Part shown: positions 1 through 64,000 of the stretch, in pieces | Numbering within the stretch: position 1 is the stretch's first letter | Layout: the number at the start of each line of letters is the position of its first letter | Assembly: GCA_963841935.1 (NCBI GenBank) | Contig: CAWJEP010000005.1 | Location: forward strand, 5,577 to 69,576 | Origin: an uncultured bacterium | GTDB lineage: Bacteria; Patescibacteriota; Minisyncoccia; Phycocordibacterales; UBA6065 | DNA length: 64,000 nt | Direction: 5' to 3' | Notes under the pieces: model-generated | The model's database searches: none | What the model was told of the DNA's origin: nothing | Seen by the model: only the letters and a program-made list of their open reading frames with translations | Made by a program: the position numbers and the translations under genes

Positions 1-13
1 GTGCAGAAAATAG

Positions 14-688
14 ATGAAATTTTTGAGTAAAGCGTTGCGCTTCATAAAAGCAAGGTATGCTCCGCGGGGAGCGCGGCAATCTTTTTCCCAGGCGGGAGAA
101 GATATCGTTATGAGCGATATTTTGAAAAAACTAGGCGTAGGGAAGGACATTTCGTATGTCGACATCGGCGCTCACCATCCTGTCTTTGGAAACAACACAT
201 ATTTATTTTACAAAAGAGGCGGACGAGGAGTTCTCGTAGAGCCAAATACGGCTTTGTGCGATTTAATAGAAAAAAAGCGTCCGAAAGACACTTGCCTCAA
301 TGCTGGGGCTGGAGGAAAAGACGGCGAAGCGGATTTTTTCGTTTTCCCGCAAAGCACGCGGAGCACTTTTTCAAAAGGGCAAGCGCAGGAATGGGAAAAA
401 ACGTCCGGCCAGAAATTTAAAATAGAGAAACATAAGATTTTTTCTCTGGATACCATCATAGATAAATATTGCGTCGGCAAAATTCCCGATATTGTCTCGA
501 TAGATGCCGAAGGTTTGGACGCGGAGATCATTTCCGGTTTTAGTTTCGCAAAAAGACCGAAAGTTTTCTGCGTTGAAAACCAAGACAAAAATATTCTCGC
601 TATTATGGAAAGGAATGGCTATGAACTTAAAGCCCAAATATTCCAAAATGCCATTTTCGTCGACAAATCCGCTCGGAAAAATTCATAA
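14..688 (+). CDS. FkbM-family SAM-dependent methyltransferase
   Basis: Intact 224-aa ORF. N-terminal SQAGEDIV...YVDIGAHHP motif is typical of FkbM (Methyltransf_21). An in-frame stop lies immediately upstream of the ATG. Confidence 0.65.
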   Translation: MKFLSKALRFIKARYAPRGARQSFSQAGEDIVMSDILKKLGVGKDISYVDIGAHHPVFGNNTYLFYKRGGRGVLVEPNTALCDLIEKKRPKDTCLNAGAGGKDGEADFFVFPQSTRSTFSKGQAQEWEKTSGQKFKIEKHKIFSLDTIIDKYCVGKIPDIVSIDAEGLDAEIISGFSFAKRPKVFCVENQDKNILAIMERNGYELKAQIFQNAIFVDKSARKNS

Positions 689-692
689 AAAT

Positions 693-1469
693 ATGAAATT
701 AACGGCGATTCTACGCATAAAGGACCAGATGCTCACAATAGACGACTGTATGTCGAAGCTTTCGGCTATTGCAGACGAGATAATCATAGTCGACAACGGT
801 TCGACCGACGGCACGCTTGAAGCTTACAAAAAATATCCGAAAATCACGAAAGTTTTCAAGACTATCGGATTTGACGAGGGCAGGGACAAAATAATGGTTC
901 TTGATGCCGCGAAGAAGTCCGGCGCGGATTGGATTGTCTGGATAACGCCGACGAAATTTTCGAAAATCATTTCACGCGCGAAATCGCGGAGAAATATATG
1001 AGGTCGAAAATACAATCGCGTGGTTTTCAGAATGTGCAATTTCTGGTTGAGCAAAAAATATTGCAGATACGACGGGGAATATTATCTTTACACTCTCCAT
1101 CCGCAGAGAAGTATGTGGCGAAACTCGGAGAGCGCCTATTTTAAAAATCAGAAGATACACAATGGAGATATTATGGGTCTTACCGGCAAAACATATCTTT
1201 CTCCGTATCGTCTAAAACACTATGGATATGCCGACAAGAAAAAAATCGAGGAGAAAATCCAGACATATATGGCGGCCGACCCGAATAGTCCGAGAGATTA
1301 CCTGAAAAGCATAGACCCGAACATTCCGCGCAAGAAATATCCTTTCTTGGAATTCAAAAATCGCTCCGTTAATACCATATATATTATTTTCTACAAATAT
1401 TTTTGTAATTTGCTTTGGATTATCGAGCGCGCAAGATTGAAAGCGTTAAAATTGCTGAAAACAAAATGA
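693..1469 (+). CDS. Family-2 glycosyltransferase, interrupted by at least 2 apparent frameshifts
   Basis: MKLTAIL...IIIVDNGSTDGT (GT2 DxD region) reads in frame 0 to 1001, in frame 2 for 929-1144 (ADEIFENHF), then back in frame 0 for 1020-1469 (HYGYADKKKIEEK...). The three pieces are contiguous at the protein level. Confidence 0.55.
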
Positions 1470-2377
1470 ACGATACGCATCCTACCTGCCACATATGTAA
1501 AACTCCAAGCGATTTTCTCGTTAACAAAGACGGTTTTGACGAGTATATTTGTCCGTCGTGCAAATTGTCTTTCGTATATCCGGCGCCGAAAGCCGAGTGG
1601 CTGAAAGAAAAAGTTTATTCATACGAATCGGGATATCAGGGAAATAAGAAAAATAATCTATCGGAGATTCCGGAAGAGGCAAGAACGATAAAGATGATGG
1701 ATTTTCTTTCGAAGAAAAAGCCGAAAGGGAAACTTTTGGACGTCGGATGTTCGAGCGGGGGATTTATGTTCTCCGCTAGAAAGCGCGGCTTTTACTGCGA
1801 AGGCGTGGAGATAAACAAGCGCACCGCGGACATTGCCGTAGCGAATGGCTTTCGCGTCCACAACGGTTTCTTGGAGACAGCGCCTTTTGAAAAAGGAAGT
1901 TTCGACGTCGTCTATCTTGGCGATGTCATCGAGCATGTAAACGACCCGCGCTCTTTCGTCAAAACTTGCGCTAGTTTTTTGAAAAAAGACGGAATATTGG
2001 TCATCTCCACTCCAAACGTTGATTGCTGGTGGTCTTCAACAACTTTGGCGCTTTACAAGATGTTTAAAATTCCTTGGACGTCGCTCACTCCACCGCATCA
2101 TCTCTTTCAATTTAGTTTCGACAATCTAAACACTCTTCTTTCGGAACAGAATTTCCAAAATGTTTATTCCATATTCAATAGACCGCCGAGTCTCAAATAT
2201 GAACTCGGGTCGCTTCATCTTTTCAAAAGATTCAAAGAGAAAAAGACCGCCGGTAACCTTTTGTATATGTTATTCGCTTTTAGTATATACTCGTTAATAT
2301 ACGGCTTGAATGTCGTATTCGGGCCGTTTATGGGCAAAGATTTCAGAATGGCGGTGTTTTACGAAAGAAACAAATGA
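1466..2377 (+). CDS. Class I SAM-dependent methyltransferase with N-terminal Cys4 zinc-ribbon
   Basis: CHICK...CPSCK Cys4 zinc-ribbon, then LLDVGCSSGGF (motif I) and DVVYLGDVIEHV. ATG at 1466 inside the longer ORF 1415-2377. Confidence 0.6.
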   Translation: MNDTHPTCHICKTPSDFLVNKDGFDEYICPSCKLSFVYPAPKAEWLKEKVYSYESGYQGNKKNNLSEIPEEARTIKMMDFLSKKKPKGKLLDVGCSSGGFMFSARKRGFYCEGVEINKRTADIAVANGFRVHNGFLETAPFEKGSFDVVYLGDVIEHVNDPRSFVKTCASFLKKDGILVISTPNVDCWWSSTTLALYKMFKIPWTSLTPPHHLFQFSFDNLNTLLSEQNFQNVYSIFNRPPSLKYELGSLHLFKRFKEKKTAGNLLYMLFAFSIYSLIYGLNVVFGPFMGKDFRMAVFYERNK

Positions 2378-2982
2378 AACCATCATTTTTTTACATATTG
2401 AGGCAAAAACTGGCCGGGCGGAATTTTCTCTATGAATTTTATTTTAAAAATAAAAAGACGCTCGACGTCGGTTGCGGCGAAGGTAAATTTCTTTCTTACG
2501 ACAAGAATCTCATCGCTGGCATCGATACGAACAAATCCTGCGTCGAGCGTCTGAAAAATGAAGGATACCAAGCGACACTCGCGAGCGTCGAGAAAATTCC
2601 TTTCGCCGACAATTCTTTCGAAGCGGTACAGTCTCACAATGTAATAGAGCATTTGCCGGTGAACCTGGCTTACGCGATGATAAAGGAAGCCGCGCGCGTC
2701 CTTTCGCGCGGCGGAATCTTCGTTCTCTCGTCCGAAATGCCGACAAAAAATTTCTGGAATACGTTCGGCCACGTCAAGCCATATCCGCCATCAGCCATAA
2801 AAAAGCTTCTTCGCGTCGAAAGCAGGGAAGAGTTTCCACCGATTTCGGACATCGAAATAGAAAGCGTTTTTTATCTCGGGAATTACCATAAAAACAAGGT
2901 TCTTTACCTGCTTTCGGCGTTTTTCGGATATTACACGCCTTTCTGCCGCAGGGAATATTTTCTTGTGTTAAGGAAAAAATAA
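2374..2982 (+). CDS. Class I SAM-dependent methyltransferase (Methyltransf_11-like)
   Basis: LDVGCGEGKF motif I, FEAVQSHNVIEHL and RVLSRGGIFVLS. Start overlaps the stop of the previous methyltransferase gene. Confidence 0.6.
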   Translation: MKPSFFYILRQKLAGRNFLYEFYFKNKKTLDVGCGEGKFLSYDKNLIAGIDTNKSCVERLKNEGYQATLASVEKIPFADNSFEAVQSHNVIEHLPVNLAYAMIKEAARVLSRGGIFVLSSEMPTKNFWNTFGHVKPYPPSAIKKLLRVESREEFPPISDIEIESVFYLGNYHKNKVLYLLSAFFGYYTPFCRREYFLVLRKK

Positions 2983-3390
2983 TGAAAATCCGTTACGTCA
3001 CTTACGCTCGCATACCGACGAGAAAAGCCAACGGCCTTCAGATTTCAAAGACCTGCGAAGCTCTGGCGGCGCGTGGCGTAGGGGTCGAACTCGTCATACC
3101 GGGGAAAAACAGACATTCGAAAGACGCTCGAGGCGAAAATATTTTTGATTTTTATTCCCTAAAGAGAAATTTCCGAGTTACTCCCGTGTGGGTTCCGCCT
3201 TTTTTACCTCTGGGAAATTTCGGCATCTTTCTTCAAAATATTTATTTTTTCCTAGTCGCCGGGATCGGAAGCATTTTTGTTTCCAAAGACACGATAGTTT
3301 ATTCTCGCCAGCCATTGATGGTGATTCCGGCGCTTATTTTTGGTAGAAAAGCTGTTTTTGAATCGCACGAGGGCAGGTGGACGCCGGCAA
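2982..3390 (+). pseudogene. GT4-family glycosyltransferase, N-terminal domain fragment only
   Basis: YARIPTRKANGLQISKTCEAL...GRKAVFESHE matches the Glyco_trans_4 N-terminal domain. No GT1-type C-terminal domain follows. The rest of ORF 2982-3575 is antisense to the GT11 C-terminus. Confidence 0.4.
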
Positions 3391-3394
3391 TTCA

Positions 3395-4287
3395 TCAGAT
3401 TGCTTTCGTCGGTGCCGGAAGCGAACCATTTTTTGGTGCCATGATGATCTTTCCAGGATTCGGATCCAGCCATACTTGCCCACCATGCAAAGGTGCTGTT
3501 AGGAATTATGTAATGTCGGGAGAGGGACATGAGTTGAAGATAATTTCCGAGTTGTTTCCCCGCATGTTCATGTGAAATATAAAAAGTATGTTTGGTATGA
3601 AATCAGAGTCTTCTGCATTAGTCCATATCATCGGAAAATAAAAAGAACCTCGCATCAGCAAATAGATCTTTCTATAAACAGTAACACACTTTCATAACAT
3701 CTTTTTTACCTGATGAATACGAGTTTGGAGCTGATTTTAGGATCGGGTCAACATAGTCATAGTTTTTCTTACGTTTTATGCATACCGAATCACGCTCTCG
3801 TATCATTGTGGCAAATCGAGCAAAGTCGCCAGCTATTTTTTCTCAAAAAGTGAAATCGAGCTCGCAATCTCTTTTTCAACAGTTTTGATATTTTTCGCTT
3901 TGCCAAATGCCGGCGAAATAATGGTTGTCGCCGAGCGCCGCTATTTCTGGAACGAAAGAATATTCCGGTTCGATAATGTCTTTTCTTTTTTCGAGAGGGA
4001 AGAAAGATTCAGTACGTGCGTTGCACTTATCGTTTTGCTTTCGCGCGACAAACTCTGGTCCGCTCGGGTCGCCTATACCGAGATTTTTGAAATCTTTTTT
4101 CGTGGCGACTTTGTATTTTGTATTGAAAATATCGAGCGAGAAATATCTTTGCATTTCGTCCTTCTTTTGCCAGGAGACCCGAGAGGTCGAAAAGCAATTC
4201 AGTTTTGTTTTTGCTCGCGAGGGCGCGACCAAAAGCGTATTCAAACATCTGGTTTCCGAGACCGCCCGAGATGCGAACGATAATCAT
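3395..4287 (-). pseudogene. GT11 alpha-1,2-fucosyltransferase-like, multiply frameshifted
   Basis: Minus-strand pieces in order: RISGGLGNQMFEYA (4287-4027); YFAGIWQSEKY (3876-4244 frame); CIKRKK..YDYV and FFLFSDDMDW (3575-3876, by hand translation); IIPNSTFAWWAS (3252-3530). All four GT11 motifs are present but in different frames. Confidence 0.6.
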
Positions 4288-4710
4288 TTTATTTTAAATG
4301 TGTCGTCTACGAATAATGTGTTTATCGGCGTCATTGCCGGCGACGACGTATCCTTTGACGGTTGAAGGAAAGCGTCGATATGGCGAGACCCTTCATTTTA
4401 GTTTCTGATGTCCCGAAGCTCTGCGTTTCCACGCAGATTATTTTCGGTCGGCAGGACTTAGAAATCGACGCTCCTAAGTATTTCCAAATCGAGCCCCTCG
4501 ACGTCGAGCGAAAGCAAATCCACGTTTTTTATGTCGTTTTAAAGAAAAAATAATTAAAAACATTTCTATCGGCTATTTCTCTCCTTTCTTCCGATCATCT
4601 TATATCCTTTTTTCTCCGCGCCGAGATGCTTCTTTTTCCGAAAAAGTATTCAAGGCGAATCGCTTGTCGAACATAAAATAAGTAAGTATGCCTTTGTTTT
4701 GCGCCGACGC

Positions 4711-5066
4711 CTATTTCAAGCACGATATCTTTTGGTCTTTTGATTCTGATTTTTTCGCAAAAAGCGGGATTCGGTTCGACAAGATGCCTCTAGCGCCCGC
4801 TCTGTAAAAAAAATAGGTATCGCTGTAAATGACAGCATCGTTTGCGCCGATATCGATATAAAAGGTTTCGCTATGTCGAGTTTTTTCAAGAGGCGACGAA
4901 TAATAAGGTCTTCGCCGCATTGAGAATAACTTTTTTTGTATTTCGGTCCAATAATATATTTAACCGCATTGATTTTGTCCCTAAGTGTTTTCATTTGAAG
5001 AATTTCTTGTAGCATTTTTCTTTGTTGTCCAAGAGATATTGCGGCAGACCTTTCTCGTCTTTCCAT
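4711..5066 (-). pseudogene. FkbM-family methyltransferase fragment
   Basis: YSQCGEDLII (4716-5066) and YIDIGANDAV (4711-4920) are in two different frames. No C-terminal half is present. Confidence 0.45.
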
Positions 5067-5960
5067 AATTTTATGCCTTTTCCTCTGTAGTCTCGATTGT
5101 TTTCTATTTTTTTTTCAGATTTGGTAAGTTTCTTGTGGATTGTACCAAAAATGTGCGACTCGACGATTTTTCTCTTGGCCCCTTCAAAGCCGCCTTGAAG
5201 GCGAAGTGCCATCCGCCGTTTTTAAGAAACACGTATTTGAATTTCATTTTTCTATGATTGCGTACGTCGTTGAGTAAGGCGTCCTGAAGTTTTTGTATTT
5301 TGTCACGATTGTGCCGCCCCAGCCATACCAATCGATTTCGTTTGTGCGATTGTTGAGGTAATACATATAGCCCATTTGGCGCAGTTTAAAGACGCTGTCC
5401 TTTCTGTAGTCGATGACGAGATCCGGATTCCATATTTCGTCCAGGTCGAAAACATAGCATATGTCGTCATCAGAAGCCGACAAGAATTTTTTGATCGATT
5501 CTTTTATATAAAACTCTCTGACCGAATGGAAAATCTTTTCGAAGATGATCCCTTGTAAGTGCGCCGGTCACTCATTCTTTGTCGAGCACAGAAAAAGGCT
5601 CTTTTTCTCTCAAGTCTCTTTCATAATTCTCCTTCATTTTCCGACATGTCGCTCACGGCGTAACAATTATTTTATGCTGCCATTTTTTGAAGGTTCTTTA
5701 TTTTCTTTGTAATAAAGAAGGTCTGGGTTGTCCGGAAAAAGTCTTCTTCGCTTCGACAAGGACGAAAGAATCGACATATGGGTCTAAAATATTTAGACGC
5801 GTTCGAGAACGTCGAGTTCGTTGAAGAAAGGGAAGACATCATAAATCTTTATTGTCTTTCTATATTCGGCTTGATTCTCTCGGGGCGAAAGCCATGTTTT
5901 TTTCGCTTCTCGTTCGGTACTGATCGAAGAGTCTGCTGGGATCCTTTATTTTTTGCGGAA
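5060..5960 (-). pseudogene. GT17-like glycosyltransferase (bisecting-GlcNAc-transferase family), multiply frameshifted
   Basis: Hand translation of the minus strand gives KIYDVFPFFNELDVLE then RLNILDPYVDSFVLVEAKKTFSGQPRP in another frame. CYVFDLDE (5244-5483) and NGGWHFAFK (5104-5331) are in two more frames. Confidence 0.4.
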
Positions 5961-6038
5961 GAAAAAGCTATCCTCTTCTACGAATCTTTTGTGTCCTTTC
6001 CATTTTCCATATTTTATTTTTATTTCGAATCACTCATT

Positions 6039-6984
6039 TTAAAAGTCCTTGCATATATCATTCTCCTTGCCTATTCGATTCATCGAACATCTGAGTTGCG
6101 GACGATATTGAAGAACATTCCGGAATACATTTTTTATAGGTTTTTTTCCCATTATAGTCATTCAATTCTTTTAGACATTCGTCGTAGTTCTGGGGTTCCT
6201 TTCGGTCTTGATACGTGAGACCGGTCATAATATTGTAGCCGAGACTCCAGTAACCATCGGAAACGTTGTGTCGGGCCCAATATTTCGGCGCGATGGCGTA
6301 TATGAGCGTGTCGCTTGTCCACGCAGGAAACTGGGCAAAACTCGAATTCGAAATAATTAAATACCGGGCATTTTTGAGACGGAATAATCTTTGGCGATGC
6401 TAAAATGACGGACCTCGAAATCGGGGAAGAATTTCTTGGCGTTTTTTTCGTCTTCCGTAATGACTATGAATTTAAAATTGCGGATTTATTTTTCGCATAT
6501 TGTGCAATCGCGTCTCTCCAGTATTTCTATAGAGAAAGAAATCTTTTTCCTGCACATAGCCGCGTGCCGCGGAAATTGATAATGCATGTGTCGTCGTTTG
6601 AATAGTCGTAGCACTCATATTCCTTTTTGACCTCCAAGCCATTTTTTAATCTCGTCTTTGTCGACGGATTATGTATTTGCTCATCCTGCATAAGCCCACC
6701 GATTTTCCTATTGTCGGCGATATTCACCAGATCTTTATCGTATGTGCGGATATCCGCCCCGGTTCGTGGGTGGATGATTTTTCTTTTCTTCGTAGTGATT
6801 CTTAACCCCTTCTACTTTTTTTCCGAAATCGAGAGTCGAGGAAATCATCGACCTTTGGTATTTTTTCTGTATTGATAATGCCGAAATCTAAAGCCCTCGA
6901 TCGAGAGCGATGACAGCGCGTGGTGATATAGCACCAAAGCTGGTTGCCTAGTCCTTGACCGTCGTAGAATTCAGTTGTGATCAT
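6039..6984 (-). pseudogene. Second GT11-like glycosyltransferase, frameshifted
   Basis: The N-terminus MITTEFYDGQGLGNQLWCY starts at 6984. The hand-translated C-terminus IISNSSFAQFPAW...IAPKYWARHN lies near 6180-6330 and stops at 6039. Several frame changes and stops lie in between. Confidence 0.4.
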
Positions 6985-7778
6985 ACGGTTTTATCTTTAG
7001 GATCTTTTTAACTATTCGTTTCAAGAATCTCCAACACCTTCCTAATTTATAAATAGTCTTGAGCCGCCACCCGTTTTTCATTTGATATTTATCGACAATA
7101 TATCGCCACTCAATCTCCCTGCGATCTTCGGTTGCTGTGGTATTGGTTATTTGGTGTGGTCCAACCCTATTGACGACATTTATATCACCGAGGATTTTCG
7201 GCACGCCGAATTTTTCGAAACATCTTTTGTAGTAATCAGTACCCATCCACCAGATGAGCTTTTCATCAAAGAAAAGTGGGTTTTCGATTTTTTATTGTTA
7301 CGACCGAAGGAGAACTGATTGTGTTTTTAAGGAGGATTGTTTCATTGTTGTAAGATGGACGGACTGGACGATAAAAATCGGTCCCATTCTTTGTCGCTCA
7401 CACCCAGTCACAAGCCACATATCTTTCTTCAGATCGAAACTTTTGACGATCTCTTCCAGTGAAGTCTTTGCATACAAAAAATCATCCTGAAACAATATTT
7501 TAATAAGCGTGCCGGTCGGCTTTCGCCATCGCGTTGTTTATATTGGCCGCCGAATTACCGCGGTTTTCCGTGTTTTTGAAATAGGAAATATCAAGGACGT
7601 TCCTTGTACTCGTCGCATACGTTTTTGATCATGTCGTCGGTCTTTGAATGGTCGGAGACGACATGTCGAAATCTTTAAACGTCTGTATTTTAAGCATGTC
7701 GAAACTCTGTTTGAGAAATGCCGCGCCCATGCCGTGCATTTCGTAAGTAGGTATGCAAATGCTTATGAGTTTCTTCAT
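6971..7778 (-). pseudogene. Family-2 glycosyltransferase, frameshifted
   Basis: Hand translation from the ATG at 7778 gives MKKLISICIPTYEMHGMGAAFLKQSFDMLKIQTFKDFD..VVSDHSKTDD..NRGNSAANINNAMAKA. It continues into ORFs 7298-7495 and 6971-7246 in other frames. Confidence 0.5.
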
Positions 7779-7782
7779 TGCT

Positions 7783-8492
7783 TTATTTCTTTACGTAACA
7801 AATCATATCCTCTTCGGCGTCTTTGTGGAGTTTACAGACGTACTCGCCGCATATTTCTTTGAGCAATTTCGGGAGGTCGTATTTGTCGTCTTTATTGTGA
7901 TACGCGGACATCAAATTGTCGGTTTCCGATTTTTGAATCGTTTTTCGCGCGCCTTCGAGGATTTGCGCTTCGTATCCTTCGGTGTCTATTTTGATGAAAT
8001 CGACTCGAGATATTTTTTCTTTCTCGACGACGCGTCAATGGTCGTGACTTCCACTTGTTCCGTACCGTCGAAATATCTTTTATTTTTGAGCCGCAAGGGC
8101 GCTGTCCGTCATGGCATTCATTCCGGCGCGACCGGATACGGTGAGAATCTCTTGGTTTTTTCTTTTGCGCCGAGACCTTTGTTAAAAATTTTGATCTGGG
8201 GATAGTATTCGGAATTTTTTCGGAGAATTTCGTAAGTATTTTTTACCGGTTCGAAAGCGAATATTTTTCCTTGCGGAGAAAAGAGGGAAGCGAATATCGA
8301 AAAGATGCCGATGTTGGCTCCGGCGTCTATGGCAATTGAGTCTTTTGTAAGAAATCGTTTCGCTTTGTATTGGTCGGCAATCATTATTTCGTAAACCAAA
8401 GAAAAACGGTCGTCGCCGGAGATTTTTTCAAAAACGTCCGGATAATTTTTTTTCATAAACGAAGATATTTCTTTTTCCGATTCTTTTTTCAA
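7783..8492 (-). CDS. FkbM-family methyltransferase, interrupted by apparent frameshifts
   Basis: The N-terminus IDAGANIGIFSIFAS...FAFEP is in ORF 8118-8492. The C-terminus VDFIKIDTEGYEAQILEGARKT...MICYVKK* was translated by hand from the minus strand at 7783-8060, in another frame. Confidence 0.5.
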
Positions 8493-8664
8493 AAAATCCT
8501 CATAACGCGGTACGAGACCGACCGAGAAGGCGATATTTTTGCAGGAAGAACAAGTGAAACCGTTTCCCCAAAGGAAAACGCGCCCATTGAAAACGCCCTA
8601 AGCATCGCTTTTCGGTGTTGCATGAAATTTTTACTATTAACTGTTTTCGTGAACAACATATATG

Positions 8665-10046
8665 TCAGATATTTGTTTGAACTTTTTTATTTCCATCGAG
8701 AAAACTCAACTGAAGGGGAATGGCGATGAAATTGGTGATAATTTGCGCCCAGAGTATGCCCCAAACGGAAAAATAATACATAAGCACAATGAGAAGCGAT
8801 GCCTTGATCGCGGGAATGATGAAGCTTCCCATATAGAGCTGTTTCGTTTTTCTCTGCGACGTGAGACCTGCTTGGATAAGGCCCGGGACGATGGAGAAAA
8901 AAGAAAGGGAATAAACCTGAGTAAAAGATATTGATGCTCCGTATGCCGGGAAAAAAATATGAAAGATCCAAGGTGCAATCAAAGCATATAAGGCTGAACA
9001 GCAACCGAGAAACAAAAGCAGGAGAGGCATTCTCTTTACGATGAAGTTTTTTACCGATGCTTCAGATTTTTCCGAAAATTTTGGTAAAGCGATGTTTGAA
9101 ATGAAATTGAATACCACCCTGAAAATTTTCCGGTAAAAGAGTGGCGAAAGTATACACGGCAAGCGCCGCCGGACCGACGAAATGATAGACGAGCAAAGCG
9201 TCCAATTGTGAAGATATGGTTCCCGGAATAGACATCGCGGTCAGATGATTGCCGTAAGCAACCGTACCGGGTTCGAGTTTGTCGTTCGGCGGGATTTTTT
9301 TGACGATGATGTGATAAATGATGAGGTTGCCGAGAAATCCGAAGAAAAAATTGCCGAAGGCCACCCAGATGACATTGTGTGTGAAGTATAAAAACGCCAG
9401 AGGGCCGGCGTACGAAATAAAGCGTGTTGCAAAGACCAAAGTAGGTGCCGATGCGGAAAAATTTCTTGCCACCGATATACGCTGCCCACGTGTTGAGAGC
9501 ATTCGCAGTCGGCAAGAAAAGTGCGACCCAAATAAACGGAACGGAAATTGTCACGTTGCCGTGCAGGAAATACCAAATAGCGACGCAGAGAGCTATGGTC
9601 GTTGGAATGATGCCAAGGATGATTTGATATTTTGTCGTTCGGCGAAGTTCACCTTCGAAACCTCGCGAGACGGCGCGGTTGACGGCGGCATTCATTCCAG
9701 TCAGTGTCGTCGAGGTGATAAGACCTGTGATGGAAAGAATGTATTGATAGGTACCGAAAGCTTCTTTGGTAAAGAGTCGAGCAAAGAGAATCGACGTAAC
9801 GAAACCGAAAAGCGACACGAAAAAATAGTTGGTATTGCCCCAAAAAGCGCCACTGACGATGTACGCCATGTCTATTTTGAAAAAATGACCGAGTTTGGCG
9901 ATGACCGCCCGAACTCGGCTTACGAACCTGTTTTTGATTTCCCGCATGAAGGTATATTGTATATAAGCTTTGATTTTCGGCAAAGGTGGCGGCCTTTTTT
10001 GCAAAATAAATAGCTGTGCTATAGTGTCACTCATGACATCCGCCAC
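8665..10046 (-). CDS. Wzx-like polysaccharide flippase (MOP superfamily), interrupted by apparent frameshifts
   Basis: Three overlapping minus-strand ORFs (9051-10046, 9062-9502, 8665-9162) encode consecutive hydrophobic segments of a multi-TM protein typical of the oligosaccharide flippase family. Confidence 0.5.
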
Positions 10047-12464
10047 AGCTTTCTCGCTACTTCTTCTTGCCGTCGCGTGGGTTCTTTATGCCTTGGCCGC
10101 ACGCGGTTCCGCGAACAAGATTCTCGAGAGCGACTATTATTTTCGGAATCTTCGTCACGCCTTTCATTCCCATCATTGTCACGCCGTCATTGTTTTTTCC
10201 TTTCATCACCGGTAAGAATTTTCTTTTCAGAGCGTCGTCGAAATCATAACCGCCGCTTGGATAATTCTCTCTATTCGCTCTCCGGAATATCGTCCGAAAA
10301 AATCCGCAGTCTTTTGGGCCTTTTCGGCGCTCGCCGCGACGATGCTCGTGTCCACGTTTGTCGGCGCCGACCCGTTTCGAAGTTTTTGGTCCAATTTCGA
10401 GAGAATGGAAGGTTACGTGACTTTGATACATCTTTTCGCTTTCTTTCTCGTCGCCGCGAGCGTGCTTTTCCGCAGCAACGTCTGGAATCTTTTGCTCAAG
10501 ACGACTCTCGGCGTTTCCGTTTACATTTCTCTTTACGGCGTGCTTCAGCTTCTCGGATTTCTTACCATTAACCAAAGCGGCGTGCGTCTCGACGGAACTC
10601 TCGGCAACGCGGCTTATCTCGCGATATATTGCATATTTGCCATTTTCTTCGCCGGCATCCTCGCCGACTCGCGAAAAAGGTCTAAAGATTTCCCGTGAAG
10701 CCATGTGGTGGTCGGTGGGAGTCATCGGCTTTGCTCTTTTACTTTTTCTTTTCGGTTTGACCCAGACGACGATTTCGTCTCCCGTTACCGCGGCGCTTGT
10801 CGTCTCTCTTATAACGCTTTTGGGTATGTCTGCCGTGGTTTTGGCGAAAAAATATTCCGTTTCTTGGATTTACGCCGCCGTGGCTGTTTTGAATTTCGTC
10901 GTTTTGTATTACACGGCGACTCGCGGAGCGCTCCTCGGTTTTGCCGCCGGCGAATAATCCTCATGGCTCTCATCGTTCTCATTGCCAGAAAGGGAAGCAA
11001 GCTGATACAGAGGAGCGCTCTTTGGCTCATCGTTGTCGTGGTCATTGGCGCCGGCGGTTTCTTTGCTTTGAAAAACAGTTCGTTCGTAGAAAAAAGTCCG
11101 GTGCTTTCGCGTTTCGCTTCGATAAATCTTTCGGATTCGGAAACGACCGCGCGATTCTATATTTGGAATATGGCGTGGCAAGGATTTCTGGAGAAGCCGG
11201 TTTTTGGTTGGGGTCAGGAAAATTTCAATTTGGTTTTCAACAAATTCTACGCTCCTCAGATTTATTCCCAAGAGCAATGGTTTGACCGCACTCACGACAT
11301 ATTTTTTGACTGGCTTGTCACCGGAGGCATCGTCGGGTTCGTGGCCTATTTCTTTCTTTTCGGCGCGACACTTTTGCTCATCTGGAAAAACGCGGAAATT
11401 TCTTTCACGGAAAAAACCCTGTTCACCGGACTTTTCGCCGCCTATCTCGATCAATAATATTTTCGTTTTCGACAACATCACGAGTTTATTGCTTTACGTT
11501 ACTGTCTTGTCGTATGTGGCCGGCGTCGGCGGTAAGCCGTTTAAAAAATGGGGAAACGAGGAGTCGGCCGTTTCCGAAAAGACCATGAGGCGCGTGGTCG
11601 CGCCCATCGTCATCGTCGTCTTTCGCCGGCATTATATATTTGGTCAATTGGCCGGGATACATAACGTCTCGGGACGTCATCGGAGCTTTGTCCGCGATAA
11701 GCGAGAACAACGCTACGTCGTCCATCACGTATTTTGAATCGGCGGCGGGAGAAAACGCTCTCGGCCGCGAAGAGGTCACGGAACAAATCGTGGAAAACGC
11801 GCCGGCGATTATCAATTCCGGTAGCCGATTTGCAGACAAAGGAAGCGTTTGCCACTTTCGCCCAAAGTATCGTCGCGCGCCAATTATCCCAAACTCCAAA
11901 CGACGCCAGAGAGTGGCTTTTCGCCGGCAATTTCTACGCCGCCGTCGGTGAAAACAATTTGGCGGAAACCGCTTACCAAAACGCCGTGACGCTTTCCCCG
12001 AACAAACAGACGATTCTTTTCAGCCTCGGTTCGCAATATATACAGGATAAAAAATACGACCAAGCTCTTCGCCGTTTTCAAACAAGCTTACTATCTTGAC
12101 CAAAGCGACACCGAAGCGCTTGGAATGGTACGTCGCCGCCGCGATTTACGACGGTCAAGACGCTTTGGTGCCTCGGATCCTCGCCTCGACCACTCCAGAC
12201 GTGGCGCTTTCCGATACGATTGCCGGCGCCTATCTAAATACCAGCAATTGGCCGTCGAGCTCATCAAATTATTCCAAGACCGCATTCAAGTATTTGCCGG
12301 ACAACGTTCAGAACCATCTTTCGCTCGTGGCGGCGTACATGAAGATGAGTGAGACTAATGCCGCCGTCGCGGAAATCCAAAATATCATGAAGCTTTACCC
12401 GAGCTACGCCACGGTCGGCGCACAAGCTATAAAGGACATAGAATCGGGTAAACCTCTTCCATAA
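10033..12464 (+). CDS. O-antigen-ligase-like (Wzy_C) membrane protein with C-terminal TPR repeats, many apparent frameshifts
   Basis: TM-rich N-terminus from the ATG at 10033. RFYIWNMAWQGFLEKPVFGWGQENF is a Wzy_C signature. TPR-like repeats lie in 11734-12464. The reading frame changes at least 7 times. Confidence 0.45.
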
Positions 12465-12468
12465 GATT

Positions 12469-13551
12469 ATGAAAGAGAAAGTTTCTTTGTCGGAGATGAC
12501 GACTTTGAAAGTCGGGGGCTTTGCGAAGTATTTTTTTCGCGCCAAGACGGAAAAAGAAATTAAAGAAGCGGTAGAATTTGCTGCTCTCGGAAAAACTTCC
12601 GATTTTGGTTCTTGGGCGGCGGTTCAAATATTCTCGTAAGTGATGGAGGTTTTTCCGGCGCGGTAATAAAAATAAAAATGAAGGCGTGTCGTACGACCCG
12701 CCTGACGGCGAGGCAGGGGAAAAAGCGGCGCGGACGGACACGTCCGCGCCGCTGCCGGTGTTTCGTGGGACGCATTTGTTGCCGAAACCGTTTCTCGCGG
12801 ATTTTGGGGATTTGAAAATCTTTCCGGGATTCCCGGAACGGTCGGCGCGACACCAATTCAAAATATCGGCGCCTATGGCGCGGAAGCCAAAGACACAATC
12901 AAATCCGTCCGTGCTCTCGATATGAGAACAGGCGAAGAAAAAATTTTTGCCAACGCCGAGTGCCGGTTCGAATATCGAGATAGTTTTTTCAAAAGCGCCG
13001 AAGGCAAGAATTTTATCGTTCTCGAAGTCGTTTTTCGAGCTTTCGAAAGAACCAAAACCGAATATTTCGTACAAAGATTTACAAGATTTTTCGCAAAGAA
13101 AGATGGGCGGTTTTCGAGAGCGTAAGTCGGAGCGAAGCGCACAAACGAGAAAATGCCGCCTTCACTGGAAGAAATCCGCAAAGCCGTTCTCGAAATCCGT
13201 TCGAAAAAATTTCCCGACTTTTCGAAAGTCGGAACGGCAGGTTCGTTTTTCAAAAATCCAATTATTTCAGTCTCTAGGTTTGAAAAATTGAAGGCAAAAT
13301 ATCCGGAATTGCCGTTTTTCGCCGCGAAAGACGGCGTGAAAATTCCTCTCGCTTTTATTCTCGACAAAATCTGCGGGTTAAAAGGTTTCAAGAAGGGAAA
13401 TGTGGAGCTTTTCCAAAACCAGCCGCTCGTTTTGATGAATACTGGCGGCGCGACGGCAAAAGAAATTTCCGAATTCTCCGCGGAAATAAAAAAAGTCGTG
13501 AAAGAAAAAACTGATATTGGTATAGAGGAAGAAGTTGTATGCATATCATAG
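12469..13551 (+). CDS. murB: UDP-N-acetylenolpyruvoylglucosamine reductase MurB, interrupted by apparent frameshifts
   Basis: N-terminus MKEKVSLSEMTTLKVGGFAKYFF. GGGSNILVSDGGF (frame of 12612). RTGEEKIFANAECRFEYRDSFFK (frame of 12922). C-terminal GSFFKNP...CGLKG...LVLMNTGGAT (13153-13551). Confidence 0.65.
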
Positions 13552-14565
13552 CCGCAGTTTTGTTTTCGATTTCCGCGTGGATTCCATACGCCACAGAGTC
13601 GAAAGGTATTCCGGACATTTTGCCGCGCGTTTCGGAGTTCACCAACATAAGTCCATTCGTTTACGACATCACAGGCACTTCGACTATCACCGACGAGGGC
13701 AGAGTCTCAAAAGGAAATTGGACTGCCGTTTTTTCCGCCGCTCGAGCCGATAGCGTGAAAATAATTCCGACAATCGTCTGGGGAAACAAAGACCAAATTC
13801 ACGCGATGCTTTCCGCTACTTCCACTCGCGCGGCGCACGACACGGCAATATGTCCATCGTCAATCAAAACAATTTTGACGGCATAGACATAGATTATGAA
13901 GGCAAATATCTCTCCGACCATTTTCTTTTTTCGCAATTTTTGTCTGAGCTTTCTTCCGCGCTCCACCAAAACGGAAAAATTTTGATCTGCACGGTCGAAG
14001 CCAAAGATTCGGAATATCAAAATATCGATGCTTCGTGCGACCAAGTGCGAGTGATGGCATACGATAAATATTTTTACGATTTCGGCTCGGGACATTTTTC
14101 GACAACCACGCCCCTCTCCATTTCCGTGACGAACGCGCCGCTTTCTTTCGACAAGTCCGTAGTTGCCGACGCCGAGAAATATATTCCGGCGAATAAAATA
14201 ATTCTCGGCATTCCGACTTATGGATATGATTTTTCATACTCAATCAAAAGTGGAATAAGAAATGTAAATTGGTATGCCGCGTATTCATACACTGACGCCG
14301 TGGCTAAAGCGAAAATATTAGGGTGCTACGATTCACACGACACCACAAGACGAAAAATATTTCGTTTACACGACGCATGGCGCAAATCATTTCGTCGTTT
14401 ATTCAGACGCAGCAAACTCTCTCCGACAGGGTCGCGCTCGCGAAGTCTCTCAATCTCGGCGGCGTCGCCATTTTCAAAATCGACGGTAAAGAAGACCCGA
14501 ATATTTGGAATAAGATTTCGGCGGCTGATAATAATGGAAAGAATCGGTCTTTTTTGTTAAGATGA
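13539..14565 (+). CDS. Glycoside hydrolase family 18 (chitinase / YaaH-like) protein, interrupted by apparent frameshifts
   Basis: FDGIDIDYE (GH18 DxxDxDxE catalytic motif) and [10 protein letters not shown] in frame 13850-14560. The N-terminal part is in frame 13539-13886 and the C-terminal [17 protein letters not shown] in frame 14323-14565. Confidence 0.5.
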
Positions 14566-14574
14566 TGAGTTCTT

Positions 14575-17094
14575 ATGGCAAGCATATTCAAGAAGATGTT
14601 CGGTTCCGGCAGCGAGGCCGTTTTCGAAGCCACGAGACCTATAGTGGCGAAAATCAACTCTTTCGAAGAGAGGATTTTGCCGCTCTCGGATGAAGCTTTA
14701 CGAGGGAAGACTGAGGAGTTTAAGGAGCGGCTCGCCAAGGGCGAGCCGCTCGACGATATTTTGCCCGAAGCTTTCGCCGTTGTCCGCGAAGCCGCGAAAC
14801 GCACGCTTGGCCAACGACATTTCGACGTACAGCTTTCCGGCGGCATTGTTCTCCACCAAAAAAACATCGCCGAGATGAAAACCGGCGAAGGCAAGACTTT
14901 GGTCGCTACTTTGCCCGCGTATCTGAACGCTTTGACCGGCAAAGGTGTGCATATTGTCACGGTCAACGATTATCTCGCCGAACGCGACGCCGTATGGATG
15001 GGACAAATTTATGATTTTCTCGGGATTATCCGTCGGCGTCATCGCTCACGACGCTTCGTATGTCTACGACAAAAAACACAGTAGCGGCAAGGACTCGTGG
15101 CGACGACGGAGGAAGAGAAAGCGGCCTTTCACGTCGCTCACGAATTTCTCCGTCCCGTTTCGCGCCGCGAAGCTTACCACGCCGACATTACTTACGGCAC
15201 GAACAGCGAATTCGGTTTTGATTATTTGCGCGACAATTTGGAATACGTCGCGGAGCGATTTGCGCCAGCGCGAACCCAACTACGCCATTGTCGACGAAAT
15301 CGATTCGATTTTGATAGATGAAGCTCGCACGCCTCTCATTATTTCTGCGCCGTCGGGCGATAGCGAAGATTTTTACAAACAATTCGCCCGCATAGCGGCC
15401 GCGCTCAAAGAAGGCGAGGATTACGAAAAAGACGAGAAGCATCGCGCGGCGAATATGACCGAGGTCGGCATAACGAAAGCCGAAAAGATGCTCGGCATAG
15501 AAAATATTTACACCGAAAAAGGCATCAAATTCGTTCATCATCTCGAGACCGCCGTGAAAGCCAAAGCTCTTTATACCAAAGACAAAGAATATGTCGTCAA
15601 AGACGGAGCAAATAGTCATCGTGGATGAGTTTACCGGCCGCCTTCAGCCGGGCCGCCGCTGGTCGGAAGGTCTTCATCAGGCCATCGAAGCCAAAGAAAA
15701 TGTGCCGATTCAAAAGGAGACGAAAACTTACGCTTCCATCACTTATCAAAATTATTTTCGTTTGTATCCGAAAATTGTCAGGCATGACCGGCACGGCAAA
15801 AACTTCGGCCGAGGAATTCCGCAAAGTCTATCTTCTCGAAGTCGTGGAAATGCCGACTCATCGCCCCGTAGCGCGCAAAGACGCCAACGACTTGATTTTC
15901 CAGACCGAAAAAGGCAAGTTCCAAGCCATCATCCGCAAAGTAAAAGAATTAAACGCCAAAGGCCAGCCGATTCTCATCGGCACGGCGTCAATCGAGAAAA
16001 ACGAATTGCTCTCGGCGTATTTGAAGAAGGAAAATATTCGGCACGAAATGCTCAACGCCAAAAACCACGAACGCGAAGGCGAAATCATCGCTCAAGCCGG
16101 TCGCTATGCCGCGGTGACTATCGCGACCAACATGGCGGGTCGCGGCGTCGACATCAAACTTGGGCGGAAATCCGACAACCGAGGCCGATTATGAAAAAGT
16201 GAAATCCGCCGGCGGACTTTTCGTTTTAGGTACCGAGCGACACGACGCGCGTCGCATAGACAACCAGCTTCGCGGCCGCTCGGGCCGCCAAGGCGACCCG
16301 GGCGAAACGCAGTTTTTTGTCTCGCTTGAAGATTCTTTGATGCGGGTTTTCGCCAACGACATGATCAAAAATATGATGGGACGATTCGGCATTCCCGAAG
16401 ATGAAGCCATCGAGAACCGCATTATCACGAAATCTCTTGAAACGGCGCAGACGCGCATCGAAGGATTCAATTTTGACGCTCGAAAGCAAGTTTTGGAATT
16501 CGACGACGTGATGAATGTCCACCGCAAAACGATTTATGGCCGGCGAAGAAAAGTTTTGGTCGGCACGGACCAGGATGTTTGGAACGAATTTCTTTTGCTC
16601 GTTGACCAAAACGACGCCGAGTTTATGAAAAAGCTCGAAGATAAGAAAAAAGAAATGGGCGAGAAGAATTTTGTCCAAACGCTTCGAATGATTTATCTTC
16701 AGACCATAGATATGTTCTGGCTCGAACATCTCGAGGCCATGGACTATCTGCGCGGCTCGGTCAATTTGCGCGCTTACGGACAGCGCGATCCGCTTGTCGA
16801 ATACAAAAAAGAAGGCCTGCGACTTTTCCGCCAACTTGAGATTTCCATAAGTGGTCAGGTGGTGGATTTGATGACGAAGCTCGCGCCCGCCAAAGCCTGT
16901 GCTTTGGCGGGCGCCGCCGTGCCGGTAAATCCCGTCAGCTCCGGCGCACGAAACGGTCGGCAATTTCCGCTTCAGGCGACAAAGTCGGCAGGAACGACAA
17001 GGTAATGGTGGAAAAAAACGGCGAGAAAAAGGAAATAAAATTCAAGAAACTCGAAGAATACAAAAAAGACGGATGGAAAGTAATTGTTGACTAA
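14575..17094 (+). CDS. secA: Preprotein translocase ATPase SecA, interrupted by at least 4 apparent frameshifts
   Basis: [19 protein letters not shown] (Walker A region). [68 protein letters not shown]. The final 30 aa reach the stop at 17092-17094 in yet another frame. Confidence 0.8.
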
Positions 17095-17112
17095 AAATTT
17101 TTAAGTTGTATA

Positions 17113-17140
17113 TTTAGACGCGAATAGTTTTTTGCGTCTA
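17113..17140. other. 8-bp inverted repeat hairpin between secA and a small ORF
   Basis: TTAGACGC gaatagtttttt GCGTCTAA. The T-run is in the loop and none follows the stem, so this is not a canonical intrinsic terminator. It lies 24 nt upstream of the ATG at 17164. Confidence 0.3.
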
Positions 17141-17163
17141 AACAATCAAAGGAAAGTCCAATT

Positions 17164-17484
17164 ATGCTCGGCATTGATATGGAACTCGTAAACCCCGGTG
17201 ATGGTAACGGTACCATTGAGCACGAAGAAGAGCTTCGTAATCGAAGGGTGAGGAAGAAAATCAAAGCGAATGAGGTGCCAGTGGATGACAATTTTCGCCA
17301 CATACACGGCAAGGAGTGCCGTTGTGTTAACGGCACCACGTGCCAGATTTGCGTCACCGACCAGGATCTCATGGGCGTTCCGAGGACGGATTTCAAGATT
17401 ATCGACCGCATGGGCGGTCCGATAGTAGATAATTTAATCATCAGGCTTAACCGCCGAGTAGCGATATTTTTCGGGTTTATGTAG
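17164..17484 (+). CDS. Hypothetical small Cys-containing protein (106 aa)
   Basis: Only open frame in this stretch. Contains CRCVNGTTCQICV (C-x-C-x6-C-x2-C). Followed directly by a canonical intrinsic terminator. No family recognised. Confidence 0.35.
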   Translation: MLGIDMELVNPGDGNGTIEHEEELRNRRVRKKIKANEVPVDDNFRHIHGKECRCVNGTTCQICVTDQDLMGVPRTDFKIIDRMGGPIVDNLIIRLNRRVAIFFGFM

Positions 17485-17501
17485 ACTCGATTCAATTCTA
17501 G

Positions 17502-17535
17502 CCGCCCTTGTTTCTTTGGAAGCTCGGGCGGTTTT

Positions 17536-17537
<2 letters not shown>
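17502..17537. terminator. Rho-independent terminator between the small ORF and eno (convergent)
   Basis: CCGCCC ttgtttctttggaagctc GGGCGG followed by TTTTTTATTTTT. Confidence 0.6.
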
Positions 17538-18807
<1,270 letters not shown>

Positions 18808-18815
18808 TCAACCAA

Positions 18816-19707
18816 ATGATTTTCGGAAAGAAAAAAACAATCGTCACGCATTCTGGTCGTTTCCACGCAGATGACCTTTTTGCTACCGCTATGATTCTTG
18901 AATATTTAAAAGGCGACGCCAATGTTGTTCGTTCTGTTGACCCGAAAATCATAGAAAAAGCAGACTATGTAATAGACATTGGTCGCATTTACGATCCGTC
19001 CAATAACCGTTTTGACCACCACCAAGGCGGAGTCGGCGCGCGAACCAACGGCCTTTCATATGCTTCAGCGGGACTAATTTGGAAACATTTCGGAGAAAAG
19101 ATTTCGGGAAGCAAAGAGATTGCCGACAGGATCGATGAAAAACTTGTCATGTCGATTGACGCTCATGATACAGGCGATGTAAGTCCAAAACCTTTTTTCA
19201 AAGACATATATCCTTATTTTCTTGATGATATGGCCGGGGCTTTTGGAAATACATGGCAGGAAACGGGACGCAACGAAACGGAGTCGTTCAAATTTCTTTT
19301 GCCTTTCGCCCGCGCGATTTTAAATAGGGAAATAACCAAAGTGAAAGCGTCTATCGCCGCCGAAAGTCTGACTTTAGCCGCTTACGAGAGGGCTGCCGAT
19401 AAAAGATTAATTATCATGGACACCTTTTTGCCGTTGGGCACTTTTGATATGAAAGAAGACGTTTTGTTTGTAGTTTGTCCCGAACCTCGTTCCGGTGGTT
19501 GGGCCGTGAGGACTATGAGGAAAAATAAACACGAGTACGGCAATAGGAAAGATTTGCCGAAGGAGTGGGCCGGCAAAAGCGACTCCGATATGGCGAGAGT
19601 TTCTGGACGTCTCTGATGCATTCTTTTGCCACATGAAATTATTTCTCGCCGTGGCGAAATCAAAGGAAGGCGCCATCGCCCTTGCGAAAAAGGCGATTGA
19701 AGCTTAA
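18816..19707 (+). CDS. MYG1/UPF0160-family metal-dependent hydrolase, with an apparent frameshift near the C-terminus
   Basis: HSGRFHADD and FDHHQ motifs. The last ~30 aa (DAFFCHMKLFLAVAKSKEGAIALAKKAIEA) read in another frame at 19617-19707. Confidence 0.65.
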
Positions 19708-19718
19708 GTTGAGTATAT

Positions 19719-20644
19719 ATGGCATTCATTGACGAAATATCGTTTCACGTAAAGGCGGGCGCCGGAGGCTCTGGTGTCGAGCGTTGGCTTCACGAAAAAG
19801 GAAAAGAGTACATGGGACCGGCCGGCGGCAACGGCGGCCGCGGCGGAGACGTCTACGTGGAAGCCGTGCGCGATATCGGATTCTCACCATATATAAGAAC
19901 GTGAAAGTTTTGGAAGCCGGCAATGGCGGCAACGGCGGAAAGAAAAGTATGGATGGCAAGACGGCGAAGATTTGGTCATAAAACTTCCGATTGGTTCAGT
20001 CGTTGCACAATCTCGATACTGAGCAGAGATTTGAGCTTTTGAAAGAAGGCGAAAAAGTTTTGATACTCAAAGGCGGCCGCTACGGTCTCGGCAACGAACA
20101 TTTCAAAGCGTCGACCAATGTCCGTCCGAAACAGACAACCGACGGCCGCGTCGGCGAAGAAGCGGATTTCCACGTGGAAATCAAACTCATCGTCGATGCC
20201 GGTTTCGCCGGTTTCCCGAACGCCGGAAAATCGTCGCTTCTAAACGCTTTGACGAACGCAAAGGCAAAAGTCGCGAGCTATCAGTTCACGACGCTAGAGC
20301 CGAACCTCGGCGAAATGCATAAATTTATTTTGGCGGACATTCCGGGACTCATCGAAGGCGCGTCGGAGGGCAAAGGTCTCGGCGACAAATTCCTCCGTCA
20401 CATCAAGCGCACGAAAATGATTATTCATTGTATCTCGCTCGAAAACGAAGACATCAAAAGCGCTTACAAAACAATCAGAAACGAACTCGAGGCTTATTCG
20501 GAAGAGCTGACGACGAAAAAAGAAATAATCGTTCTCACCAAGACCGACCTCGTTGACGAAAAAACTTTGGCGAAGAAAATAAAGGAAGCGAAGAAATTGA
20601 ATCCCGACGTTTTCTCCGTTTCGATTGTCAACGACGAACAATAA
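19719..20644 (+). CDS. obg: GTPase Obg/CgtA, interrupted by apparent frameshifts in the Gly-rich N-domain
   Basis: MAFIDEISFHVKAGAGGSG, then GNGGRGGDVY, then the G domain GFPNAGKSSLLNALTNAK...DIPGLIEGAS...LTKTD. Confidence 0.75.
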
Positions 20645-20700
20645 AGAAATTTAAAGACGATTTGGTAAAGATTTTGCGAGGGTTATAAAATAGATAGACA

Positions 20701-21314
20701 ATGAAAAACAAAGATTCGGCGTTAGTGTGGGAAAAAATAATAAGAATCGACGGAATCTATTTAAGAATTGTCGAGGAACAAAGAAATATTTGACCTACTT
20801 GCAACCAAAAAAGACTCGGCAGTTGTGCCTACCAGAATCTTACTGCAACTTCGAAAAAGTATGGAGACAATTTTTCTGACAACTGAAAAAGTAACGGGAG
20901 TTGATAATGACCCAAAAGCTATAGGTGATACTCAAAAAGTTTTTTTGAAAAAACCATCGGCTAAGATTTTGCTTGGTAAATGCTCTCGCGCTGCCTTTTC
21001 CTAATGAATCTTTTGATTTTGTAGTTTTCTTCGATATCCTAGAAAACCTTGAAAACAAGAAAATTGCAGCACTTAAAGAAGCATCTAGAATATTGAAAAA
21101 AGATGGTGGAATACTTCTAAGTAGTTATTCAGAGGATTCTTTTAAAGAAAGAATGAAAATTTATAAGCAAATCGCTGTCTTGATTGATCGAATCGAAGGA
21201 ACGAAGGTGATTTTTAATAAAAGTGTCGGTGCAAATGAATCGGAACAATTTTCAGAAGTTGAACTGGAAGCTTTGGCTAAAGCCGCACATTTAAAGATAT
21301 CGTATGTGATGTAA
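20701..21314 (+). CDS. Class I SAM-dependent methyltransferase, interrupted by apparent frameshifts; low-GC island
   Basis: VTGVDNDPKAI (frame 20768), then LPFPNESFDFVVFFDILENL...LKKDGGILL (frame 20973). A/T-ending codon usage unlike the neighbours. Confidence 0.45.
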
Positions 21315-21382
21315 TTAGACCAGATGGAAATGTTTCAAAGTCGGTAAAAAAGTGACTATAATTTCTGAGTTATAATATATCC

Positions 21383-22357
21383 ATGAAAAATCAAAAAGGT
21401 TCGGCGGTCGTTTGGATTATTATCATAATCGCTCTTGTTGTAATTCTGGGCGGAATTTATTTTTATTTACAACCAAAACAATCGGCAATTACATCTGTGC
21501 AAAACCAGGTCGCAACTTCGACTATTGCTACTCCAACCAATATGCCTGGCTGGCAGACGTATACGAATAGTCAATATGGATTTTCGTTCCAATATCCGAC
21601 GAGTTGGGGCGCACCGATGATGTCTAAAAATAATGATGAGATTTTCTTTGGCCAGAATGGCAACGCGAACGTGGTTGTAAATGTTCCCGTTACCAAAACT
21701 CTACCAAACGGTCAGTCGGAGACATTTGAGCAGGCGATGGCAAGCGTGTACAATGCTAATTCTTACAGTAAAACTCAATTCGCGGTCGGTGGTATCCAAA
21801 GTCTCGGAGTTTCAAGTCCGCAGGTTGGAGACAGCGTATATGTTCCGCTTCCTAACAATCAAATCCTTGAAATTGACGGCGACTTCAATAACCCCGAATT
21901 TATTGGAAAGTCGATTTTTTCGACTTTCAAATTTATTAGCACAGCTACATCGACCGATACGATTGGCAAGAAGAAACGCAAACTTCAGGGTGGATTTTCT
22001 TTCCAATATCCAGCCACTTATCAAGTCGGAAGTCCAGAGTCTAATTTTGAAACACTTCCAGGTAGCAAAAATATTGTGGAGCATTACGATCCTTCGAGTG
22101 ATAATATTCTCATAACCATTTATGCAACATCGACTTTAGATTTTGGTGATGCAGAGTCTGGACCGGAAACAATATATTTCGATAATACGTCGGGGGGATG
22201 CATCACATGGAATTTTCTGGTACTACAGGTGGCGTAGGAGGTCCTCATAGAACCAATGATGAACCTTTTATCAACAAAATAGTGAAGTTTGATATTGGTA
22301 GAGGTATTTATCTGCTGACGCTGTTGCGTTGTCACCCTCTTTGTTTGTTACCTTGAA
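21383..22357 (+). CDS. Hypothetical N-terminally anchored/secreted protein (paralog A); probable frameshift at a G6 run (22192-22197)
   Basis: MKNQKGSAVVWIIIIIALVVILGGIYFYL signal-anchor. ORF 21383-22237 continues plausibly in another frame to about 22357. Low-GC codon usage. Confidence 0.45.
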
Positions 22358-22424
22358 TGCTGCCGATAATGGACCTGTTAGAAGTATCGTCGGAACATAG
22401 CAAAACTTTCAAATTTACAAATCA

Positions 22425-23437
22425 ATGAACTCAGAAAATAATATGAAAAATAAAGGTTCGGCGCTCGCGTGGATAATTATTATAATCGCTATTATCGTAA
22501 TCGCCGGCGGAATTTATTTTTTTGCAGAGAGACCTAAACCTCCAGTCATAACCTCAATATCTCAGTCTTTTGTAAACGATCGTCATCATTCGGCTCATAT
22601 CACGATGTCGACGTACATGTCACTGATTTCAACCCTTATGACAATGACGTGTATTTGGTCAGCACTTCTACTGGAGCGCGAATCGCTCTTCTTACCATTG
22701 ATACACCGACTGGTGAGGCTACAAGCAGTAGTGAATTTCCCGTAATGATACTAGATATGGTAGCTGGGACGTATGCCCTTGTAGTTGAGGACAATCAATC
22801 TGGTTTAGCAAGTCAGCCGTATCCTTTTACCATTTTGCCGTCTGACGTTACTCCTTTGGGACAACAAGCAATTGTTTATCTTTCGGGCACATCTTTTAAT
22901 GTTGGAGACAAGATCACTATGGGATGGTCAGCTAGCTTTGGTGCTAAAGCGCCTATTCTTACTTTGATGAATGCTGAGGGCCAAGTCGGTAATCCTATTA
23001 ACACCGGTGCACCGGGCGATTCGTACGTCTGGACTATTCCTTCGGGAATCCAACCTGGTACGTATTATATTGAAATTAGCAATGGTCTGAATGAACCGGC
23101 GTCAAGTACGAATTTTCACTATTCTTAATACTCAATCCTCAAATTCAACTTCAACCGCGGTTACTTCTGCAATTGAAAACGCGACTATCGACCAGAACTC
23201 ACTTACAGCAAGTCCTGGATTTCCGACTATTACGGGAACTGCTGAAAATGTAAACAAACTTCTAGTCAACGTAGTTGGTGCCGACAGTACAGAACCGTTG
23301 GTGGTAAACGGGCGCTGGTCAAGTTTGTTGATTGACGATTTAAAGACAGGTAACTTATACAATAAATGTTTATGCCATAGAAAGTGCCGGCAATGGCCGC
23401 GGCAATCTTCTCACGACAGGAATTTTGATAGTAAAAT
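22425..23437 (+). CDS. Hypothetical N-terminally anchored/secreted protein (paralog B), interrupted by apparent frameshifts
   Basis: MNSENNMKNKGSALAWIIIIIAIIVIAGGIYFF is paralogous to the 21383 N-terminus. It continues through frames 22649-23128 and 23091-23400 and ends ...TYTINVYAIESAGNG...LIVK* just before the gatB ATG. Confidence 0.4.
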
Positions 23438-24840
23438 GAAAACCTACAAACCCACAATCGGTCTGGAAATTCACGCGGAACTAAAGACGCGGACGAAGAT
23501 GTTTTGCGATTCGAAAAATGATGCCGATGAGACGCGACCGAACGTAAATGTCTGTCCGATTTGCATGGGTCATCCAGGAACATTGCCGGTCATAAACAAA
23601 GAAGCGGTCCGTCATGTTATTCGCGTCGGCGTTTCCGTCGGCGGAAAAATTGCCGACTTCACGGAGTTCGACAGGAAAAATTATTTTTATCCCGACATTC
23701 CGAAAGGCTATCAAATTTCGCAGTACAAATATCCCTTGGTAAGCGGCGGGGAATTAAACGGTGTCGCTCTCACGCGCGTACATCTCGAAGAAGACACGGC
23801 AAGCTCGACGCACGACACGGGGATTCCGCCTCGTCGGCGGATAAATTCTCGCTTGTTGATTTCAATCGCGCCGGAGTGCCTCTCATGGAGCTCGTGACCG
23901 AGCCGGTGATTCAATAGTGCTGAGCAGGCGGGAGATTTCGCCCGTGAGCTTCAATTCTTCTCCGATATCTCGGCGTCTCCGACGCGAACATGGAAAAAGG
24001 CGAGATGCGCGTCGAAGCGAACATTTCTGTAAGCGACAGCGACAAATTCGGCACAAAAGTCGAAGTCAAAAATCTAAACTCGTTTAAGGCCGTCGAACGA
24101 GCGATTGATTACGAAGTCAAACGCCACATCGAACTTCTCGAAAAAGGCGAGAAAATATCTCAAGAAACGCGCGGTTGGGACGAAGACAAAGGCAAGACAT
24201 TTTCCCAGAGACAAAAGGAAGATTCGCACGATTATCGCTATTTTCCGGACCCTGATTTGCCAAAGCTTAAAATATCGGAAATTCCCGAGAATTTCCGAAA
24301 AGGCAATAAAGAGAGAGCTTGCCGGACTTCCCTCGCAGAAACGGAACGTTACGCAAAGATTTCGGTCTCAAAGCCGCCGACATACACATATGTATCGAAT
24401 CCCGAGCTCGCGAAGTTTTTCGAAAGCGTCGCCGATGTTTGAAGAAAAAAGAATTGGTCGCGCTTGCGTCGAACTATATTATTTCTAACGATGCTTCGAA
24501 AATTTTGGCGACAATTTGGTGAAAATAATTTTGATGATTGAGAAAGGCGAACTCTCGAGTCGCGGAGCGAAAGATTTGATCACGAAGCTTTTTGAAAAAG
24601 AAGGCGATGCAGAAAAGTGGCTAGAGGAAAATAATCTTTTGCAAGTGAGCGACACGGGAGCACTCGAAAAAATCGCGCAGATAATAATTTCCGCGAATCC
24701 GACCGTCGTCGCGGATTTCAAAAACGGAAAAAGCCGCGTTTCAATTTTTCGTGGGGCAGGGAATGAAAGAAACGAAAGGCAGCGCCGACCCGAGTGAACT
24801 CGCCAAGGCGATTAAAAAAATTCTTTCGGAAATAAAATAA
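23438..24840 (+). CDS. gatB: Asp/Glu-tRNA amidotransferase subunit B (GatB), interrupted by several apparent frameshifts
   Basis: [16 protein letters not shown]...[42 protein letters not shown]-terminal GatB/YqeY-like [19 protein letters not shown]. Confidence 0.8.
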
Positions 24841-25409
24841 TGGAAACCAAATTTTCATGGAAGAAAATATTTTTTATTCTCGTCATACTTCTTGTTTTGG
24901 TCGGAATAGTTTCCGCTTTGGAAAAAACGGCGGCTTCGAACTCGGCGTTTCCGTCTCTCGAAAACTCGCTTCGCTCAAACATTCTCGATACGGAAACGCC
25001 TCCTTCTGCGCAGACGCCGAATTTGTCATATGCAACAACAACGATTACCACTCCAAACGGTACTTTTGTCGCCCAGATAGCCGACACTTTGGACAAACAA
25101 GTGCAAGGGCTCTCCGACAGGACGAGTTTGCCGGAAGGAACCGGTATGATTTTTGTTTTTTCTTCTCCCGCCATCCAATATATGTGGATGAAGGATATGA
25201 ATTTTCCTCTCGATATGGTTTGGCTCGACCAAAATAAAAAAGTTACTTACATCGCGGCCGATGTGACGCCGGAAACGTATCAAAAAAATCCTCCGGAGAT
25301 ATTTTTTTCGTCGACGCCGTCTCTTTACGTCATTGAATTGCCAAATGGCGACGCTTCGAGGCTTCACATCACTCTCGACTCGTTGCTTTCTTTTGAAACT
25401 ACTCCGTAA
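24840..25409 (+). CDS. DUF192-domain protein with N-terminal TM anchor
   Basis: QGLSDRTSLPEGTGMIFVFSSPAIQYMWMKDMNFPLDMVWLD matches the DUF192 core. Confidence 0.55.
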   Translation: METKFSWKKIFFILVILLVLVGIVSALEKTAASNSAFPSLENSLRSNILDTETPPSAQTPNLSYATTTITTPNGTFVAQIADTLDKQVQGLSDRTSLPEGTGMIFVFSSPAIQYMWMKDMNFPLDMVWLDQNKKVTYIAADVTPETYQKNPPEIFFSSTPSLYVIELPNGDASRLHITLDSLLSFETTP

Positions 25410-25567
25410 ATATTCATAAATCTCATAGTTTTTTCCGCGCGGCGAAAAATCTATGTTGCACTCGAAGTATTTTTGTTTCTTGATGGGAAATTGTGTTAAT
25501 AAACGCTTCTTTTTCCCACCCGCTCGTGTAAAATTATCCCCGAGCATTTAAAAAAAATTTTCTAGCG

Positions 25568-28168
25568 ATGAGCATCACCATAACCAAGCGCGACGGCACA
25601 AAAGAATCTTTCAACGCCGACAAAATCAACCGTTCAATCGCGCGAGCGGCGAAAGGTCTCAGCAATATCGCCGGCATGGTCGTGCAAATCGCACTCGGAA
25701 ACCAATCTAACGCTCTACGACGGCATCACGACCGACGATATAGACCAAGCGACGATATCAACGGCGGTTCAAAACATCAAAGAAGACACCGATTACGACA
25801 AAATCGCCACGAGACTTCTCTTAAAAACGATTTATCGCAAAGTCATCGGCGATTACGACAAAGATTCCGAAAAAGATTTCGTCGGAAAAACATCGCGCGG
25901 CATTCGAGAATACGTGAAAGAAGGCGTCGCTCAAAATCGCCTGCAAAAAACATGGTCGAGAAGTTCGACCTCGAACAAATCGCCGCCGCGCTCGACGTAT
26001 CGCGCGACGAACTTTTCGTTTACGCCGGACTCGACGGCTTGATGAATCGATACTCATTGAAAACTCTCGACAACGTTTTTCTTGAGACTCCGCAATTTCT
26101 TTTTATGCGCATCGCCATGGGACTTTCATACAACGAAAAAAATCCGACCGAGTGGGCGATCCGTTTTTACAATAAACTTTCTCGACATGAATATATTACC
26201 GGCGGTTCGACTAGTCTCGGCTCCGGAACCATTCGTTCATCGCTTTCCAATTGTTTTCTTTTGGAAATTCACGACGATATGGCGCACATCGCGAAGTCCG
26301 TCGCCGACGTGATGATGCTTTCCAAAGATTCCGGCGGTCTCGGCGCTTCAATCACGAAACTGCGTGCCTCCGGCTCGCCACTGAAATCCAATTTCGGCGG
26401 CGCATCATCCGGTCCGACATCTTTCGCCAAGATTATCGACGTTGCCATTCACGCCATCATGCGCGGCGGCAAGAAAAAAGGCGCGTTGTGTTTTTATATG
26501 GAAAACTGGCACTACAATTTTCCGGAATTTCTCGATTGGAGGCACAACGCCGGCGACGACCACGTCCGAATGAGGACGGCGAACACCGCGGCTTTCATAT
26601 CGGACGAATTTATGCGCCGAGTGGAGGCGGGTGAGGACTGGTATATGTTTGACCCCGCCGAAACCGGGGATCTAAACGAGCTTTACGGCGCCAAATTCGC
26701 GGAGACGATACAACGAATACGCCAAAATGGCCGATCATGGCAAACTTCGAATGTTTAGAAAAGTTCCGGCGCACGAACAGTTCCGCCAAATGCTCACCAC
26801 GCTTCAGTCGACTTCTCATCCTTGGCTTACTTGGAAAGATCCGATAAATTTGCGCGCCCTAAACAACAACACCGGTACAATACATATGAGCAATCTCTGC
26901 ACGGAAATCACTTTGCCGCAGGACAGAAACAATATTGCCGTCTGCAATCTAGCCTCGATAAATATTTCGACTCATTTGCGCGGAAGGGAAATAGACTGGG
27001 CGAAACTTGAAGAGACGACAAGAATTGCCATTCGCCAACTAGACAATCTAATCGACATAAATAATCTTTCCGTCGTTGAGGCGATGCGAAGCGACAAAGC
27101 CAACCGCGCGGTGGGTCTCGGCGTCATGGGTTTTGCCGATGCCTGCGAGAGACTCGGATATTCTTACGACAATCCGGAAGCTTGGGATTTCGCCGACAGG
27201 ATTTTTGAATTCATTTCTTATATGGCGATAGACGAAAGCGCGAATCTCGCGCGCGAGCGGGGTAATTATCCCAATTTCGAAGGTTCCGGCTGGAGCAAAG
27301 GCATGGTGCCGTTTGATTCCATCGCTGTTCTCGAAGCAGACCGCGGACAATCTTTGACTGTCGACAAGGAATCAAAACACAAAGGACTGGATTGGAATAT
27401 TTTGCGAGCCAAAGTTAAAAACGGAATGCGAAACGCCACTCTCATGGCCGTGGCGCCAAACGCGAACATTGGTTTGGTTGTCGGCACGACGCCGGGCATC
27501 GACGCTAGGTTCGCTCAAGTATTTTCCCGAAACAAAATTTCCGGAAAATACATGGACCTCAACCACAATCTCGTCAAAGAACTCAAAACCGCCAATCTTT
27601 GGGACAAAGTAAAAGGAAAAATTATCGAAAGCCAAGGAGACATTTCTGGTATCGAAGAAATTCCGCAGAGGATAAAAGATATTTACAAAACTTCTTTCAC
27701 CACGTCGCCTTACGCCTATATAGAAGTCGCCGCCCGAGCGCAGAAATGGGTGGACCAAGCGCTATCGAGAAATATGTATCTTGAGACTCGGGATGTGGAA
27801 GAGACGATGAAAATTTACAGGACGGCGTGGGAGAAGGGAGTCAAGACCACGTATTATCTCCATATGAAACCTCGCCACACCGCCGAGCAATCCACGGTCG
27901 CCGTCAACAAAGCCGTGCAAATCGGCAAAGTAGGATTTGGCGGAGTGAAAATGAGCAGCGGAAAATCTTTCAAAAGCGCCTCAGACATTCTCTATGCCGC
28001 TTCAGAAGACTTTGGAAATGGACGGCATACCGAAAAGTTGAAGAGAAAAAATTACCGGAGCCGGTTGTCGAAAGGAAAGCCGAGCCATCGTTCAAAGTCA
28101 TAAACGGCAGAAAAGTTTTCGCCCCGAGCGACCCGTCGGAAGAAACCATCTGCGATGCCTGTCAATAA
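25568..28168 (+). CDS. nrdA: Class I ribonucleotide reductase alpha subunit (NrdA) with N-terminal ATP-cone, interrupted by apparent frameshifts
   Basis: ITKRDGTKESFNADKINRSI (ATP-cone). CFLLEIHDDM. NLCTEITLPQD. GLGVMGFAD. C-terminal tail ends ...ETICDACQ*. An Arg-rich stretch around 25700-25950 is out of frame. Confidence 0.8.
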
Positions 28169-29165
28169 TTTTATGCTAATAGGAAAAGCTTCACCGGAAG
28201 ACGTAAATTTGCATCCCTTGCGCTACAAGTGGGCATATGACTTCTACAACCAAGCCGTGCGCAACACTTGGTTTCCGCACGAGATTCCGCTCAAGGAAGA
28301 CCTCGACGATTGGCAAAAAATGACCGCCGACGAACAGCACGCGGTAAAATTCGTCATGGCATTTTTCAATCCGGCCGAGCTCGTGGTCAACCGCGTCCTC
28401 GCCCTCGGCGTTTATCCGTATCTAAAGTCTCCGGAATGCCATCTATATCTCGCGAAGCAAATGTGGGAAGAGGCGAATCATTGCGTGGCTTTCGAATATG
28501 TTCTAGAAACTTTTCCTTTCGACAGGGAAAAAATCTACAACATCCACCTTGAAGTGCCTTCGATGAAAGCCAAAGAGGCTTTTATTTTGAAATATCTCAA
28601 GCGAATGACGGATACGAAACTCGACGTCGAAACGGTGGAAGGTAAAAAAGATTTCATCAGGAATCTCATCGTCACGAATATCGTGATGGAGGGCACGTGG
28701 TTTTATTCCGGATTTATGGTCATGCTTTCTTTCCGCCAGAGAAACAAACTCCGCAATTTCGGCTCAATGATAAATTGGGTTTTGCGCGATGAGTCTCTGC
28801 ATCTTAAATTCGGCATAAATCTCGTTCATAATATTTTGGAAGAGAACGCCGAGCTTTTGACCGAAGATTTCGCGAATGAAATTCGAAACCTCGTCATTGA
28901 AGGCGTCGAGCTTGAGACGGCGTACAACAAAGATTTGTTTCCGAAAGGCATCCTTGGACTCAATGCCGACTATGTGAATCAATACGTGCAATACGTCGCC
29001 GACAGGCGACTAGAAGAACTCGGCCTTCCTATATACTACAAAGCGACGAATCCGGCGAAATGGATGGCGACATCGACAGATGTCTTCGAACTCGTGAATT
29101 TCTTCGAAGCTCAAAACACGAACTACGAAGTGGACTCTCACGCGAGCGAAAAGAAGAAAGAGTAG
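28155..29165 (+). CDS. nrdB: Class I ribonucleotide reductase beta subunit (NrdB)
   Basis: Intact 336-aa ORF with the diiron ligand regions EEANHCVAFEY and VMEGTWFYSGF. Confidence 0.9.
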   Translation: MPVNNFMLIGKASPEDVNLHPLRYKWAYDFYNQAVRNTWFPHEIPLKEDLDDWQKMTADEQHAVKFVMAFFNPAELVVNRVLALGVYPYLKSPECHLYLAKQMWEEANHCVAFEYVLETFPFDREKIYNIHLEVPSMKAKEAFILKYLKRMTDTKLDVETVEGKKDFIRNLIVTNIVMEGTWFYSGFMVMLSFRQRNKLRNFGSMINWVLRDESLHLKFGINLVHNILEENAELLTEDFANEIRNLVIEGVELETAYNKDLFPKGILGLNADYVNQYVQYVADRRLEELGLPIYYKATNPAKWMATSTDVFELVNFFEAQNTNYEVDSHASEKKKE

Positions 29166-29207
29166 GGAACTATGGATTTTTTTTATTTTCCGTTGTATTA
29201 TATTTTA

Positions 29208-29540
29208 GTCTTTGTCGGGCAGTCGCTCCGCCTCATCGGCGGAGAGGAAAGTCCGAACACACCTCCGCCTCATCGGCGGAGAGCAAGGTAGCGGGTAACG
29301 CCCGTCCGGAGCAATCCGAGAGGTGAGAGCAGAAACGCCGACGCCGAAAGGCTAGGGCTCCTTAGGGAGTTGTCGCGCAGAGATGCGCGGATGAAACGGC
29401 AAAATCCTTACCCGTGTGCAAGGCCGTGTCCGTAGCAATACGGAAGTGCCGCTTGAGGTTGTCGGCAACGACAATCCCAGAAAGATGGCTGTCGTTCGCC
29501 GATGAGGCGAATACAGAATTCGGCTTATAGACAGAGACAT
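29208..29540 (+). ncRNA. rnpB: RNase P RNA (bacterial type A)
   Basis: GAGGAAAGUCCG. AGCAAGGUAGCGGGUAACGCCCGUCC. GAAACGG. ACAGAAUUCGGCUUAUAG. P1 pairing GUCUUUGUC (29208-29216) with GACAGAGAC (29530-29538). Confidence 0.75.
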
Positions 29541-29543
29541 ATG

Positions 29544-29573
29544 AAAAGGCCCCGCCAAAGGCGGGCGCCTTTT
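29544..29573. terminator. Bidirectional intrinsic terminator after rnpB
   Basis: AAAAGGCCCCGCC aaag GCGGGCGCC UUUUCUCUU. The stem has one bulge. A-run upstream and U-run downstream. Confidence 0.55.
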
Positions 29574-29638
29574 CTCTTGCTGGGGTTTGCCGTATCTAAT
29601 ATACTAAAGGGCACTATTATTAGGTTAAAAGCATTATT

Positions 29639-31942
29639 ATGAATCAGAATAAATCAGTCCTCGATTCCGTTTCTTTCTATATTTTCCAGGCTCTATTGTT
29701 TCTTATTCCAGTGTTTTTCGTGCCGTCCTCGTCGGTGCCGTTCAACACCGCGAAAACCGCTCTGGTAGTTTTGGGAGCGCTCCTGCTTCTCGTGGTATAT
29801 CTTGTCGCTCGAATAAAAGAAGGAGCTTTCTCTTTCCCTCGCGCTTGGGCGTACGGCAGCGTCGTCATATTGCTTTTAACTTACGCTCTTGCCGCTTTTT
29901 TCTCCGGCAACATGGGGCTCTCGATATTCGGCCAAGGTCTCGACCAAGGTTCGCTTGTCTCTATCGTCGCCCTGGTTATCTTGTTCCTTCTTGCCCCGCT
30001 TGTTCTCAATAGTGACGAAAAAGTTTTCTATTCATACATAGTGCTGTTCGTCTCTTTCTTTGTCGTGGCATTGTTCCAAGTCATCCACCTTATTTTTCCG
30101 GGTTTTTCGCTCGCCGCATTCACTTCTCCGACGGCCAATATGATAGGCGCGTGGGACGATCTATCTATCTTCTTCGGTCTTGCCACAATGCTTTCAATGC
30201 TTACCCTGGAAAGAATATCGCTTTCAAAGCTAGCTAGAACGTTTGTCTACATATGCCTTATTGTCTCGCTGGCCTTTCTTGTCCTTATCAATTTCTCCCA
30301 AGTATGGATAGTTATCGCCATTTTTGCTCTCGGTTCTTTGATTTATAGTTTTTCCTTCAACAGGAAAAATCCCGACCGCCGATTTCCGGTCCGCGCTTCG
30401 ATAGTCCTTGTCATTTCGCTTGTCTTTGTCTTTTTCGGCTCGTCACTTGGAAACGTCATTGCCAATACCACCGGCACTTCGGAAATAGCCGTGCGCCCGT
30501 CTTGGAGCGCCACGGCCGCCATATCGCAGGAGACTCTTTCAAGCCACGCTCTTTTCGGAGTGGGTCCCGACCGCTTCGTTTCCGCGTGGCTATCGGACAA
30601 GCCGTCGGGAGTCAACAGCACGATTTTCTGGAATGTTGATTTCAATTATGGCATAGGCTTTATTCCGAGCATGCTCGTTACCGTCGGGCTCATCGGCATT
30701 CTTGGAGCGTTAGCATTCATTCTTTTGTTTCTCATCAAAGGCGTGCGGGCGGTTTTCTCTCCGACAAAAAATTCCGTCGGCGCCTACCTTTTGGTTTCGA
30801 CACTCTCCGCCGCGGTCTACCTCTGGGTCTTTGTCTTTACTTCCGTGCCGAGCGAAACCCTTTTGGCTTTGGCATTTATCTTCAGCGGCCTGTTCATCTC
30901 CGCCGCCGTTACTCAAGGCATCATAGCGTCCAAAACGTTCGCGTTTCTCGATAACCCGGTGAAAAATTTCGTTTCCATTCTTCTCACGGTCCTTGTCATC
31001 GTCGGCTCCATAGCTCTGGGATATTCCGTAACGACCAAGGTCATTGCCGAAATTGATTTCCAGCACGGCACCAACATTCTTTCGGCCTCAGGCAACCTTG
31101 ATCAAGGTGAAGCTTACGTCACCAAGGCTTTCGCCATGAATGCCGACCCTCGCTTCACTCGCACCATAGCGGATATTTATCTTGCCCGCATATCAAATCT
31201 TCTGCAGTCAACCACGACGCCTCAATCCCAAGCCGCCGCGCAGTTCCAGGGCGATCTCTCTACCGCCATCCAAGCGGCCCAGCGCTCCGTGTCTCTCGAT
31301 CCGACGGATTATCAAAACTATCTCGAGCTGGCCAAAGTTTACGGCGCCGTCGTGTCGCTCAAAGTAAGCGGCGCCTATGACGCGTCGAAGTCGGCCTACA
31401 CGACGGCTCTGTCCCTAAATCCTCAGGACCCGGAGATTTACTACGACCTAGCGCAGCTTGACATCGCTAACGGCGACAATGCCACCGCCGAGACCGACGC
31501 GACCAAAGCCATAACGGAGAAAAACGATTACGCCGACGCCATATACCTTCTCTCGCAGATCTACATTCAGGAGAATAATCTTCCGCAGGCAACGAATGCC
31601 GTCAAAGCTCTTGCCGTATTGTCTCCGACTGACGCCGGCACGTTCTTTGAGCTCGGACTTCTCGAGTACAATCAAAGCGATTACACTGACGCGGCGTCTG
31701 CCCTCAATCAGGCCATCACACTCTCGCCGGGCTACGCCAACGCCGAATACTTCCTGGGCCTCTCCGATTATTATCTGAAAGACAGTACCGACGCCATTGC
31801 CCAATTTACGGCTCTTGCCGCCGCAAATCCGACCAGCACGTCCGTTGCTTCTATCCTTGCCAATCTCAAAGCCGGCCGTGCTCCGATTCCTCCGGCGACT
31901 TCCACGACCAAAAATTCCTCGTCTCTTCCTGTAGCTCAATAA
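29639..31942 (+). CDS. O-antigen-ligase-like (Wzy_C) polytopic membrane protein with C-terminal TPR repeats (767 aa, intact)
   Basis: About 12 hydrophobic segments. [11 protein letters not shown] is a Wzy_C-type motif. The C-terminal ~230 aa are TPR-like. Paralogous in architecture to 10033-12464. Confidence 0.5.
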
Positions 31943-31964
31943 TTTTGCTAGAGTGCGTGAACGT

Positions 31965-33753
<1,789 letters not shown>

Positions 33754-33905
33754 TGCGGGCGGGAGAATAGTTTTATCTAGTCCATAGAGCCGGAAAATAG
33801 AGGGCGATCATACCTAGAACCATAATGATGGAAATCACGCCCCAGACGTAGCCCATGCGTTTTCTGTGTTTTGGATTGAGTAACATACGATATAATATAG
33901 CATAA

Positions 33906-34286
33906 ATGAACGAATTTAAAAAAAGGCAGCGCCTAAAGAAAATAATTTACTCGCGCGCTATTGTCATACTTCTAGTCATAATCGCGCTCCTTGTCGCCAG
34001 AGGAGTTTGGGACATTTTTTGGAAATACAAAGGAAGCGTTTCGGACGAACAAGAACTCAAGGCCGAGCTTGCGTCACTTACTAGCCAGGAGACATATCTG
34101 GCGTCATCGACGGCAGAACTTCAAAGCCCGAGCGGTCTAACTTACGAACTTCAGGAGAAATTCGGCGCCGTTTTGCCGGGCGAAAAGGAAATCGTTCTCG
34201 TAAATACCTCGACCTCCGGCGCGGCGCAAAGCTCTACGCCGTCCGGCTTCTTTGGCCGCATCTGGAATTGGATTACAAACCTCTAA
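33906..34286 (+). CDS. FtsB/DivIC-like septum formation initiator family protein
   Basis: A single N-terminal TM (AIVILLVIIALLV) followed by a coiled-coil segment (ELKAELASLTSQETYLASSTAELQ). Confidence 0.45.
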   Translation: MNEFKKRQRLKKIIYSRAIVILLVIIALLVARGVWDIFWKYKGSVSDEQELKAELASLTSQETYLASSTAELQSPSGLTYELQEKFGAVLPGEKEIVLVNTSTSGAAQSSTPSGFFGRIWNWITNL

Positions 34287-34317
34287 ATATGCGAGATGCG
34301 AGAATCGAAACCCGATG
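34285..34317. repeat. Partial direct duplicate of the tRNA-Gly 3' end (T-arm/acceptor)
   Basis: AAATATGCGAGATGCGAGAATCGAA at 34285-34309 is identical to 34328-34352, which spans the tRNA 3' end. After that the two copies diverge (ACCCGATG versus CTCGCGCCCGATG). Confidence 0.6.
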
Positions 34318-34332
34318 TAAATTACTGAAATA

Positions 34333-34403
34333 TGCGAGATGCGAGAATCGAACTCGCGCCCGATGCTTGGGAAGCACCAGTTCTACCACTAAACTAATCT
34401 CGC
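34333..34403 (-). tRNA. tRNA-Gly (anticodon CCC)
   Basis: GCGAGAT acceptor pairs perfectly with ATCTCGC. Anticodon loop UUCCCAA. T-arm GCGAG-UUCGAUU-CUCGC. Folded by hand. Confidence 0.7.
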
Positions 34404-34457
34404 GGATTTTTCATCGATATGATACACTATTTTCATAAGAGTTAATCATTTCAATCG

Positions 34458-34694
34458 ATGAAACCAGTCACTATATATTCAACTCCCACCTGCGTATATT
34501 GCAAAGGAGCAAAAGAATTTTTCAAAGCAAACGGTATTTCTTATACCGAAGTAGATGTCGCCGCCGACGCCAAGAAAAGGGAAGAGATGATAGACAAAAG
34601 CGGCCAAATGGGCGTGCCTGTCATCGAAGTCGGCGAAGATATCGTGGTCGGTTTCGACAAGAAGCTTCTCTCGCAACTCCTCGGAGTCAAGTAG
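34458..34694 (+). CDS. Glutaredoxin-like / NrdH-redoxin family protein
   Basis: 78 aa. CVYC active site (TPTCVYCKGAKEFF). Thioredoxin-fold length and pattern. Confidence 0.7.
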   Translation: MKPVTIYSTPTCVYCKGAKEFFKANGISYTEVDVAADAKKREEMIDKSGQMGVPVIEVGEDIVVGFDKKLLSQLLGVK

Positions 34695-34701
34695 TTTTTT
34701 C

Positions 34702-34773
34702 GCCCTCGTAGTTCAATGGATAGAACGGCTCACTCCTAACGAGCTGATGTAGGTTCGATTCCCACCGGGGGCA
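34702..34773 (+). tRNA. tRNA-Arg (anticodon CCU)
   Basis: Acceptor GCCCTCG/CGGGGGC with one G-U pair. Anticodon loop CUCCUAA. T-loop TTCGATT. Hand fold, with one mismatch in the T-stem. Confidence 0.65.
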
Positions 34774-34784
34774 CATTTTTGGCG

Positions 34785-35216
34785 CTAAGAAAAATCCGTA
34801 CCATCGGTGTTGTCGGGCGGTTTTTTGGCTTTAATTCGAGGTATGAAACTCTCCATTTTTATTTCCGAAACATTTCCGAAAGTTTTGGCGCCAAAATACA
34901 ACGCAACTATGAAAATAATGGTCAGTGCTTGGTCCGTAACAAAAAGCGCGGTTAAATTCGTCTTCGCGAACTCGATCGCGTGGTTTTCAAAATAAATAAG
35001 TGCGACAAAGGATACTATTATATCCGTGGCTATCGTCCAATGCCTTTTTGGTTTTGTCAGTCCGGCCAAAATCGCCAAGATAACGATGCCGAGTATCATG
35101 ATACTTGAGCTTTGGGGAAGAACGGTGCTGAAATATGGATAAGTCAGTAGCATTATTACCGCTCCCGCGACGAAAAGTTTGCGCACGACGTCGCCGTAAT
35201 ATTCTTTTTGGTGCAT
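34785..35216 (-). CDS. Hypothetical polytopic membrane protein
   Basis: 143 aa with 4 predicted hydrophobic helices. No motif recognised. Confidence 0.4.
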   Translation of the reverse strand: MHQKEYYGDVVRKLFVAGAVIMLLTYPYFSTVLPQSSSIMILGIVILAILAGLTKPKRHWTIATDIIVSFVALIYFENHAIEFAKTNLTALFVTDQALTIIFIVALYFGAKTFGNVSEIKMESFIPRIKAKKPPDNTDGTDFS

Positions 35217-35285
35217 AAAATATGATGCCGTTCCAGAATTTTAATGATTACAGCCTAGCCATACCGATTTTGATATAATAAAGCC

Positions 35286-35848
35286 ATGCTAAAAAATCTT
35301 GCCGTTTTGGACCACTCGATTTTCTACTGGTTTTACGATTTTTCCGGCCGACTACTCGGTGGCTCGATTTTCTCATCGTTTTTTGCGGCGAATATTTGAT
35401 TTTCCTTGTCGTTCTTTTTGTCTTTTGGCACGCCTATCGAATGTGGCAAAAAGGCGGCATGAGAAATCTTTTGCCCTATGCCGAAGCCGTCGTGTCGGTA
35501 TTTCTAGCGCGACTCGTAGTCGAGCCGGCGATTCATTTGTTTTACGACAGAGTTAGGCCTTTTGTCGCTCTTTCGCTCGCGCACAATCTGATAGTGGACA
35601 CGGCGCAATCTTTTCCGTCGGGACACACCATCGTGATGTTCGCATTGGCAACGTCTATTTATTTTTACGACAAAAGGTTTGCTTGGTTTTTGTATTTTCT
35701 CGGCGTAGTCATAGGTATTGGACGAATAATGGGCGGCGTGCATTATCCATCCGACATTTTGGGCGGCGCGGTTCTCGGCATTCTCGTCGGCGCTCTCGTA
35801 TACTTTGTTTCGAAAAAGATTTTGAAAAACCACCCCAGTTTGCTATAG
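35286..35848 (+). CDS. PAP2-family phosphatase (undecaprenyl-diphosphatase-like), one apparent frameshift
   Basis: SFPSGHT and GGVHYPSDIL (PAP2 motifs C2/C3). The N-terminal ~37 aa (MLKNLAVLDHSIFYWF...) are in frame 0 and the rest is in frame 2 from about 35396. Confidence 0.6.
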
Positions 35849-35918
35849 TATTTTCATGACGCCGGAAGAAAAAGACCTTTTGCAAAAGACGCTTTCGCTC
35901 TCGTAAGAGAACAACGAA

Positions 35919-36155
35919 ATGCTCAAGAAAATGAAGGGCTCGCAGAGAGCCAACAATATTATGCGCTGGGCGTATTGGATTCTCATTATCGTGCTTTCCG
36001 TGGCGTCATTTTGGCTCATACAGCCTTATATAGACAGTCTTCAAGAGGCTTCAAGCATAGGCGACACGGGGACTTCCGTGTCGCCGGCGCCGTCGAGCAG
36101 TCTGAACTTGAATCAGATTATCAACGATTACAAGCAGGCGACACAGACTCAATAG
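35919..36155 (+). CDS. Hypothetical small membrane protein
   Basis: 78 aa with a single TM (WAYWILIIVLSVASFWLI). Confidence 0.3.
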   Translation: MLKKMKGSQRANNIMRWAYWILIIVLSVASFWLIQPYIDSLQEASSIGDTGTSVSPAPSSSLNLNQIINDYKQATQTQ

Positions 36156-36174
36156 TTTTAGGAAAATTAAATAT

Positions 36175-36250
36175 GCCGAGATAGCTCAGTTGGTAGAGCG
36201 TCCGCCTGAAGAGCGGTAGGTCCCCGGTTCGACCCCGGGTCTCGGCACCA
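36175..36250 (+). tRNA. tRNA-Phe (anticodon GAA)
   Basis: GCCGAGA/TCTCGGC acceptor. D-stem GCTC/GAGC. Anticodon loop CUGAAGA. T-arm CCCGG-TTCGACC-CCGGG. 3' CCA is encoded. Confidence 0.75.
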
Positions 36251-36252
36251 AA

Positions 36253-36711
36253 TTACGACGACTTAACTTTTAGTTTGTTCTGCTTGGCTTTGTTTATTTT
36301 GGCTAGGCGAATGGTGAGCAGGCCGTTTTTTTCCGTGGCTTCCGATTCATCCACGTCTATTTCTTCAGGCAATGTCACCGTGCGGGCGAAAGTGCCCCAA
36401 TAGAGTTCTTTGTGGTAATAATCTTTTTCTTCGACTTCGGAGGACGCTTCGCGCGTGCCTTTTATGGAAACCATCGAGCGAGTGATGTCGATGTCGAGAT
36501 TTTCCGGACGAATGCCGGCCACCATGGTTTTCACTATAATTTCCGTCGGCGTGTTGTAGACATCGACAGGAAGTTCGCCGTCCACGGCATCTTCATCAAG
36601 TAGAACTCCTTCGCGCTCTTCCTCGACCGATTCATTCAAATCCAAATCATCCTCGTCGGCCTTGACGGTGCCGGTCAGTCGCTCGAAAAAAGATCTTTTT
36701 TGTTTGCTCAT
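36253..36711 (-). CDS. Hsp20/alpha-crystallin family small heat-shock protein
   Basis: Alpha-crystallin domain pattern (VDVYNTPTEIIVKTMVAGI ... LPEEIDVDESEATEKNGLLTIRL). Confidence 0.75.
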   Translation of the reverse strand: MSKQKRSFFERLTGTVKADEDDLDLNESVEEEREGVLLDEDAVDGELPVDVYNTPTEIIVKTMVAGIRPENLDIDITRSMVSIKGTREASSEVEEKDYYHKELYWGTFARTVTLPEEIDVDESEATEKNGLLTIRLAKINKAKQNKLKVKSS

Positions 36712-37418
36712 ATGGTGTGCGGTGGCGCTTTTAAGTTTTTAATATTTTCAAATAAGACGAGGAGAAGTATCGCGGCGGCCCAGACGAAACCGAAGACGAC
36801 GAAAACATTGGTTCCGCTTTGGTAAATTATAAAGTAGTTAAAGATTGCGTGCAATGTCGTGGCCAGAACAAGTCCGAATATTAGCGACATTATTTTCCAG
36901 AAACGGCTTCGGGCGTAAAACTCTCTGCCTATAAGATATCCGAGAGCCGCGGACGATACCACGTGGACGAGCGATGCGCCGATGAAGCGCATATTGCCGG
37001 TAATGATGCCGCCGACGATGTCACCTTGTATGATAGGACTCAATATGAAAAGGGAATTCTCCACGGCGGAAAATCCGAGAGCCGTGGTGATTAAATATTC
37101 CAAAGCGTCAATCGGTTCATGATAGTCTCTCGAGCGGATTGCCACAAGATAACAGAGAATAAATTTAATTATTTCCTCGATTGCCGCCCAAGCGATGATT
37201 GTCCAGACGCTCCAGCCCAGATATCCGAGAGCCGCTTTTTCCAGAGGATAGACTATTGCCACGCCGACCATACCGGCGAGGAAAGCGAAAAGGATTCTGC
37301 CGCGCGGCTCGGGGTGGAGTTTGTCTTCACGCAGCCAAAACCAAAGCCAAAAGAGGGCAGGCAAAAATCCTCCGATGAGAGCGTAAAAAAGCAAAAGTCC
37401 TGAAGGTTCGGCGGTCAT
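36708..37418 (-). CDS. PrsW-family intramembrane metalloprotease
   Basis: Polytopic. EEIIKF, FSAVENS and HAIFN motifs are characteristic of PrsW/CPBP-like proteases. Confidence 0.65.
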   Translation of the reverse strand: MTAEPSGLLLFYALIGGFLPALFWLWFWLREDKLHPEPRGRILFAFLAGMVGVAIVYPLEKAALGYLGWSVWTIIAWAAIEEIIKFILCYLVAIRSRDYHEPIDALEYLITTALGFSAVENSLFILSPIIQGDIVGGIITGNMRFIGASLVHVVSSAALGYLIGREFYARSRFWKIMSLIFGLVLATTLHAIFNYFIIYQSGTNVFVVFGFVWAAAILLLVLFENIKNLKAPPHTI

Positions 37419-37419
37419 A

Positions 37420-39588
37420 TTATTTTGGCCAATTTGAAATCATAAGCGGCAATTTTTCTTCGCGCGGCCTGCCTGCCGGCGAGGCAGGCAAATCTTTCCA
37501 GATTTCTTCCGTGATGAAAGGCATGAAAGGATGGAGGGCTCGGATTGAGTTTTCCAAAATATAAATAAGCATATATTTTGTCGAAACATCGCCTTTGGAA
37601 ATCTTTTCTTTGCTCACTTCGATGATTTTGTCGGCGAATTCGTGCCAGACATAAGCGTAAAGTTTTTCTCCCGCCATATAAAATCTGAAATTCTCCATAT
37701 CTTCCGTCATGTCGGCGATAATTTTTTCGAAATCGGAGATTATTTTTTTGTCGTCAGTCCGAGAGCATCGGTTTTTTCGAGTAATCCCGCAAAATTTTCC
37801 GTCGAAGTCAAAACGAAACGCGCGATGTTCCAGAGTTTGTTGCTGAAATTTTTGTAGCCTTTGATTTTGTTTTCACCGAGCTTGCTGTCGTTGCCCGGAC
37901 CCGTGCCGATGATGAGACTCATGCGCACGGCATCGGCGCCGTATTTTTTCGCCATATCCACAGGGTCGATATTGTTGCCGAGCGATTTGCTGATTTTCCT
38001 GCCTTGCTCGTCGCGCACGATGCCGTGGAGATACACTGTGTGAAAAGGTATGTCGCCGAGAAGGTAAGTGGACATGAGAATCATTCTAGCCACCCAAAAA
38101 GGCAAAATGTCGTAGCCGGTTTCTAGAATAGTGGTCGGATGATAGGTTTTTAGGTCGTCCGTTTGGTTCGGCCAGCCAAGGGTCGAAAACGTCCATAAAC
38201 CCGAAGAAAACCACGTATCTAGCGTATCCTCATCTTGAGCCCAGCCGTCGCCTGTAGGGGCATTTAAACCGCAATAGACCTCGTTTTTTCGGTACCAGAC
38301 GGGCACTTGGTGGCCAAACCATATCTGACGGCTTATACACCAATCGCGCAGGTTATAAATCCAATGCAAATAGACTTTTTCGAACCTGTCGGGAAGGATT
38401 TTTATTCCGTCTTTGAGCACGGCTTTTTTCATTAAATCCTTGAGAGAAACTTTTTTTAGACCCCTTCGGAATTTTTTGTTCACGTCGATGAACCATTGGA
38501 GTTTCGGTAAGGGTTCGAATGATGCCTCCCGTACGCTGCGCCGTCGCCACATTCTGAGGAACTTCTTCTTCTTTTTCCAAAAGTCCTTCGGCTTTCAGCC
38601 ATTCAACGACTGACGTCCGTGCGTCGACGACTTTTTTGTCTTTGAGCAATTCTGGCGACTCGACCGACATCTTGGCGAATTCATTTATGATTTGTTTGGA
38701 GGGCAAATGATGTCGCGTCGGCGATTTCGGCGTCGACGTGGCTATGCGCCGGAGTGACGCCGACCGCGCCGGTACCGAAATCTTTGTCGACTTCACGGTC
38801 GGCGACAATTTTTTATGGATTTTTTCTCCGGCAAAAACGATATCGTATTCCGTGCCCACAAATTTCGTGTATCGTGCGTCGTCGGGATGAACGGCGACAC
38901 CTGTGTCGCCGACTTTCGTCTCCGGTCTAGTGGTGGCGATGGCGACGGAAAGTCTTTCGAATATTTGAAAGTGTAAAGTTTTGCCTTTGCCTTCCGTATA
39001 AACTATTTCGTCGTCGGAAATAGTCGTCTGGCCTTTCGGATCCCAATTGACGATTCGATTTCCGCGATAAATCAAACCGTCATCGTACATTTTTTTGAAA
39101 GCAGTGCGCACGGCAAGCTCACGCTTTTCGTCGAGAGTGTAAGCTTCACGGCTCCAGTCGACGGACGCGCCGAGCTTTTTCACCTGTTCCACGATGGCAT
39201 CGTGGCTCTCCCGCGCGAATATTTCTATGCGGCGCACAAGCTCGGCGCGTCCTAGGTCATGCCTTCGTTTGCCTTCTTTTTTATAAATTTCGCTTTCCAC
39301 TTTCGATTGCGTGGCGATGGCGGCGTGGTCGGTTCCGGGAACCCAAAGAGTTTTGTATCCTCTCATTCGCGCGTAACGCACCATTATATCCTCGATGGCG
39401 AGCATGAGGGCACTTCCCATGTGGAGGATTCCCGTGACATTTGGCGGCGGCAGGACTATGGAAAAAGGTTTTTTGTGTCGTGCCGGCAAGTTGTCAGGAT
39501 TAAAATATCCGGACTTTAACCAATCGGAATAGATGGCGTCCTCGGTGGCGTTCGGGTCGTAAGGTTTGAGGTATTTTTCCGGTATCAT
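37420..39588 (-). CDS. valS: Valyl-tRNA synthetase, short form without C-terminal coiled-coil, interrupted by apparent frameshifts
   Basis: PPPNVTGILHMGSAL (HIGH region), then KISKSLGNNIDP (KMSKS) in ORF 37740-38552. Anticodon-binding tail in 37420-37710. Confidence 0.8.
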
Positions 39589-39664
39589 TATTGAAATAAT
39601 AACAAAAATAAGCCCAAAAATCACATTTGCTTTTTGTCTCGCGTTGGTATAACGTCTTTCTTAA

Positions 39665-40105
39665 ATGTTCCCCAACAAAAAGCCTTTTACCCCAGGCTTG
39701 ATGAGAAAGATTAATTTTGACCGAGGACTTTCGAGTGAGGCTTTCATACCGTGGGCTCTGGAGAACGCTGCACACCTCGTTCCAGAATGGTTTAGGCTTC
39801 CCGTCGAGCACTCGAAGATGAAACTCGATTTCAACTATGGAATTGATTACATCGTTTACACCGACATAGGAAAGATTTACCTCCAAGTGAAAAGTTCGGA
39901 GAAGCTCGCGAGCAGGTTCAGAGCCAAATACGCCCATAGCAAATATGCGAATTACACGGCCCTCGTCGTCATCGACGCGCACGTGAAGAACGCGGAGGAA
40001 ATAACCAAACGGATAGTCAGAACAGTCGAGAAAATCAGAAACAATCTTTGCGTCAAGCGCGGGCAACCGGAACTCGTCACGATGGTTCCCGAGCCGTCCA
40101 CGTAG
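39665..40105 (+). CDS. Hypothetical protein (146 aa); possible PD-(D/E)xK-like motif
   Basis: DYIVYTDIGKIYLQVKSSEK resembles a D...(E/Q)xK nuclease core. This is a weak call. Confidence 0.35.
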   Translation: MFPNKKPFTPGLMRKINFDRGLSSEAFIPWALENAAHLVPEWFRLPVEHSKMKLDFNYGIDYIVYTDIGKIYLQVKSSEKLASRFRAKYAHSKYANYTALVVIDAHVKNAEEITKRIVRTVEKIRNNLCVKRGQPELVTMVPEPST

Positions 40106-40133
40106 GACGGCTTTTTTATGTTAAAATCAAATT

Positions 40134-40752
40134 ATGAAGAAACAAGTCGTAGTCATACACGGCGGAGATATTTTCAAAACGTACAAAGAATATTTGACCG
40201 ATTTGAAATCGGAGGATATTAAGCTTGACCCGAGGGGAGAAACACAAATAGGTGGAAAAACACAATGGCCGAAAAGCTCGGCAAAAAATTCGAGGTCATA
40301 TATCCCGAAATGCCGAATCCCGACAACGCCAAATATTTGGAATGGAAAATATGGTTTGAAAAACTTTTTCCGTATCTCAGAAACGACGTCGTCTTGGTCG
40401 GCCACTCGCTCGGCGGCATATTTCTGGTGAAATATTTTTCGGAAAATAAATTCCCGAAGAGAATCGCGGCGACGATGCTCGTCGCCGCGCCCTATTTCGA
40501 CAAAACCCGCAAAGATTTGCCGAAAGATTGGATTTTACCCGCGTCGCTTTCACGATTTGAAAAACAAGGCGGAAGAATAATTCTTTATCAGAGCAAAGAC
40601 GACAAGCTCGTGTCTCTCTCATCTCAAAAAATACGTCAAAGTTTTGCCGAATGCTACGCAGAGGATTTTCAAAGACAGGGGACACTCTTTCGCCGAAAAA
40701 TTCCCGGAAATTGTGAGGGATATAAAGAAATTAAAAATTAAGAAAAAATAAA
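40134..40752 (+). CDS. Alpha/beta-hydrolase (serine hydrolase, RBBP9/YdeN-like), two apparent frameshifts
   Basis: MKKQVVVIHGG. GHSLGG nucleophile elbow. LYQSKDDKLV. The catalytic His region ...IFKDRGHSF reads in a third frame near the 3' end. Confidence 0.5.
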
Positions 40753-41073
40753 ATGACTCATCGTCTTGATTTTGGAAACGAAAAAGTAAGAAAGTTTCAT
40801 GAATATCGGATAAAAGAAGACAAAACATTTGGATGGCAGATGTTTTCGTTAGCCGCATTCTGGTTGATTCTATTTGTCCTTAACATATTTTGGTATATTC
40901 CCACTAGTTTTTTGTTCGCATGCGTATTTTTTAGTTTCTGGTTTGTGTTATGGTTCATCAATTATGAGACACAGAACACACACAATAGAATTGACATGGA
41001 GATAGATGTTTTGGAGACAAATGTGCGAGAGGATATAGAGCGGTTACAGAAGAAAATAGACAAAAGTTCTTAA
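40753..41073 (+). CDS. Hypothetical small membrane protein (2 TM + C-terminal coiled coil) in an AT-rich segment
   Basis: 106 aa. GC of the 40.75-41.28 kb segment is markedly below that of the flanks. Confidence 0.35.
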   Translation: MTHRLDFGNEKVRKFHEYRIKEDKTFGWQMFSLAAFWLILFVLNIFWYIPTSFLFACVFFSFWFVLWFINYETQNTHNRIDMEIDVLETNVREDIERLQKKIDKSS

Positions 41074-41107
41074 ACGATGACAATTCTCAATTGTACCGAG
41101 TGTTGTT

Positions 41108-41147
41108 CTTTGCGTGTAAAATTGGTACACCAATTTTACACGCAAAG
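41108..41147. repeat. Perfect 19-bp inverted repeat (palindrome) with a 2-nt spacer
   Basis: CTTTGCGTGTAAAATTGGT ac ACCAATTTTACACGCAAAG. ORF 41091-41285 across it is probably spurious. Confidence 0.7.
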
Positions 41148-41276
41148 ATAGTCGATGTCAATAGAAAAGTTGAAATTTCGAATGCCAGTAATAGTTTTGA
41201 TGTACCTGATATAAATGATTTTCTAGAAAACATACGAATATTACTTAAGTATATTATATCAGAAAATCGTAAGAAA

Positions 41277-42415
41277 TCAAAATGACATATTTCCCTCCGC
41301 GCCGAAATCTTTTTCGTTTTTTCCGCCTCCTCGGCGGATTTTGAAATAACCGGCGAGAGCAATCATCAGAGGCGTTGTCGGTCGCGTGGGACGTGTGAGG
41401 CAAATAGAGAGGAATATCGTAAGTCGCGGCGAGTTTTTGGAGGAGCGAACGGATGAAAGTATTGGCGATGACGCCACCACCGGCGACTAGTGATTCGGCG
41501 CTATATTTTTCTATGGCTTTTTCCATTTTTCCGATGATGACGTCGGTAATGGCTTCTTCTATTTCGCGGGCGTATTTTTTCATATCGTCTTGCGAAAGTT
41601 TTTTGTCTTTGGTCGCGTAAAGGACGGCGGTTTTCAGTCCCGAGAAAGAAAAGTCTAGGTTGTCGGTATCGAGCATCGGGCGAGGAAGTGGATTTTCCAA
41701 TTTCAAATTTTCTTTTCGCGCCTCTGCGGCGAGTTTGGAGATTTCCGGACCGCCCGGATAGGGAAGTCCGAGCAGGCGAGCCGATTTGTCGAAACATTCG
41801 CCGACGGCATCGTCGCGCGTCTTGCCGACGATTTCGTATTTGCCGAATTCACGCATCAAGACTATTTCCGTGTGACCGCCGGAGATGAGAAGGGCGAGAG
41901 AAGGGAATTCGCGGCACGGTGAAAGCAAAGCTTTCGCCGTGCCCGTCCGCCGATGAGGTGGACTTTTTCAAAAGAGCCGCGACAATGTGACCTTCCATAT
42001 GGTTCGCGGGAATGAGGGGAACATTCCATTTCTTCGCGAGCTCTTTTGCAAATGTGATGCCCGTCCACAGACACGGCTCTAGCCCCGGCCCCTGAGTTAC
42101 CGCTATGGCGGTCACGGGCGCGGCGGAGGAAGTGGCGGACGTCTCGCTTGTGCGCTTCGCTAAGACTACGCGCTCGCCGCCCGCCACTTCCTCCGCCGCT
42201 TTAGATAAAGCTTTTTGGAGGATCGGCTCCAAATTTTTCTCATGCTCTCTTTTCGCCAGATTGGGGAAAACACCGCCATAGGGGCGGTGAAGTTCTATTT
42301 GCGAGAGGATTTCGTTGGCGAGGATTTTCACGGACACGCCATTTTCGTTTTCCTCGATATCCAAAATGGCTATCGCCGTCTCGTCGCAAGAGGTCTCGAT
42401 TCCCAATATTTTCAT
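41277..42415 (-). CDS. tsaD: tRNA N6-adenosine threonylcarbamoyltransferase TsaD (Kae1/Gcp), interrupted by apparent frameshifts
   Basis: MKILGIETSCDETAIAIL. ISGGHTEIV (41254-41928 frame). The C-terminus LMIALAGYFKIRRGGGK is in frame 41277-41480. Confidence 0.75.
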
Positions 42416-42432
42416 AATGATATGATTATAGT

Positions 42433-44827
42433 ATGACTTCAGCTCAAGGTCTCACTTCCGCGGAAGCCAAAAAGCTTCTCGCCAAATACGGCAGAAACGA
42501 AATTTCGCGCAAAAAAGAAAGCGTTTTCTTCCAATTCCTCGGCCGTTTCAAAAATCCGCTTGTTTTAATACTTCTCGCCGCCGCTATCATTTCTTTTTTT
42601 TCCGACGACCCGACGAGCGCTTCGATTATCATCGTCATCGTGCTCGTTAGCGGCGTTCTTGGATTTCTTCAATTCTTTCAGGGCAAGCAAGGCGGCCTCC
42701 GAGCTCGCGGCAAAAGTGAAAATCACGGCCGCCGTCGTCCGTGACGGCCGCGCCAAAGAAATTCCGGTGACGGAAATAGTGGTGGGCGATATCGTCGAGC
42801 TTTCTCCGGGCGACATTGTGCCGGCGGACGGCAAAATCCTCGAGCCGGTGGATTTCTTCGTCAGTGAATCGGCACTCACCGGCGAAAGTTTCCCCGTGGA
42901 AAAAGCCGCGAAAGAAAAAGCATTTATGGGATCGTCGGTGACGACTGGCGCCGCCAAAATGAAAGTCGAATCCATCGGCAGTAACACTCGTTTCGGCGCG
43001 ATCGCCTCGGCGCTTAACGCCAAAGATATGCCGACGGAATTCGACCGAAGCATCAAATCTTTTTCCCGTCTAGTAGTTTCCGTAATGTTCGTTCTCGTGA
43101 TTTTCGTTTTTATCGTTGACGCTTTTGCCCGCCACGGCATACTCCCGTCGCTTCTTTTCGCCGCCGCGCTTGCCGTAGGACTGACGCCCGAACTTTTGCC
43201 TCTCATCATTACCCTAAATCTGACCAAGGGCTCTCTTTCGATGGCCAAGCGCGGCGTCATCGTCAAGCGTCTTTCGGCGATACAAAACTGCGGCAGTATG
43301 GATATTCTCTGCACGGACAAGACGGGAACTTTGACCGAAGACAAAATCACCCTCGTGAAATATGTCGATTCGAACGGAAAAGATTCCGATGAAGTGCTCT
43401 TTTACGCTTATCTAAACTCGATTCATAGAAGCGGACGCAAAAATCCTCTCGACGCCGCCATAAAAGAGTTTAAACGCGAGGACACGGCCGGCTGGAAAAA
43501 AATCGAGGAAATTCCTTTCGATTTCGACCGTAAGCGCGACTCCATCGTCGTCGCCCACGACTCCGAACATGTTTTGATTTCCAAAGGCGCGCCGGAAGAA
43601 ATGTCGAGAATTTCGCGCGGTTACGGCTCTCTCGCCGTGGAGGAGTATGCCAAACTTTCCAAAGACGGCTTTCGTGTTCTCGCGGTCTCGATAAAAAAAC
43701 TCAAAGCGGAGAAAAATGTTTACACCGCGGCCGACGAAAAAGAAATGACATTCGTCGGCTTCGTGGCTTTTTTCGACCCGCCAAAGAAAACCGTGCTGGA
43801 ATCTTTGCGTATGCTTGAGACTCACGGCATCGAAATCAAAATAATTACCGGCGACAACGAACTCGTGACGGAAAAAATCGCCAAAGAAATAAACCTTCCG
43901 AGCAAAGGCATCATGTCTTGGGTTCGGCATTGGAAAAAATGTCGGAAGAGGAAATTTCCAAAGCCGTGGAAAAAAATACCATTTTTGCTCGCGTCATTCC
44001 GAGCGTTAAAACCAGAATTATCCAAACTTTGCAGAGAAATGGTCACGGCGTGGGATACCTCGGCGACGGCATCAACGACGCGCCGTCTCTTAAAGCGGCG
44101 GATGTCGGCATATCGGTCGACAACGCCGTCGACGTGGCGAAAGAGAGCGCCGATTTCATTCTTCTGAAAAAAAGTCTTCACGATTTCGTCGAAGGCGTCA
44201 TCGAAGGCAGGAAAACATTCGCCAACACATTTAAATATTTGATGATGTCGCTTTCCGGCAATTTCGGAAATATGCTTTCGATGGCTGGTGCCTCGCTTTT
44301 CATTCCTTTCTTTCCGTTTCTTCCGACGCAAATACTTCTCAACAATTTGCTTTACGATTCTTCGCAATTTGCCATTCCGCTCGACGAAGTCGACGAAGAA
44401 GAATTGCGAACGCCGCGCAAATTCGACATTGGATTTCTTGAAAAAGTTTATGCTCATTTTTGGACCGATATCTTCCTTGTTCGATGTCATCACATTCGTA
44501 GTTTTGCTTTCAGTTTTCCATTTTGTCGGAGCGCAATTCCAGACCGGCTGGTTCCTCGAGTCGATGGCGACGCAAATGCTCGTGGTCTTTATCATCCGCA
44601 CCAGAAAAACGCCTTTCGCCGAAAGTCGTCCAAGCTGTATCCTTTTCGCGAGTATTATCATTGTTCTCGCAATCGGCTGGACTCTCGCTATAGCTCCGAT
44701 AGGCGCAATCTTCGGCTTCGCCCCGATTCCGCTTTCGGCAATCGTTTTCGCCTTTGTCATATCGCTCGTCTATCTTGCCGTGACGGAAATAGGGAAGAGG
44801 ATTTTCTATAGGAGGATTGTTAAGTAG
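42433..44827 (+). CDS. mgtA: P-type ATPase, MgtA-like Mg2+/cation transporter, interrupted by apparent frameshifts
   Basis: ICTDKTGTLTEDK (phosphorylation site). ITGDNELVTEKIAKE. GDGINDAPSLKAADVGI (hinge). MgtA-like C-terminal TMs. Confidence 0.8.
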
Positions 44828-44842
44828 TAAGATTTTGGCTAT

Positions 44843-44871
44843 TTGACATAAAATGTATATGGGTGTATAAT
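44843..44871 (+). promoter_or_regulatory. Consensus sigma70-type promoter (TTGACA-17-TATAAT)
   Basis: TTGACA at 44843-44848, a 17-nt spacer, TATAAT at 44866-44871. About 150 nt upstream of the ATG at 45027. Confidence 0.55.
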
Positions 44872-44906
44872 CTCAACAGGATAGAACCTTAAAAATACTT
44901 GCGAAA

Positions 44907-44955
44907 TGGTCATAGCCACAAGGTGCTTTATATAGGCATTTTCTGGCTATGACCA
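44907..44955 (+). promoter_or_regulatory. 12-bp perfect inverted repeat hairpin in the 5' leader of the orphan ORF
   Basis: TGGTCATAGCCA - 25-nt loop - TGGCTATGACCA. Confidence 0.5.
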
Positions 44956-45026
44956 CTTACGGTCCTAGTACTTGTCTCTAATAGAGGCAGGTAAATCACA
45001 ACTAGCAGTTGAAGATAAGGATTGTT

Positions 45027-45632
45027 ATGAAATACTCCGAAATGAACTGGGGAACAATGGAAGCAGTGGTAAACAAGCTCGGTGGAATGGACGGCGTTCA
45101 ACGCTTTCTGTCTGGTGAGCTCATTGTGAAGTCAGCAACACCCACCGACTTGGTTCTCAAGGTCTGGAAGACCATCAAGCTCGGCACGGGACTCAAGAAT
45201 GCCGACGCTTTCCGCAAAGCCATCAAGCAGAGCGGAATGTACCTCGGCGACTACGCGAACCAAATCATCGGCAAGTCCGCGTTCACCGCGAGCGAAACCG
45301 AAATGGACGCCAACCTCGTTGTCGTCTCCATTGGCGAGCTTGGCTTCAAGAAGGGTGCAACTCGTGGCGAAATCTACGAGCGGGCACAATCCCTTGGATT
45401 GTCGCTTTGCCCCGCAGAAGTCGGACCGCAATTGCGTTTGCAGTACACGGACCAACCGAAACGTGAATGGCTCGTCATCGGAATGGAACCCATCGCTGAC
45501 TCGGGTGGCGACCTCTTCCTGTTCGACGTGGGGCGTCGCGGCGGCGGCGGGCAGTGGCTCGGCACGTACTACGACAGGGCTGACGGCGTCTGGGGTGCTG
45601 ACTTCCGCTTCGTCTTCCTGTCTCGCAAGTAG
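45027..45632 (+). CDS. Orphan hypothetical protein (201 aa), GC3-rich codon usage
   Basis: SD-like AAGGAT 5 nt upstream of the ATG. Codon usage is biased to C-ending codons (CTC, AAG, GGC, GAC, ATC), unlike the neighbours. C-terminal Gly-rich RRGGGGQWLG. No family recognised. Confidence 0.5.
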   Translation: MKYSEMNWGTMEAVVNKLGGMDGVQRFLSGELIVKSATPTDLVLKVWKTIKLGTGLKNADAFRKAIKQSGMYLGDYANQIIGKSAFTASETEMDANLVVVSIGELGFKKGATRGEIYERAQSLGLSLCPAEVGPQLRLQYTDQPKREWLVIGMEPIADSGGDLFLFDVGRRGGGGQWLGTYYDRADGVWGADFRFVFLSRK

Positions 45633-45691
45633 TCCTCGGACCTCTGAACCTCGGGACTCCTTAGACCCTTGGAACTTTGGTCCCAATCAAA

Positions 45692-45734
45692 CCCCCTGCG
45701 TTGCCGAAAGGTAATGCACGGGGTTTTGTTTTTG
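45692..45734. terminator. Rho-independent terminator between the orphan ORF and mltG (convergent)
   Basis: CCCCCU GCGUUGCC GAAA GGUAAUGC ACGGGG followed by UUUUGUUUUUG. GNRA tetraloop. Confidence 0.6.
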
Positions 45735-45745
45735 TATAAAATATT

Positions 45746-46708
45746 TTATTTCAAATACTTAATGATATTGTTTTCCTGCTGGTCGAGCGTGTCGGCGCAG
45801 TGGATGACGCGGTTTGAATCGTGAAGATAATACAGACACGTTGTCGTGGCGGGATTTAAAGCGGCAGAAATCGCGGCCAGCCCGGATTTGAAATCGGATG
45901 CGGCGGAATGCCGGCGTTTGTATACGTATTGAAAGGCGAATCAATTTGTTTATCCGCGCTATGTAATCGGCGCCCACCAGCCAAAGGGTGTGTCGCCACG
46001 AGCGTATTGCAAGGTCGAGTCGACGTCGAGCGCCATATTTTGCAAAAGTCTATTCCACAAAATTCCCGAAATGAGCGGCATATCGGCAGTGCTTGCCGCT
46101 TCGCGCTGAATGATTGACGCGAGCGTGAGCGCCGTCGTCCATTTTATATTTTGATTCGCCGCCTCTTCCTGGTAAGGCGCGAATTTTTTATTGAATTCCG
46201 AAACAAGTTCTGTCACGACCGTTTCCGGAGTGTCGGTCGTCGGAATGAGGTAAGTGTCCGGAAAATAGACGCCCTCAATGTAGTCCGGATTTCCGTTCGT
46301 GTCCGCTAAAAATTCCGCTTCGGTAGAGCTCGACCAAGCCAAGTCCTCGGCTAGAATTCCCGCGATTTCTTCTTTGCGCAAACCTTCCGGAATGACCACC
46401 CACTTCATGCTTGGTCCCGAAATCAAGGTTTGCGCTATTGTCCAAGCGTTCATTGAACTTGAAATGTAGTAGCCGCCGGCGTTTATCGTTTTGCCGTGGT
46501 CGAATAGATGAAAATAAATATGAAAGGCGAGAGAACTTCTGACAAATCCTTGCGCCGCGAGTGAGGCGGAAATATCGCCGAGCGTTTCGCCTTTCGCCAC
46601 GGTGAATTGTTCCTCCGGCGTACCCACTCGCGGCGCGCCAAGCGTGACGAAAATAAATAAAAAAACCGCGATGATGGTCGTGCTTATGAAAATATTTTTG
46701 TTATTCAT
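45746..46708 (-). CDS. mltG: Endolytic murein transglycosylase MltG (YceG-like), apparent frameshifts in the C-terminal third
   Basis: ATG at 46708 (MNNKNIFISTTIIAVF). ORF 45959-46798 carries most of the YceG domain. The C-terminus NAGIPPHPISNPG...YYLHDSNRVIHCADTLDQ reads in another frame. Confidence 0.7.
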
Positions 46709-46714
46709 TTTTTT

Positions 46715-46804
46715 TGGCGGAGAGAGGGAGATTCGAACTCCCGATACGGTTTCCCGTATGCCGGTTTTCGAAACCGGTGCCTTCAACCACTCAGCCATCT
46801 CTCC
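46715..46804 (-). tRNA. tRNA-Ser (anticodon CGA)
   Basis: GGAGAGA acceptor. Anticodon loop UUCGAAA. Long variable arm GCAUACGGGAAACCGUAUC. CCA encoded. Confidence 0.75.
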
Positions 46805-46870
46805 AGATTGTTTACATTACCATTTTTTGAATTTTTTTCAAAAAAATGATAGATTATTCTCCGTCGGTGC

Positions 46871-46942
46871 GGCCCTATCGTCTAATGGTTAGGACAGCGG
46901 GTTTTCAATCCGTTAATCAGAGTTCGATTCTCTGTAGGGTCA
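46871..46942 (+). tRNA. tRNA-Glu (anticodon UUC)
   Basis: GGCCCTA/TAGGGTC acceptor. Anticodon loop UUUUCAA. T-arm CAGAG-TTCGATT-CTCTG. Hand fold. Confidence 0.65.
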
Positions 46943-46966
46943 AAAATTTTTGGTATAATATCAAAT

Positions 46967-47416
46967 ATGAGTCCACTAGATTTTCTCATCGTAAATCTCG
47001 CCATAGGTTTTTATAATGTCGGCACTATTTGGGCCAATGAAGTCGATATTTTTCGCTCGTGGAAACTTATCGGGAAGAACGAGTTTCCAAAAATTCAGGC
47101 TGCGCATTGGAAGAAACTCGTGTACTGGGTTTTGATTCCTTGGACATTGGAACTTGCCGGTTCCACGGCACTCATTTGGTATCATCCCGGCAACTCGCCG
47201 CTGTGGGCGATTTACGGCGGAGTCACTTGTCTCTGGCTCTCTCTAATTCTTACTATTTTTATGTGGGGCAAGTGGCAAGGAAAATTGTCGCGCGATCCGC
47301 TTGGCTCCGAGAGTCCGTACCTAGCGAAAATTTTGAAAACTCACTGGATACGCGTCGTCCTCATAAACGCTTACGCCTTTATCCTACTCGCGTGGGTGTT
47401 GCGATTGGTCGGGTAG
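46967..47416 (+). CDS. Hypothetical membrane protein (4 TM)
   Basis: 149 aa. Hydrophobic segments. Lies between tRNA-Glu and tRNA-Val. Confidence 0.4.
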   Translation: MSPLDFLIVNLAIGFYNVGTIWANEVDIFRSWKLIGKNEFPKIQAAHWKKLVYWVLIPWTLELAGSTALIWYHPGNSPLWAIYGGVTCLWLSLILTIFMWGKWQGKLSRDPLGSESPYLAKILKTHWIRVVLINAYAFILLAWVLRLVG

Positions 47417-47507
47417 TTTTTTCTTGAGTTTAGTGTCATTTTTTGGTATTGTTTTTCTTGCGCGCGGTTAGCTGTTTTGGTAGATATGCATCAAAACGGA
47501 AAAATAC

Positions 47508-47580
47508 TGCGGAGCATGCGCGGTTAGCTCAGTTGGTAGAGCATTCGATTGACGTTCGAAGGGTCATAGGTTCAAGTCCT
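47508..47580 (+). tRNA. tRNA-Val (anticodon GAC)
   Basis: GCGCGGT/ACCGCGC acceptor. Anticodon loop UUGACGU. T-arm AUAGG-TTCAAGT-CCUAU. Confidence 0.75.
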
Positions 47581-47597
47581 ATACCGCGCACAAGAAT

Positions 47598-48485
47598 ATG
47601 GGAGCGCTTATCACAAAATTTTTAACGCCGTTCCTTCTAATCCTCGTTTTTGCCGTAGGCGCCTATGAATTTGGTGAAAGACATCCCATAGCTGCGCCGA
47701 CCGTTTATTACAGTCTCGATGCGAAGCAAAACGACCAGCAAATCATAAGCGTCATTGGAAATGCCCATAAATATATTTATTTCGCTATTTACGAATTTAC
47801 GAAAGATAATATAGCGCAAGCTCTAATCGCCGCGAAGGAAAAGGGAATAGATGTCGAAGGTGTTTTGGATAGAGACAATTCCACGGCCGCCGAAGAAGCG
47901 CCGATAGTCAAAGAGCTCGAGGCGGCGGGAATAAAAATCGAAACTCAAATTCATACTGACGGCATAATGCATATCAAAGCGATAGTTACCGACAACGAAT
48001 ACGCTTCGGGAAGCTACAATTGGACGGCGTCGGCCACGAATGTAAACGACGAGATTTTGGAAGTCGGCACGGACGAAAACACGCTCGAGCAGTACCAAAA
48101 CATTTTGAAAAATCTTTTGTCTGTGAACGCGACTGGAGCAGGCACACCGGCGTACGAGGACCTGAGCAAAGCGCCCGCAGTAGCCGGTGTGCCTGCGGAA
48201 GGAGCGATTGATTATACAGATGCCAAAAACCACATCGGCGAAACGACTGCGGTAAGCGGACAAATAGAACGCGTTTACATATCTTCGAGTGGACAAGTTT
48301 TCTTTGACTATTGTTCCAATTACAAGACTTGTCCCTTTAGCGCCGTGATTTTTGCCGACGACGCGAAGAATTTCACGGACGTATCGCAATACGAAGGTGA
48401 GACTATCACGGTTACCGGCCCCGTAAAAAGTTACAATGGAACTCCGGAAATAGTCATTTCCTCGCCGGACCAGATTTCCAAGTAA
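47598..48485 (+). CDS. Secreted phospholipase-D-family (HKD) nuclease-like protein
   Basis: N-terminal signal/TM. HIKAIVTDNEYASGSYNWTASA fits HxK(x)4D(x)5GSxN. Extra C-terminal domain. Confidence 0.6.
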   Translation: MGALITKFLTPFLLILVFAVGAYEFGERHPIAAPTVYYSLDAKQNDQQIISVIGNAHKYIYFAIYEFTKDNIAQALIAAKEKGIDVEGVLDRDNSTAAEEAPIVKELEAAGIKIETQIHTDGIMHIKAIVTDNEYASGSYNWTASATNVNDEILEVGTDENTLEQYQNILKNLLSVNATGAGTPAYEDLSKAPAVAGVPAEGAIDYTDAKNHIGETTAVSGQIERVYISSSGQVFFDYCSNYKTCPFSAVIFADDAKNFTDVSQYEGETITVTGPVKSYNGTPEIVISSPDQISK

Positions 48486-48486
48486 C

Positions 48487-49443
48487 ATGTTCACGAAGAA
48501 ACAATTTTTAATAATTCTGGTCGCCGCCGTGGTCATTTTTGCCTTCTGCGCCGCTTATTCTCTTTATCAGAAAACGGAAAGCCAACTTCTGGAAACTACG
48601 CGGCAGTTGGGCGTGACCCAGAGAGCGCTTTTGGCACTTCAAGCATCGACGACGGCTGCGCTTCAAAACGAAACGGCGCTCATAGCTTCGGAGTCGGCGG
48701 CATTAAAACAGAGCCAGTCGGGACAAGCGACTCTCAAACAATCTCTACAAAGTTTTCAAAATTCCACTGAAGCGGCGCAGAAATCTTTCGTCACTAACGT
48801 CAACGCCGTGGCGCCGTCCGTGGTGGAGCTTGTCTGCAATTCGGACGATAAGGGAGATTTACAGCAAGGTTCCGGCGTTCTTTACTATTCGGGACTCGCC
48901 AAAGAACCTTATTTCGTCCAAACCAATTTGCACGTCGTGACGTCGCAGGACAACAGCACCTCATCCTGTTCCATAATCGTCTATCCGGATTACACCAATC
49001 CGTCTTCGTATTTCGTTTATCAAAGCACCGGGCTACAAGTGCCGATTGGCGGCGCGGACATCGCCTTTATAGCACCGACCTTGGTCGCCGACCAGCACGC
49101 GGGCACTCTCGCCGACCTGACAAAATATTCTTTAAACTCCGGAAAAATTTCATTTTGCCAAAATGACGTCGTTGGCGACCATCTTTCCGTTCTCGGCTAT
49201 CCTGCCGTCGGCGGACAGACTCTCACCGTCACGGACGGAATAATTTCCGGGTTTGAAACCGATAGCGGTTTTCAATTCATCAAAACTTCGGCGAAAATCG
49301 ACAAAGGCAATAGCGGCGGCATCGCCATCGAAGACAGCGGCTGCGTTCTCGGCATTCCGACTTATATAGAAGCGGACGCAAACGGTTCCATCGGTCGCAT
49401 CTTGGACTTGGGAAGTATATTCAAAAGCTCGACTCCGCAGTAA
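48487..49443 (+). CDS. Membrane-anchored trypsin-like (S1) serine protease
   Basis: N-terminal TM plus coiled coil. TNLHVV (His), GADIAFI (Asp) and GNSGGIA (Ser) motifs. Confidence 0.55.
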   Translation: MFTKKQFLIILVAAVVIFAFCAAYSLYQKTESQLLETTRQLGVTQRALLALQASTTAALQNETALIASESAALKQSQSGQATLKQSLQSFQNSTEAAQKSFVTNVNAVAPSVVELVCNSDDKGDLQQGSGVLYYSGLAKEPYFVQTNLHVVTSQDNSTSSCSIIVYPDYTNPSSYFVYQSTGLQVPIGGADIAFIAPTLVADQHAGTLADLTKYSLNSGKISFCQNDVVGDHLSVLGYPAVGGQTLTVTDGIISGFETDSGFQFIKTSAKIDKGNSGGIAIEDSGCVLGIPTYIEADANGSIGRILDLGSIFKSSTPQ

Positions 49444-50361
49444 TTATTTCGTGTGCAGATGAAGGTAAATGTCCTCGAGAGCTTTGACGGCGTCGCCGGC
49501 GGCGATGTTGTTCTGGTGATAGAGGCCGTCCGTGACGTCTCCGGCCGCCCAGATGCCTTCGCACGAGGTCTTTTGGGTCTTCGGGTCGGTAATTATCATT
49601 CCGTATTGATTGAGGTCGACTAGGCCTTTGAGAAATTCCGTCGATGGCACGGAGCCGATTTCAACGAATATTCCGGTCACGAGAAGTTCTTTTTCTTTGT
49701 CGTCTTCACCGCGGTAGGTGAGTGATTTGACGAATTTCGCGCCGTCAATTTTCACAAGCGGAGCGTTCGTCAGAGCGTGCATTTTCGGATTGGACAAAAC
49801 TTTTTTCACGGAGCTCGGGTCGGCGCGAAATTCATCGCTTCTGTTTAAAAGCGTTACTGATTTGCAGTAGGCGAGAAGTTGAGCGGCGCTGTCGAAAGCG
49901 GCATTTCCTCCGCCGATGATGGCTACGTCTTGATCGGCGAAAAGTGGTCCGTCGCAACTCGCGCAATAAGTAATACCCTTGTTTTCAAATTCTTTGGCGC
50001 CCGGCACTTCGAGCTTTCTCCTGTGGCTTCCCGCCGTAATCAGAATTGTTTTGGCCTCATACGAAGCCGCGTTCGTCGAAACGACGAACGCGGCGCCTTT
50101 TTTCTCTATTTTCTCGCACATCTCGCCCTCTTTTATCTCCACGACATCGCCTTGGTATGTTTCCAAATGTTTCTTTAAATTCTCCGACAAATCCGCCCCG
50201 GAAATTTTCGGCGTGCCGACCCAATTTTGGATTTCTTCGGAAACGGCGCTTTGCCCTCCGAAATCTTTTGTTATGAAAACGGTCTTGAGTCTTTTTCTGG
50301 ACGCATAGACACCGGCCGCCACTCCTGCCGGTCCGCCGCCGATGATTGCTAGGTCGTACAT
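49444..50361 (-). CDS. trxB: Thioredoxin-disulfide reductase
   Basis: AIIGGGPAG (FAD site). The redox-active CASCDG is present. Intact 305 aa. Confidence 0.9.
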   Translation of the reverse strand: MYDLAIIGGGPAGVAAGVYASRKRLKTVFITKDFGGQSAVSEEIQNWVGTPKISGADLSENLKKHLETYQGDVVEIKEGEMCEKIEKKGAAFVVSTNAASYEAKTILITAGSHRRKLEVPGAKEFENKGITYCASCDGPLFADQDVAIIGGGNAAFDSAAQLLAYCKSVTLLNRSDEFRADPSSVKKVLSNPKMHALTNAPLVKIDGAKFVKSLTYRGEDDKEKELLVTGIFVEIGSVPSTEFLKGLVDLNQYGMIITDPKTQKTSCEGIWAAGDVTDGLYHQNNIAAGDAVKALEDIYLHLHTK

Positions 50362-50368
50362 CTTCTTT

Positions 50369-51511
50369 TTATTTCTTGCGTTTCAGAAAAGAGGGAAGAG
50401 CGCCCCAGTCGTCTTCTTCAATTACCGGCGTGGATTTCTTTTCTTCTTTTTTCTCGGCGGCTTTCTCTTCTTTGGTCTGAGCTGCCGACGTACCAAAAAC
50501 TTTGCCTTTTTCCTTGTCGTCCTGGAAAAGCCGCTTGTGAATCAGATTGGCCGCGCCGTCTCCAAAACCCGTGGCGATGACCGTGACTTTTATGTCGCCT
50601 TTCTTGAGTTTTTCGTCTCTGACGGCTCCGAATATGACTTTGGCGTTCGGGTCAATCGAGTCGGTAATGATTTTCGCCGCGTCCTGAATCTCGAGCATTC
50701 CGACGTCTTCGCCTCCGGAAACGGAGAACAAAACGCCCTTGGCTCCGTTGATGGAAAGGTCGAGAAGAGGCGAGCTGATGGCGGCCTTGGCGGCTTCTTC
50801 CGCGCGTTTTTCGCCGGATGCTTGGCCGATGCCCATGAGTGCGGAGCCAGCGTTTTCCATAATGGCGCGGATATCGGCGAAGTCTATGTTGATGATTCCG
50901 GGCATCGTAATCAAATATGAAATGCCTTCGACGCCCTGGCGAAGAACTTCATCGCACATCGCGAACGCTTGTTTGGCCGTCGTGTTTCTGTCTATGGTCG
51001 CGAGGAGGCGGTCGTTTGGAATGACGACGATAGCGTCGACTTCCTTCTTGAGATTTTCGAGAGCTTGTTCGGCGATGGCCATGCGCTGTTTGCCTTCAAA
51101 AGAGAAAGGCTTTGTCACGACGGCGACGGTCAAAGCGCCCAGTTCTTTAGCCGTTTTAGCGATAGTCGGAGCGGCGCCCGAGGCCGTGCCGCCGCCTAGT
51201 CCGCAAGCGATGAACACCATGTCCGCGCCCTTGATGGCTTCCTGAATTTCTTCTTTGGTTTCATCGGCGGCACGGCGTCCGATTTCCGGATTCATTCCGG
51301 CGCCCAAACCTTTGGTCAAATTTTTCCCGATATGGATTTTCTTCTTGGACATGCACTGATGCAAATCCTGCGCGTCGGTGTTGACCGCGATAAACTCGAC
51401 GCCGCGGACTTTCGAGTTGATCATGTGATTCAACGCGTTCTTGCCTGAACCGCCGGGGCCGATGACCTTGATGCGGGCGAACGTTTCGATTTCCGGAGTT
51501 ATATGCGGCAT
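50369..51511 (-). CDS. ftsZ: Cell division protein FtsZ
   Basis: IKVIGPGGSGKNALNHM. GGGTASGAAP (tubulin signature). ATG placed at 51511 inside the longer ORF. Confidence 0.95.
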   Translation of the reverse strand: MPHITPEIETFARIKVIGPGGSGKNALNHMINSKVRGVEFIAVNTDAQDLHQCMSKKKIHIGKNLTKGLGAGMNPEIGRRAADETKEEIQEAIKGADMVFIACGLGGGTASGAAPTIAKTAKELGALTVAVVTKPFSFEGKQRMAIAEQALENLKKEVDAIVVIPNDRLLATIDRNTTAKQAFAMCDEVLRQGVEGISYLITMPGIINIDFADIRAIMENAGSALMGIGQASGEKRAEEAAKAAISSPLLDLSINGAKGVLFSVSGGEDVGMLEIQDAAKIITDSIDPNAKVIFGAVRDEKLKKGDIKVTVIATGFGDGAANLIHKRLFQDDKEKGKVFGTSAAQTKEEKAAEKKEEKKSTPVIEEDDWGALPSFLKRKK

Positions 51512-51607
51512 ATGGAGTATTAAATAAAGTAATAAATTGCCTTCGATTTCGGTAAGGCAAATACTATAAAAGCCAAAGGAAAAAGGCAATACTTGACAGC
51601 TTTGGGT

Positions 51608-52774
51608 TTACGGCAAGAACTGCGATAACCAAGATTTGAGTTTTCCGACGGTTGGACGGACAACTTTGATACCGGACGTTTCCGAGGTTTCGTTGGTAAG
51701 CCCAAGTACACAAAGGCCGTAGGCCACGCTCCAGGCGCTGTCTTTTACGCCGTCTTTTCCGCCGAAAAGAGCGACTCGAGAAGGAAGTTTGAGGGCGACT
51801 CTCGCCATATCGTCGAGGTTGGCGACGCCGGAACCTCCGCCGGTAATGACGATGCCGGCCGGAAGCAAAGCGTTTCGGTCTATTTTTTTCAAATGAGCTT
51901 CGATGAGGTCCAAAATGTCGGCGACGCGCGCCGTGATGATGTCCTCGATTTTTTTCTTAGGATAATCGTCGGAAGCGGCGATGCCTTTCTTGACGCTCTC
52001 GGCTTCTTCGATTGGAATTTTAAGTCCGAGGGCGATGCCGTGTGTGATGTCGGTCGAGCCGACCGGAAAGACGGCGAGAGAAATCGGAATATTATTTTCG
52101 TAAACCACGATGGAGACCGTTTCGGAACCAATGTTGGCCAAAATCGCGCCGGCGACTTTCTGAGCTTTGGAGAGCGTCACAAGCGATGCCGCGATCGGCG
52201 ATGCCACTATGTCTAGGATTTCAACGCCCAAATCGTTGATAACTTCCACTAAATCGTTTAAATGGCGCTCCAAACACGTGACAAACAGGACTTTGACCTC
52301 GAGGCGTTTACCCTTCATGCCTTTCGGCTCGCCATAAACCGGCTCGCCGTCAACCGAATATGAAATCGGAATCGTGTGAATGATTCGGCGATTACTTTTT
52401 TCCGAAACCGGAAGAGCCTGTTCCGCGAGAGTTATGCTCTTTGAAATATCGGAGTCGGTAATGACTCCGTCGGCGCGCGGTATGGACATCGTCGCCCCTC
52501 CCATGACGCTTTGAAGTCCGATGCCGCCAATAGAGAGGTAAGCGGTTTTTATTTTTACGCCGCTGGAGCGTTCCGCCTGGTCGAGGGCCTTTCTCACGCT
52601 TCTCGCGACCTCTACGGAGTTGACGATGTAACCATGACGAAGTCCGCGGCTCTCGGCGTAGCCGGTGCCGATGACTTTTGGTTTTTTTGATGGACTGGAT
52701 GACTCAATTTCAGCCACGACGATTTTGACTTGGTATGTTCCTATATCTATGCCTGTGGCGAGGTTTCTTGACAT
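51608..52774 (-). CDS. ftsA: Cell division protein FtsA
   Basis: MSRNLATGIDIGTYQVK... actin-like ATPase. ATG placed at 52774. Confidence 0.9.
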   Translation of the reverse strand: MSRNLATGIDIGTYQVKIVVAEIESSSPSKKPKVIGTGYAESRGLRHGYIVNSVEVARSVRKALDQAERSSGVKIKTAYLSIGGIGLQSVMGGATMSIPRADGVITDSDISKSITLAEQALPVSEKSNRRIIHTIPISYSVDGEPVYGEPKGMKGKRLEVKVLFVTCLERHLNDLVEVINDLGVEILDIVASPIAASLVTLSKAQKVAGAILANIGSETVSIVVYENNIPISLAVFPVGSTDITHGIALGLKIPIEEAESVKKGIAASDDYPKKKIEDIITARVADILDLIEAHLKKIDRNALLPAGIVITGGGSGVANLDDMARVALKLPSRVALFGGKDGVKDSAWSVAYGLCVLGLTNETSETSGIKVVRPTVGKLKSWLSQFLP

Positions 52775-52788
52775 TGTGTGCGCGAACG

Positions 52789-53184
52789 TCAAATGCCGAA
52801 TTGTTTTCGGATTTTTCGTTCTTGTCTCTCCATTGTAGCCCCATGTCGCATTCCTTTCAAATGACAAAGACCGTGGATAAACAGGTACGAGAGGTAATTT
52901 GAAAACGGGCGCGCGAAAAGGCGCGCCTTTTCGCGCGCCGCGCTCTTGCATATGAAAATCTCGCCGGCATTTTCTTCAAGTTCGAAACTCAAAATGTCGG
53001 TGGCGTAATCTTTGCCGCGGTATTTTTTATTCGTCTCCCGCATTTTCTTCGGACCGATGAAAGCCAAAGAAAGGTCATAATCTTTTCCAAGCACGGCGTT
53101 TTTTGCCAAATGAAAAAAGCGGGCATTTTCTCGCTTGTGCGCTTCGCTCCGACTTACGCGCTCGAAAATGCCCGCTTTTTTCAT
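52789..53184 (-). CDS. ybeY: rRNA maturation endoribonuclease YbeY (start codon uncertain)
   Basis: DILSFELEE and the zinc motif HGLCHLKGMRH. The annotated ATG at 53184 lies inside a 21-bp hairpin arm. An alternative TTG start is at 53109. Confidence 0.7.
   Translation of the reverse strand: MKKAGIFERVSRSEAHKRENARFFHLAKNAVLGKDYDLSLAFIGPKKMRETNKKYRGKDYATDILSFELEENAGEIFICKSAAREKARLFARPFSNYLSYLFIHGLCHLKGMRHGATMERQERKIRKQFGI
53110..53184. repeat. Hairpin element copy 1: 21-bp perfect inverted repeat around a 33-nt loop with a conserved 29-nt core
   Basis: ATGAAAAAAGCGGGCATTTTC [TCGCTTGTGCGCTTCGCTCCGACTTACGCGCTC] GAAAATGCCCGCTTTTTTCAT. A-run upstream and T-run downstream. Confidence 0.75.
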
Positions 53185-53439
53185 TTACTTACGGCCGCGG
53201 CCTTTTCTTTCTTCAGGTTTCAATTTTCCTTGTTTGATGAGAGTGGCTTTGGTTTCGGCGCGTTCGTTGAGTGTTAGGCGGCTTCTCTTTACTTTGAAAT
53301 GTGACTGGGTGCGGGTGTTGTAGCGGATAGAACGGACGCGAGGCAATATGCCGGAGCCCTGAACTCTTTTCGTAAATCTGCGGAGAATCGAAAGGGCGTT
53401 CTCCGTCGCGTTTTTCGTGACTTCCACGTTTGTTGCCAT
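53185..53439 (-). CDS. rpsU: 30S ribosomal protein S21
   Basis: 84 aa, basic. ...ALSILRRFTKRVQGSGIL...RSRL... is the S21 pattern. Confidence 0.75.
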   Translation of the reverse strand: MATNVEVTKNATENALSILRRFTKRVQGSGILPRVRSIRYNTRTQSHFKVKRSRLTLNERAETKATLIKQGKLKPEERKGRGRK

Positions 53440-53489
53440 AGAGCGATAAGTCTAAATGATATTGGTAAAAAAGTCAAAACTGGCCGTAT

Positions 53490-54722
53490 TTAGGCGATTC
53501 TGTGGATTTTTATGTATTTGGCCAAATCTTTTATGAAGACTGTTTCTTGGGCGCGAGTGCCGTTGTGGCGGACGATGACGCTATCCTCCATTGCTTCTTT
53601 TTTGCCCATAATAATGACGTAGGGACTTTTCATATATTCGGCCAAGGACACTTGTCCGGCCATTTTGTCGCGGGCGAGGGCGTGAGAGACCGGCACGCCG
53701 GCGAGACGCAGAGTCTCGATAACCGCGAGCGATTTGAGCTTGGCTTCATAGCCGAGCTGCATAAAGCAGATATTCGGTCGCGAAAGTTTTTTGGCTTTTG
53801 CCTGCGTCAGAACGTGCCGCTCTTTCGAGGGGTACGCGACGGAGACGCCGGCGGCCATTACTTCTTTTTTGTTGCCGAGTTTTTTCGCCAAGGTGTCGTA
53901 TCGAACTCCGACGGCCAAGGGATGGTCTTTGGGATTTCCCGTCCGAATTTCGAAAACCGTTTCCGAACAATAATCGCGGTTGGCGACCAGGGTGTTTTTT
54001 ATTTCATAAGGAATTTCTAGACATTCGACAAATTCCAAAATTTCTTTGAATCGGCCGCGGCTTTCTTCCGATAGAAAGTTGATGGCTTTCGGGCAATCGG
54101 CCGAAAGCTCGACGCATTTCTCGTGCGTGCAACCGAGAAGCGAAAACGGGTCTTTTTTGAATTTCTCTTTGCAAGTCGCCGGCAAATCGGCGAGATGTCG
54201 GCGGTAATAGGCGGTGAGCTCTCGGCCGAAGCGCGCGGTGGATTCTTTGTCGCCGATGGAATTGATTTCAAGATGAAGGTCGGAGTATCCGACCTTGGAA
54301 AGAAGGGCGAGCGCCGTTTTGATAAGCATAGCTTCGGCGATGGATCTATTCGTGCCGAGAATGTCGAATGAATGATGGGATTCTTTCGAGCTCAACTTTG
54401 TCCTGTCATTTTTGAAAGGCCTAACGGTGGAAATCATCACGGGCTGGGGTTCTCGAAAAAGATTGTATTCTTCGTATAGACGAATGAGAGAGATTTTTTC
54501 TTCAAGCTTGGTCCACGCTCCGCCGTCATGGCTGTCGCTGTCGACGACTATTTCTCCATCGGAAATTTTCTTCGCCGCCGCGATGTCGGATGGCGTGATG
54601 GACGGCACGTTTATCGGCGTGAAGCCGTAATAAAGTCCCACCTCGTGGCCAGTCGAAAGATGCGCGGTGGCGGTAATATCGGCAAGACTCCTCTTTTTTT
54701 CTTTCGGCGTGCGATCGCTCAT
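53490..54722 (-). CDS. hisS: Histidyl-tRNA synthetase-like class II aaRS, with divergent catalytic motifs
   Basis: HLEINSIGDKES and LSEESRGRF...DYCSETVFE align to HisRS. HisRS-type anticodon-binding domain YVIIMGKKEAMEDSVIV. Motif 1 and 2 positions read IRLYEE and FREPQPVMISTVRPF. Confidence 0.6.
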   Translation of the reverse strand: MSDRTPKEKKRSLADITATAHLSTGHEVGLYYGFTPINVPSITPSDIAAAKKISDGEIVVDSDSHDGGAWTKLEEKISLIRLYEEYNLFREPQPVMISTVRPFKNDRTKLSSKESHHSFDILGTNRSIAEAMLIKTALALLSKVGYSDLHLEINSIGDKESTARFGRELTAYYRRHLADLPATCKEKFKKDPFSLLGCTHEKCVELSADCPKAINFLSEESRGRFKEILEFVECLEIPYEIKNTLVANRDYCSETVFEIRTGNPKDHPLAVGVRYDTLAKKLGNKKEVMAAGVSVAYPSKERHVLTQAKAKKLSRPNICFMQLGYEAKLKSLAVIETLRLAGVPVSHALARDKMAGQVSLAEYMKSPYVIIMGKKEAMEDSVIVRHNGTRAQETVFIKDLAKYIKIHRIA

Positions 54723-54726
54723 ATAA

Positions 54727-55305
54727 TTATTCGCTGAAATGGACGTCACCCGGACGAGCGGCTAAGGTCGATACGGGCAAGAGACGGAAAAGCGGAGTGC
54801 CGACGATATCGTTTGCCGGCACCGGCCCCCAAATGCGCGAATCAGAGCTGACCATCCTGTTGTCGCCCATGACGAAATACTGGCTAGGGCCGAGAGTTAC
54901 CGTCTCTTCGCCCAGCGTTTCGCCTTGGGCGTAAGGTTCGGAAAGAACGAAACCGTCAGGGTGCGAAATATTTTTTATTGTCACAGTGTTGTCGCTAACG
55001 ACGACCGTATCGCCGGGAAGGCCGATGACTCGTTTGATAAAATATTCGCTCGGGTCGAGAGGATATTTGAATATCATGACGTCGCCTCGATTTGGCGTGC
55101 CAAGCTCGTAAGAAAGCTCGTCAATGATGAGATATTGTCCATTGGCGAAAGTCTTGTCCATGGAATCGCCGGAAACGACGAACGGCTGGGCTATCCAAAG
55201 ACGGATAGGGACGACGATGACGAGAGCAATGACGGCGTAGATGAGGACTTCTTTTATGAAAGAGCCGGATTTCTTGGCGGGCGGAGTATTTTCCATGCGC
55301 GTCAT
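54727..55305 (-). CDS. lepB: Signal peptidase I
   Basis: SGDSM (catalytic Ser), KRVIGLPGD and GDNRMVSSDSR motifs. ATG chosen at 55305. Confidence 0.75.
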   Translation of the reverse strand: MTRMENTPPAKKSGSFIKEVLIYAVIALVIVVPIRLWIAQPFVVSGDSMDKTFANGQYLIIDELSYELGTPNRGDVMIFKYPLDPSEYFIKRVIGLPGDTVVVSDNTVTIKNISHPDGFVLSEPYAQGETLGEETVTLGPSQYFVMGDNRMVSSDSRIWGPVPANDIVGTPLFRLLPVSTLAARPGDVHFSE

Positions 55306-55328
55306 TATACACGAAACGCTCGATAAGC

Positions 55329-55403
55329 AAAACAAAGTGGCGATATTTTTTGCTTGTGCGCTTCGCTCCGACTTACGCGCAAAAAATATCGCCACTTTGT
55401 TTT
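55329..55403. repeat. Hairpin element copy 2: 23-bp perfect inverted repeat around a 29-nt core identical to copy 1
   Basis: AAAACAAAGTGGCGATATTTTTT [GCTTGTGCGCTTCGCTCCGACTTACGCGC] AAAAAATATCGCCACTTTGTTTT. It lies 24-25 nt upstream of both the lepB and the pth start codons (divergent genes). Confidence 0.75.
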
Positions 55404-55427
55404 TTTATTTCGTGCTATGATTTTTTT

Positions 55428-56015
55428 ATGATAATCGTCGGACTCGGAAATCCTGGAGAGGAATACGAAAACACTCGGCACAATACCGGAAGAATAATTG
55501 TTTCAACTTTCGCCAAAAAACTTTGCGCGGAGTTTGAATCGGACAAGAAATCAAACGCTCTGGTAGCGGTCGGGAAAATCGGCAAAACGAAAGTGATTTT
55601 CGTTTTGCCGGAGACTTTTATGAACAAATCCGGAAACGCCGTGGGAAAGTTCGTTAAATCTATGAAAGCGGCGAAAGACCTCATAGTCGTCCATGATGAT
55701 TTGGATTTGCCGCTCGGTCGGATAAAAATTTCTTTCAACAAAAGCTCCGGCGGTCACAAAGGCGTAGAGTCCGTGATGCGCGCCGTAAAGACGGAAGCTT
55801 TTTGGCGACTTCGCGTTGGCATATCTGGCGCCAAAGCCGGAGGCAAAACCAAAAAACCTTCTGGCGACGCGCTTGTAAACAACTTTATCGTCGCGAAATG
55901 GAAACCATCGGAAGAAACGGAATTCAAAAAAGTAATAAAAAAAGCCGTCGAAGCTTTGGCGCTCGCGACGACTGACGGATGCGAAAAGGCAATGATGGAA
56001 GCCAATAGAGGCTAA
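55428..56015 (+). CDS. pth: Peptidyl-tRNA hydrolase
   Basis: MIIVGLGNPGEEYENTRHNTG...VVHDDLDLPLGRIK. Confidence 0.85.
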   Translation: MIIVGLGNPGEEYENTRHNTGRIIVSTFAKKLCAEFESDKKSNALVAVGKIGKTKVIFVLPETFMNKSGNAVGKFVKSMKAAKDLIVVHDDLDLPLGRIKISFNKSSGGHKGVESVMRAVKTEAFWRLRVGISGAKAGGKTKKPSGDALVNNFIVAKWKPSEETEFKKVIKKAVEALALATTDGCEKAMMEANRG

Positions 56016-56166
56016 AAGGAACTTATTTGCCGCCGAGTCGGCGGGACGGAACCCCATGGCTACCACGTCCCGCCGACCGGTCCAGCTTCACCCCCTTGCT
56101 CGGAAGGAGGTTTTGATAAGCTACTATTTTACGGAAAATATGTCAAGTGGCCCTTTGGGTGCCGTT

Positions 56167-57309
56167 TTATTTCCTGTCGCCGGCGTAGGAAAGTGTCATT
56201 TTCTGGTTGCTCGGGTCAAAGAGGGTGATTTTGAACGGATAGACTTTTCCGAGCTCGAGATTGGAGCGAAGTTTCTCTTCCGAGCCGAAATCGCTCACAT
56301 GGACGAGTCCGGCCACGCCTTCTTCGATAGAGGCGAGGGCGCCGTGTTTGTTGAACTTGATGATGACTCCGCGCACCGCCATATCTTTTTTGTATTTCGC
56401 CGCGGCTTCTTTCCAAGGATTTTGTTTGAGAGCTTTGAGCGAAAGGGAAATCTTGCCGTCTTTGATTTCAATGATTCGCACTTTCACTTTGTCTCCGACT
56501 TTCAGAAATAGTTTCGGGTCTTCGACAAGTCCCCAGTCGATTTCGGAAATGTGCACGAGCCCTTCGAGACCTTCGGCGATTTTCACGAACGCGCCGAAGT
56601 CCACGATGCCCGTAACGCTTCCTTCTATTTCGTCTCCGACTTTGTAGGTCGAAGTCATCTCGGCTTTCTCTTTGTTTTCCGTGCCTTTTTCCGAGAAGAT
56701 GAGTTTGCCTTCTTTCGGCAAGGCTCCGATGATGGTGAGCTCGAGGCGAGTATTGATGAGTTTCTTCAATTCATCCAATATTTTGTCTTTGTCGCCGTCC
56801 GGAACACGAGGATAATGTTCGGTCTTGAGCTGTGAAGCCGGAAGAAATCCGACGATGCCTTGCCACTCGACGATGAGTCCGCCTTTGTTGGCTTCTTTGA
56901 TGGGCAAGTCGAATACTTTTTTCTCGGCGATGGCTTGCTCGGCTTCGGTCCAGATTGCCGCGGTGCGGGCTTCTTTGAGCGAGAGCTCGACATAGCCGTT
57001 TTCGTTGCCCGCGTCGACGACTTTGGCGGCGACTTTGTCGCCGATATTTATTTTCTTGATAACATCGCGAGCGATGATGTATTCGCGTCCGTAAATGATG
57101 CCCGTGCCGTAAGGAGGCAAGTCGATATAGACCGCCGATTTCTCGATGGTGATGACCGGACCTTCGACAATGTCGCCGACCGACGGAGGCGTGATGCTTT
57201 CGGCAATCATTTTGCCCATCGGCGTGTTCTTCTTTGCGTCGGCCGCCGCTTCTAGAGCTTTGTCCGAAGCCTTCTTTTCCTTCTTAACCTTCTTTATTTT
57301 TTCTGTCAT
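56167..57309 (-). CDS. rpsA: 30S ribosomal protein S1 (4 S1 domains)
   Basis: Repeated S1 OB-fold motifs (GDIVEGPVI..., GDKVAAKVV..., VGDEIEGSVTGIVDFGAFVKI...). 380 aa. Confidence 0.8.
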   Translation of the reverse strand: MTEKIKKVKKEKKASDKALEAAADAKKNTPMGKMIAESITPPSVGDIVEGPVITIEKSAVYIDLPPYGTGIIYGREYIIARDVIKKINIGDKVAAKVVDAGNENGYVELSLKEARTAAIWTEAEQAIAEKKVFDLPIKEANKGGLIVEWQGIVGFLPASQLKTEHYPRVPDGDKDKILDELKKLINTRLELTIIGALPKEGKLIFSEKGTENKEKAEMTSTYKVGDEIEGSVTGIVDFGAFVKIAEGLEGLVHISEIDWGLVEDPKLFLKVGDKVKVRIIEIKDGKISLSLKALKQNPWKEAAAKYKKDMAVRGVIIKFNKHGALASIEEGVAGLVHVSDFGSEEKLRSNLELGKVYPFKITLFDPSNQKMTLSYAGDRK

Positions 57310-57496
57310 AAATGAAAAAAGCCTGAAATTTCTTTTCGCCAGTGTCTCGTTGCAATTGGCGCGCGAAAAGGGTTAATTTCTAGGAATTTTCTGATAAATA
57401 AACTAACGGAATGATGATAGTATGAAATGGAGGAGAAAGTAAAGAAAAGGCCGCGCCGCTTTGCGGCGCGGCCAAAATCATTTATACTCTACACCT

Positions 57497-58129
57497 ATGG
57501 TTATCACGCATTACGGGCAGGAATTTTTCAAAGTCGGATTCGGCGACATCACGCTCGCTTTAAATCCCATTTCCAAAGATTCGAAATTAAAGACGAGCAA
57601 GTTTGGCGCCGATGTCGCGCTTTCGTCCACGAACCATCCAGATATGAACGGCTTTGACCAAGTCTCTTTCGGCGAAAAGAAAGCGTTTGAGATTCGCGGG
57701 CCGGGAGAATACGAAGTCAAAGAAGTTTTCATAAAAGGTTTCGCGAGCGAATCGCAAGTCAGTGGCGAGAAGGGAATGAACACAATATATACGATTGAGC
57801 TCGAAGGAATGCATATTTGTTTCCTCGGCGCTTTGTCGAACAAAGATATTTCATCTGAAACTTTGGAAGCCATTGACGACATCGACATTTTGTTCGTGCC
57901 CGTCGGAGGCAAAGGCGTGCTCGCGCCGGCGGACGCCTACAAACTCGCGGTCAAACTCGAGCCTCGTCTCATTATTCCGATGCACTGGAGCGAGGACAAA
58001 GCGGCGCTTAAACAATTTCTCAAAGAAGCCGGCGAGGAAAACACGAAACCGGTAGACAAACTGACCTTGAAGAAAAAAGATTTGGAAGGCAAAGAAGGCG
58101 ATGTCGTCGTACTTGAGAGTGTCGCTTAA
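57497..58129 (+). CDS. MBL-fold metallo-hydrolase (Lactamase_B_3/UlaG-like)
   Basis: MVITHYGQEFFKV...ILFVPVGG...PMHW. ATG chosen at 57497. Confidence 0.55.
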   Translation: MVITHYGQEFFKVGFGDITLALNPISKDSKLKTSKFGADVALSSTNHPDMNGFDQVSFGEKKAFEIRGPGEYEVKEVFIKGFASESQVSGEKGMNTIYTIELEGMHICFLGALSNKDISSETLEAIDDIDILFVPVGGKGVLAPADAYKLAVKLEPRLIIPMHWSEDKAALKQFLKEAGEENTKPVDKLTLKKKDLEGKEGDVVVLESVA

Positions 58130-58136
58130 AAAACAA

Positions 58137-58370
58137 ATGCTAGATTTTTTGGAAAAATTGCGGAGGAAGCCGGTAAAGACTCGGAAGAAAATCGCCGCGG
58201 CCGTGACGGCAATTGTCGCCGTAATCATTTTCGCTTTTTGGCTCGGCGCTACCGTTTGGAAAATAAATCATCTTTCCGCGGCCGCGGCGGCGGGTACGGA
58301 CTCCATTTCTTCCGACATTTCCAATATGATACAGAGTGCCAAAACCAACGCTCCGGCAGTTTCTTTTTGA
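58137..58370 (+). CDS. Hypothetical small membrane protein
   Basis: Single TM (IAAAVTAIVAVIIFAFWL). ATG at 58137 inside ORF 58101-58370. Confidence 0.3.
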   Translation: MLDFLEKLRRKPVKTRKKIAAAVTAIVAVIIFAFWLGATVWKINHLSAAAAAGTDSISSDISNMIQSAKTNAPAVSF

Positions 58371-58422
58371 GTGGAAATATGATAGGATTATGAGACCAAA
58401 AGCCCTCGGGCTTATTTAATTT

Positions 58423-60912
58423 ATGGCAAAGGAAAAAGGGGAAAATCATGACGGAAAAAAGGGGAATTACGGCTCGCCCGTGGCGCTCAACCAGAACATC
58501 ACGCAAAGAAACATCGTGACGGAAATGCGCGAGAGCTATCTCGACTACGCGATGTCCGTCATCACGGCGCGCGCTTTGCCGGACGTTCGCGACGGACTGA
58601 AACCCGTGCACCGCAGAATTCTCTACGCGATGAACGACATCGGACTTACCGCTTCCGCGAAAACCAAAAAATCGGCAACCATCGTCGGAGACGTGCTCGG
58701 AAAATATCACCCGCACGGCGATGCGTCGGTATATGAAGCGATGGTCAAAATGGCCCAGCCGTTTTCGATGCGATATCCCATGGTCATCGGCCAAGGCAAC
58801 TTCGGCTCGATAGACGGCGACGGCGCGGCGGCATATCGATACACCGAAGCCAAAATGTCTCGCCTCGCCATGGAAATGCTTCGCGACATCGAGAAAGACA
58901 CGGTTGATTTTCGTCCCAACTACGACAATACGAAAAAAGAGCCGGTAGTTTTGCCGGCATCCGTTCCGAATCTTTTGTTAAACGGCACTCTCGGCATCGC
59001 CGTTGGTATGGCGACAAACATTCCTCCGCACAACCTCCGCGAACTTGTCGCCGCGACCACGCATCTCATAGACGAGAGCGACGCCACGACCGAAGACCTG
59101 ATGAAGTTCGTCAAAGGGCCGGACTTTCCGCTCGGCGGCACTATTTTCGACGAAAAAGAAATCCAGCACGCCTATGCCACGGGCAAAGGCGGTATCGTCG
59201 CTCGCGGCGACGCGGAAATTATCGAAACAAAAAGCGGGTCTTATCAAATCATTATCACCTCGATTCCTTTTCGCGTGGTCAAAGCGGACCTCATTATGAC
59301 AATCGCCGACCTTGTTCGCGAGAAGAAACTCGAAGGCATAAAAGAGCTTCGCGACGAATCGGCAAAAGACATCCGCGTGGTCATTGAGCTCAAAAACAAC
59401 GCCCATCCGCAAAAAGTTCTCAATTTTCTATACAAACACACAGCGCTCGAAGACACTTTCCACGTCAATCTCGTAGCTCTCGTTGCCGGCGTGCCGGAGA
59501 CTTTGTCCTTGAAATCCGTTCTCGAAGAATTCATCAAACACCGCGTCGAAGTGGTGAAACGCAGAACGACATTTGACCTCAAACAGGCGGAAGCTCGCGA
59601 GCACATCCTCCTCGGTCTCAAGAAAGCTCTCGACCACATAGACGAAATCATCAAACTCATTAAGAAATCAAAGGACGTCGAAGACGCCAAGCAGGGACTT
59701 ATGAAGACGTTTAAGTTTTCGCTTCTTCAGACGATGGCCATTCTCGAAATGCGTCTGCAGAAACTCGCGGGGCTTGAAAGAAAGAAAGTCGAAGACGAAC
59801 TGAATGCCGTCCAAGCGCTTATCAAAGAACTCAAAGACCTTCTCGGAAGCGCCAAGAAAATAAAAGAAACGATTAAAAAAGAACTGGCGGAAATCGCGGA
59901 GAAATACGGCGACGACAGACGCACGAAAATAGTCAAGCACGGTGCCAAAGTCATTTCCGACGAAGATCTCATACCGGATGTCGAAAGCGTTCTCGTCCTT
60001 ACACAAGGCGGATACGTGAAGAGAACGGCGCCGGAAGAATACAGGAAACAGAAGCGCGGTGGCGTCGGCGTCGTTGACCTTGATACCAAAGAAGAAGATT
60101 TCGTGACGAAACTCATCACTGCCTCGACCCACAACGATATGCTTTTCTTTACCGACAAGGGCAAAGCCTATCAGCTCAAAATGTACGAGCTTCCCGAGGG
60201 CCGCCGCGCCACGAAAGGCAAATCCATAATGAATTATCTTTCCATCGCCGCCGACGAAAAAGTCACTTCCATTCTTCCGATGCCGAAAGAATCAAAAGCC
60301 GCGGCGTCGCTATCTTTAATGATGGTGACAAAGCTCGGCACGGCGAAAAAAGTTAAAGCCGACAGTTTCCACGAAGTGCGCAGGAGCGGTCTCATCGCCA
60401 TCACGCTCGAAGCCGGCGACGAACTCATATCGGTATCTTTCGTTTCGAAAGGGGACAGCGCTTCCATCGTCACGACCGACGGCCAGTCCATACGATTTAA
60501 GGAATCCGACATCCGCGAAATGGGCCGCTCGGCAATGGGCGTGCGCGGCATTCGCCTCGCCAAAGGTGACAGCGTCATAAGCGCCGACATCATCACTTCG
60601 ACGGCGAAATCCGCGCGACTGATGGTCATTTCAAAAAACGGCTATGGCAAAACGACCAAAATGGACGAATATAAAATCCAAAATCGCGGCGGCTCCGGCA
60701 TCCTCACTATGAACGTCACGGCGAAAACCGGTCCGGTCATCTCGGCGAAAGTTATCACCGAAGAAGACAGCGAGCTCGTGGCGATGTCCAAGAAATCCCA
60801 AGTGGTGCGCGTGGAACTCTCCGAAATTCCGACATTGTCGCGTTCGACTCAAGGCGTGCGCGTGATGAAACTTCGCGAGGGCGACTCGCTCGCAAGTGTT
60901 GTGTGTCTTTAA
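58423..60912 (+). CDS. gyrA: DNA gyrase subunit A
   Basis: Intact 829 aa. Active-site region [18 protein letters not shown]-terminal beta-pinwheel repeats. Confidence 0.95.
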
Positions 60913-60917
60913 TTTGA

Positions 60918-61167
60918 ATGTATATCAAAGTCCACGTTGGGACGAATTGTAAGGAAGAGAAATTTGAACAAAAGTCCGAAGATTCTTTTTTTGATTCACG
61001 TAAAAGAAAAACCGGAAAGGGGATTGGCGAACAAAAAAGTCGTGGAAATCTTGCGGAAACATTTCGGTCCGTCGACAAAAGCCATACGAATTGTCAGTGG
61101 TTACGATTCTCCGGCAAAACTCGTGTCGGTTGACCTTGTGGATGAATTAAAGACAAAAAAGACTTAG
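60918..61167 (+). CDS. DUF167/YggU-family small protein, one apparent frameshift
   Basis: MYIKVHVGTN... in frame 0 (60918), then ...KPERGLANKKVVEILRKHFG...IRIVSGYDSPAKLV in frame 1. Confidence 0.45.
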
Positions 61168-61176
61168 AATGGAGGA

Positions 61177-61707
61177 ATGTTCTCCAACCCAAAAGAAAAT
61201 ATAAGGCAGTTCGGACTCTCGGACGGGATGATTGTCGCGGATTTGGGAACGGGTTCGGGATTTTACGCCATCGAAGCGGGCAAAGCGGTGGCGCCCACGG
61301 GCAAAGTCTACGCCGTGGACGTTCAAAGAGATTTACTCGAGCGTCTGCGAAGCGAAGCCAATCGCGCCCACGTTCGCGACATCGAAATCATCCACGGCGA
61401 TATCGAAAAACTCGGCGGGAGCAAAATCAGAGAAGCTTACGTCGACCGCGTAATCGCCGCCAATGTTCTTTTTATGATTGACGACAAGAGAAATTTCATA
61501 AATGAAATAAAAAGAATACTGAAACCGCGTGGCCGATTGCTTCTCGTCGATTGGTCCGGCTCCTTTTCGCAAATGGGTCCGCATCCGGAACGCGTCGTTT
61601 ACAAAGACAAAGCTTTGAAACTTTTCACGGACGCCGGTTTCGCGGTGGAAAAGGAGATTTCGGCAGGTTCGCACCATTATGGTATGATTTTGAGGAAGGT
61701 TTCCTAA
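61177..61707 (+). CDS. Class I SAM-dependent methyltransferase
   Basis: VADLGTGSGFYAI (motif I), DRVIAANVLFMIDD and LKPRGRLLLVDW. Confidence 0.65.
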   Translation: MFSNPKENIRQFGLSDGMIVADLGTGSGFYAIEAGKAVAPTGKVYAVDVQRDLLERLRSEANRAHVRDIEIIHGDIEKLGGSKIREAYVDRVIAANVLFMIDDKRNFINEIKRILKPRGRLLLVDWSGSFSQMGPHPERVVYKDKALKLFTDAGFAVEKEISAGSHHYGMILRKVS

Positions 61708-61710
61708 TTT

Positions 61711-63018
61711 ATGAGTAAATTCCAAGTCATTCTTCTCGCCGTATTCGTACTTCTAGCCGTCATCGGCGTTTTCGTATTCGCCACCTCTTCCTCAAATCAA
61801 AGCGCCGCCTTGGTGCCCATCACAATCTGGGGCACGCTTCCGCAAGCCGATATGACGGCTGCAATAGACGATTTGGAAAACGCCGACAAGACGACTTTCG
61901 AGGCGAGCTACACTTACGTGGACGAAGCGGATTTTCAATCAAAGCTGGTCAACGCCATCGCCACGGGACAAGGACCAGACATAGTTTTAATTCCGCAGGA
62001 TATTTTCCTCTCGGTAAAAAATCTTCTTTACCCGATTCCTTACGCCGATTATTCGCAGAGACTTTTTGAAGACAATTTTGCCCAAGCCGGAGAAATATTT
62101 CTCGACCCAACGTCGGGTATTTACGCGTTGCCGGTAGCCATTGACCCGATGGTGATGTTTTGGAACAGGAATTTGCTTTCTTCGGCCGGCATCGCCCTGC
62201 CGCCAAAAACATGGACCGACCTCTTGGCCGAAGTGCCGAAACTTACGGCGAAAGACGCGAACGGCAACTTGACGGCTAGCGCCGTGGCTTTCGGCGAATG
62301 GACGAATGTGCCGCACGCTAAAGATATTCTCTCGATGCTCATGCTTCAAAGCGGCTCGCCGATAGTTTCGGCCGACCAGACTACGGGCAAGCTTTCCGCC
62401 GCGCTTCTTGAAAGTAATTCTTCCGGCATCATGCCGTCCGCCGAAGCCCTGAATTTCTTCACACAGTTCGCCGACCCGTCGAAAGACGTCTATTCTTGGA
62501 ATCGCGCCCTGCCGTCCGCCGACTCGGCGTTTCTCGCGGGGCAACTGGCGTTTTACTTCGCGCCGGCCAGCGAAACATCCACGCTGCGAGCCAGGAACCC
62601 GAATCTCAATTTTGACGTCGCGGAAGTTCCGCAGACCGGCACGACTTTGGCGGGAACTTTCGCCGATGTCTACGCTTTCGGACTTTTGAAAAGCTCACCG
62701 AATCTTTCCGCTGACATTTTGGACGCCAATCTTTTGACGGGAGATAAGGCCGCCGCGGATATATCCGCGGCGGCCGCGGTCGCGCCGGCGCGGCGCGACC
62801 TTCTCGCGCAGACTCAATCATCCGCCTATCAAGCTATTTTCTGGCAGTCCGCCTTGATTGGCGAAAACTTTCTCGACCCAAATCCCGTCGCGACAGACTC
62901 TTTGTTCGAGCAAATGGTAGAATCGGTGACATCCGGAGCCAAGAGCGCCGCCGACGCAGTAAACTCCGCCGATGGCTCTCTCGGAACGCTTATCCGCGCC
63001 GCCGAGCAATCTCAATAA
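61711..63018 (+). CDS. Extracellular solute-binding protein (ABC transporter SBP, family-1-like)
   Basis: N-terminal TM/signal. 435 aa. GQGPDIVLIPQD and WTDLLAEVPKLTAKD are typical of sugar-type SBPs. No permease or ATPase genes follow within the window. Confidence 0.55.
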   Translation: MSKFQVILLAVFVLLAVIGVFVFATSSSNQSAALVPITIWGTLPQADMTAAIDDLENADKTTFEASYTYVDEADFQSKLVNAIATGQGPDIVLIPQDIFLSVKNLLYPIPYADYSQRLFEDNFAQAGEIFLDPTSGIYALPVAIDPMVMFWNRNLLSSAGIALPPKTWTDLLAEVPKLTAKDANGNLTASAVAFGEWTNVPHAKDILSMLMLQSGSPIVSADQTTGKLSAALLESNSSGIMPSAEALNFFTQFADPSKDVYSWNRALPSADSAFLAGQLAFYFAPASETSTLRARNPNLNFDVAEVPQTGTTLAGTFADVYAFGLLKSSPNLSADILDANLLTGDKAAADISAAAAVAPARRDLLAQTQSSAYQAIFWQSALIGENFLDPNPVATDSLFEQMVESVTSGAKSAADAVNSADGSLGTLIRAAEQSQ

Positions 63019-63019
63019 T

Positions 63020-63523
63020 ATGAAAAACTTTTCCAAGAAAATTTGCGCAGGAATATTTGCTCTCGCGGCGGTTTTTCCTTTGTTGGCTTTTGCCCAATCT
63101 CAACCAATAGGTTCCAGTGATGCTACACAAAATAATTTTCAGCTCGTGCCGTGCGACGCTCCAGCCGTAAGTGTAAACGACGCGAACGGTAATCCCGTCC
63201 CGGTAACAACAAATCCCGTAACTGGCGCTGCGTCGACTCCGTGCACCTACAACTCTCTCATCACGACTATTCAGAGGTTTATAAATCTTTTACTTTACGC
63301 TTCCGGATTTATCGCTATCATTTTGGTGGTTTACGCCGGATTCAATTATTTAACCGCCGGCGGAGACACGGCCAAGGTAACCAAAGCGAGGAAAATAGTT
63401 ACCGCCGCGGTCATCGGCATGATTATCGCTTTCTGCTCGTGGCTCGTGGTCAATACCGTCGTCACTTCCGTTCTCAACCCGGACTTTGGCGGTGGCAATA
63501 TTAATCCATTATCACAACAATGA
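63020..63523 (+). CDS. TrbC/VirB2-like pilin-type small membrane protein (paralog 1)
   Basis: Signal peptide (AFA-QS), two Cys, then two hydrophobic helices separated by the short loop LTAGGDTAKVTKARK. Confidence 0.45.
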   Translation: MKNFSKKICAGIFALAAVFPLLAFAQSQPIGSSDATQNNFQLVPCDAPAVSVNDANGNPVPVTTNPVTGAASTPCTYNSLITTIQRFINLLLYASGFIAIILVVYAGFNYLTAGGDTAKVTKARKIVTAAVIGMIIAFCSWLVVNTVVTSVLNPDFGGGNINPLSQQ

Positions 63524-63897
63524 AAAAAATATTTATAACCAGTGCAATATTTCTTATGCTAGTTGTGCCTAGTTTATCTTTGGTCTACGCTCAAACCGGT
63601 TGCAACAGCTCAAACGGCAGCAATTGTGTCACTACCATTACCAACCCAATAAAATACACTAGTCTCTCTGCCATCGTCGGCGCCATACTTACCGGAGTCG
63701 AATACATCGGCGGTATTTGCTGCGCTCTTTGGATAATCTGGGGCGGATTTCTTTTCGTCAAAGCCCAAGGCAATCCTGACGCTTTGTCAGACGCCAAGAA
63801 GACTCTCTTGCACGCCGTCATCGGTACGGCTATTATTCTTGGAGCGGGAGCGATTCTCACCATTATACAAAGCACTATAACCGCGATAAAACCATAA
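63520..63897 (+). CDS. TrbC/VirB2-like pilin-type small membrane protein (paralog 2)
   Basis: Same architecture: signal peptide (VYA-QT), Cys pair, two hydrophobic helices with the loop KAQGNPDALSDAKK. Confidence 0.45.
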   Translation: MKKIFITSAIFLMLVVPSLSLVYAQTGCNSSNGSNCVTTITNPIKYTSLSAIVGAILTGVEYIGGICCALWIIWGGFLFVKAQGNPDALSDAKKTLLHAVIGTAIILGAGAILTIIQSTITAIKP

Positions 63898-63899
63898 TA

Positions 63900-64000
63900 T
63901 GCAAACAACATGTAACCTTTTAAGTATTCCTGACCTCATCACTTGCGTTATCATCATCCTCAATTCGCTCATTCCGCTCATCATCGCCCTCATAGTCGTC
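63900..64000 (+). CDS. Partial ORF for a further small hydrophobic protein (runs off the window end)
   Basis: MQTTCNLLSIPDLITCVIIILNSLIPLIIALIVV... Confidence 0.2.

What the first reader, a model, noticed from the sequence alone, without database searches (positions are those of the whole stretch)
14..12464. Glycan locus combining two GT11 fucosyltransferase-like genes, a GT17-like gene and four FkbM methyltransferases, almost entirely frameshifted
The 12.5-kb block encodes:
- FkbM-type methyltransferases at 14-688, 4711-5066 (fragment) and 7783-8492;
- class-I methyltransferases at 1466-2377 and 2374-2982;
- GT2 genes at 693-1469 and 6971-7778;
- a GT4 N-terminal fragment at 2982-3390;
- two GT11 genes at 3395-4287 and 6039-6984;
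- a GT17-like gene at 5060-5960;
- a Wzx-like flippase at 8665-10046;
- a Wzy_C+TPR ligase at 10033-12464.

GT11 and GT17 are families best known from eukaryotic glycan fucosylation and bisecting GlcNAc addition. Together with FkbM O-methyltransferases they point to a heavily decorated, methylated and fucosylated surface glycan. Only the first FkbM gene and the two class-I methyltransferases are intact. Every other gene changes frame one to seven times. The GT4 gene is cut to its N-terminal domain exactly where the convergent GT11 gene ends, which looks like a rearrangement scar.
Basis: partly seen in the sequence, partly recalled or inferred. Interest (0 to 1): 0.6.

Follow-up and report, generated by a model that had tools for sequence, protein, structure and literature searches.

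The report
Glycan locus broken by assembly errors
This is an ordinary, complete surface-sugar gene cluster of a tiny Patescibacteria (CPR) bacterium; it most likely looks shattered only because this part of the assembly is full of one-base insertion and deletion errors, which also break essential genes such as SecA elsewhere in the window.

Summary
The gene content is real. Homolog-guided repair confirms three FkbM methyltransferases (not four), two class-I methyltransferases, two GT2, one bona fide GT11, one divergent GT11-like, one GT17-like, Wzx, Wzy_C+TPR and a GT4 N-terminal remnant. The frame breaks are also real in the sequence, and more numerous than reported: 54 in 4.4 kb.

They are very unlikely to be biological decay:
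- The same lesions break SecA, LepA, a class-I aaRS, TsaD, RNR, GatB, Obg and MurB elsewhere in the window.
- Every broken glycan gene is full length and 57-84% identical to intact orthologs once frames are corrected.
- The lesions are 1-2-base indels, with insertions outnumbering deletions 39:15, and they do not sit at homopolymers.
- An orthologous island (L036, 85% nt identity) has GT2b, FkbM2 and GT11a intact and carries its own frame breaks in other genes.

GT2 - GT11-like - GT17-like - GT11 is a conserved, intact module in other Patescibacteria contigs.

The junction at ~3395-3402 truncates both GT4 and GT11a. It coincides with a jump in error density, so a misjoin or patch boundary is at least as likely as a real scar.

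Verdict: an ordinary glycan cluster in a low-quality assembly stretch. Interest is low.

The parts
14..688 (+). FkbM-type methyltransferase 1, uninterrupted ORF (224 aa)
   Evidence: PF05050 at E 1.8e-14, profile positions 1-173 of 173. No frame shift in the Viterbi scan.
693..1469 (+). GT2 glycosyltransferase a, about 2 frame breaks (near 938 and 1067)
   Evidence: PF00535 at E 4e-8 and PF13704 after repair. Frame pieces.
1415..2377 (+). Class-I SAM methyltransferase 1 (Methyltransf_23/11), intact
   Evidence: PF13489 at E 1.3e-22. The Logan contig L001 covers 1485-3102 at 99.4% identity with no gaps.
2374..2982 (+). Class-I SAM methyltransferase 2 (Methyltransf_11/25), intact
   Evidence: PF08241 at E 4.7e-15. 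An identical protein is on Logan contig ERR11630400_201646. The closest species-representative genomes are Saccharibacteria and Magasanikbacteria MAGs at 57-61%.
2982..3393 (+). GT4 N-terminal remnant. The ORF runs on to 3575, antisense to GT11a.
   Evidence: Aligns to residues 5-139 of the 380-aa GT4 of L033 at 35% identity. No Pfam hit. The C-terminal domain is found nowhere else in the window.
3393..3402 (.). Junction that truncates both convergent genes and marks a jump in indel density
   Evidence: Homology to L036 stops at 3402. GT11a lacks the last 8 codons and the stop (PENWIRIQ*) seen in L036. There are no frame shifts in 1067-3390, against about 20 indels per kb to the right.
3393..4287 (-). 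GT11a, alpha-1,2-fucosyltransferase family: 14 frame breaks and 4 apparent in-frame stops
   Evidence: 84% identity over 292 aa to intact P0128. The motif reads NVRKTDY once 5 extra bases are removed, against the family consensus NVRRxDY.
4287..4994 (-). FkbM-type methyltransferase 2: a complete gene with 10 frame breaks
   Evidence: 69% identity over all 231 residues of the intact L036 ortholog. PF05050 at E 3.8e-21.
4994..5961 (-). GT17-like glycosyltransferase: about 12 frame breaks
   Evidence: 57% identity over 317 aa to the intact 331-aa L033 ortholog.
6061..6984 (-). GT11b, a divergent GT11-like glycosyltransferase: 13 frame breaks, no stops
   Evidence: 78% identity over 280 aa to P0008. 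Its family has more than 3000 homologs. hhalign against the GT11a family gives 99.6% probability, E 8.8e-24. 28 of 34 members hit PF01531.
6989..7778 (-). GT2 glycosyltransferase b: 5 frame breaks
   Evidence: 67% identity over 261 aa to the intact L036 ortholog and 57% to P0001. PF00535 at E 7.8e-12.
7786..8546 (-). FkbM-type methyltransferase 3: at least 3 frame breaks
   Evidence: PF05050 at E 1.1e-19, plus a sub-threshold RfbT hit. There are 8 one-base gaps against L036.
8668..10046 (-). Wzx-type flippase (Polysacc_synt): about 2-3 frame breaks
   Evidence: PF01943 at 52.4 bits and PF13440 after repair. tblastn hits fall in two frames. Collinear with L036 up to 9981.
10040..12464 (+). Wzy_C (O-antigen ligase/polymerase-like) membrane protein with a C-terminal TPR domain: about 9-11 frame breaks
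   Evidence: PF04932 at 76.8 bits plus TPR families after repair. Frame pieces. A 723-aa intact counterpart in L033 lies next to the same module.

Best explanation
Region 14-12464 is a complete Wzx/Wzy-type surface-glycan biosynthesis cluster of a Patescibacteria (CPR) bacterium.

**Inferred pathway, from family knowledge**
- Sugars are added to a lipid carrier on the cytoplasmic side by two GT2 enzymes, a GT11 fucosyltransferase-family enzyme, a divergent GT11-like enzyme and a GT17-like enzyme.
- Three FkbM-type and two class-I SAM methyltransferases O-methylate the glycan.
- Wzx flips the unit across the membrane.
- The Wzy_C+TPR protein polymerises it or ligates it to an acceptor.

**The frame breaks are not biology**
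- They are 1-2-base indel errors in a poorly polished stretch of what appears to be a long-read metagenome assembly.
- Their density varies along the contig. It peaks in the low-GC, strain-variable island at 3.4-8.6 kb.

**What is shown and what is inferred**
- Shown: the genes, their full length, their conservation, the indel spectrum, and the same lesions in essential genes.
- Inferred: the sequencing or polishing cause, and the biochemical roles.
For: 1. **Essential genes carry the same lesions.**
   - SecA is covered end to end by PDB SecA in alternating frames, with at least 6 frame changes and highly conserved blocks.
   - Deleting one 'a' near 15027 restores the conserved SecA motif (LGLSVGVI; E. 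coli SecA reads FLGL up to the break).
   - LepA, a class-I aaRS, TsaD, RNR large subunit, GatB, Obg, MurB and a P-type ATPase are also split across frames.
2. **The island genes are intact apart from small indels.**
   - There are 54 frame breaks in 3393-7778, yet every gene spans its ortholog essentially end to end.
   - Identities are GT11a 84%, GT11b 78%, FkbM2 69%, GT2b 67% and GT17 57%.
   - Only 5 apparent stops occur and there are no large deletions.
3. **Indel spectrum.**
   - Against ortholog L036 there are 116 gaps in 6.6 kb: 84 of 1 nt, 18 of 2 nt and only 8 of 3 nt.
   - Extra bases outnumber missing bases 39:15 in protein-guided alignments.
   - Inserted bases are of any kind and are mostly not homopolymer extensions.
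4. **An independent ortholog is intact where the window is broken.**
   - L036 has GT2b, FkbM2 and GT11a uninterrupted.
   - It carries its own breaks in GT11b (5) and GT17 (4); whether any coincide with the window's was not resolved.
5. **Purifying selection.** Mismatches to L036 fall 126/89/215 on codon positions 1/2/3 (p = 2e-13).
6. **Patchiness.** There are no breaks in 47.5-64 kb, including GyrA, FtsZ and FtsA, nor in 1067-3390, where Logan contig L001 matches without gaps.
7. **Conserved intact synteny.** GT2 - GT11-like - GT17 - GT11, with convergent methyltransferase/GT4 genes and Wzy_C-TPR plus Polysacc_synt nearby, occurs in L032-L035.
8. **Literature.** Interrupted ORFs are a recognised indicator of indel errors that escape polishing in long-read MAGs (PMC9426551; PMC12007338 and PMC8103633).
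Against: - No reads could be mapped, so no single indel is directly shown to be an error.
- Indel density in the island (about 12-23 per kb) is several-fold higher than in SecA (about 3 per kb). Some real lesions could therefore hide in the noise.
- GT11a has 4 apparent in-frame stops, an R-to-K change in its NVRRxDY motif, and an almost flat codon-position distribution of mismatches (20/14/25).
- The junction at 3395-3402 removes parts of two genes. Simple indel error does not explain that.
- No near-identical independent assembly of the island exists in the databases searched.
Confidence: 0.85

Rival explanations
1. Real, locus-specific pseudogenisation. The strain has inactivated its glycan island by accumulating many frameshift mutations; this is the first reader's reading.
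For: - The break density is highest in the island: 54 breaks in 4.4 kb.
- GT11a has apparent in-frame stops and a weak codon-position bias.
- Both GT4 and GT11a are truncated at the junction.
- The island has low GC, as a dispensable accessory region would.
Against: - Essential genes show the same lesions.
- All genes remain full length and 57-84% identical to intact orthologs, with no large deletions.
- Insertions dominate 39:15. From established knowledge, bacterial pseudogene decay is biased towards deletions.
- Between 10 and 14 independent 1-nt mutations per 0.7-0.9 kb gene, alongside a clear third-position bias in GT2b and FkbM2, is not a plausible mutational history.
Confidence: 0.08
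2. The junction at ~3395-3402 is a genuine deletion or recombination scar at the edge of an exchangeable glycan island. This would hold independently of the indel errors.
For: - Homology to L036 ends exactly there, and L036 continues with different genes: a 122-aa ORF and an FkbM on the same strand.
- Glycan islands are known recombination hot spots (PMC9426551).
- The GT4 C-terminal part is absent from the whole window.
Against: - The break coincides with an abrupt change from 0 frame shifts in 2.3 kb to about 20 indels per kb. That is what a join between differently supported sequence would give.
- The only independent contig of this species, L001, ends at 3102, about 300 bp before the junction. 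Short-read assembly therefore also breaks near here.
- Both genes lose coding sequence, which is unusual for a tolerated natural boundary.
Confidence: 0.4
3. Phase variation or programmed frameshifting of glycan genes, with slipped-strand switching as in Helicobacter fut genes or Vibrio cholerae rfbT.
For: Glycosyltransferase and methyltransferase genes are classic phase-variable loci (established knowledge). FkbM3 has a weak RfbT-like hit.
Against: - Break sites are not enriched for homopolymers or repeats: longest run of 5 or more at 23% of sites against 17-29% at random. Inserted bases are mostly non-homopolymeric.
- Between 5 and 14 breaks per gene cannot be switched back.
- Housekeeping genes are affected too.
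Confidence: 0.01

Closest known systems
Wzx/Wzy-dependent O-antigen and capsule gene clusters that carry GT11 alpha-1,2-fucosyltransferases (E. coli O126 WbgL, O128 WbsJ, Helicobacter pylori FutC)
   Same: - Clustered glycosyltransferases sit with a Wzx flippase and a Wzy_C-domain protein.
- GT11a matches PF01531 over its full length and keeps the GGLGNQMF, NVR(R/K)xDY, FSDD..W and NSTFAWW motifs.
   Different: - The host is a Patescibacteria bacterium, which presumably has no outer membrane or LPS (inference), so the acceptor is unknown.
- The Wzy_C protein carries a long TPR tail.
- No initiating phosphoglycosyltransferase or GDP-fucose synthesis genes lie inside the window part of the locus.
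- There is an unusually heavy complement of methyltransferases: three FkbM and two class-I.
Intact Patescibacteria glycan loci L033 (GCA_034680565.1), L034/L035 (Logan SRR32540953 and SRR32540955), L032 (ENA ERZ28573539) and L036 (ENA ERZ25039529)
   Same: - They share the core order GT2 - GT11-like - GT17-like - GT11.
- L033 and L034 also have convergent methyltransferase/GT4 genes.
- L033 has Wzy_C-TPR and Polysacc_synt alongside.
- L036 is collinear with the window from Wzx to GT11a at 85.5% nt identity.
   Different: - Those loci have uninterrupted ORFs, except L036, which has its own breaks.
- L033 and L034 use Wzm/Wzt ABC transporters.
- In L032 and L034 the GT17-like domain is fused to DUF3431 or DUF5672.
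- The window has extra FkbM genes between the glycosyltransferases.
GT17 (MGAT3, bisecting beta-1,4-GlcNAc transferase; Pfam PF04724)
   Same: A significant Pfam match above the gathering score: 67 bits for the window gene and 75-80 bits for intact orthologs.
   Different: - In the window gene and L033 the match covers only about profile positions 69-148 of 348 (up to 67-253 in L032).
- The proteins are short (about 330 aa), bacterial and cytoplasmic.
- Donor, acceptor and linkage are unknown, so functional equivalence to MGAT3 is not supported.
Interrupted ORFs caused by indel errors in long-read (meta)genome assemblies (the IDEEL-type artefact)
   Same: - Many 1-2-nt indels split otherwise conserved genes, including essential ones.
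- The density is patchy.
- Sister contigs from what appears to be the same metagenome assembly, with 'contig_N' names, show the same problem (PMC9426551).
   Different: - The errors here are insertion-biased and not tied to homopolymers. This differs from the usual homopolymer-deletion profile of nanopore consensus (own knowledge).
- The sequencing platform and polishing history are unknown.
FkbM-family and RfbT-type sugar O-methyltransferases
   Same: Three genes match PF05050 well above the cut-off. FkbM3 has a weak hit to V. cholerae RfbT (25.3 bits, below the 27.9 cut-off).
   Different: Substrates are unknown. The RfbT hit is sub-threshold, so no membership in that family is claimed.

Membership tests
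GT11 (PF01531, alpha-1,2-fucosyltransferase family): GT11a, 3393-4287 | Full-length profile match above Pfam's gathering score | tested here: met
The raw single frame gave E 5.7e-8.
GT11 (PF01531, alpha-1,2-fucosyltransferase family): GT11a, 3393-4287 | Conserved motifs: N-terminal GGLGNQMFQY, the HxRRGD-type motif (NVRRxDY in this subfamily), FSDD..W and NSTFxWW | tested here: inconclusive
   - GGLGNQMF, FLFSDD and NSTFAWW are present.
- The Arg motif reads NVRKTDY after 5 extra bases indicated by L036 are removed. The invariant R and D are kept, and the nearly invariant second R is K.
- The W of SDD..W is a TAA codon in a garbled stretch.
GT11 (PF01531, alpha-1,2-fucosyltransferase family): GT11a, 3393-4287 | Transfers L-fucose from GDP-fucose in an alpha-1,2 linkage | not testable with these tools
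   Needs an enzyme assay. No GDP-fucose synthesis genes were seen inside the locus.
GT11: GT11b, 6061-6984 | Pfam PF01531 match for the protein itself | tested here: not met
   No Pfam family at E below 0.01 for either repaired version.
GT11: GT11b, 6061-6984 | Remote homology of its family to bona fide GT11, with shared motifs | tested here: met
   - hhalign of the GT11b family against the GT11a family: probability 99.6%, E 8.8e-24, 247 aligned columns.
- 28 of 34 family members hit PF01531, best E 9.2e-10.
- The motifs GQGLGNQLW, INFRGGEY, TDD and NSSFAWF align with the GT11 motifs.
GT17 (PF04724): gene at 4994-5961 | Profile match above the gathering score | tested here: met
   67 bits against a 26 cut-off after repair. 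Intact orthologs score 75-80 bits.
GT17 (PF04724): gene at 4994-5961 | Match over the whole catalytic domain, and bisecting GlcNAc-transferase activity | tested here: inconclusive
   The best stretch covers only profile positions 69-146 of 348 (up to 67-253 in L032). The activity cannot be tested here.
FkbM methyltransferases (PF05050) | Profile match above the gathering score for each claimed copy | tested here: met
   FkbM1 scores 54.7 bits, FkbM2 76.4 bits and FkbM3 71.7 bits, against a cut-off of 22.7. Only three copies were found, not four.
Wzx/Wzy-dependent glycan assembly system | A Wzx-type flippase (Polysacc_synt) and a Wzy_C-domain polymerase/ligase in the cluster | tested here: met
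Wzx/Wzy-dependent glycan assembly system | An initiating polyprenyl-phosphate glycosyl-phosphate transferase in the cluster | tested here: not met
   No Bac_transf hit among the frames scanned (both-direction coverage incomplete: + strand 1-3600, - strand 3300-8700, repaired genes to 12464). It is present next to the module in L032 and L033. The locus starts at the window edge, so it may lie upstream.
Decaying or pseudogenised locus | Lesions specific to the locus while housekeeping genes are intact | tested here: not met
   SecA, LepA, aaRS-I, TsaD, RNR-L, GatB, Obg, MurB and a P-type ATPase are also frame-broken.
Decaying or pseudogenised locus | Signs of relaxed selection and erosion: large deletions, many nonsense codons, loss of codon-position bias | tested here: not met
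   - All genes are full length, with 5 apparent stops against 54 frame breaks.
- Mismatches by codon position are 126/89/215, p = 2e-13.
- GT11a alone is equivocal at 20/14/25.
Decaying or pseudogenised locus | Lesions confirmed by reads or by an independent assembly of the same strain | not testable with these tools
   There is no read access. No near-identical island was found in the protein or DNA collections. L001 covers only 1485-3102.
Phase-variable glycan genes | Frame breaks located in homopolymer or simple-sequence tracts | tested here: not met
   There is no enrichment of runs of 5 or more at break sites. Inserted bases are mostly non-homopolymeric.

The most novel reading that the evidence does not exclude
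Setting the assembly errors aside, the locus belongs to a conserved Patescibacteria-wide module: GT2 - divergent GT11-like - GT17-like - GT11, often with FkbM or class-I methyltransferases and sometimes fused to DUF5672 or DUF3431. This module may build a methylated, deoxyhexose-containing surface or protein-linked glycan using two glycosyltransferase types (the GT17-like and the GT11-like) for which I know of no characterised bacterial member. If so, it would be a lineage-typical cell-surface pathway of these episymbiotic bacteria that has not yet been described.
Probability: 0.4. Interest if true: 0.45.

Novelty: new member of a known kind. Interest (0 to 1): 0.15.

Why it matters
Mainly as a caution. 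Taken at face value, this window would be annotated with a dozen glycan 'pseudogenes' and read as a decaying or rearranged surface-glycan island. The evidence says the genes are complete and that the breaks reflect local assembly quality. The same breaks affect SecA, LepA, tRNA synthetase and other essential genes. Pseudogene counts, metabolic reconstructions and selection analyses on this contig would be misleading until it is re-polished.

The biological residue is modest but real. The repaired locus adds a member to a widespread, uncharacterised Patescibacteria glycan module that combines GT11, GT11-like and GT17-like enzymes with many methyltransferases. That module could matter for how these episymbionts decorate their surface.

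Tried and rejected
- **Homopolymer slippage.** I first suspected nanopore-type errors. Break sites are not enriched for runs, and homopolymer density is the same in the intact 1-3 kb as in the broken 3.4-8.6 kb.
- **Alternative genetic code.** The in-frame stops in GT11a are a mix of TGA, TAA and TAG. Long ORFs elsewhere read normally under table 11.
- **Codon-usage Viterbi frame repair.** It is useful for a map, but it undercounts breaks (5 against 13 in GT11b) and misplaced frames in GT11a. It was replaced by a protein-guided frameshift-aware aligner (onwards).
- **Chimeric six-gene query to the search for homologous proteins.** It returned only 7 long multidomain proteins, so one search was largely wasted.
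- **GTDB species-representative loci found with MT2.** These share only the methyltransferase and show no synteny.
- **Exact look-ups of enolase and FkbM1.** Nothing was found.
- **Two DNA scans of JGI metagenome contigs**, one with an island 37-mer and one with a SecA pattern that tolerated the suspect base. Both found nothing.
- **Distant references for Wzx, Wzy and FkbM2** (L033, L034, and the window paralog 29639-31939). These gave alignments too weak to count breaks.
- **Literature searches** for GT11 or GT17 in Patescibacteria found nothing relevant.

Full report
**Observation**

The first 12.5 kb of the window has lower GC (41-45% up to 10 kb) than the rest (about 49%). It contains almost no long ORFs between 3.4 and 8.6 kb.

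After frame repair the assignments hold:

| Gene | Pfam family | Score or E-value |
|---|---|---|
| FkbM1, FkbM2, FkbM3 | PF05050 | 55-76 bits |
| GT2a, GT2b | PF00535 | E 4e-8 and 7.8e-12 |
| GT11a | PF01531 | 71.9 bits, full-length profile |
| GT17-like | PF04724 | 67 bits |
| Wzx | PF01943 | 52.4 bits |
| Wzy_C + TPR | PF04932 | 76.8 bits |

GT11b has no direct Pfam hit. Its family has more than 3000 homologs, many of them named as Parcubacteria, Paceibacteria or Patescibacteria. That family is a clear remote relative of GT11:
- hhalign probability is 99.6%, E 8.8e-24.
- 28 of 34 members hit PF01531.

The GT4 remnant aligns only to residues 5-139 of a 380-aa GT4.

- There are three FkbM genes, not four.
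- The '4711-5066 fragment' is a complete gene.
- Frame changes number 5-14 per gene, not 1-7.

**Are the frame breaks specific to the locus?**

They are not. Pfam on ORF pieces elsewhere shows consecutive parts of single essential proteins lying in different frames:
- SecA (14569-17002, four pieces)
- LepA
- a class-I aminoacyl-tRNA synthetase (three pieces)
- TsaD
- the large subunit of ribonucleotide reductase, GatB, Obg, MurB, a GH18 protein and a P-type ATPase

A three-frame SecA translation aligned to PDB SecA (6s0k_h) covers chain residues 4-833 in the frame order 0, 1, 0, 1, 2, 0, 1. The blocks are strongly conserved. At about 15027, one extra 'a' destroys the conserved SecA motif (LGLSVGVI; E. 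coli SecA reads FLGL up to the break).

A per-gene frame-shift scan gives this picture:

| Region | Frame shifts |
|---|---|
| 47.5-64 kb (GyrA, FtsZ, FtsA, S1 and others) | none |
| 8.6-46 kb | 0-5 per kb, patchy |
| Island 3.4-8.6 kb | maximum |

A small-genome bacterium cannot have lost SecA, LepA, a tRNA synthetase and TsaD. The breaks are therefore a property of the sequence record.

**What the island lesions look like**

I wrote a protein-guided aligner that tolerates frameshifts and aligned each island gene to the nearest intact homolog.

| Gene | Reference | Identity | Frame breaks | Apparent stops |
|---|---|---|---|---|
| GT11a | P0128 | 84% of 292 aa | 14 | 4 |
| FkbM2 | L036 ortholog | 69% of 231 aa | 10 | 0 |
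| GT17-like | L033 ortholog | 57% of 317 aa | 12 | 1 |
| GT11b | P0008 | 78% of 280 aa | 13 | 0 |
| GT2b | L036 ortholog | 67% of 261 aa | 5 | 0 |

- That is 54 breaks in 4.4 kb.
- Every gene spans its ortholog essentially end to end. Even segments of 2-6 residues between breaks match.
- Extra bases outnumber missing bases 39 to 15.
- Break sites are not enriched for homopolymers.

**An orthologous island**

P0128 lies on L036 (ENA ERZ25039529, contig_142171).
- L036 is collinear with window 9981-3402 at 85.5% nt identity: Wzx, FkbM3, GT2b, GT11b, GT17, FkbM2, GT11a.
- The alignment has 116 gaps. Of these, 84 are 1 nt, 18 are 2 nt and only 8 are 3 nt. Intact coding orthologs would show mostly triplet indels.
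- The inserted bases are of any kind and usually are not homopolymer extensions.
- L036 has GT2b, FkbM2 and GT11a uninterrupted. It has its own breaks in GT11b (5) and GT17 (4).
- Mismatches between the two fall 126/89/215 on codon positions 1/2/3 (p = 2e-13). GT11a alone is nearly flat at 20/14/25, at 93% nt identity.
- Removing five extra bases indicated by L036 turns the garbled 'IKRKKNYDY' of GT11a into NVRKTDY. The family consensus is NVRRxDY.
- A second sister contig from the same ENA analysis, L037, matches window 53-57 kb at 83-88% identity. Its S1 gene is split in three.
- The source contig is 268 kb, held in NCBI and ENA. Its proteins are singletons at 90% clustering.

**Interpretation of the breaks**

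The most economical reading is indel error that escaped polishing in what appears to be a long-read metagenome assembly. It is worst in the low-GC, strain-variable glycan island. The supporting points are:
- the same lesion type in essential genes;
- full-length, conserved, selection-shaped coding sequence under the breaks;
- an insertion-biased 1-2-nt spectrum, where established knowledge says bacterial pseudogenes erode with a deletion bias;
- a sister contig that is intact in three of the genes broken here and carries its own breaks in others.

Interrupted ORFs are a standard indicator of such errors. Surface-glycan genes are the hypervariable part of such genomes (PMC9426551; see also PMC12007338 and PMC8103633).

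I could not map reads. A minority of real lesions in the island cannot be excluded, GT11a being the best candidate.

**The junction**

- At about 3395-3402, homology to L036 stops.
- GT11a lacks the last 8 codons and the stop of its ortholog and reads on antisense into GT4.
- GT4 lacks its C-terminal two thirds, which are nowhere else in the window.
- To the left, 1067-3390 has no frame break. Logan contig L001 (ERR11630400) matches 1485-3102 at 99.4% without gaps and ends at 3102.
- To the right there are about 20 indels per kb.

A real island-boundary deletion is possible. However, the exact coincidence with the change in error density fits a join between differently supported sequence at least as well.

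**What the locus is and does**

The order GT2 - GT11-like - GT17-like - GT11 recurs with intact ORFs in several contigs:
- L033 (GCA_034680565.1): a 723-aa Wzy_C-TPR protein and a Polysacc_synt flippase lie next to it, with convergent methyltransferase and GT4 genes.
- L034/L035: a GT2-FkbM fusion and a DUF5672-GT17 fusion.
- L032: a DUF3431-GT17 fusion.
- P0062 fuses GT17 and GT11 domains.

The closest relatives of MT2 among species-representative genomes are Saccharibacteria and Magasanikbacteria MAGs.

From family knowledge, the locus most likely builds a lipid-linked oligosaccharide. Two GT2, a GT11 fucosyltransferase-type, a GT11-like and a GT17-like enzyme would add the sugars. Five SAM methyltransferases would O-methylate it. 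Wzx would flip it, and the Wzy_C-TPR protein would polymerise it or transfer it to an acceptor. Donors, linkages and the acceptor are inferred, not shown. No initiating transferase or GDP-fucose genes lie in the window part of the locus.

**Verdict**

The locus is a real and complete glycan cluster, a new member of a known kind. The 'almost entirely frameshifted' state is, with about 85% confidence, an assembly artefact and not decay. Interest is low. The residual interest lies in the uncharacterised, conserved GT11-like/GT17-like module of Patescibacteria.

Noticed in passing
window 12500-46000 (SecA 14575-17088, LepA 31965-33750, aaRS-I 37438-39624, TsaD 41290-42415, RNR-L 25568-28100, GatB 23091-24439, Obg 19713-20641, MurB 12500-13548, P-ATPase 42659-44900): Essential and housekeeping genes are split across reading frames by single-base indels. 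The contig needs re-polishing before any gene-content or pseudogene analysis.
   Followed up: yes
window 47500-64000: About 16.5 kb shows no detectable frame break (PLD, protease, TrxR, FtsZ, FtsA, aaRS-II, signal peptidase, S1, GyrA, SBP). Error density is strongly patchy along the contig, and the cause is unknown (coverage, polishing or a strain mixture).
   Followed up: partly
window 13123-13125: MurB's FAD-binding part (12706-13122) and its MurB_C part (13126-13548) are in the same frame but separated by a single stop codon. This is either a substitution-type lesion or two nearby compensating indels.
   Followed up: partly
L036 (ENA ERZ25039529 contig_142171) and L037 (contig_92152): Two contigs from one ENA analysis are 83-88% nt identical to the window: the island, and the S1-to-aaRS region at 53-57 kb. 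A sister species therefore seems to co-occur with the window's organism, and mixed read recruitment could contribute to the muddled consensus. Both contigs have their own broken genes.
   Followed up: partly
L036 6511-7263 versus window 3402 and below: Downstream of GT11a the sister contig carries a 122-aa ORF (weakly FkbM-like) and another FkbM gene on the same strand, instead of the window's convergent GT4/MT2/MT1 block. The island edge therefore differs between the two lineages.
   Followed up: partly
L032 9804-11435, L034 7452-9116, P0062: In other Patescibacteria the GT17-like domain is fused to DUF3431 or DUF5672, and in P0062 to a GT11 domain. This suggests these domains of unknown function act in the same glycan pathway.
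   Followed up: no
window 29639-31942: A second large, intact membrane protein with a C-terminal TPR array (767 aa). It resembles the Wzy_C-TPR protein of the locus only weakly (24% identity in a frameshift-aware alignment). Pfam detects only the TPR part.
   Followed up: partly
window 13560-14557: A frame-broken GH18 (chitinase-like) gene lies between MurB and SecA. Only profile positions 99-244 of 317 are in the main ORF.
   Followed up: no
window 29207-29543; 34333-36250; 46715-47591: There is a bacterial class-A RNase P RNA and six tRNA genes (Gly-CCC, Arg-CCT, Phe-GAA, Ser-CGA, Glu-TTC, Val-GAC). All score normally despite the error-prone surroundings.
   Followed up: no

What the first reader, a model, noticed from the sequence alone, without database searches (positions are those of the whole stretch)
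53110..55403. One identical 29-nt core sits inside two unrelated perfect 21-23 bp hairpins at gene boundaries
At 53131-53163 and 55352-55380 the same 29-nt sequence, GCTTGTGCGCTTCGCTCCGACTTACGCGC, occurs in the same orientation. Each copy is the loop of a perfect inverted repeat, but the two stems are completely different in sequence (21 bp versus 23 bp). Both stems start with an A-run and end with a T-run, so on either strand they read as hairpin plus U-tract, like a bidirectional intrinsic terminator. Copy 1 sits exactly at the rpsU stop / annotated ybeY ATG. That makes the ybeY start ambiguous: either the element is translated as ...FERVSRSEAHKRENARFF..., or ybeY starts at the TTG at 53109. 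Copy 2 sits 24-25 nt upstream of both the divergent lepB and pth start codons. I see two readings. One is a structured RNA in which the loop is the functional part, for example a protein or RNA binding site, with a stem long enough to be an RNase III substrate. The other is a short sequence that targets and inserts into the loops of pre-existing terminator hairpins. I do not recognise it as a known element.
Basis: seen in the sequence. Interest (0 to 1): 0.7.

Follow-up and report, generated by a model that had tools for sequence, protein, structure and literature searches.

The report
Mobile hairpin repeat of CPR bacteria
The two hairpins belong to a previously undescribed family of small palindromic repeats in a lineage of ultra-small (CPR) bacteria; the family keeps a nearly constant 33-45-base centre, has arms that differ from copy to copy (in one documented case built from the target DNA), and sits at gene ends and in frame inside essential genes.

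Summary
The 29-mer lies at 53133-53161 and 55352-55380, inside perfect 23-bp and 25-bp inverted repeats. The window holds two more copies: 42120-42199, in frame in tsaD, and 13103-13163, decayed, in murB.

The exact 21-nt core occurs at 59 places (49 distinct contexts) in related Patescibacteria MAGs and wetland metagenomes. All but one are flanked by different arms that pair with each other (94.9% of cells paired against 56.5% in shuffles).

It is not an Rfam family, a vector, a phage or a plasmid sequence.

Orthologous loci show presence/absence polymorphism of the whole hairpin, opposite core orientations at the same site, and nesting inside other modules. In-frame copies occur in alr, comEC, polA, rsmE, tsaD, ybeY and a methyltransferase.

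In alr, one arm is native target sequence and the other is its inverted duplicate. At unrelated loci, identical arms recur, so arms also travel with the element.

Best reading: a non-autonomous palindromic mobile repeat, like RPE and SPRITE, that often resembles a bidirectional terminator. Its arms are maintained, and in at least one case made, by snap-back or template-switch synthesis. The mobilising machinery is unknown.

The parts
53108..53130 (+). Copy 1, left arm (AAATGAAAAAAGCGGGCATTTTC)
   Evidence: Perfect 23-bp inverted repeat with 53164-53186. The same arm is found at an unrelated locus (L011, downstream of hsp20) and at the orthologous site in L057 and L061.
53131..53163 (+). Copy 1, conserved unpaired centre: TC + 29-nt core A1 + TC
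   Evidence: Exact 29-mer at 53133-53161. The covariance model scores 98.8 bits for 53107-53187. The mRNA of rpsU/ybeY (- strand) carries the reverse complement, GAGCGCGTAAGTCGGAGCGAAGCGCACAAGCGA.
53164..53186 (+). Copy 1, right arm. It overlaps the rpsU stop (53185-53187) and contains the ATG (53182-53184) from which an ORF reads in frame through the element into ybeY.
   Evidence: The whole hairpin is absent at the orthologous site in L053, L058 and L062.
55329..55351 (+). Copy 2, left arm (AAAACAAAGTGGCGATATTTTTT)
   Evidence: Perfect inverted repeat 55329-55353 / 55379-55403.
55352..55380 (+). Copy 2, 29-nt core A1. Its first and last GC extend the stem, leaving a 25-nt loop.
   Evidence: The covariance model scores 87.1 bits for 55326-55406. 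The orthologous lepB-pth spacers of L053, L054 and L057 carry the core in the opposite orientation, with other arms; L058 and L061 carry it in the window's orientation, also with other arms.
55381..55403 (+). Copy 2, right arm
42120..42199 (+). Copy 3: core variant A2 (GCTTGTGCGCTTCGCTAAGACTACGCGC) with 19-22-bp GC-rich arms, read in frame inside tsaD (- strand) as AAEEVAGGERVVLAKRTSETSATSSAA
   Evidence: I3; 63.1 bits. The same variant lies in frame in rsmE of L020.
13103..13163 (-). Copy 4: decayed copy (2 core mismatches, arms reduced to about 5+5 bp). It lies between the N-terminal part and the C-terminal domain of murB.
   Evidence: (53.9 bits). The MurB_C match starts at residue 7 of the ORF that begins at the ATG inside the arm.
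36251..36255 (.). Empty site. The spacer between tRNA-Phe (36175-36250) and the hsp20 stop carries an A hairpin in L011 and a composite C(A) element in L003/L047.
48136..48198 (.). Hairpin of a related module: 14-bp arms and the loop GTACGAGGACCTGAGCAAAGCGCCCGCAGTA (B'-like, CGAGGAC...CCGCAG). It is in frame in ORF 47598-48482.
   Evidence: Compare L018 1399-1475 and the B module of L006, L013, L019 and L040.
24934..25010 (+). Weak, short relative: arms GGCGTTTCCGTCTCTCGAA / TTCTCGATACGGAAACGCC, with CTCGCTTCGCTC in the loop. It is in frame in ORF 24840-25406.
   Evidence: I11; 17.5 bits, E 0.07. An orthologous copy lies at L032 11953-12021.

Best explanation
The two hairpins are copies of a lineage-specific, non-autonomous palindromic mobile repeat of a Patescibacteria (CPR, Paceibacterota-like) clade.

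Anatomy. The conserved part is an asymmetric centre of about 45 nt: yATTTTy-TC-[29-nt core]-TC-rAAAATr. Of this, 33 nt stay unpaired. The rest is a pair of arms that bring the stem to 16-33 bp (median 23). Only the pairing of the arms is conserved, not their sequence.

Shown:
(i) Whole hairpins are present or absent at orthologous sites of close relatives.
(ii) Arms can be inherited, because the same arms occur at unrelated loci.
(iii) Arms can be created from the target. In alr, one arm is native coding sequence and the other is its perfect inverted duplicate, laid down next to the 45-nt unit.
(iv) Copies occur in either orientation, nest inside other palindromic modules, and are read in frame inside proteins.

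Inferred. New copies arise through a single-stranded, hairpin-forming intermediate. After the centre has been copied, the 3' end snaps back on the short inner stem and copies the neighbouring flank; this is intramolecular template switching. That step would both build and keep perfect the locus-specific arms, and could also invert loops. The constant centre is kept because it is what the still unknown copying or recognition machinery needs.

Likely consequences. Intergenic copies, with an A-run, a GC-rich stem and a T-run, probably act as bidirectional terminators and have replaced ordinary terminators at some gene ends. Intragenic copies survive when they add a tolerated hydrophilic peptide (...FERVSRSEAHKR...).
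For: Family and anatomy:
- The exact 21-nt core occurs 9 times in one MAG and in 44 metagenome contigs, and in no viral contig. That is 49 distinct contexts, all but one with flanking inverted repeats.
- Per-position pairing within a copy is 80-96%, against 24-46% between copies. Positions 4-8 are a conserved ATTTT.
- On 39 sequences, 94.9% of cells pair against 56.5% in shuffles. 21 of 22 pairs show changes on both sides. Slid controls give about 50%.
- The covariance model finds exactly four copies in the window.

Mobility, shown by filled against empty orthologous sites:
- L032 against L016, with flanks 96% identical.
- hsp20-tRNA spacer: the window is empty, L011 and L003 are filled.
- tig/rsmE: L020 is empty, L018 and L048 are filled.
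- Upstream of rsmE: L020 is empty, L030 is filled.
- rpsU-ybeY: empty in L053, L058 and L062.

Arms:
- Identical or near-identical arms occur at unrelated loci: window copy 1 and L011; L032/L012 and L053/L054.
- Arms made from the target: the empty alr genes L063 and L064 carry the native GC(A/C)ACCCTG(C/A)CGCGC. Filled L001 has GCGCGGCAGGGTGCC-[45-nt unit]-GGCACCCTGCCGCGC. The length of this protein region is conserved in all Alr homologues.

Other features:
- In-frame copies lie in Alr, ComEC, a methyltransferase, PolA, RsmE, TsaD and YbeY.
- Nesting in the B and C modules.
- Opposite orientation at orthologous sites.
- Plain terminators occupy the same positions in relatives.
- Template switching at inverted repeats is documented to create hairpins, homogenise arms and invert spacers (PMC8794818, PMC8604942, PMC7202029).
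- Terminator-like and in-frame palindromic repeats are known kinds: SPRITE (PMC3049150) and RPE (PMC10969869).
Against: - No transposase, reverse transcriptase or other candidate mobilising gene was identified. Only a few proteins were scanned.
- No direct target-site duplication and no target consensus was seen.
- Only one locus (alr) demonstrates target-derived arms at the DNA level. tsaD and the lepB-upstream outer arm are only suggestive.
- If copies were purely selfish and old, more decayed cores would be expected. The core is strikingly constant while arms diverge at orthologous sites, which could mean host-level selection.
- The set found with the 21-mer is biased towards intact cores. 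In loci fetched through proteins, 6 of 11 cores match the 21-mer exactly.
- Mismatches in the arms are strand-asymmetric: A.C 20 against G.T 6 in the core(+) orientation, p about 0.009. The simple snap-back picture does not predict this.
- Terminator function is untested. A simple terminator scan does not call these sites because the loop is 33 nt.
Confidence: 0.62

Rival explanations
1. Only the constant centre (33-45 nt) is mobile. It homes into the tips of hairpins that already exist (terminators or older elements), so the arms are simply the resident hairpin.
For: - The average architecture is exactly 'A-run + GC-rich stem + [45-nt unit] + GC-rich stem + T-run'.
- These genomes hold many plain perfect terminator palindromes.
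- The A hairpin sits in the centre of the B and C modules.
- Homologous arms carry different loops. In rsmE, L020 has A2 and L018 has B'. At rpsU-ybeY, the window has A1, L061 has A2 and L057 has A3'.
Against: - Seven empty orthologous sites have no hairpin at all.
- Three plain-terminator against filled pairs have unrelated stems.
- In alr the second arm did not exist before the insertion.
- Perfect palindromes of 15-26 bp that pre-exist inside alr, comEC, polA, tsaD and rsmE are implausible.
- The same arms recur at unrelated loci.
Confidence: 0.13
2. It is a host-selected cis-acting signal: a terminator or processing hairpin whose constant loop binds a protein or RNA, with a stem that serves as an RNase III substrate. 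Its duplication is incidental.
For: - The core is far more conserved than the arms at orthologous sites.
- Many copies lie directly after stop codons or between convergent genes, and take the place of ordinary terminators.
- Mismatches are mostly G.U-compatible on the strand that carries GAGCGCGTAAGTCGGAGCGAAGCGCACAAGCGA.
- In robust intragenic copies the mRNA carries that same strand in 8 of 9 cases.
Against: - The core is in opposite orientations at orthologous sites, and about 50:50 relative to transcription in intergenic co-directional contexts.
- Copies lie between divergent genes and inside at least eight protein genes.
- Presence or absence varies among close relatives.
- No covariation supports a fold within the loop.
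- No Rfam match.
- The intragenic orientation bias is explained more simply. The reverse strand encodes a hydrophilic peptide, and the forward strand encodes Cys/Leu-rich ones.
Confidence: 0.12
3. It is an assembly, adapter or vector artefact, or a fragment of rRNA or tRNA.
For: One short contig (L065) is chimeric exactly at the core. This shows that the repeat can break short-read assemblies.
Against: - The element is found in syntenic context in independent assemblies from NCBI, ENA, JGI and Logan, made with different assemblers.
- It shows natural sequence variation and in-frame reading.
- It has no match in Rfam, phages or plasmids.
Confidence: 0.01

Closest known systems
Rickettsia palindromic elements (RPE)
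   Same: A small palindromic repeat in a reduced genome, with no associated transposase. It is inserted many times in frame into unrelated housekeeping genes, where it adds a peptide segment (PMC10969869). The same pattern is seen here in alr, comEC, polA, rsmE, tsaD, ybeY and a methyltransferase.
   Different: RPEs are about 100-150 bp and their sequence is conserved along the whole element. Here only the central 33-45 nt is conserved and the arms differ from copy to copy. The host phylum is different. Many copies here look like terminators at gene ends.
[quoted passage not shown]
   Same: An interspersed repeat that folds into a long duplex (about 18 bp) with AAAA/TTTT ends. It is enriched close to 3' ends of genes and between convergent genes. 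No TSD or parent IS is known, and it is possibly co-opted as a terminator (PMC3049150).
   Different: SPRITE is defined by a sequence HMM over the whole element. It has not been reported in frame in genes, and it has no constant-loop, variable-stem architecture. There is no evidence there for arms derived from the target.
Classical MITEs such as the Correia element
   Same: Short, non-autonomous and multi-copy. They fold into hairpins that RNase III can cut, can invert, and affect neighbouring genes (PMC10969869).
   Different: MITEs have conserved terminal inverted repeats, matched to a transposase, and a variable interior, with direct target-site duplications. Here the ends vary and the interior is conserved, and no direct TSD is seen.
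REP/REPIN elements with RAYT, IS200/IS605-type hairpin recognition, and HUH-endonuclease origins
   Same: In these systems a hairpin in single-stranded DNA is recognised largely by structure plus a short conserved motif. The stem sequence may vary, and no TSD is made (established knowledge of these families, from my own knowledge). This matches the idea that the constant loop is the recognition site, and fits the strand asymmetry seen here.
   Different: REP arms are conserved in sequence and carry a 5' GTAG. REPs are extragenic and linked to a RAYT gene. No Y1/HUH gene was found or looked for systematically here. This is a resemblance of logic, not membership.
Template-switch (quasipalindrome) mutation
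   Same: A documented replication process that creates perfect hairpin stems in one step, homogenises the arms of inverted repeats and inverts spacers (PMC8794818, PMC8604942, PMC7202029). It accounts for the inverted copy of native alr sequence, for the perfect arms and for loop flips.
   Different: It is a general mutational process, not an element. It does not explain why one constant 45-nt centre is spread over dozens of loci.

Membership tests
MITE (classical) | Short (<300 bp), non-coding, many dispersed copies | tested here: met
   Units of 65-95 bp. 4 copies in the 64-kb window, 9 in one fragmentary MAG, and 44 metagenome contigs.
MITE (classical) | Terminal inverted repeats whose sequence is conserved among copies | tested here: not met
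   Arms pair within a copy (80-96%) but not between copies (24-46%). Only the 5 nt next to the centre are conserved.
MITE (classical) | Direct target-site duplication | tested here: not met
   No direct repeats flank the hairpin in any of the filled-against-empty comparisons. In alr the duplication is inverted.
MITE (classical) | Parent IS or transposase with matching ends | not tested
   Only part of any genome was available. No systematic search for a transposase was made.
Rickettsia palindromic elements | Palindromic repeat inserted in frame in many unrelated protein genes | tested here: met
   In-frame copies in Alr, ComEC, a methyltransferase, PolA, RsmE, TsaD and YbeY.
Rickettsia palindromic elements | Membership of one of the RPE sequence families, in a Rickettsia host | tested here: not met
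   The host is Patescibacteria, judged from the names given to homologues. The element is conserved only in its centre. It was not compared directly with RPE sequences.
REP/REPIN | Conserved imperfect palindrome (20-40 nt) with a conserved 5' tetranucleotide, extragenic | tested here: not met
   Arm sequence is not conserved. Several copies are intragenic.
REP/REPIN | Associated RAYT (Y1 transposase) gene | not tested
   No genome-wide protein annotation was possible. The ORFs between paired copies in L007 and L019 are ordinary genes or unknown.
Intrinsic (bidirectional) terminator | GC-rich stem with a short loop (3-8 nt), followed by a U-tract on the transcribed strand | tested here: inconclusive
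   A-run and T-run flanks and a GC-rich stem segment are common. But the loop is 25-33 nt, so the consensus scan does not call the sites. Some copies lie between divergent genes or inside ORFs. Activity cannot be tested here.
Any Rfam RNA family | Score at or above the family's gathering threshold | tested here: not met
   The only matches are generic hairpin hits to miRNA precursor models, at 22-31 bits against thresholds of 70-117. Related loci give only tRNAs.
CRISPR repeat | Regularly spaced array of the repeat with unique spacers | tested here: not met
   Copies are solitary and kilobases apart, and each has self-complementary flanks.
SPRITE-like terminator-like repeat (kind, not sequence family) | Interspersed repeat with a long duplex and A/T-run ends, concentrated at 3' ends of genes or between convergent genes | tested here: inconclusive
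   Many copies start within a few nt of a stop codon or lie between convergent genes. The gene calls used for the census were crude, and copies also lie in other contexts.

The most novel reading that the evidence does not exclude
This is a new class of mobile element. Its only heritable, recognised part is an asymmetric centre of about 45 nt. It manufactures its own terminal inverted repeats at each insertion by an inverted duplication of about 15-20 nt of target DNA. The process would be a one-step, strand-specific event through a single-stranded (DNA or RNA) hairpin intermediate, carried out by a dedicated enzyme that has not yet been identified. That would be an integration chemistry with no described counterpart, since known transposons make direct target duplications or none.
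Probability: 0.2. Interest if true: 0.9.

Novelty: new variant of a known kind. Interest (0 to 1): 0.72.

Why it matters
CPR/Patescibacteria have tiny genomes and are usually regarded as poor in mobile DNA.

Here a small repeat is dense, at about one copy per 16 kb in this window. It has several effects:
- It remodels gene ends and replaces terminators.
- It adds peptides to essential enzymes (Alr, PolA, TsaD, RsmE, YbeY).
- It confuses start-codon annotation, as at ybeY.
- It breaks short-read assemblies.

Its inverted logic, with a constant loop and free arms, and the documented case of an arm copied from the target give a natural system in which hairpin birth by snap-back synthesis can be studied. 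They may also point to a new way of mobilising DNA.

The repeat would be a useful strain-level marker for these uncultured lineages as well.

Tried and rejected
- Rfam, with permissive thresholds on the region and gathering thresholds on related loci: only generic hairpin or miRNA noise and tRNAs.
- Phage and plasmid collections and viral contigs: nothing beyond chance.
- A transposon bounded by two inverted copies (L019, L007): the interior holds RsmI, a hydrolase, a Nudix protein, a nitroreductase-like gene and one unknown ORF, with no transposase.
- A fold inside the loop (GCGC/GCGC stem, GCG-AAG-CGC mini-hairpin): the core variants A1-A5 give no consistent covariation, so I dropped it.
- Uptake-signal, Chi, dif or parS-like host signals: the density, the hairpin context and the intragenic copies do not fit.
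- A fuzzy regex search missed known variants. I replaced it with nhmmer and a covariance model.
- L065 was fetched as a tsaD ortholog. It is a chimeric 652-nt contig joined at the core and was not used.
- The DNA of the window genome's own alr gene (P0242) could not be retrieved.
- A census of orientation relative to genes used crude ORF calls. Only copies inside long ORFs were trusted.


Full report
**1. Observation**

The 29-mer GCTTGTGCGCTTCGCTCCGACTTACGCGC is present twice in the same orientation, at 53133-53161 and 55352-55380. Shuffles of the window expect no match. Each copy lies inside a perfect inverted repeat:
- Copy 1: 53108-53130 / 53164-53186, 23 bp, with a 33-nt unpaired centre (TC + 29-mer + TC).
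- Copy 2: 55329-55353 / 55379-55403, 25 bp. The terminal GC of the core joins the stem, leaving a 25-nt loop.

The arm sequences are unrelated. Either strand is predicted to fold at -41 to -46 kcal/mol, with z-scores of -6 to -9.5.

- A copy with a variant core (GCTTGTGCGCTTCGCTAAGACTACGCGC, called A2 here) at 42120-42199.
- A decayed copy on the minus strand at 13103-13163.

A covariance model built later finds exactly these four in the window, at 98.8, 87.1, 63.1 and 53.9 bits. Below them it finds only generic hairpins.

**2. A repeat family with a constant centre and free arms**

The 21-nt middle of the core (GCGCTTCGCTCCGACTTACGC) occurs nine times in one MAG of the species-representative genome set. 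It also occurs in 44 metagenome contigs from a handful of sampling projects, and in no viral contig. That makes 59 occurrences in 49 distinct contexts. All but one (L017, probably a chance or unrelated match) show the same picture: the constant TC-core-TC flanked by arms that differ from copy to copy but pair within the copy.

Counting outward from the core over 50 distinct copies:
- Positions 1-2 (TC/TC) do not pair.
- Positions 4-8 are a conserved ATTTT / AAAAT.
- Positions 9-14 are variable and G/C-rich.
- Positions 15-23 are variable and A-rich on the left, T-rich on the right.
- Pairing within a copy is 80-96%. Pairing between copies is 24-46% in the variable part.

On a gap-free alignment of 39 copies, 94.9% of cells form standard pairs, against 56.5% in shuffles (0 of 500 shuffles reach the observed value). 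21 of 22 pairs show changes on both sides. Sliding the partner by 1-3 columns gives about 50%. Stem length is narrow, 16-33 bp with a median of 23.

The conserved unit is therefore about 45 nt (yATTTTyTC-core-TCrAAAATr).

The exact-match search is biased towards intact cores. In loci fetched independently through neighbouring proteins, 6 of 11 cores match the 21-mer exactly. The others are variants with 1-8 changes, called A2, A3, A3' and A4 here.

**3. What it is not**

- No Rfam family reaches threshold. The only hits are weak matches to miRNA-precursor hairpin models.
- There is no meaningful match in phage or plasmid collections.
- It is not an artefact. It lies in syntenic context in independent assemblies from NCBI, ENA, JGI and Logan.
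- One tiny contig (L065) is chimeric exactly at the core, which shows that the repeat can break short-read assemblies.

The organism is a Patescibacteria (CPR) bacterium. The homologues of TsaD, the HisS-like protein and Alr that carry names are Parcubacteria, Paceibacterota or Taylorbacteria, although the related MAG is labelled Saccharibacteria.

**4. Evidence for mobility**

I retrieved orthologues of the HisS-like gene that lies between the two copies, and with them syntenic loci at 92% to 71% protein identity.

At the rpsU-ybeY junction:
- The hairpin is absent in L053, L058 and L062. There the ybeY ATG overlaps the rpsU stop (TAATG), and YbeY begins with a short N-terminal segment (MPEIKNA- in L053) that runs into -VLGK-Y[DE]L in L058 and L062.
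- It is present in the window (A1), L057 (A3'), L054 (A3, opposite orientation), L059 (A2-like, other arms) and L061 (A2-like, same arms and flank as the window).

In the window the element is an in-frame block of 25 codons after the ATG, and the Pfam YbeY match starts at residue 27. The ancestral start is the ATG at the rpsU stop. Whether ribosomes read through the hairpin or restart at the TTG cannot be decided here.

At the lepB-pth spacer every relative with that gene order has a hairpin. The arms differ, and the core is in the opposite orientation in L053, L054 and L057. L062 and L022 carry a different hairpin with a leftover outer arm.

Further filled against empty pairs:
- L032 against L016, with flanks 96% identical.
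- The hsp20-tRNA-Phe spacer: empty in the window at 36251-36255, an A hairpin in L011, a composite in L003.
- The convergent tig/rsmE pair: the genes overlap in L020, and hairpins of opposite orientation separate them in L018 and L048.
- The rsmE upstream region: empty in L020, filled in L030, a plain hairpin in L018.

In all of these the empty allele lacks the whole hairpin, and no direct target duplication is visible.

Where a relative has an ordinary GC-rich terminator at the same position, its stem is unrelated to the arms of the element. The pairs are L043 and L26 [L026], L048 and L020, and L020 and L030.

**5. Where the arms come from**

There are two sources.

First, arms travel with the element. 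The arm of window copy 1 (GAAAAAAGCGGGCATTTTC) recurs downstream of hsp20 in L011. The arm ACAAAATAAAATnnCGTATTTTT occurs downstream of holB in L032, at another locus in L012, and in the lepB-pth spacer of L053 and L054. The flanks are unrelated in all these cases.

Second, arms can be made from the target. In alanine racemase, the filled allele (L001, and also the window's own genome, P0242) reads ...LQAV[ARQGAVFERVSRSEAHKRKN]GTLPR... The empty orthologues read ...LKT-ATLPRESS..., and the length of this region is conserved in Alr homologues down to 52% identity. At the DNA level:
- The empty genes carry GCAACCCTGCCGCGC (L063) or GCCACCCTGACGCGC (L064).
- The filled gene carries GCGCGGCAGGGTGCC - gtttttga - core - gaaaaaat - GGCACCCTGCCGCGC.

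So the downstream arm is native coding sequence. The upstream arm is its perfect inverted copy, laid down together with the 45-nt unit. The insert is 63 nt.

The tsaD copy in the window fits the same pattern, because its downstream arm encodes residues that align with native sequence in a relative. That relative has a different palindromic insert at the same site, with outer arms that use the same native GCCGCC. This evidence is only suggestive.

Several outer arm ends also include native features with the complement on the other side: ATG...CAT at ybeY, the hsp20 stop codon in L011, and the left flank of the lepB spacer in L053.

**6. Other properties**

- At least eight genes carry in-frame copies: Alr, ComEC, a SAM methyltransferase, PolA (two genomes), RsmE, TsaD and YbeY. 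MurB carries a decayed copy between its domains.
- Five of the six reading frames of the centre are open. In 8 of 9 robust intragenic copies the mRNA carries the reverse strand, which encodes the hydrophilic ...ERVSRSEAHKR... The simplest reason is peptide tolerance.
- The A hairpin is also found nested in the centre of other palindromic modules with their own variable outer arms. These are B (TCGAGGACCGAACCCGCAGC ... GCGTGAGGGCGCTTGCGTTYCGCAG) in L006, L013, L019, L021 and L046, with B alone in L040, and C in L003 and L034.
- Homologous arms can hold different loops. At the rsmE site, L020 has A2 and L018 has a B'-type loop that shares only the ends GAGCG...GCGA.
- A B'-like hairpin lies in frame in the window at 48136-48198, and a weak short relative at 24934-25010.
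- Mismatches in otherwise paired arms are asymmetric. Viewed with the core in the + orientation they are A.C in 20 cases and G.T in 6 (p about 0.009; 16 against 3 in a hand-checked set). On the opposite strand they are therefore wobble-compatible. This points to a strand-specific single-stranded form. I cannot explain it fully.

**7. Mechanism**

What is shown:
- It is a dispersed repeat with a conserved centre.
- Whole hairpins are present or absent at orthologous sites.
- Arms are both inherited and derived from the target.
- Either orientation occurs.
- Copies nest.
- Copies are read in frame.

What I infer is that propagation passes through a hairpin-forming single strand. After the centre has been copied, the nascent 3' end snaps back on the short inner stem (ATTTTC/GAAAAT), copies the adjacent flank for about 15-20 nt, and then returns to the original template. 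This adds an inverted duplicate of the target and gives a perfect, locus-specific stem. The same template switching later keeps the arms perfect and can invert loops.

Template switching at inverted repeats is documented to create hairpins, homogenise arms and invert spacers (PMC8794818, PMC8604942, PMC7202029).

The centre stays constant because it is what the unknown copying or recognition step needs. The logic resembles hairpins recognised by HUH/Y1 enzymes, but no such gene was found or systematically sought.

Intergenic copies, with their A-run, GC stem and T-run, very likely terminate transcription in both directions, and in places have replaced ordinary terminators. This is inference from position and shape only. 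A simple terminator scan ignores them because of the large loop.

**8. Comparison with what is known, and verdict**

The closest kinds are:
- Rickettsia palindromic elements, for the in-frame copies in housekeeping genes of a reduced genome.
- The pneumococcal SPRITE repeat, for being terminator-like, having A/T-run ends, sitting at 3' ends and between convergent genes, and having no TSD or parent IS.
- Correia-type MITEs (PMC10969869, PMC3049150).

It fails the defining MITE tests of conserved terminal repeats and a direct TSD. It fails the REP tests of conserved arm sequence and extragenic location.

Full-text searches found no description of such elements in CPR bacteria.

I file it as a new variant of a known kind, namely small palindromic interspersed repeats. 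It has an unusual inverted architecture, and there is one well-documented case of inverted target duplication. If that duplication proves to be part of the integration step, the element would be mechanistically new.

Noticed in passing
L006 5801-5971; L013 3420-3560; L019 1-130 and 2518-2678; L021; L046; L040 4984-5086: A second constant module, 'B' (TCGAGGACCGAACCCGCAGC ... GCGTGAGGGCGCTTGCGTTYCGCAG), is itself bracketed by variable outer inverted repeats. The A hairpin is nested in its centre. L040 has B with only a mini-hairpin (GCGCC-AAA-GGCGC) in the middle. Its two halves look like direct repeats of a GAGGRC...YCGCAG unit.
   Followed up: partly
L003 150-265; L034 1067-1202: A third module, 'C' (CCTGGAAGCCACTCSGG ... 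ATCSSTCGGCGA), also has outer variable arms and a nested A hairpin. In L003 it occupies the hsp20-tRNA spacer, which is empty in the window.
   Followed up: partly
window 48136-48198: A hairpin with 14-bp arms and a B'-like loop (CGAGGACC...CCCGCAG). It is read in frame (GAGTPAYEDLSKAPAVAGVPAE) inside ORF 47598-48482. A related loop sits in rsmE of L018 (1399-1475), inside arms homologous to those that hold the A2 core in L020.
   Followed up: partly
All copies; listed: Arm mismatches are strand-asymmetric: A.C 20 against G.T 6 with the core in + orientation. The strand carrying GAGCGCGTAAGTCGGAGCGAAGCGCACAAGCGA therefore keeps wobble-compatible stems. This is not explained by orientation relative to genes, which is mixed.
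   Followed up: partly
window 41254-41928 and 41849-42415; 12096-13551; 3900-9000: tsaD is split into two overlapping ORFs. murB appears fragmented, with a frame change at the decayed element. A stretch of several kb holds only short ORFs. These may be real pseudogenes or indel errors of a long-read assembly. L057, from a 'contig_' assembly, also has split hisS-like and ftsZ genes.
   Followed up: no
window 41107-41148; 52908-52939; 16883-16914; 62748-62775: Plain perfect palindromes with 14-20-bp arms and loops of 0-4 nt, with no conserved centre. They look like ordinary bidirectional terminators. Such hairpins occupy, in some relatives, positions that hold the element in others.
   Followed up: partly
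L022 2014-2068; L062 (upstream of lepB): Another hairpin type (arms AATATTCCGAGGACAGTCCTC, loop GGGAAATTTCTCT) sits in the lepB-pth spacer. In L062 it is followed by a leftover right outer arm (CGATTTTATTTTGT) of the L053-type element. This suggests successive replacement at one site.
   Followed up: partly
L066 1501-2199 (tsaD of a 72% relative): A different palindromic insert (…MAARYSGGYVERDGARPSDSPAGEYASSEKPAAM…, outer arms ATGGCGGCA/TGCCGCCAT) lies at the same tsaD loop that holds copy 3 in the window. Many CPR TsaD proteins have variable-length insertions at this point (alignment A1).
   Followed up: partly
L065 (652-nt contig): The contig follows tsaD up to the A2 core and then continues into unrelated sequence, with no complementary arm. 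It is most likely an assembly chimera at the repeat.
   Followed up: yes
window 39163-39252: An inverted repeat with 15-bp perfect arms (22 nt at 86%) around a 46-60-nt spacer, unrelated to the A core. Its context was not examined.
   Followed up: no
L059/L060 288-1769: In this 83% relative, pyrF- and pyrE-like genes lie between pth and lepB, and the lepB upstream region has no hairpin. This is a local rearrangement next to the element's site.
   Followed up: no
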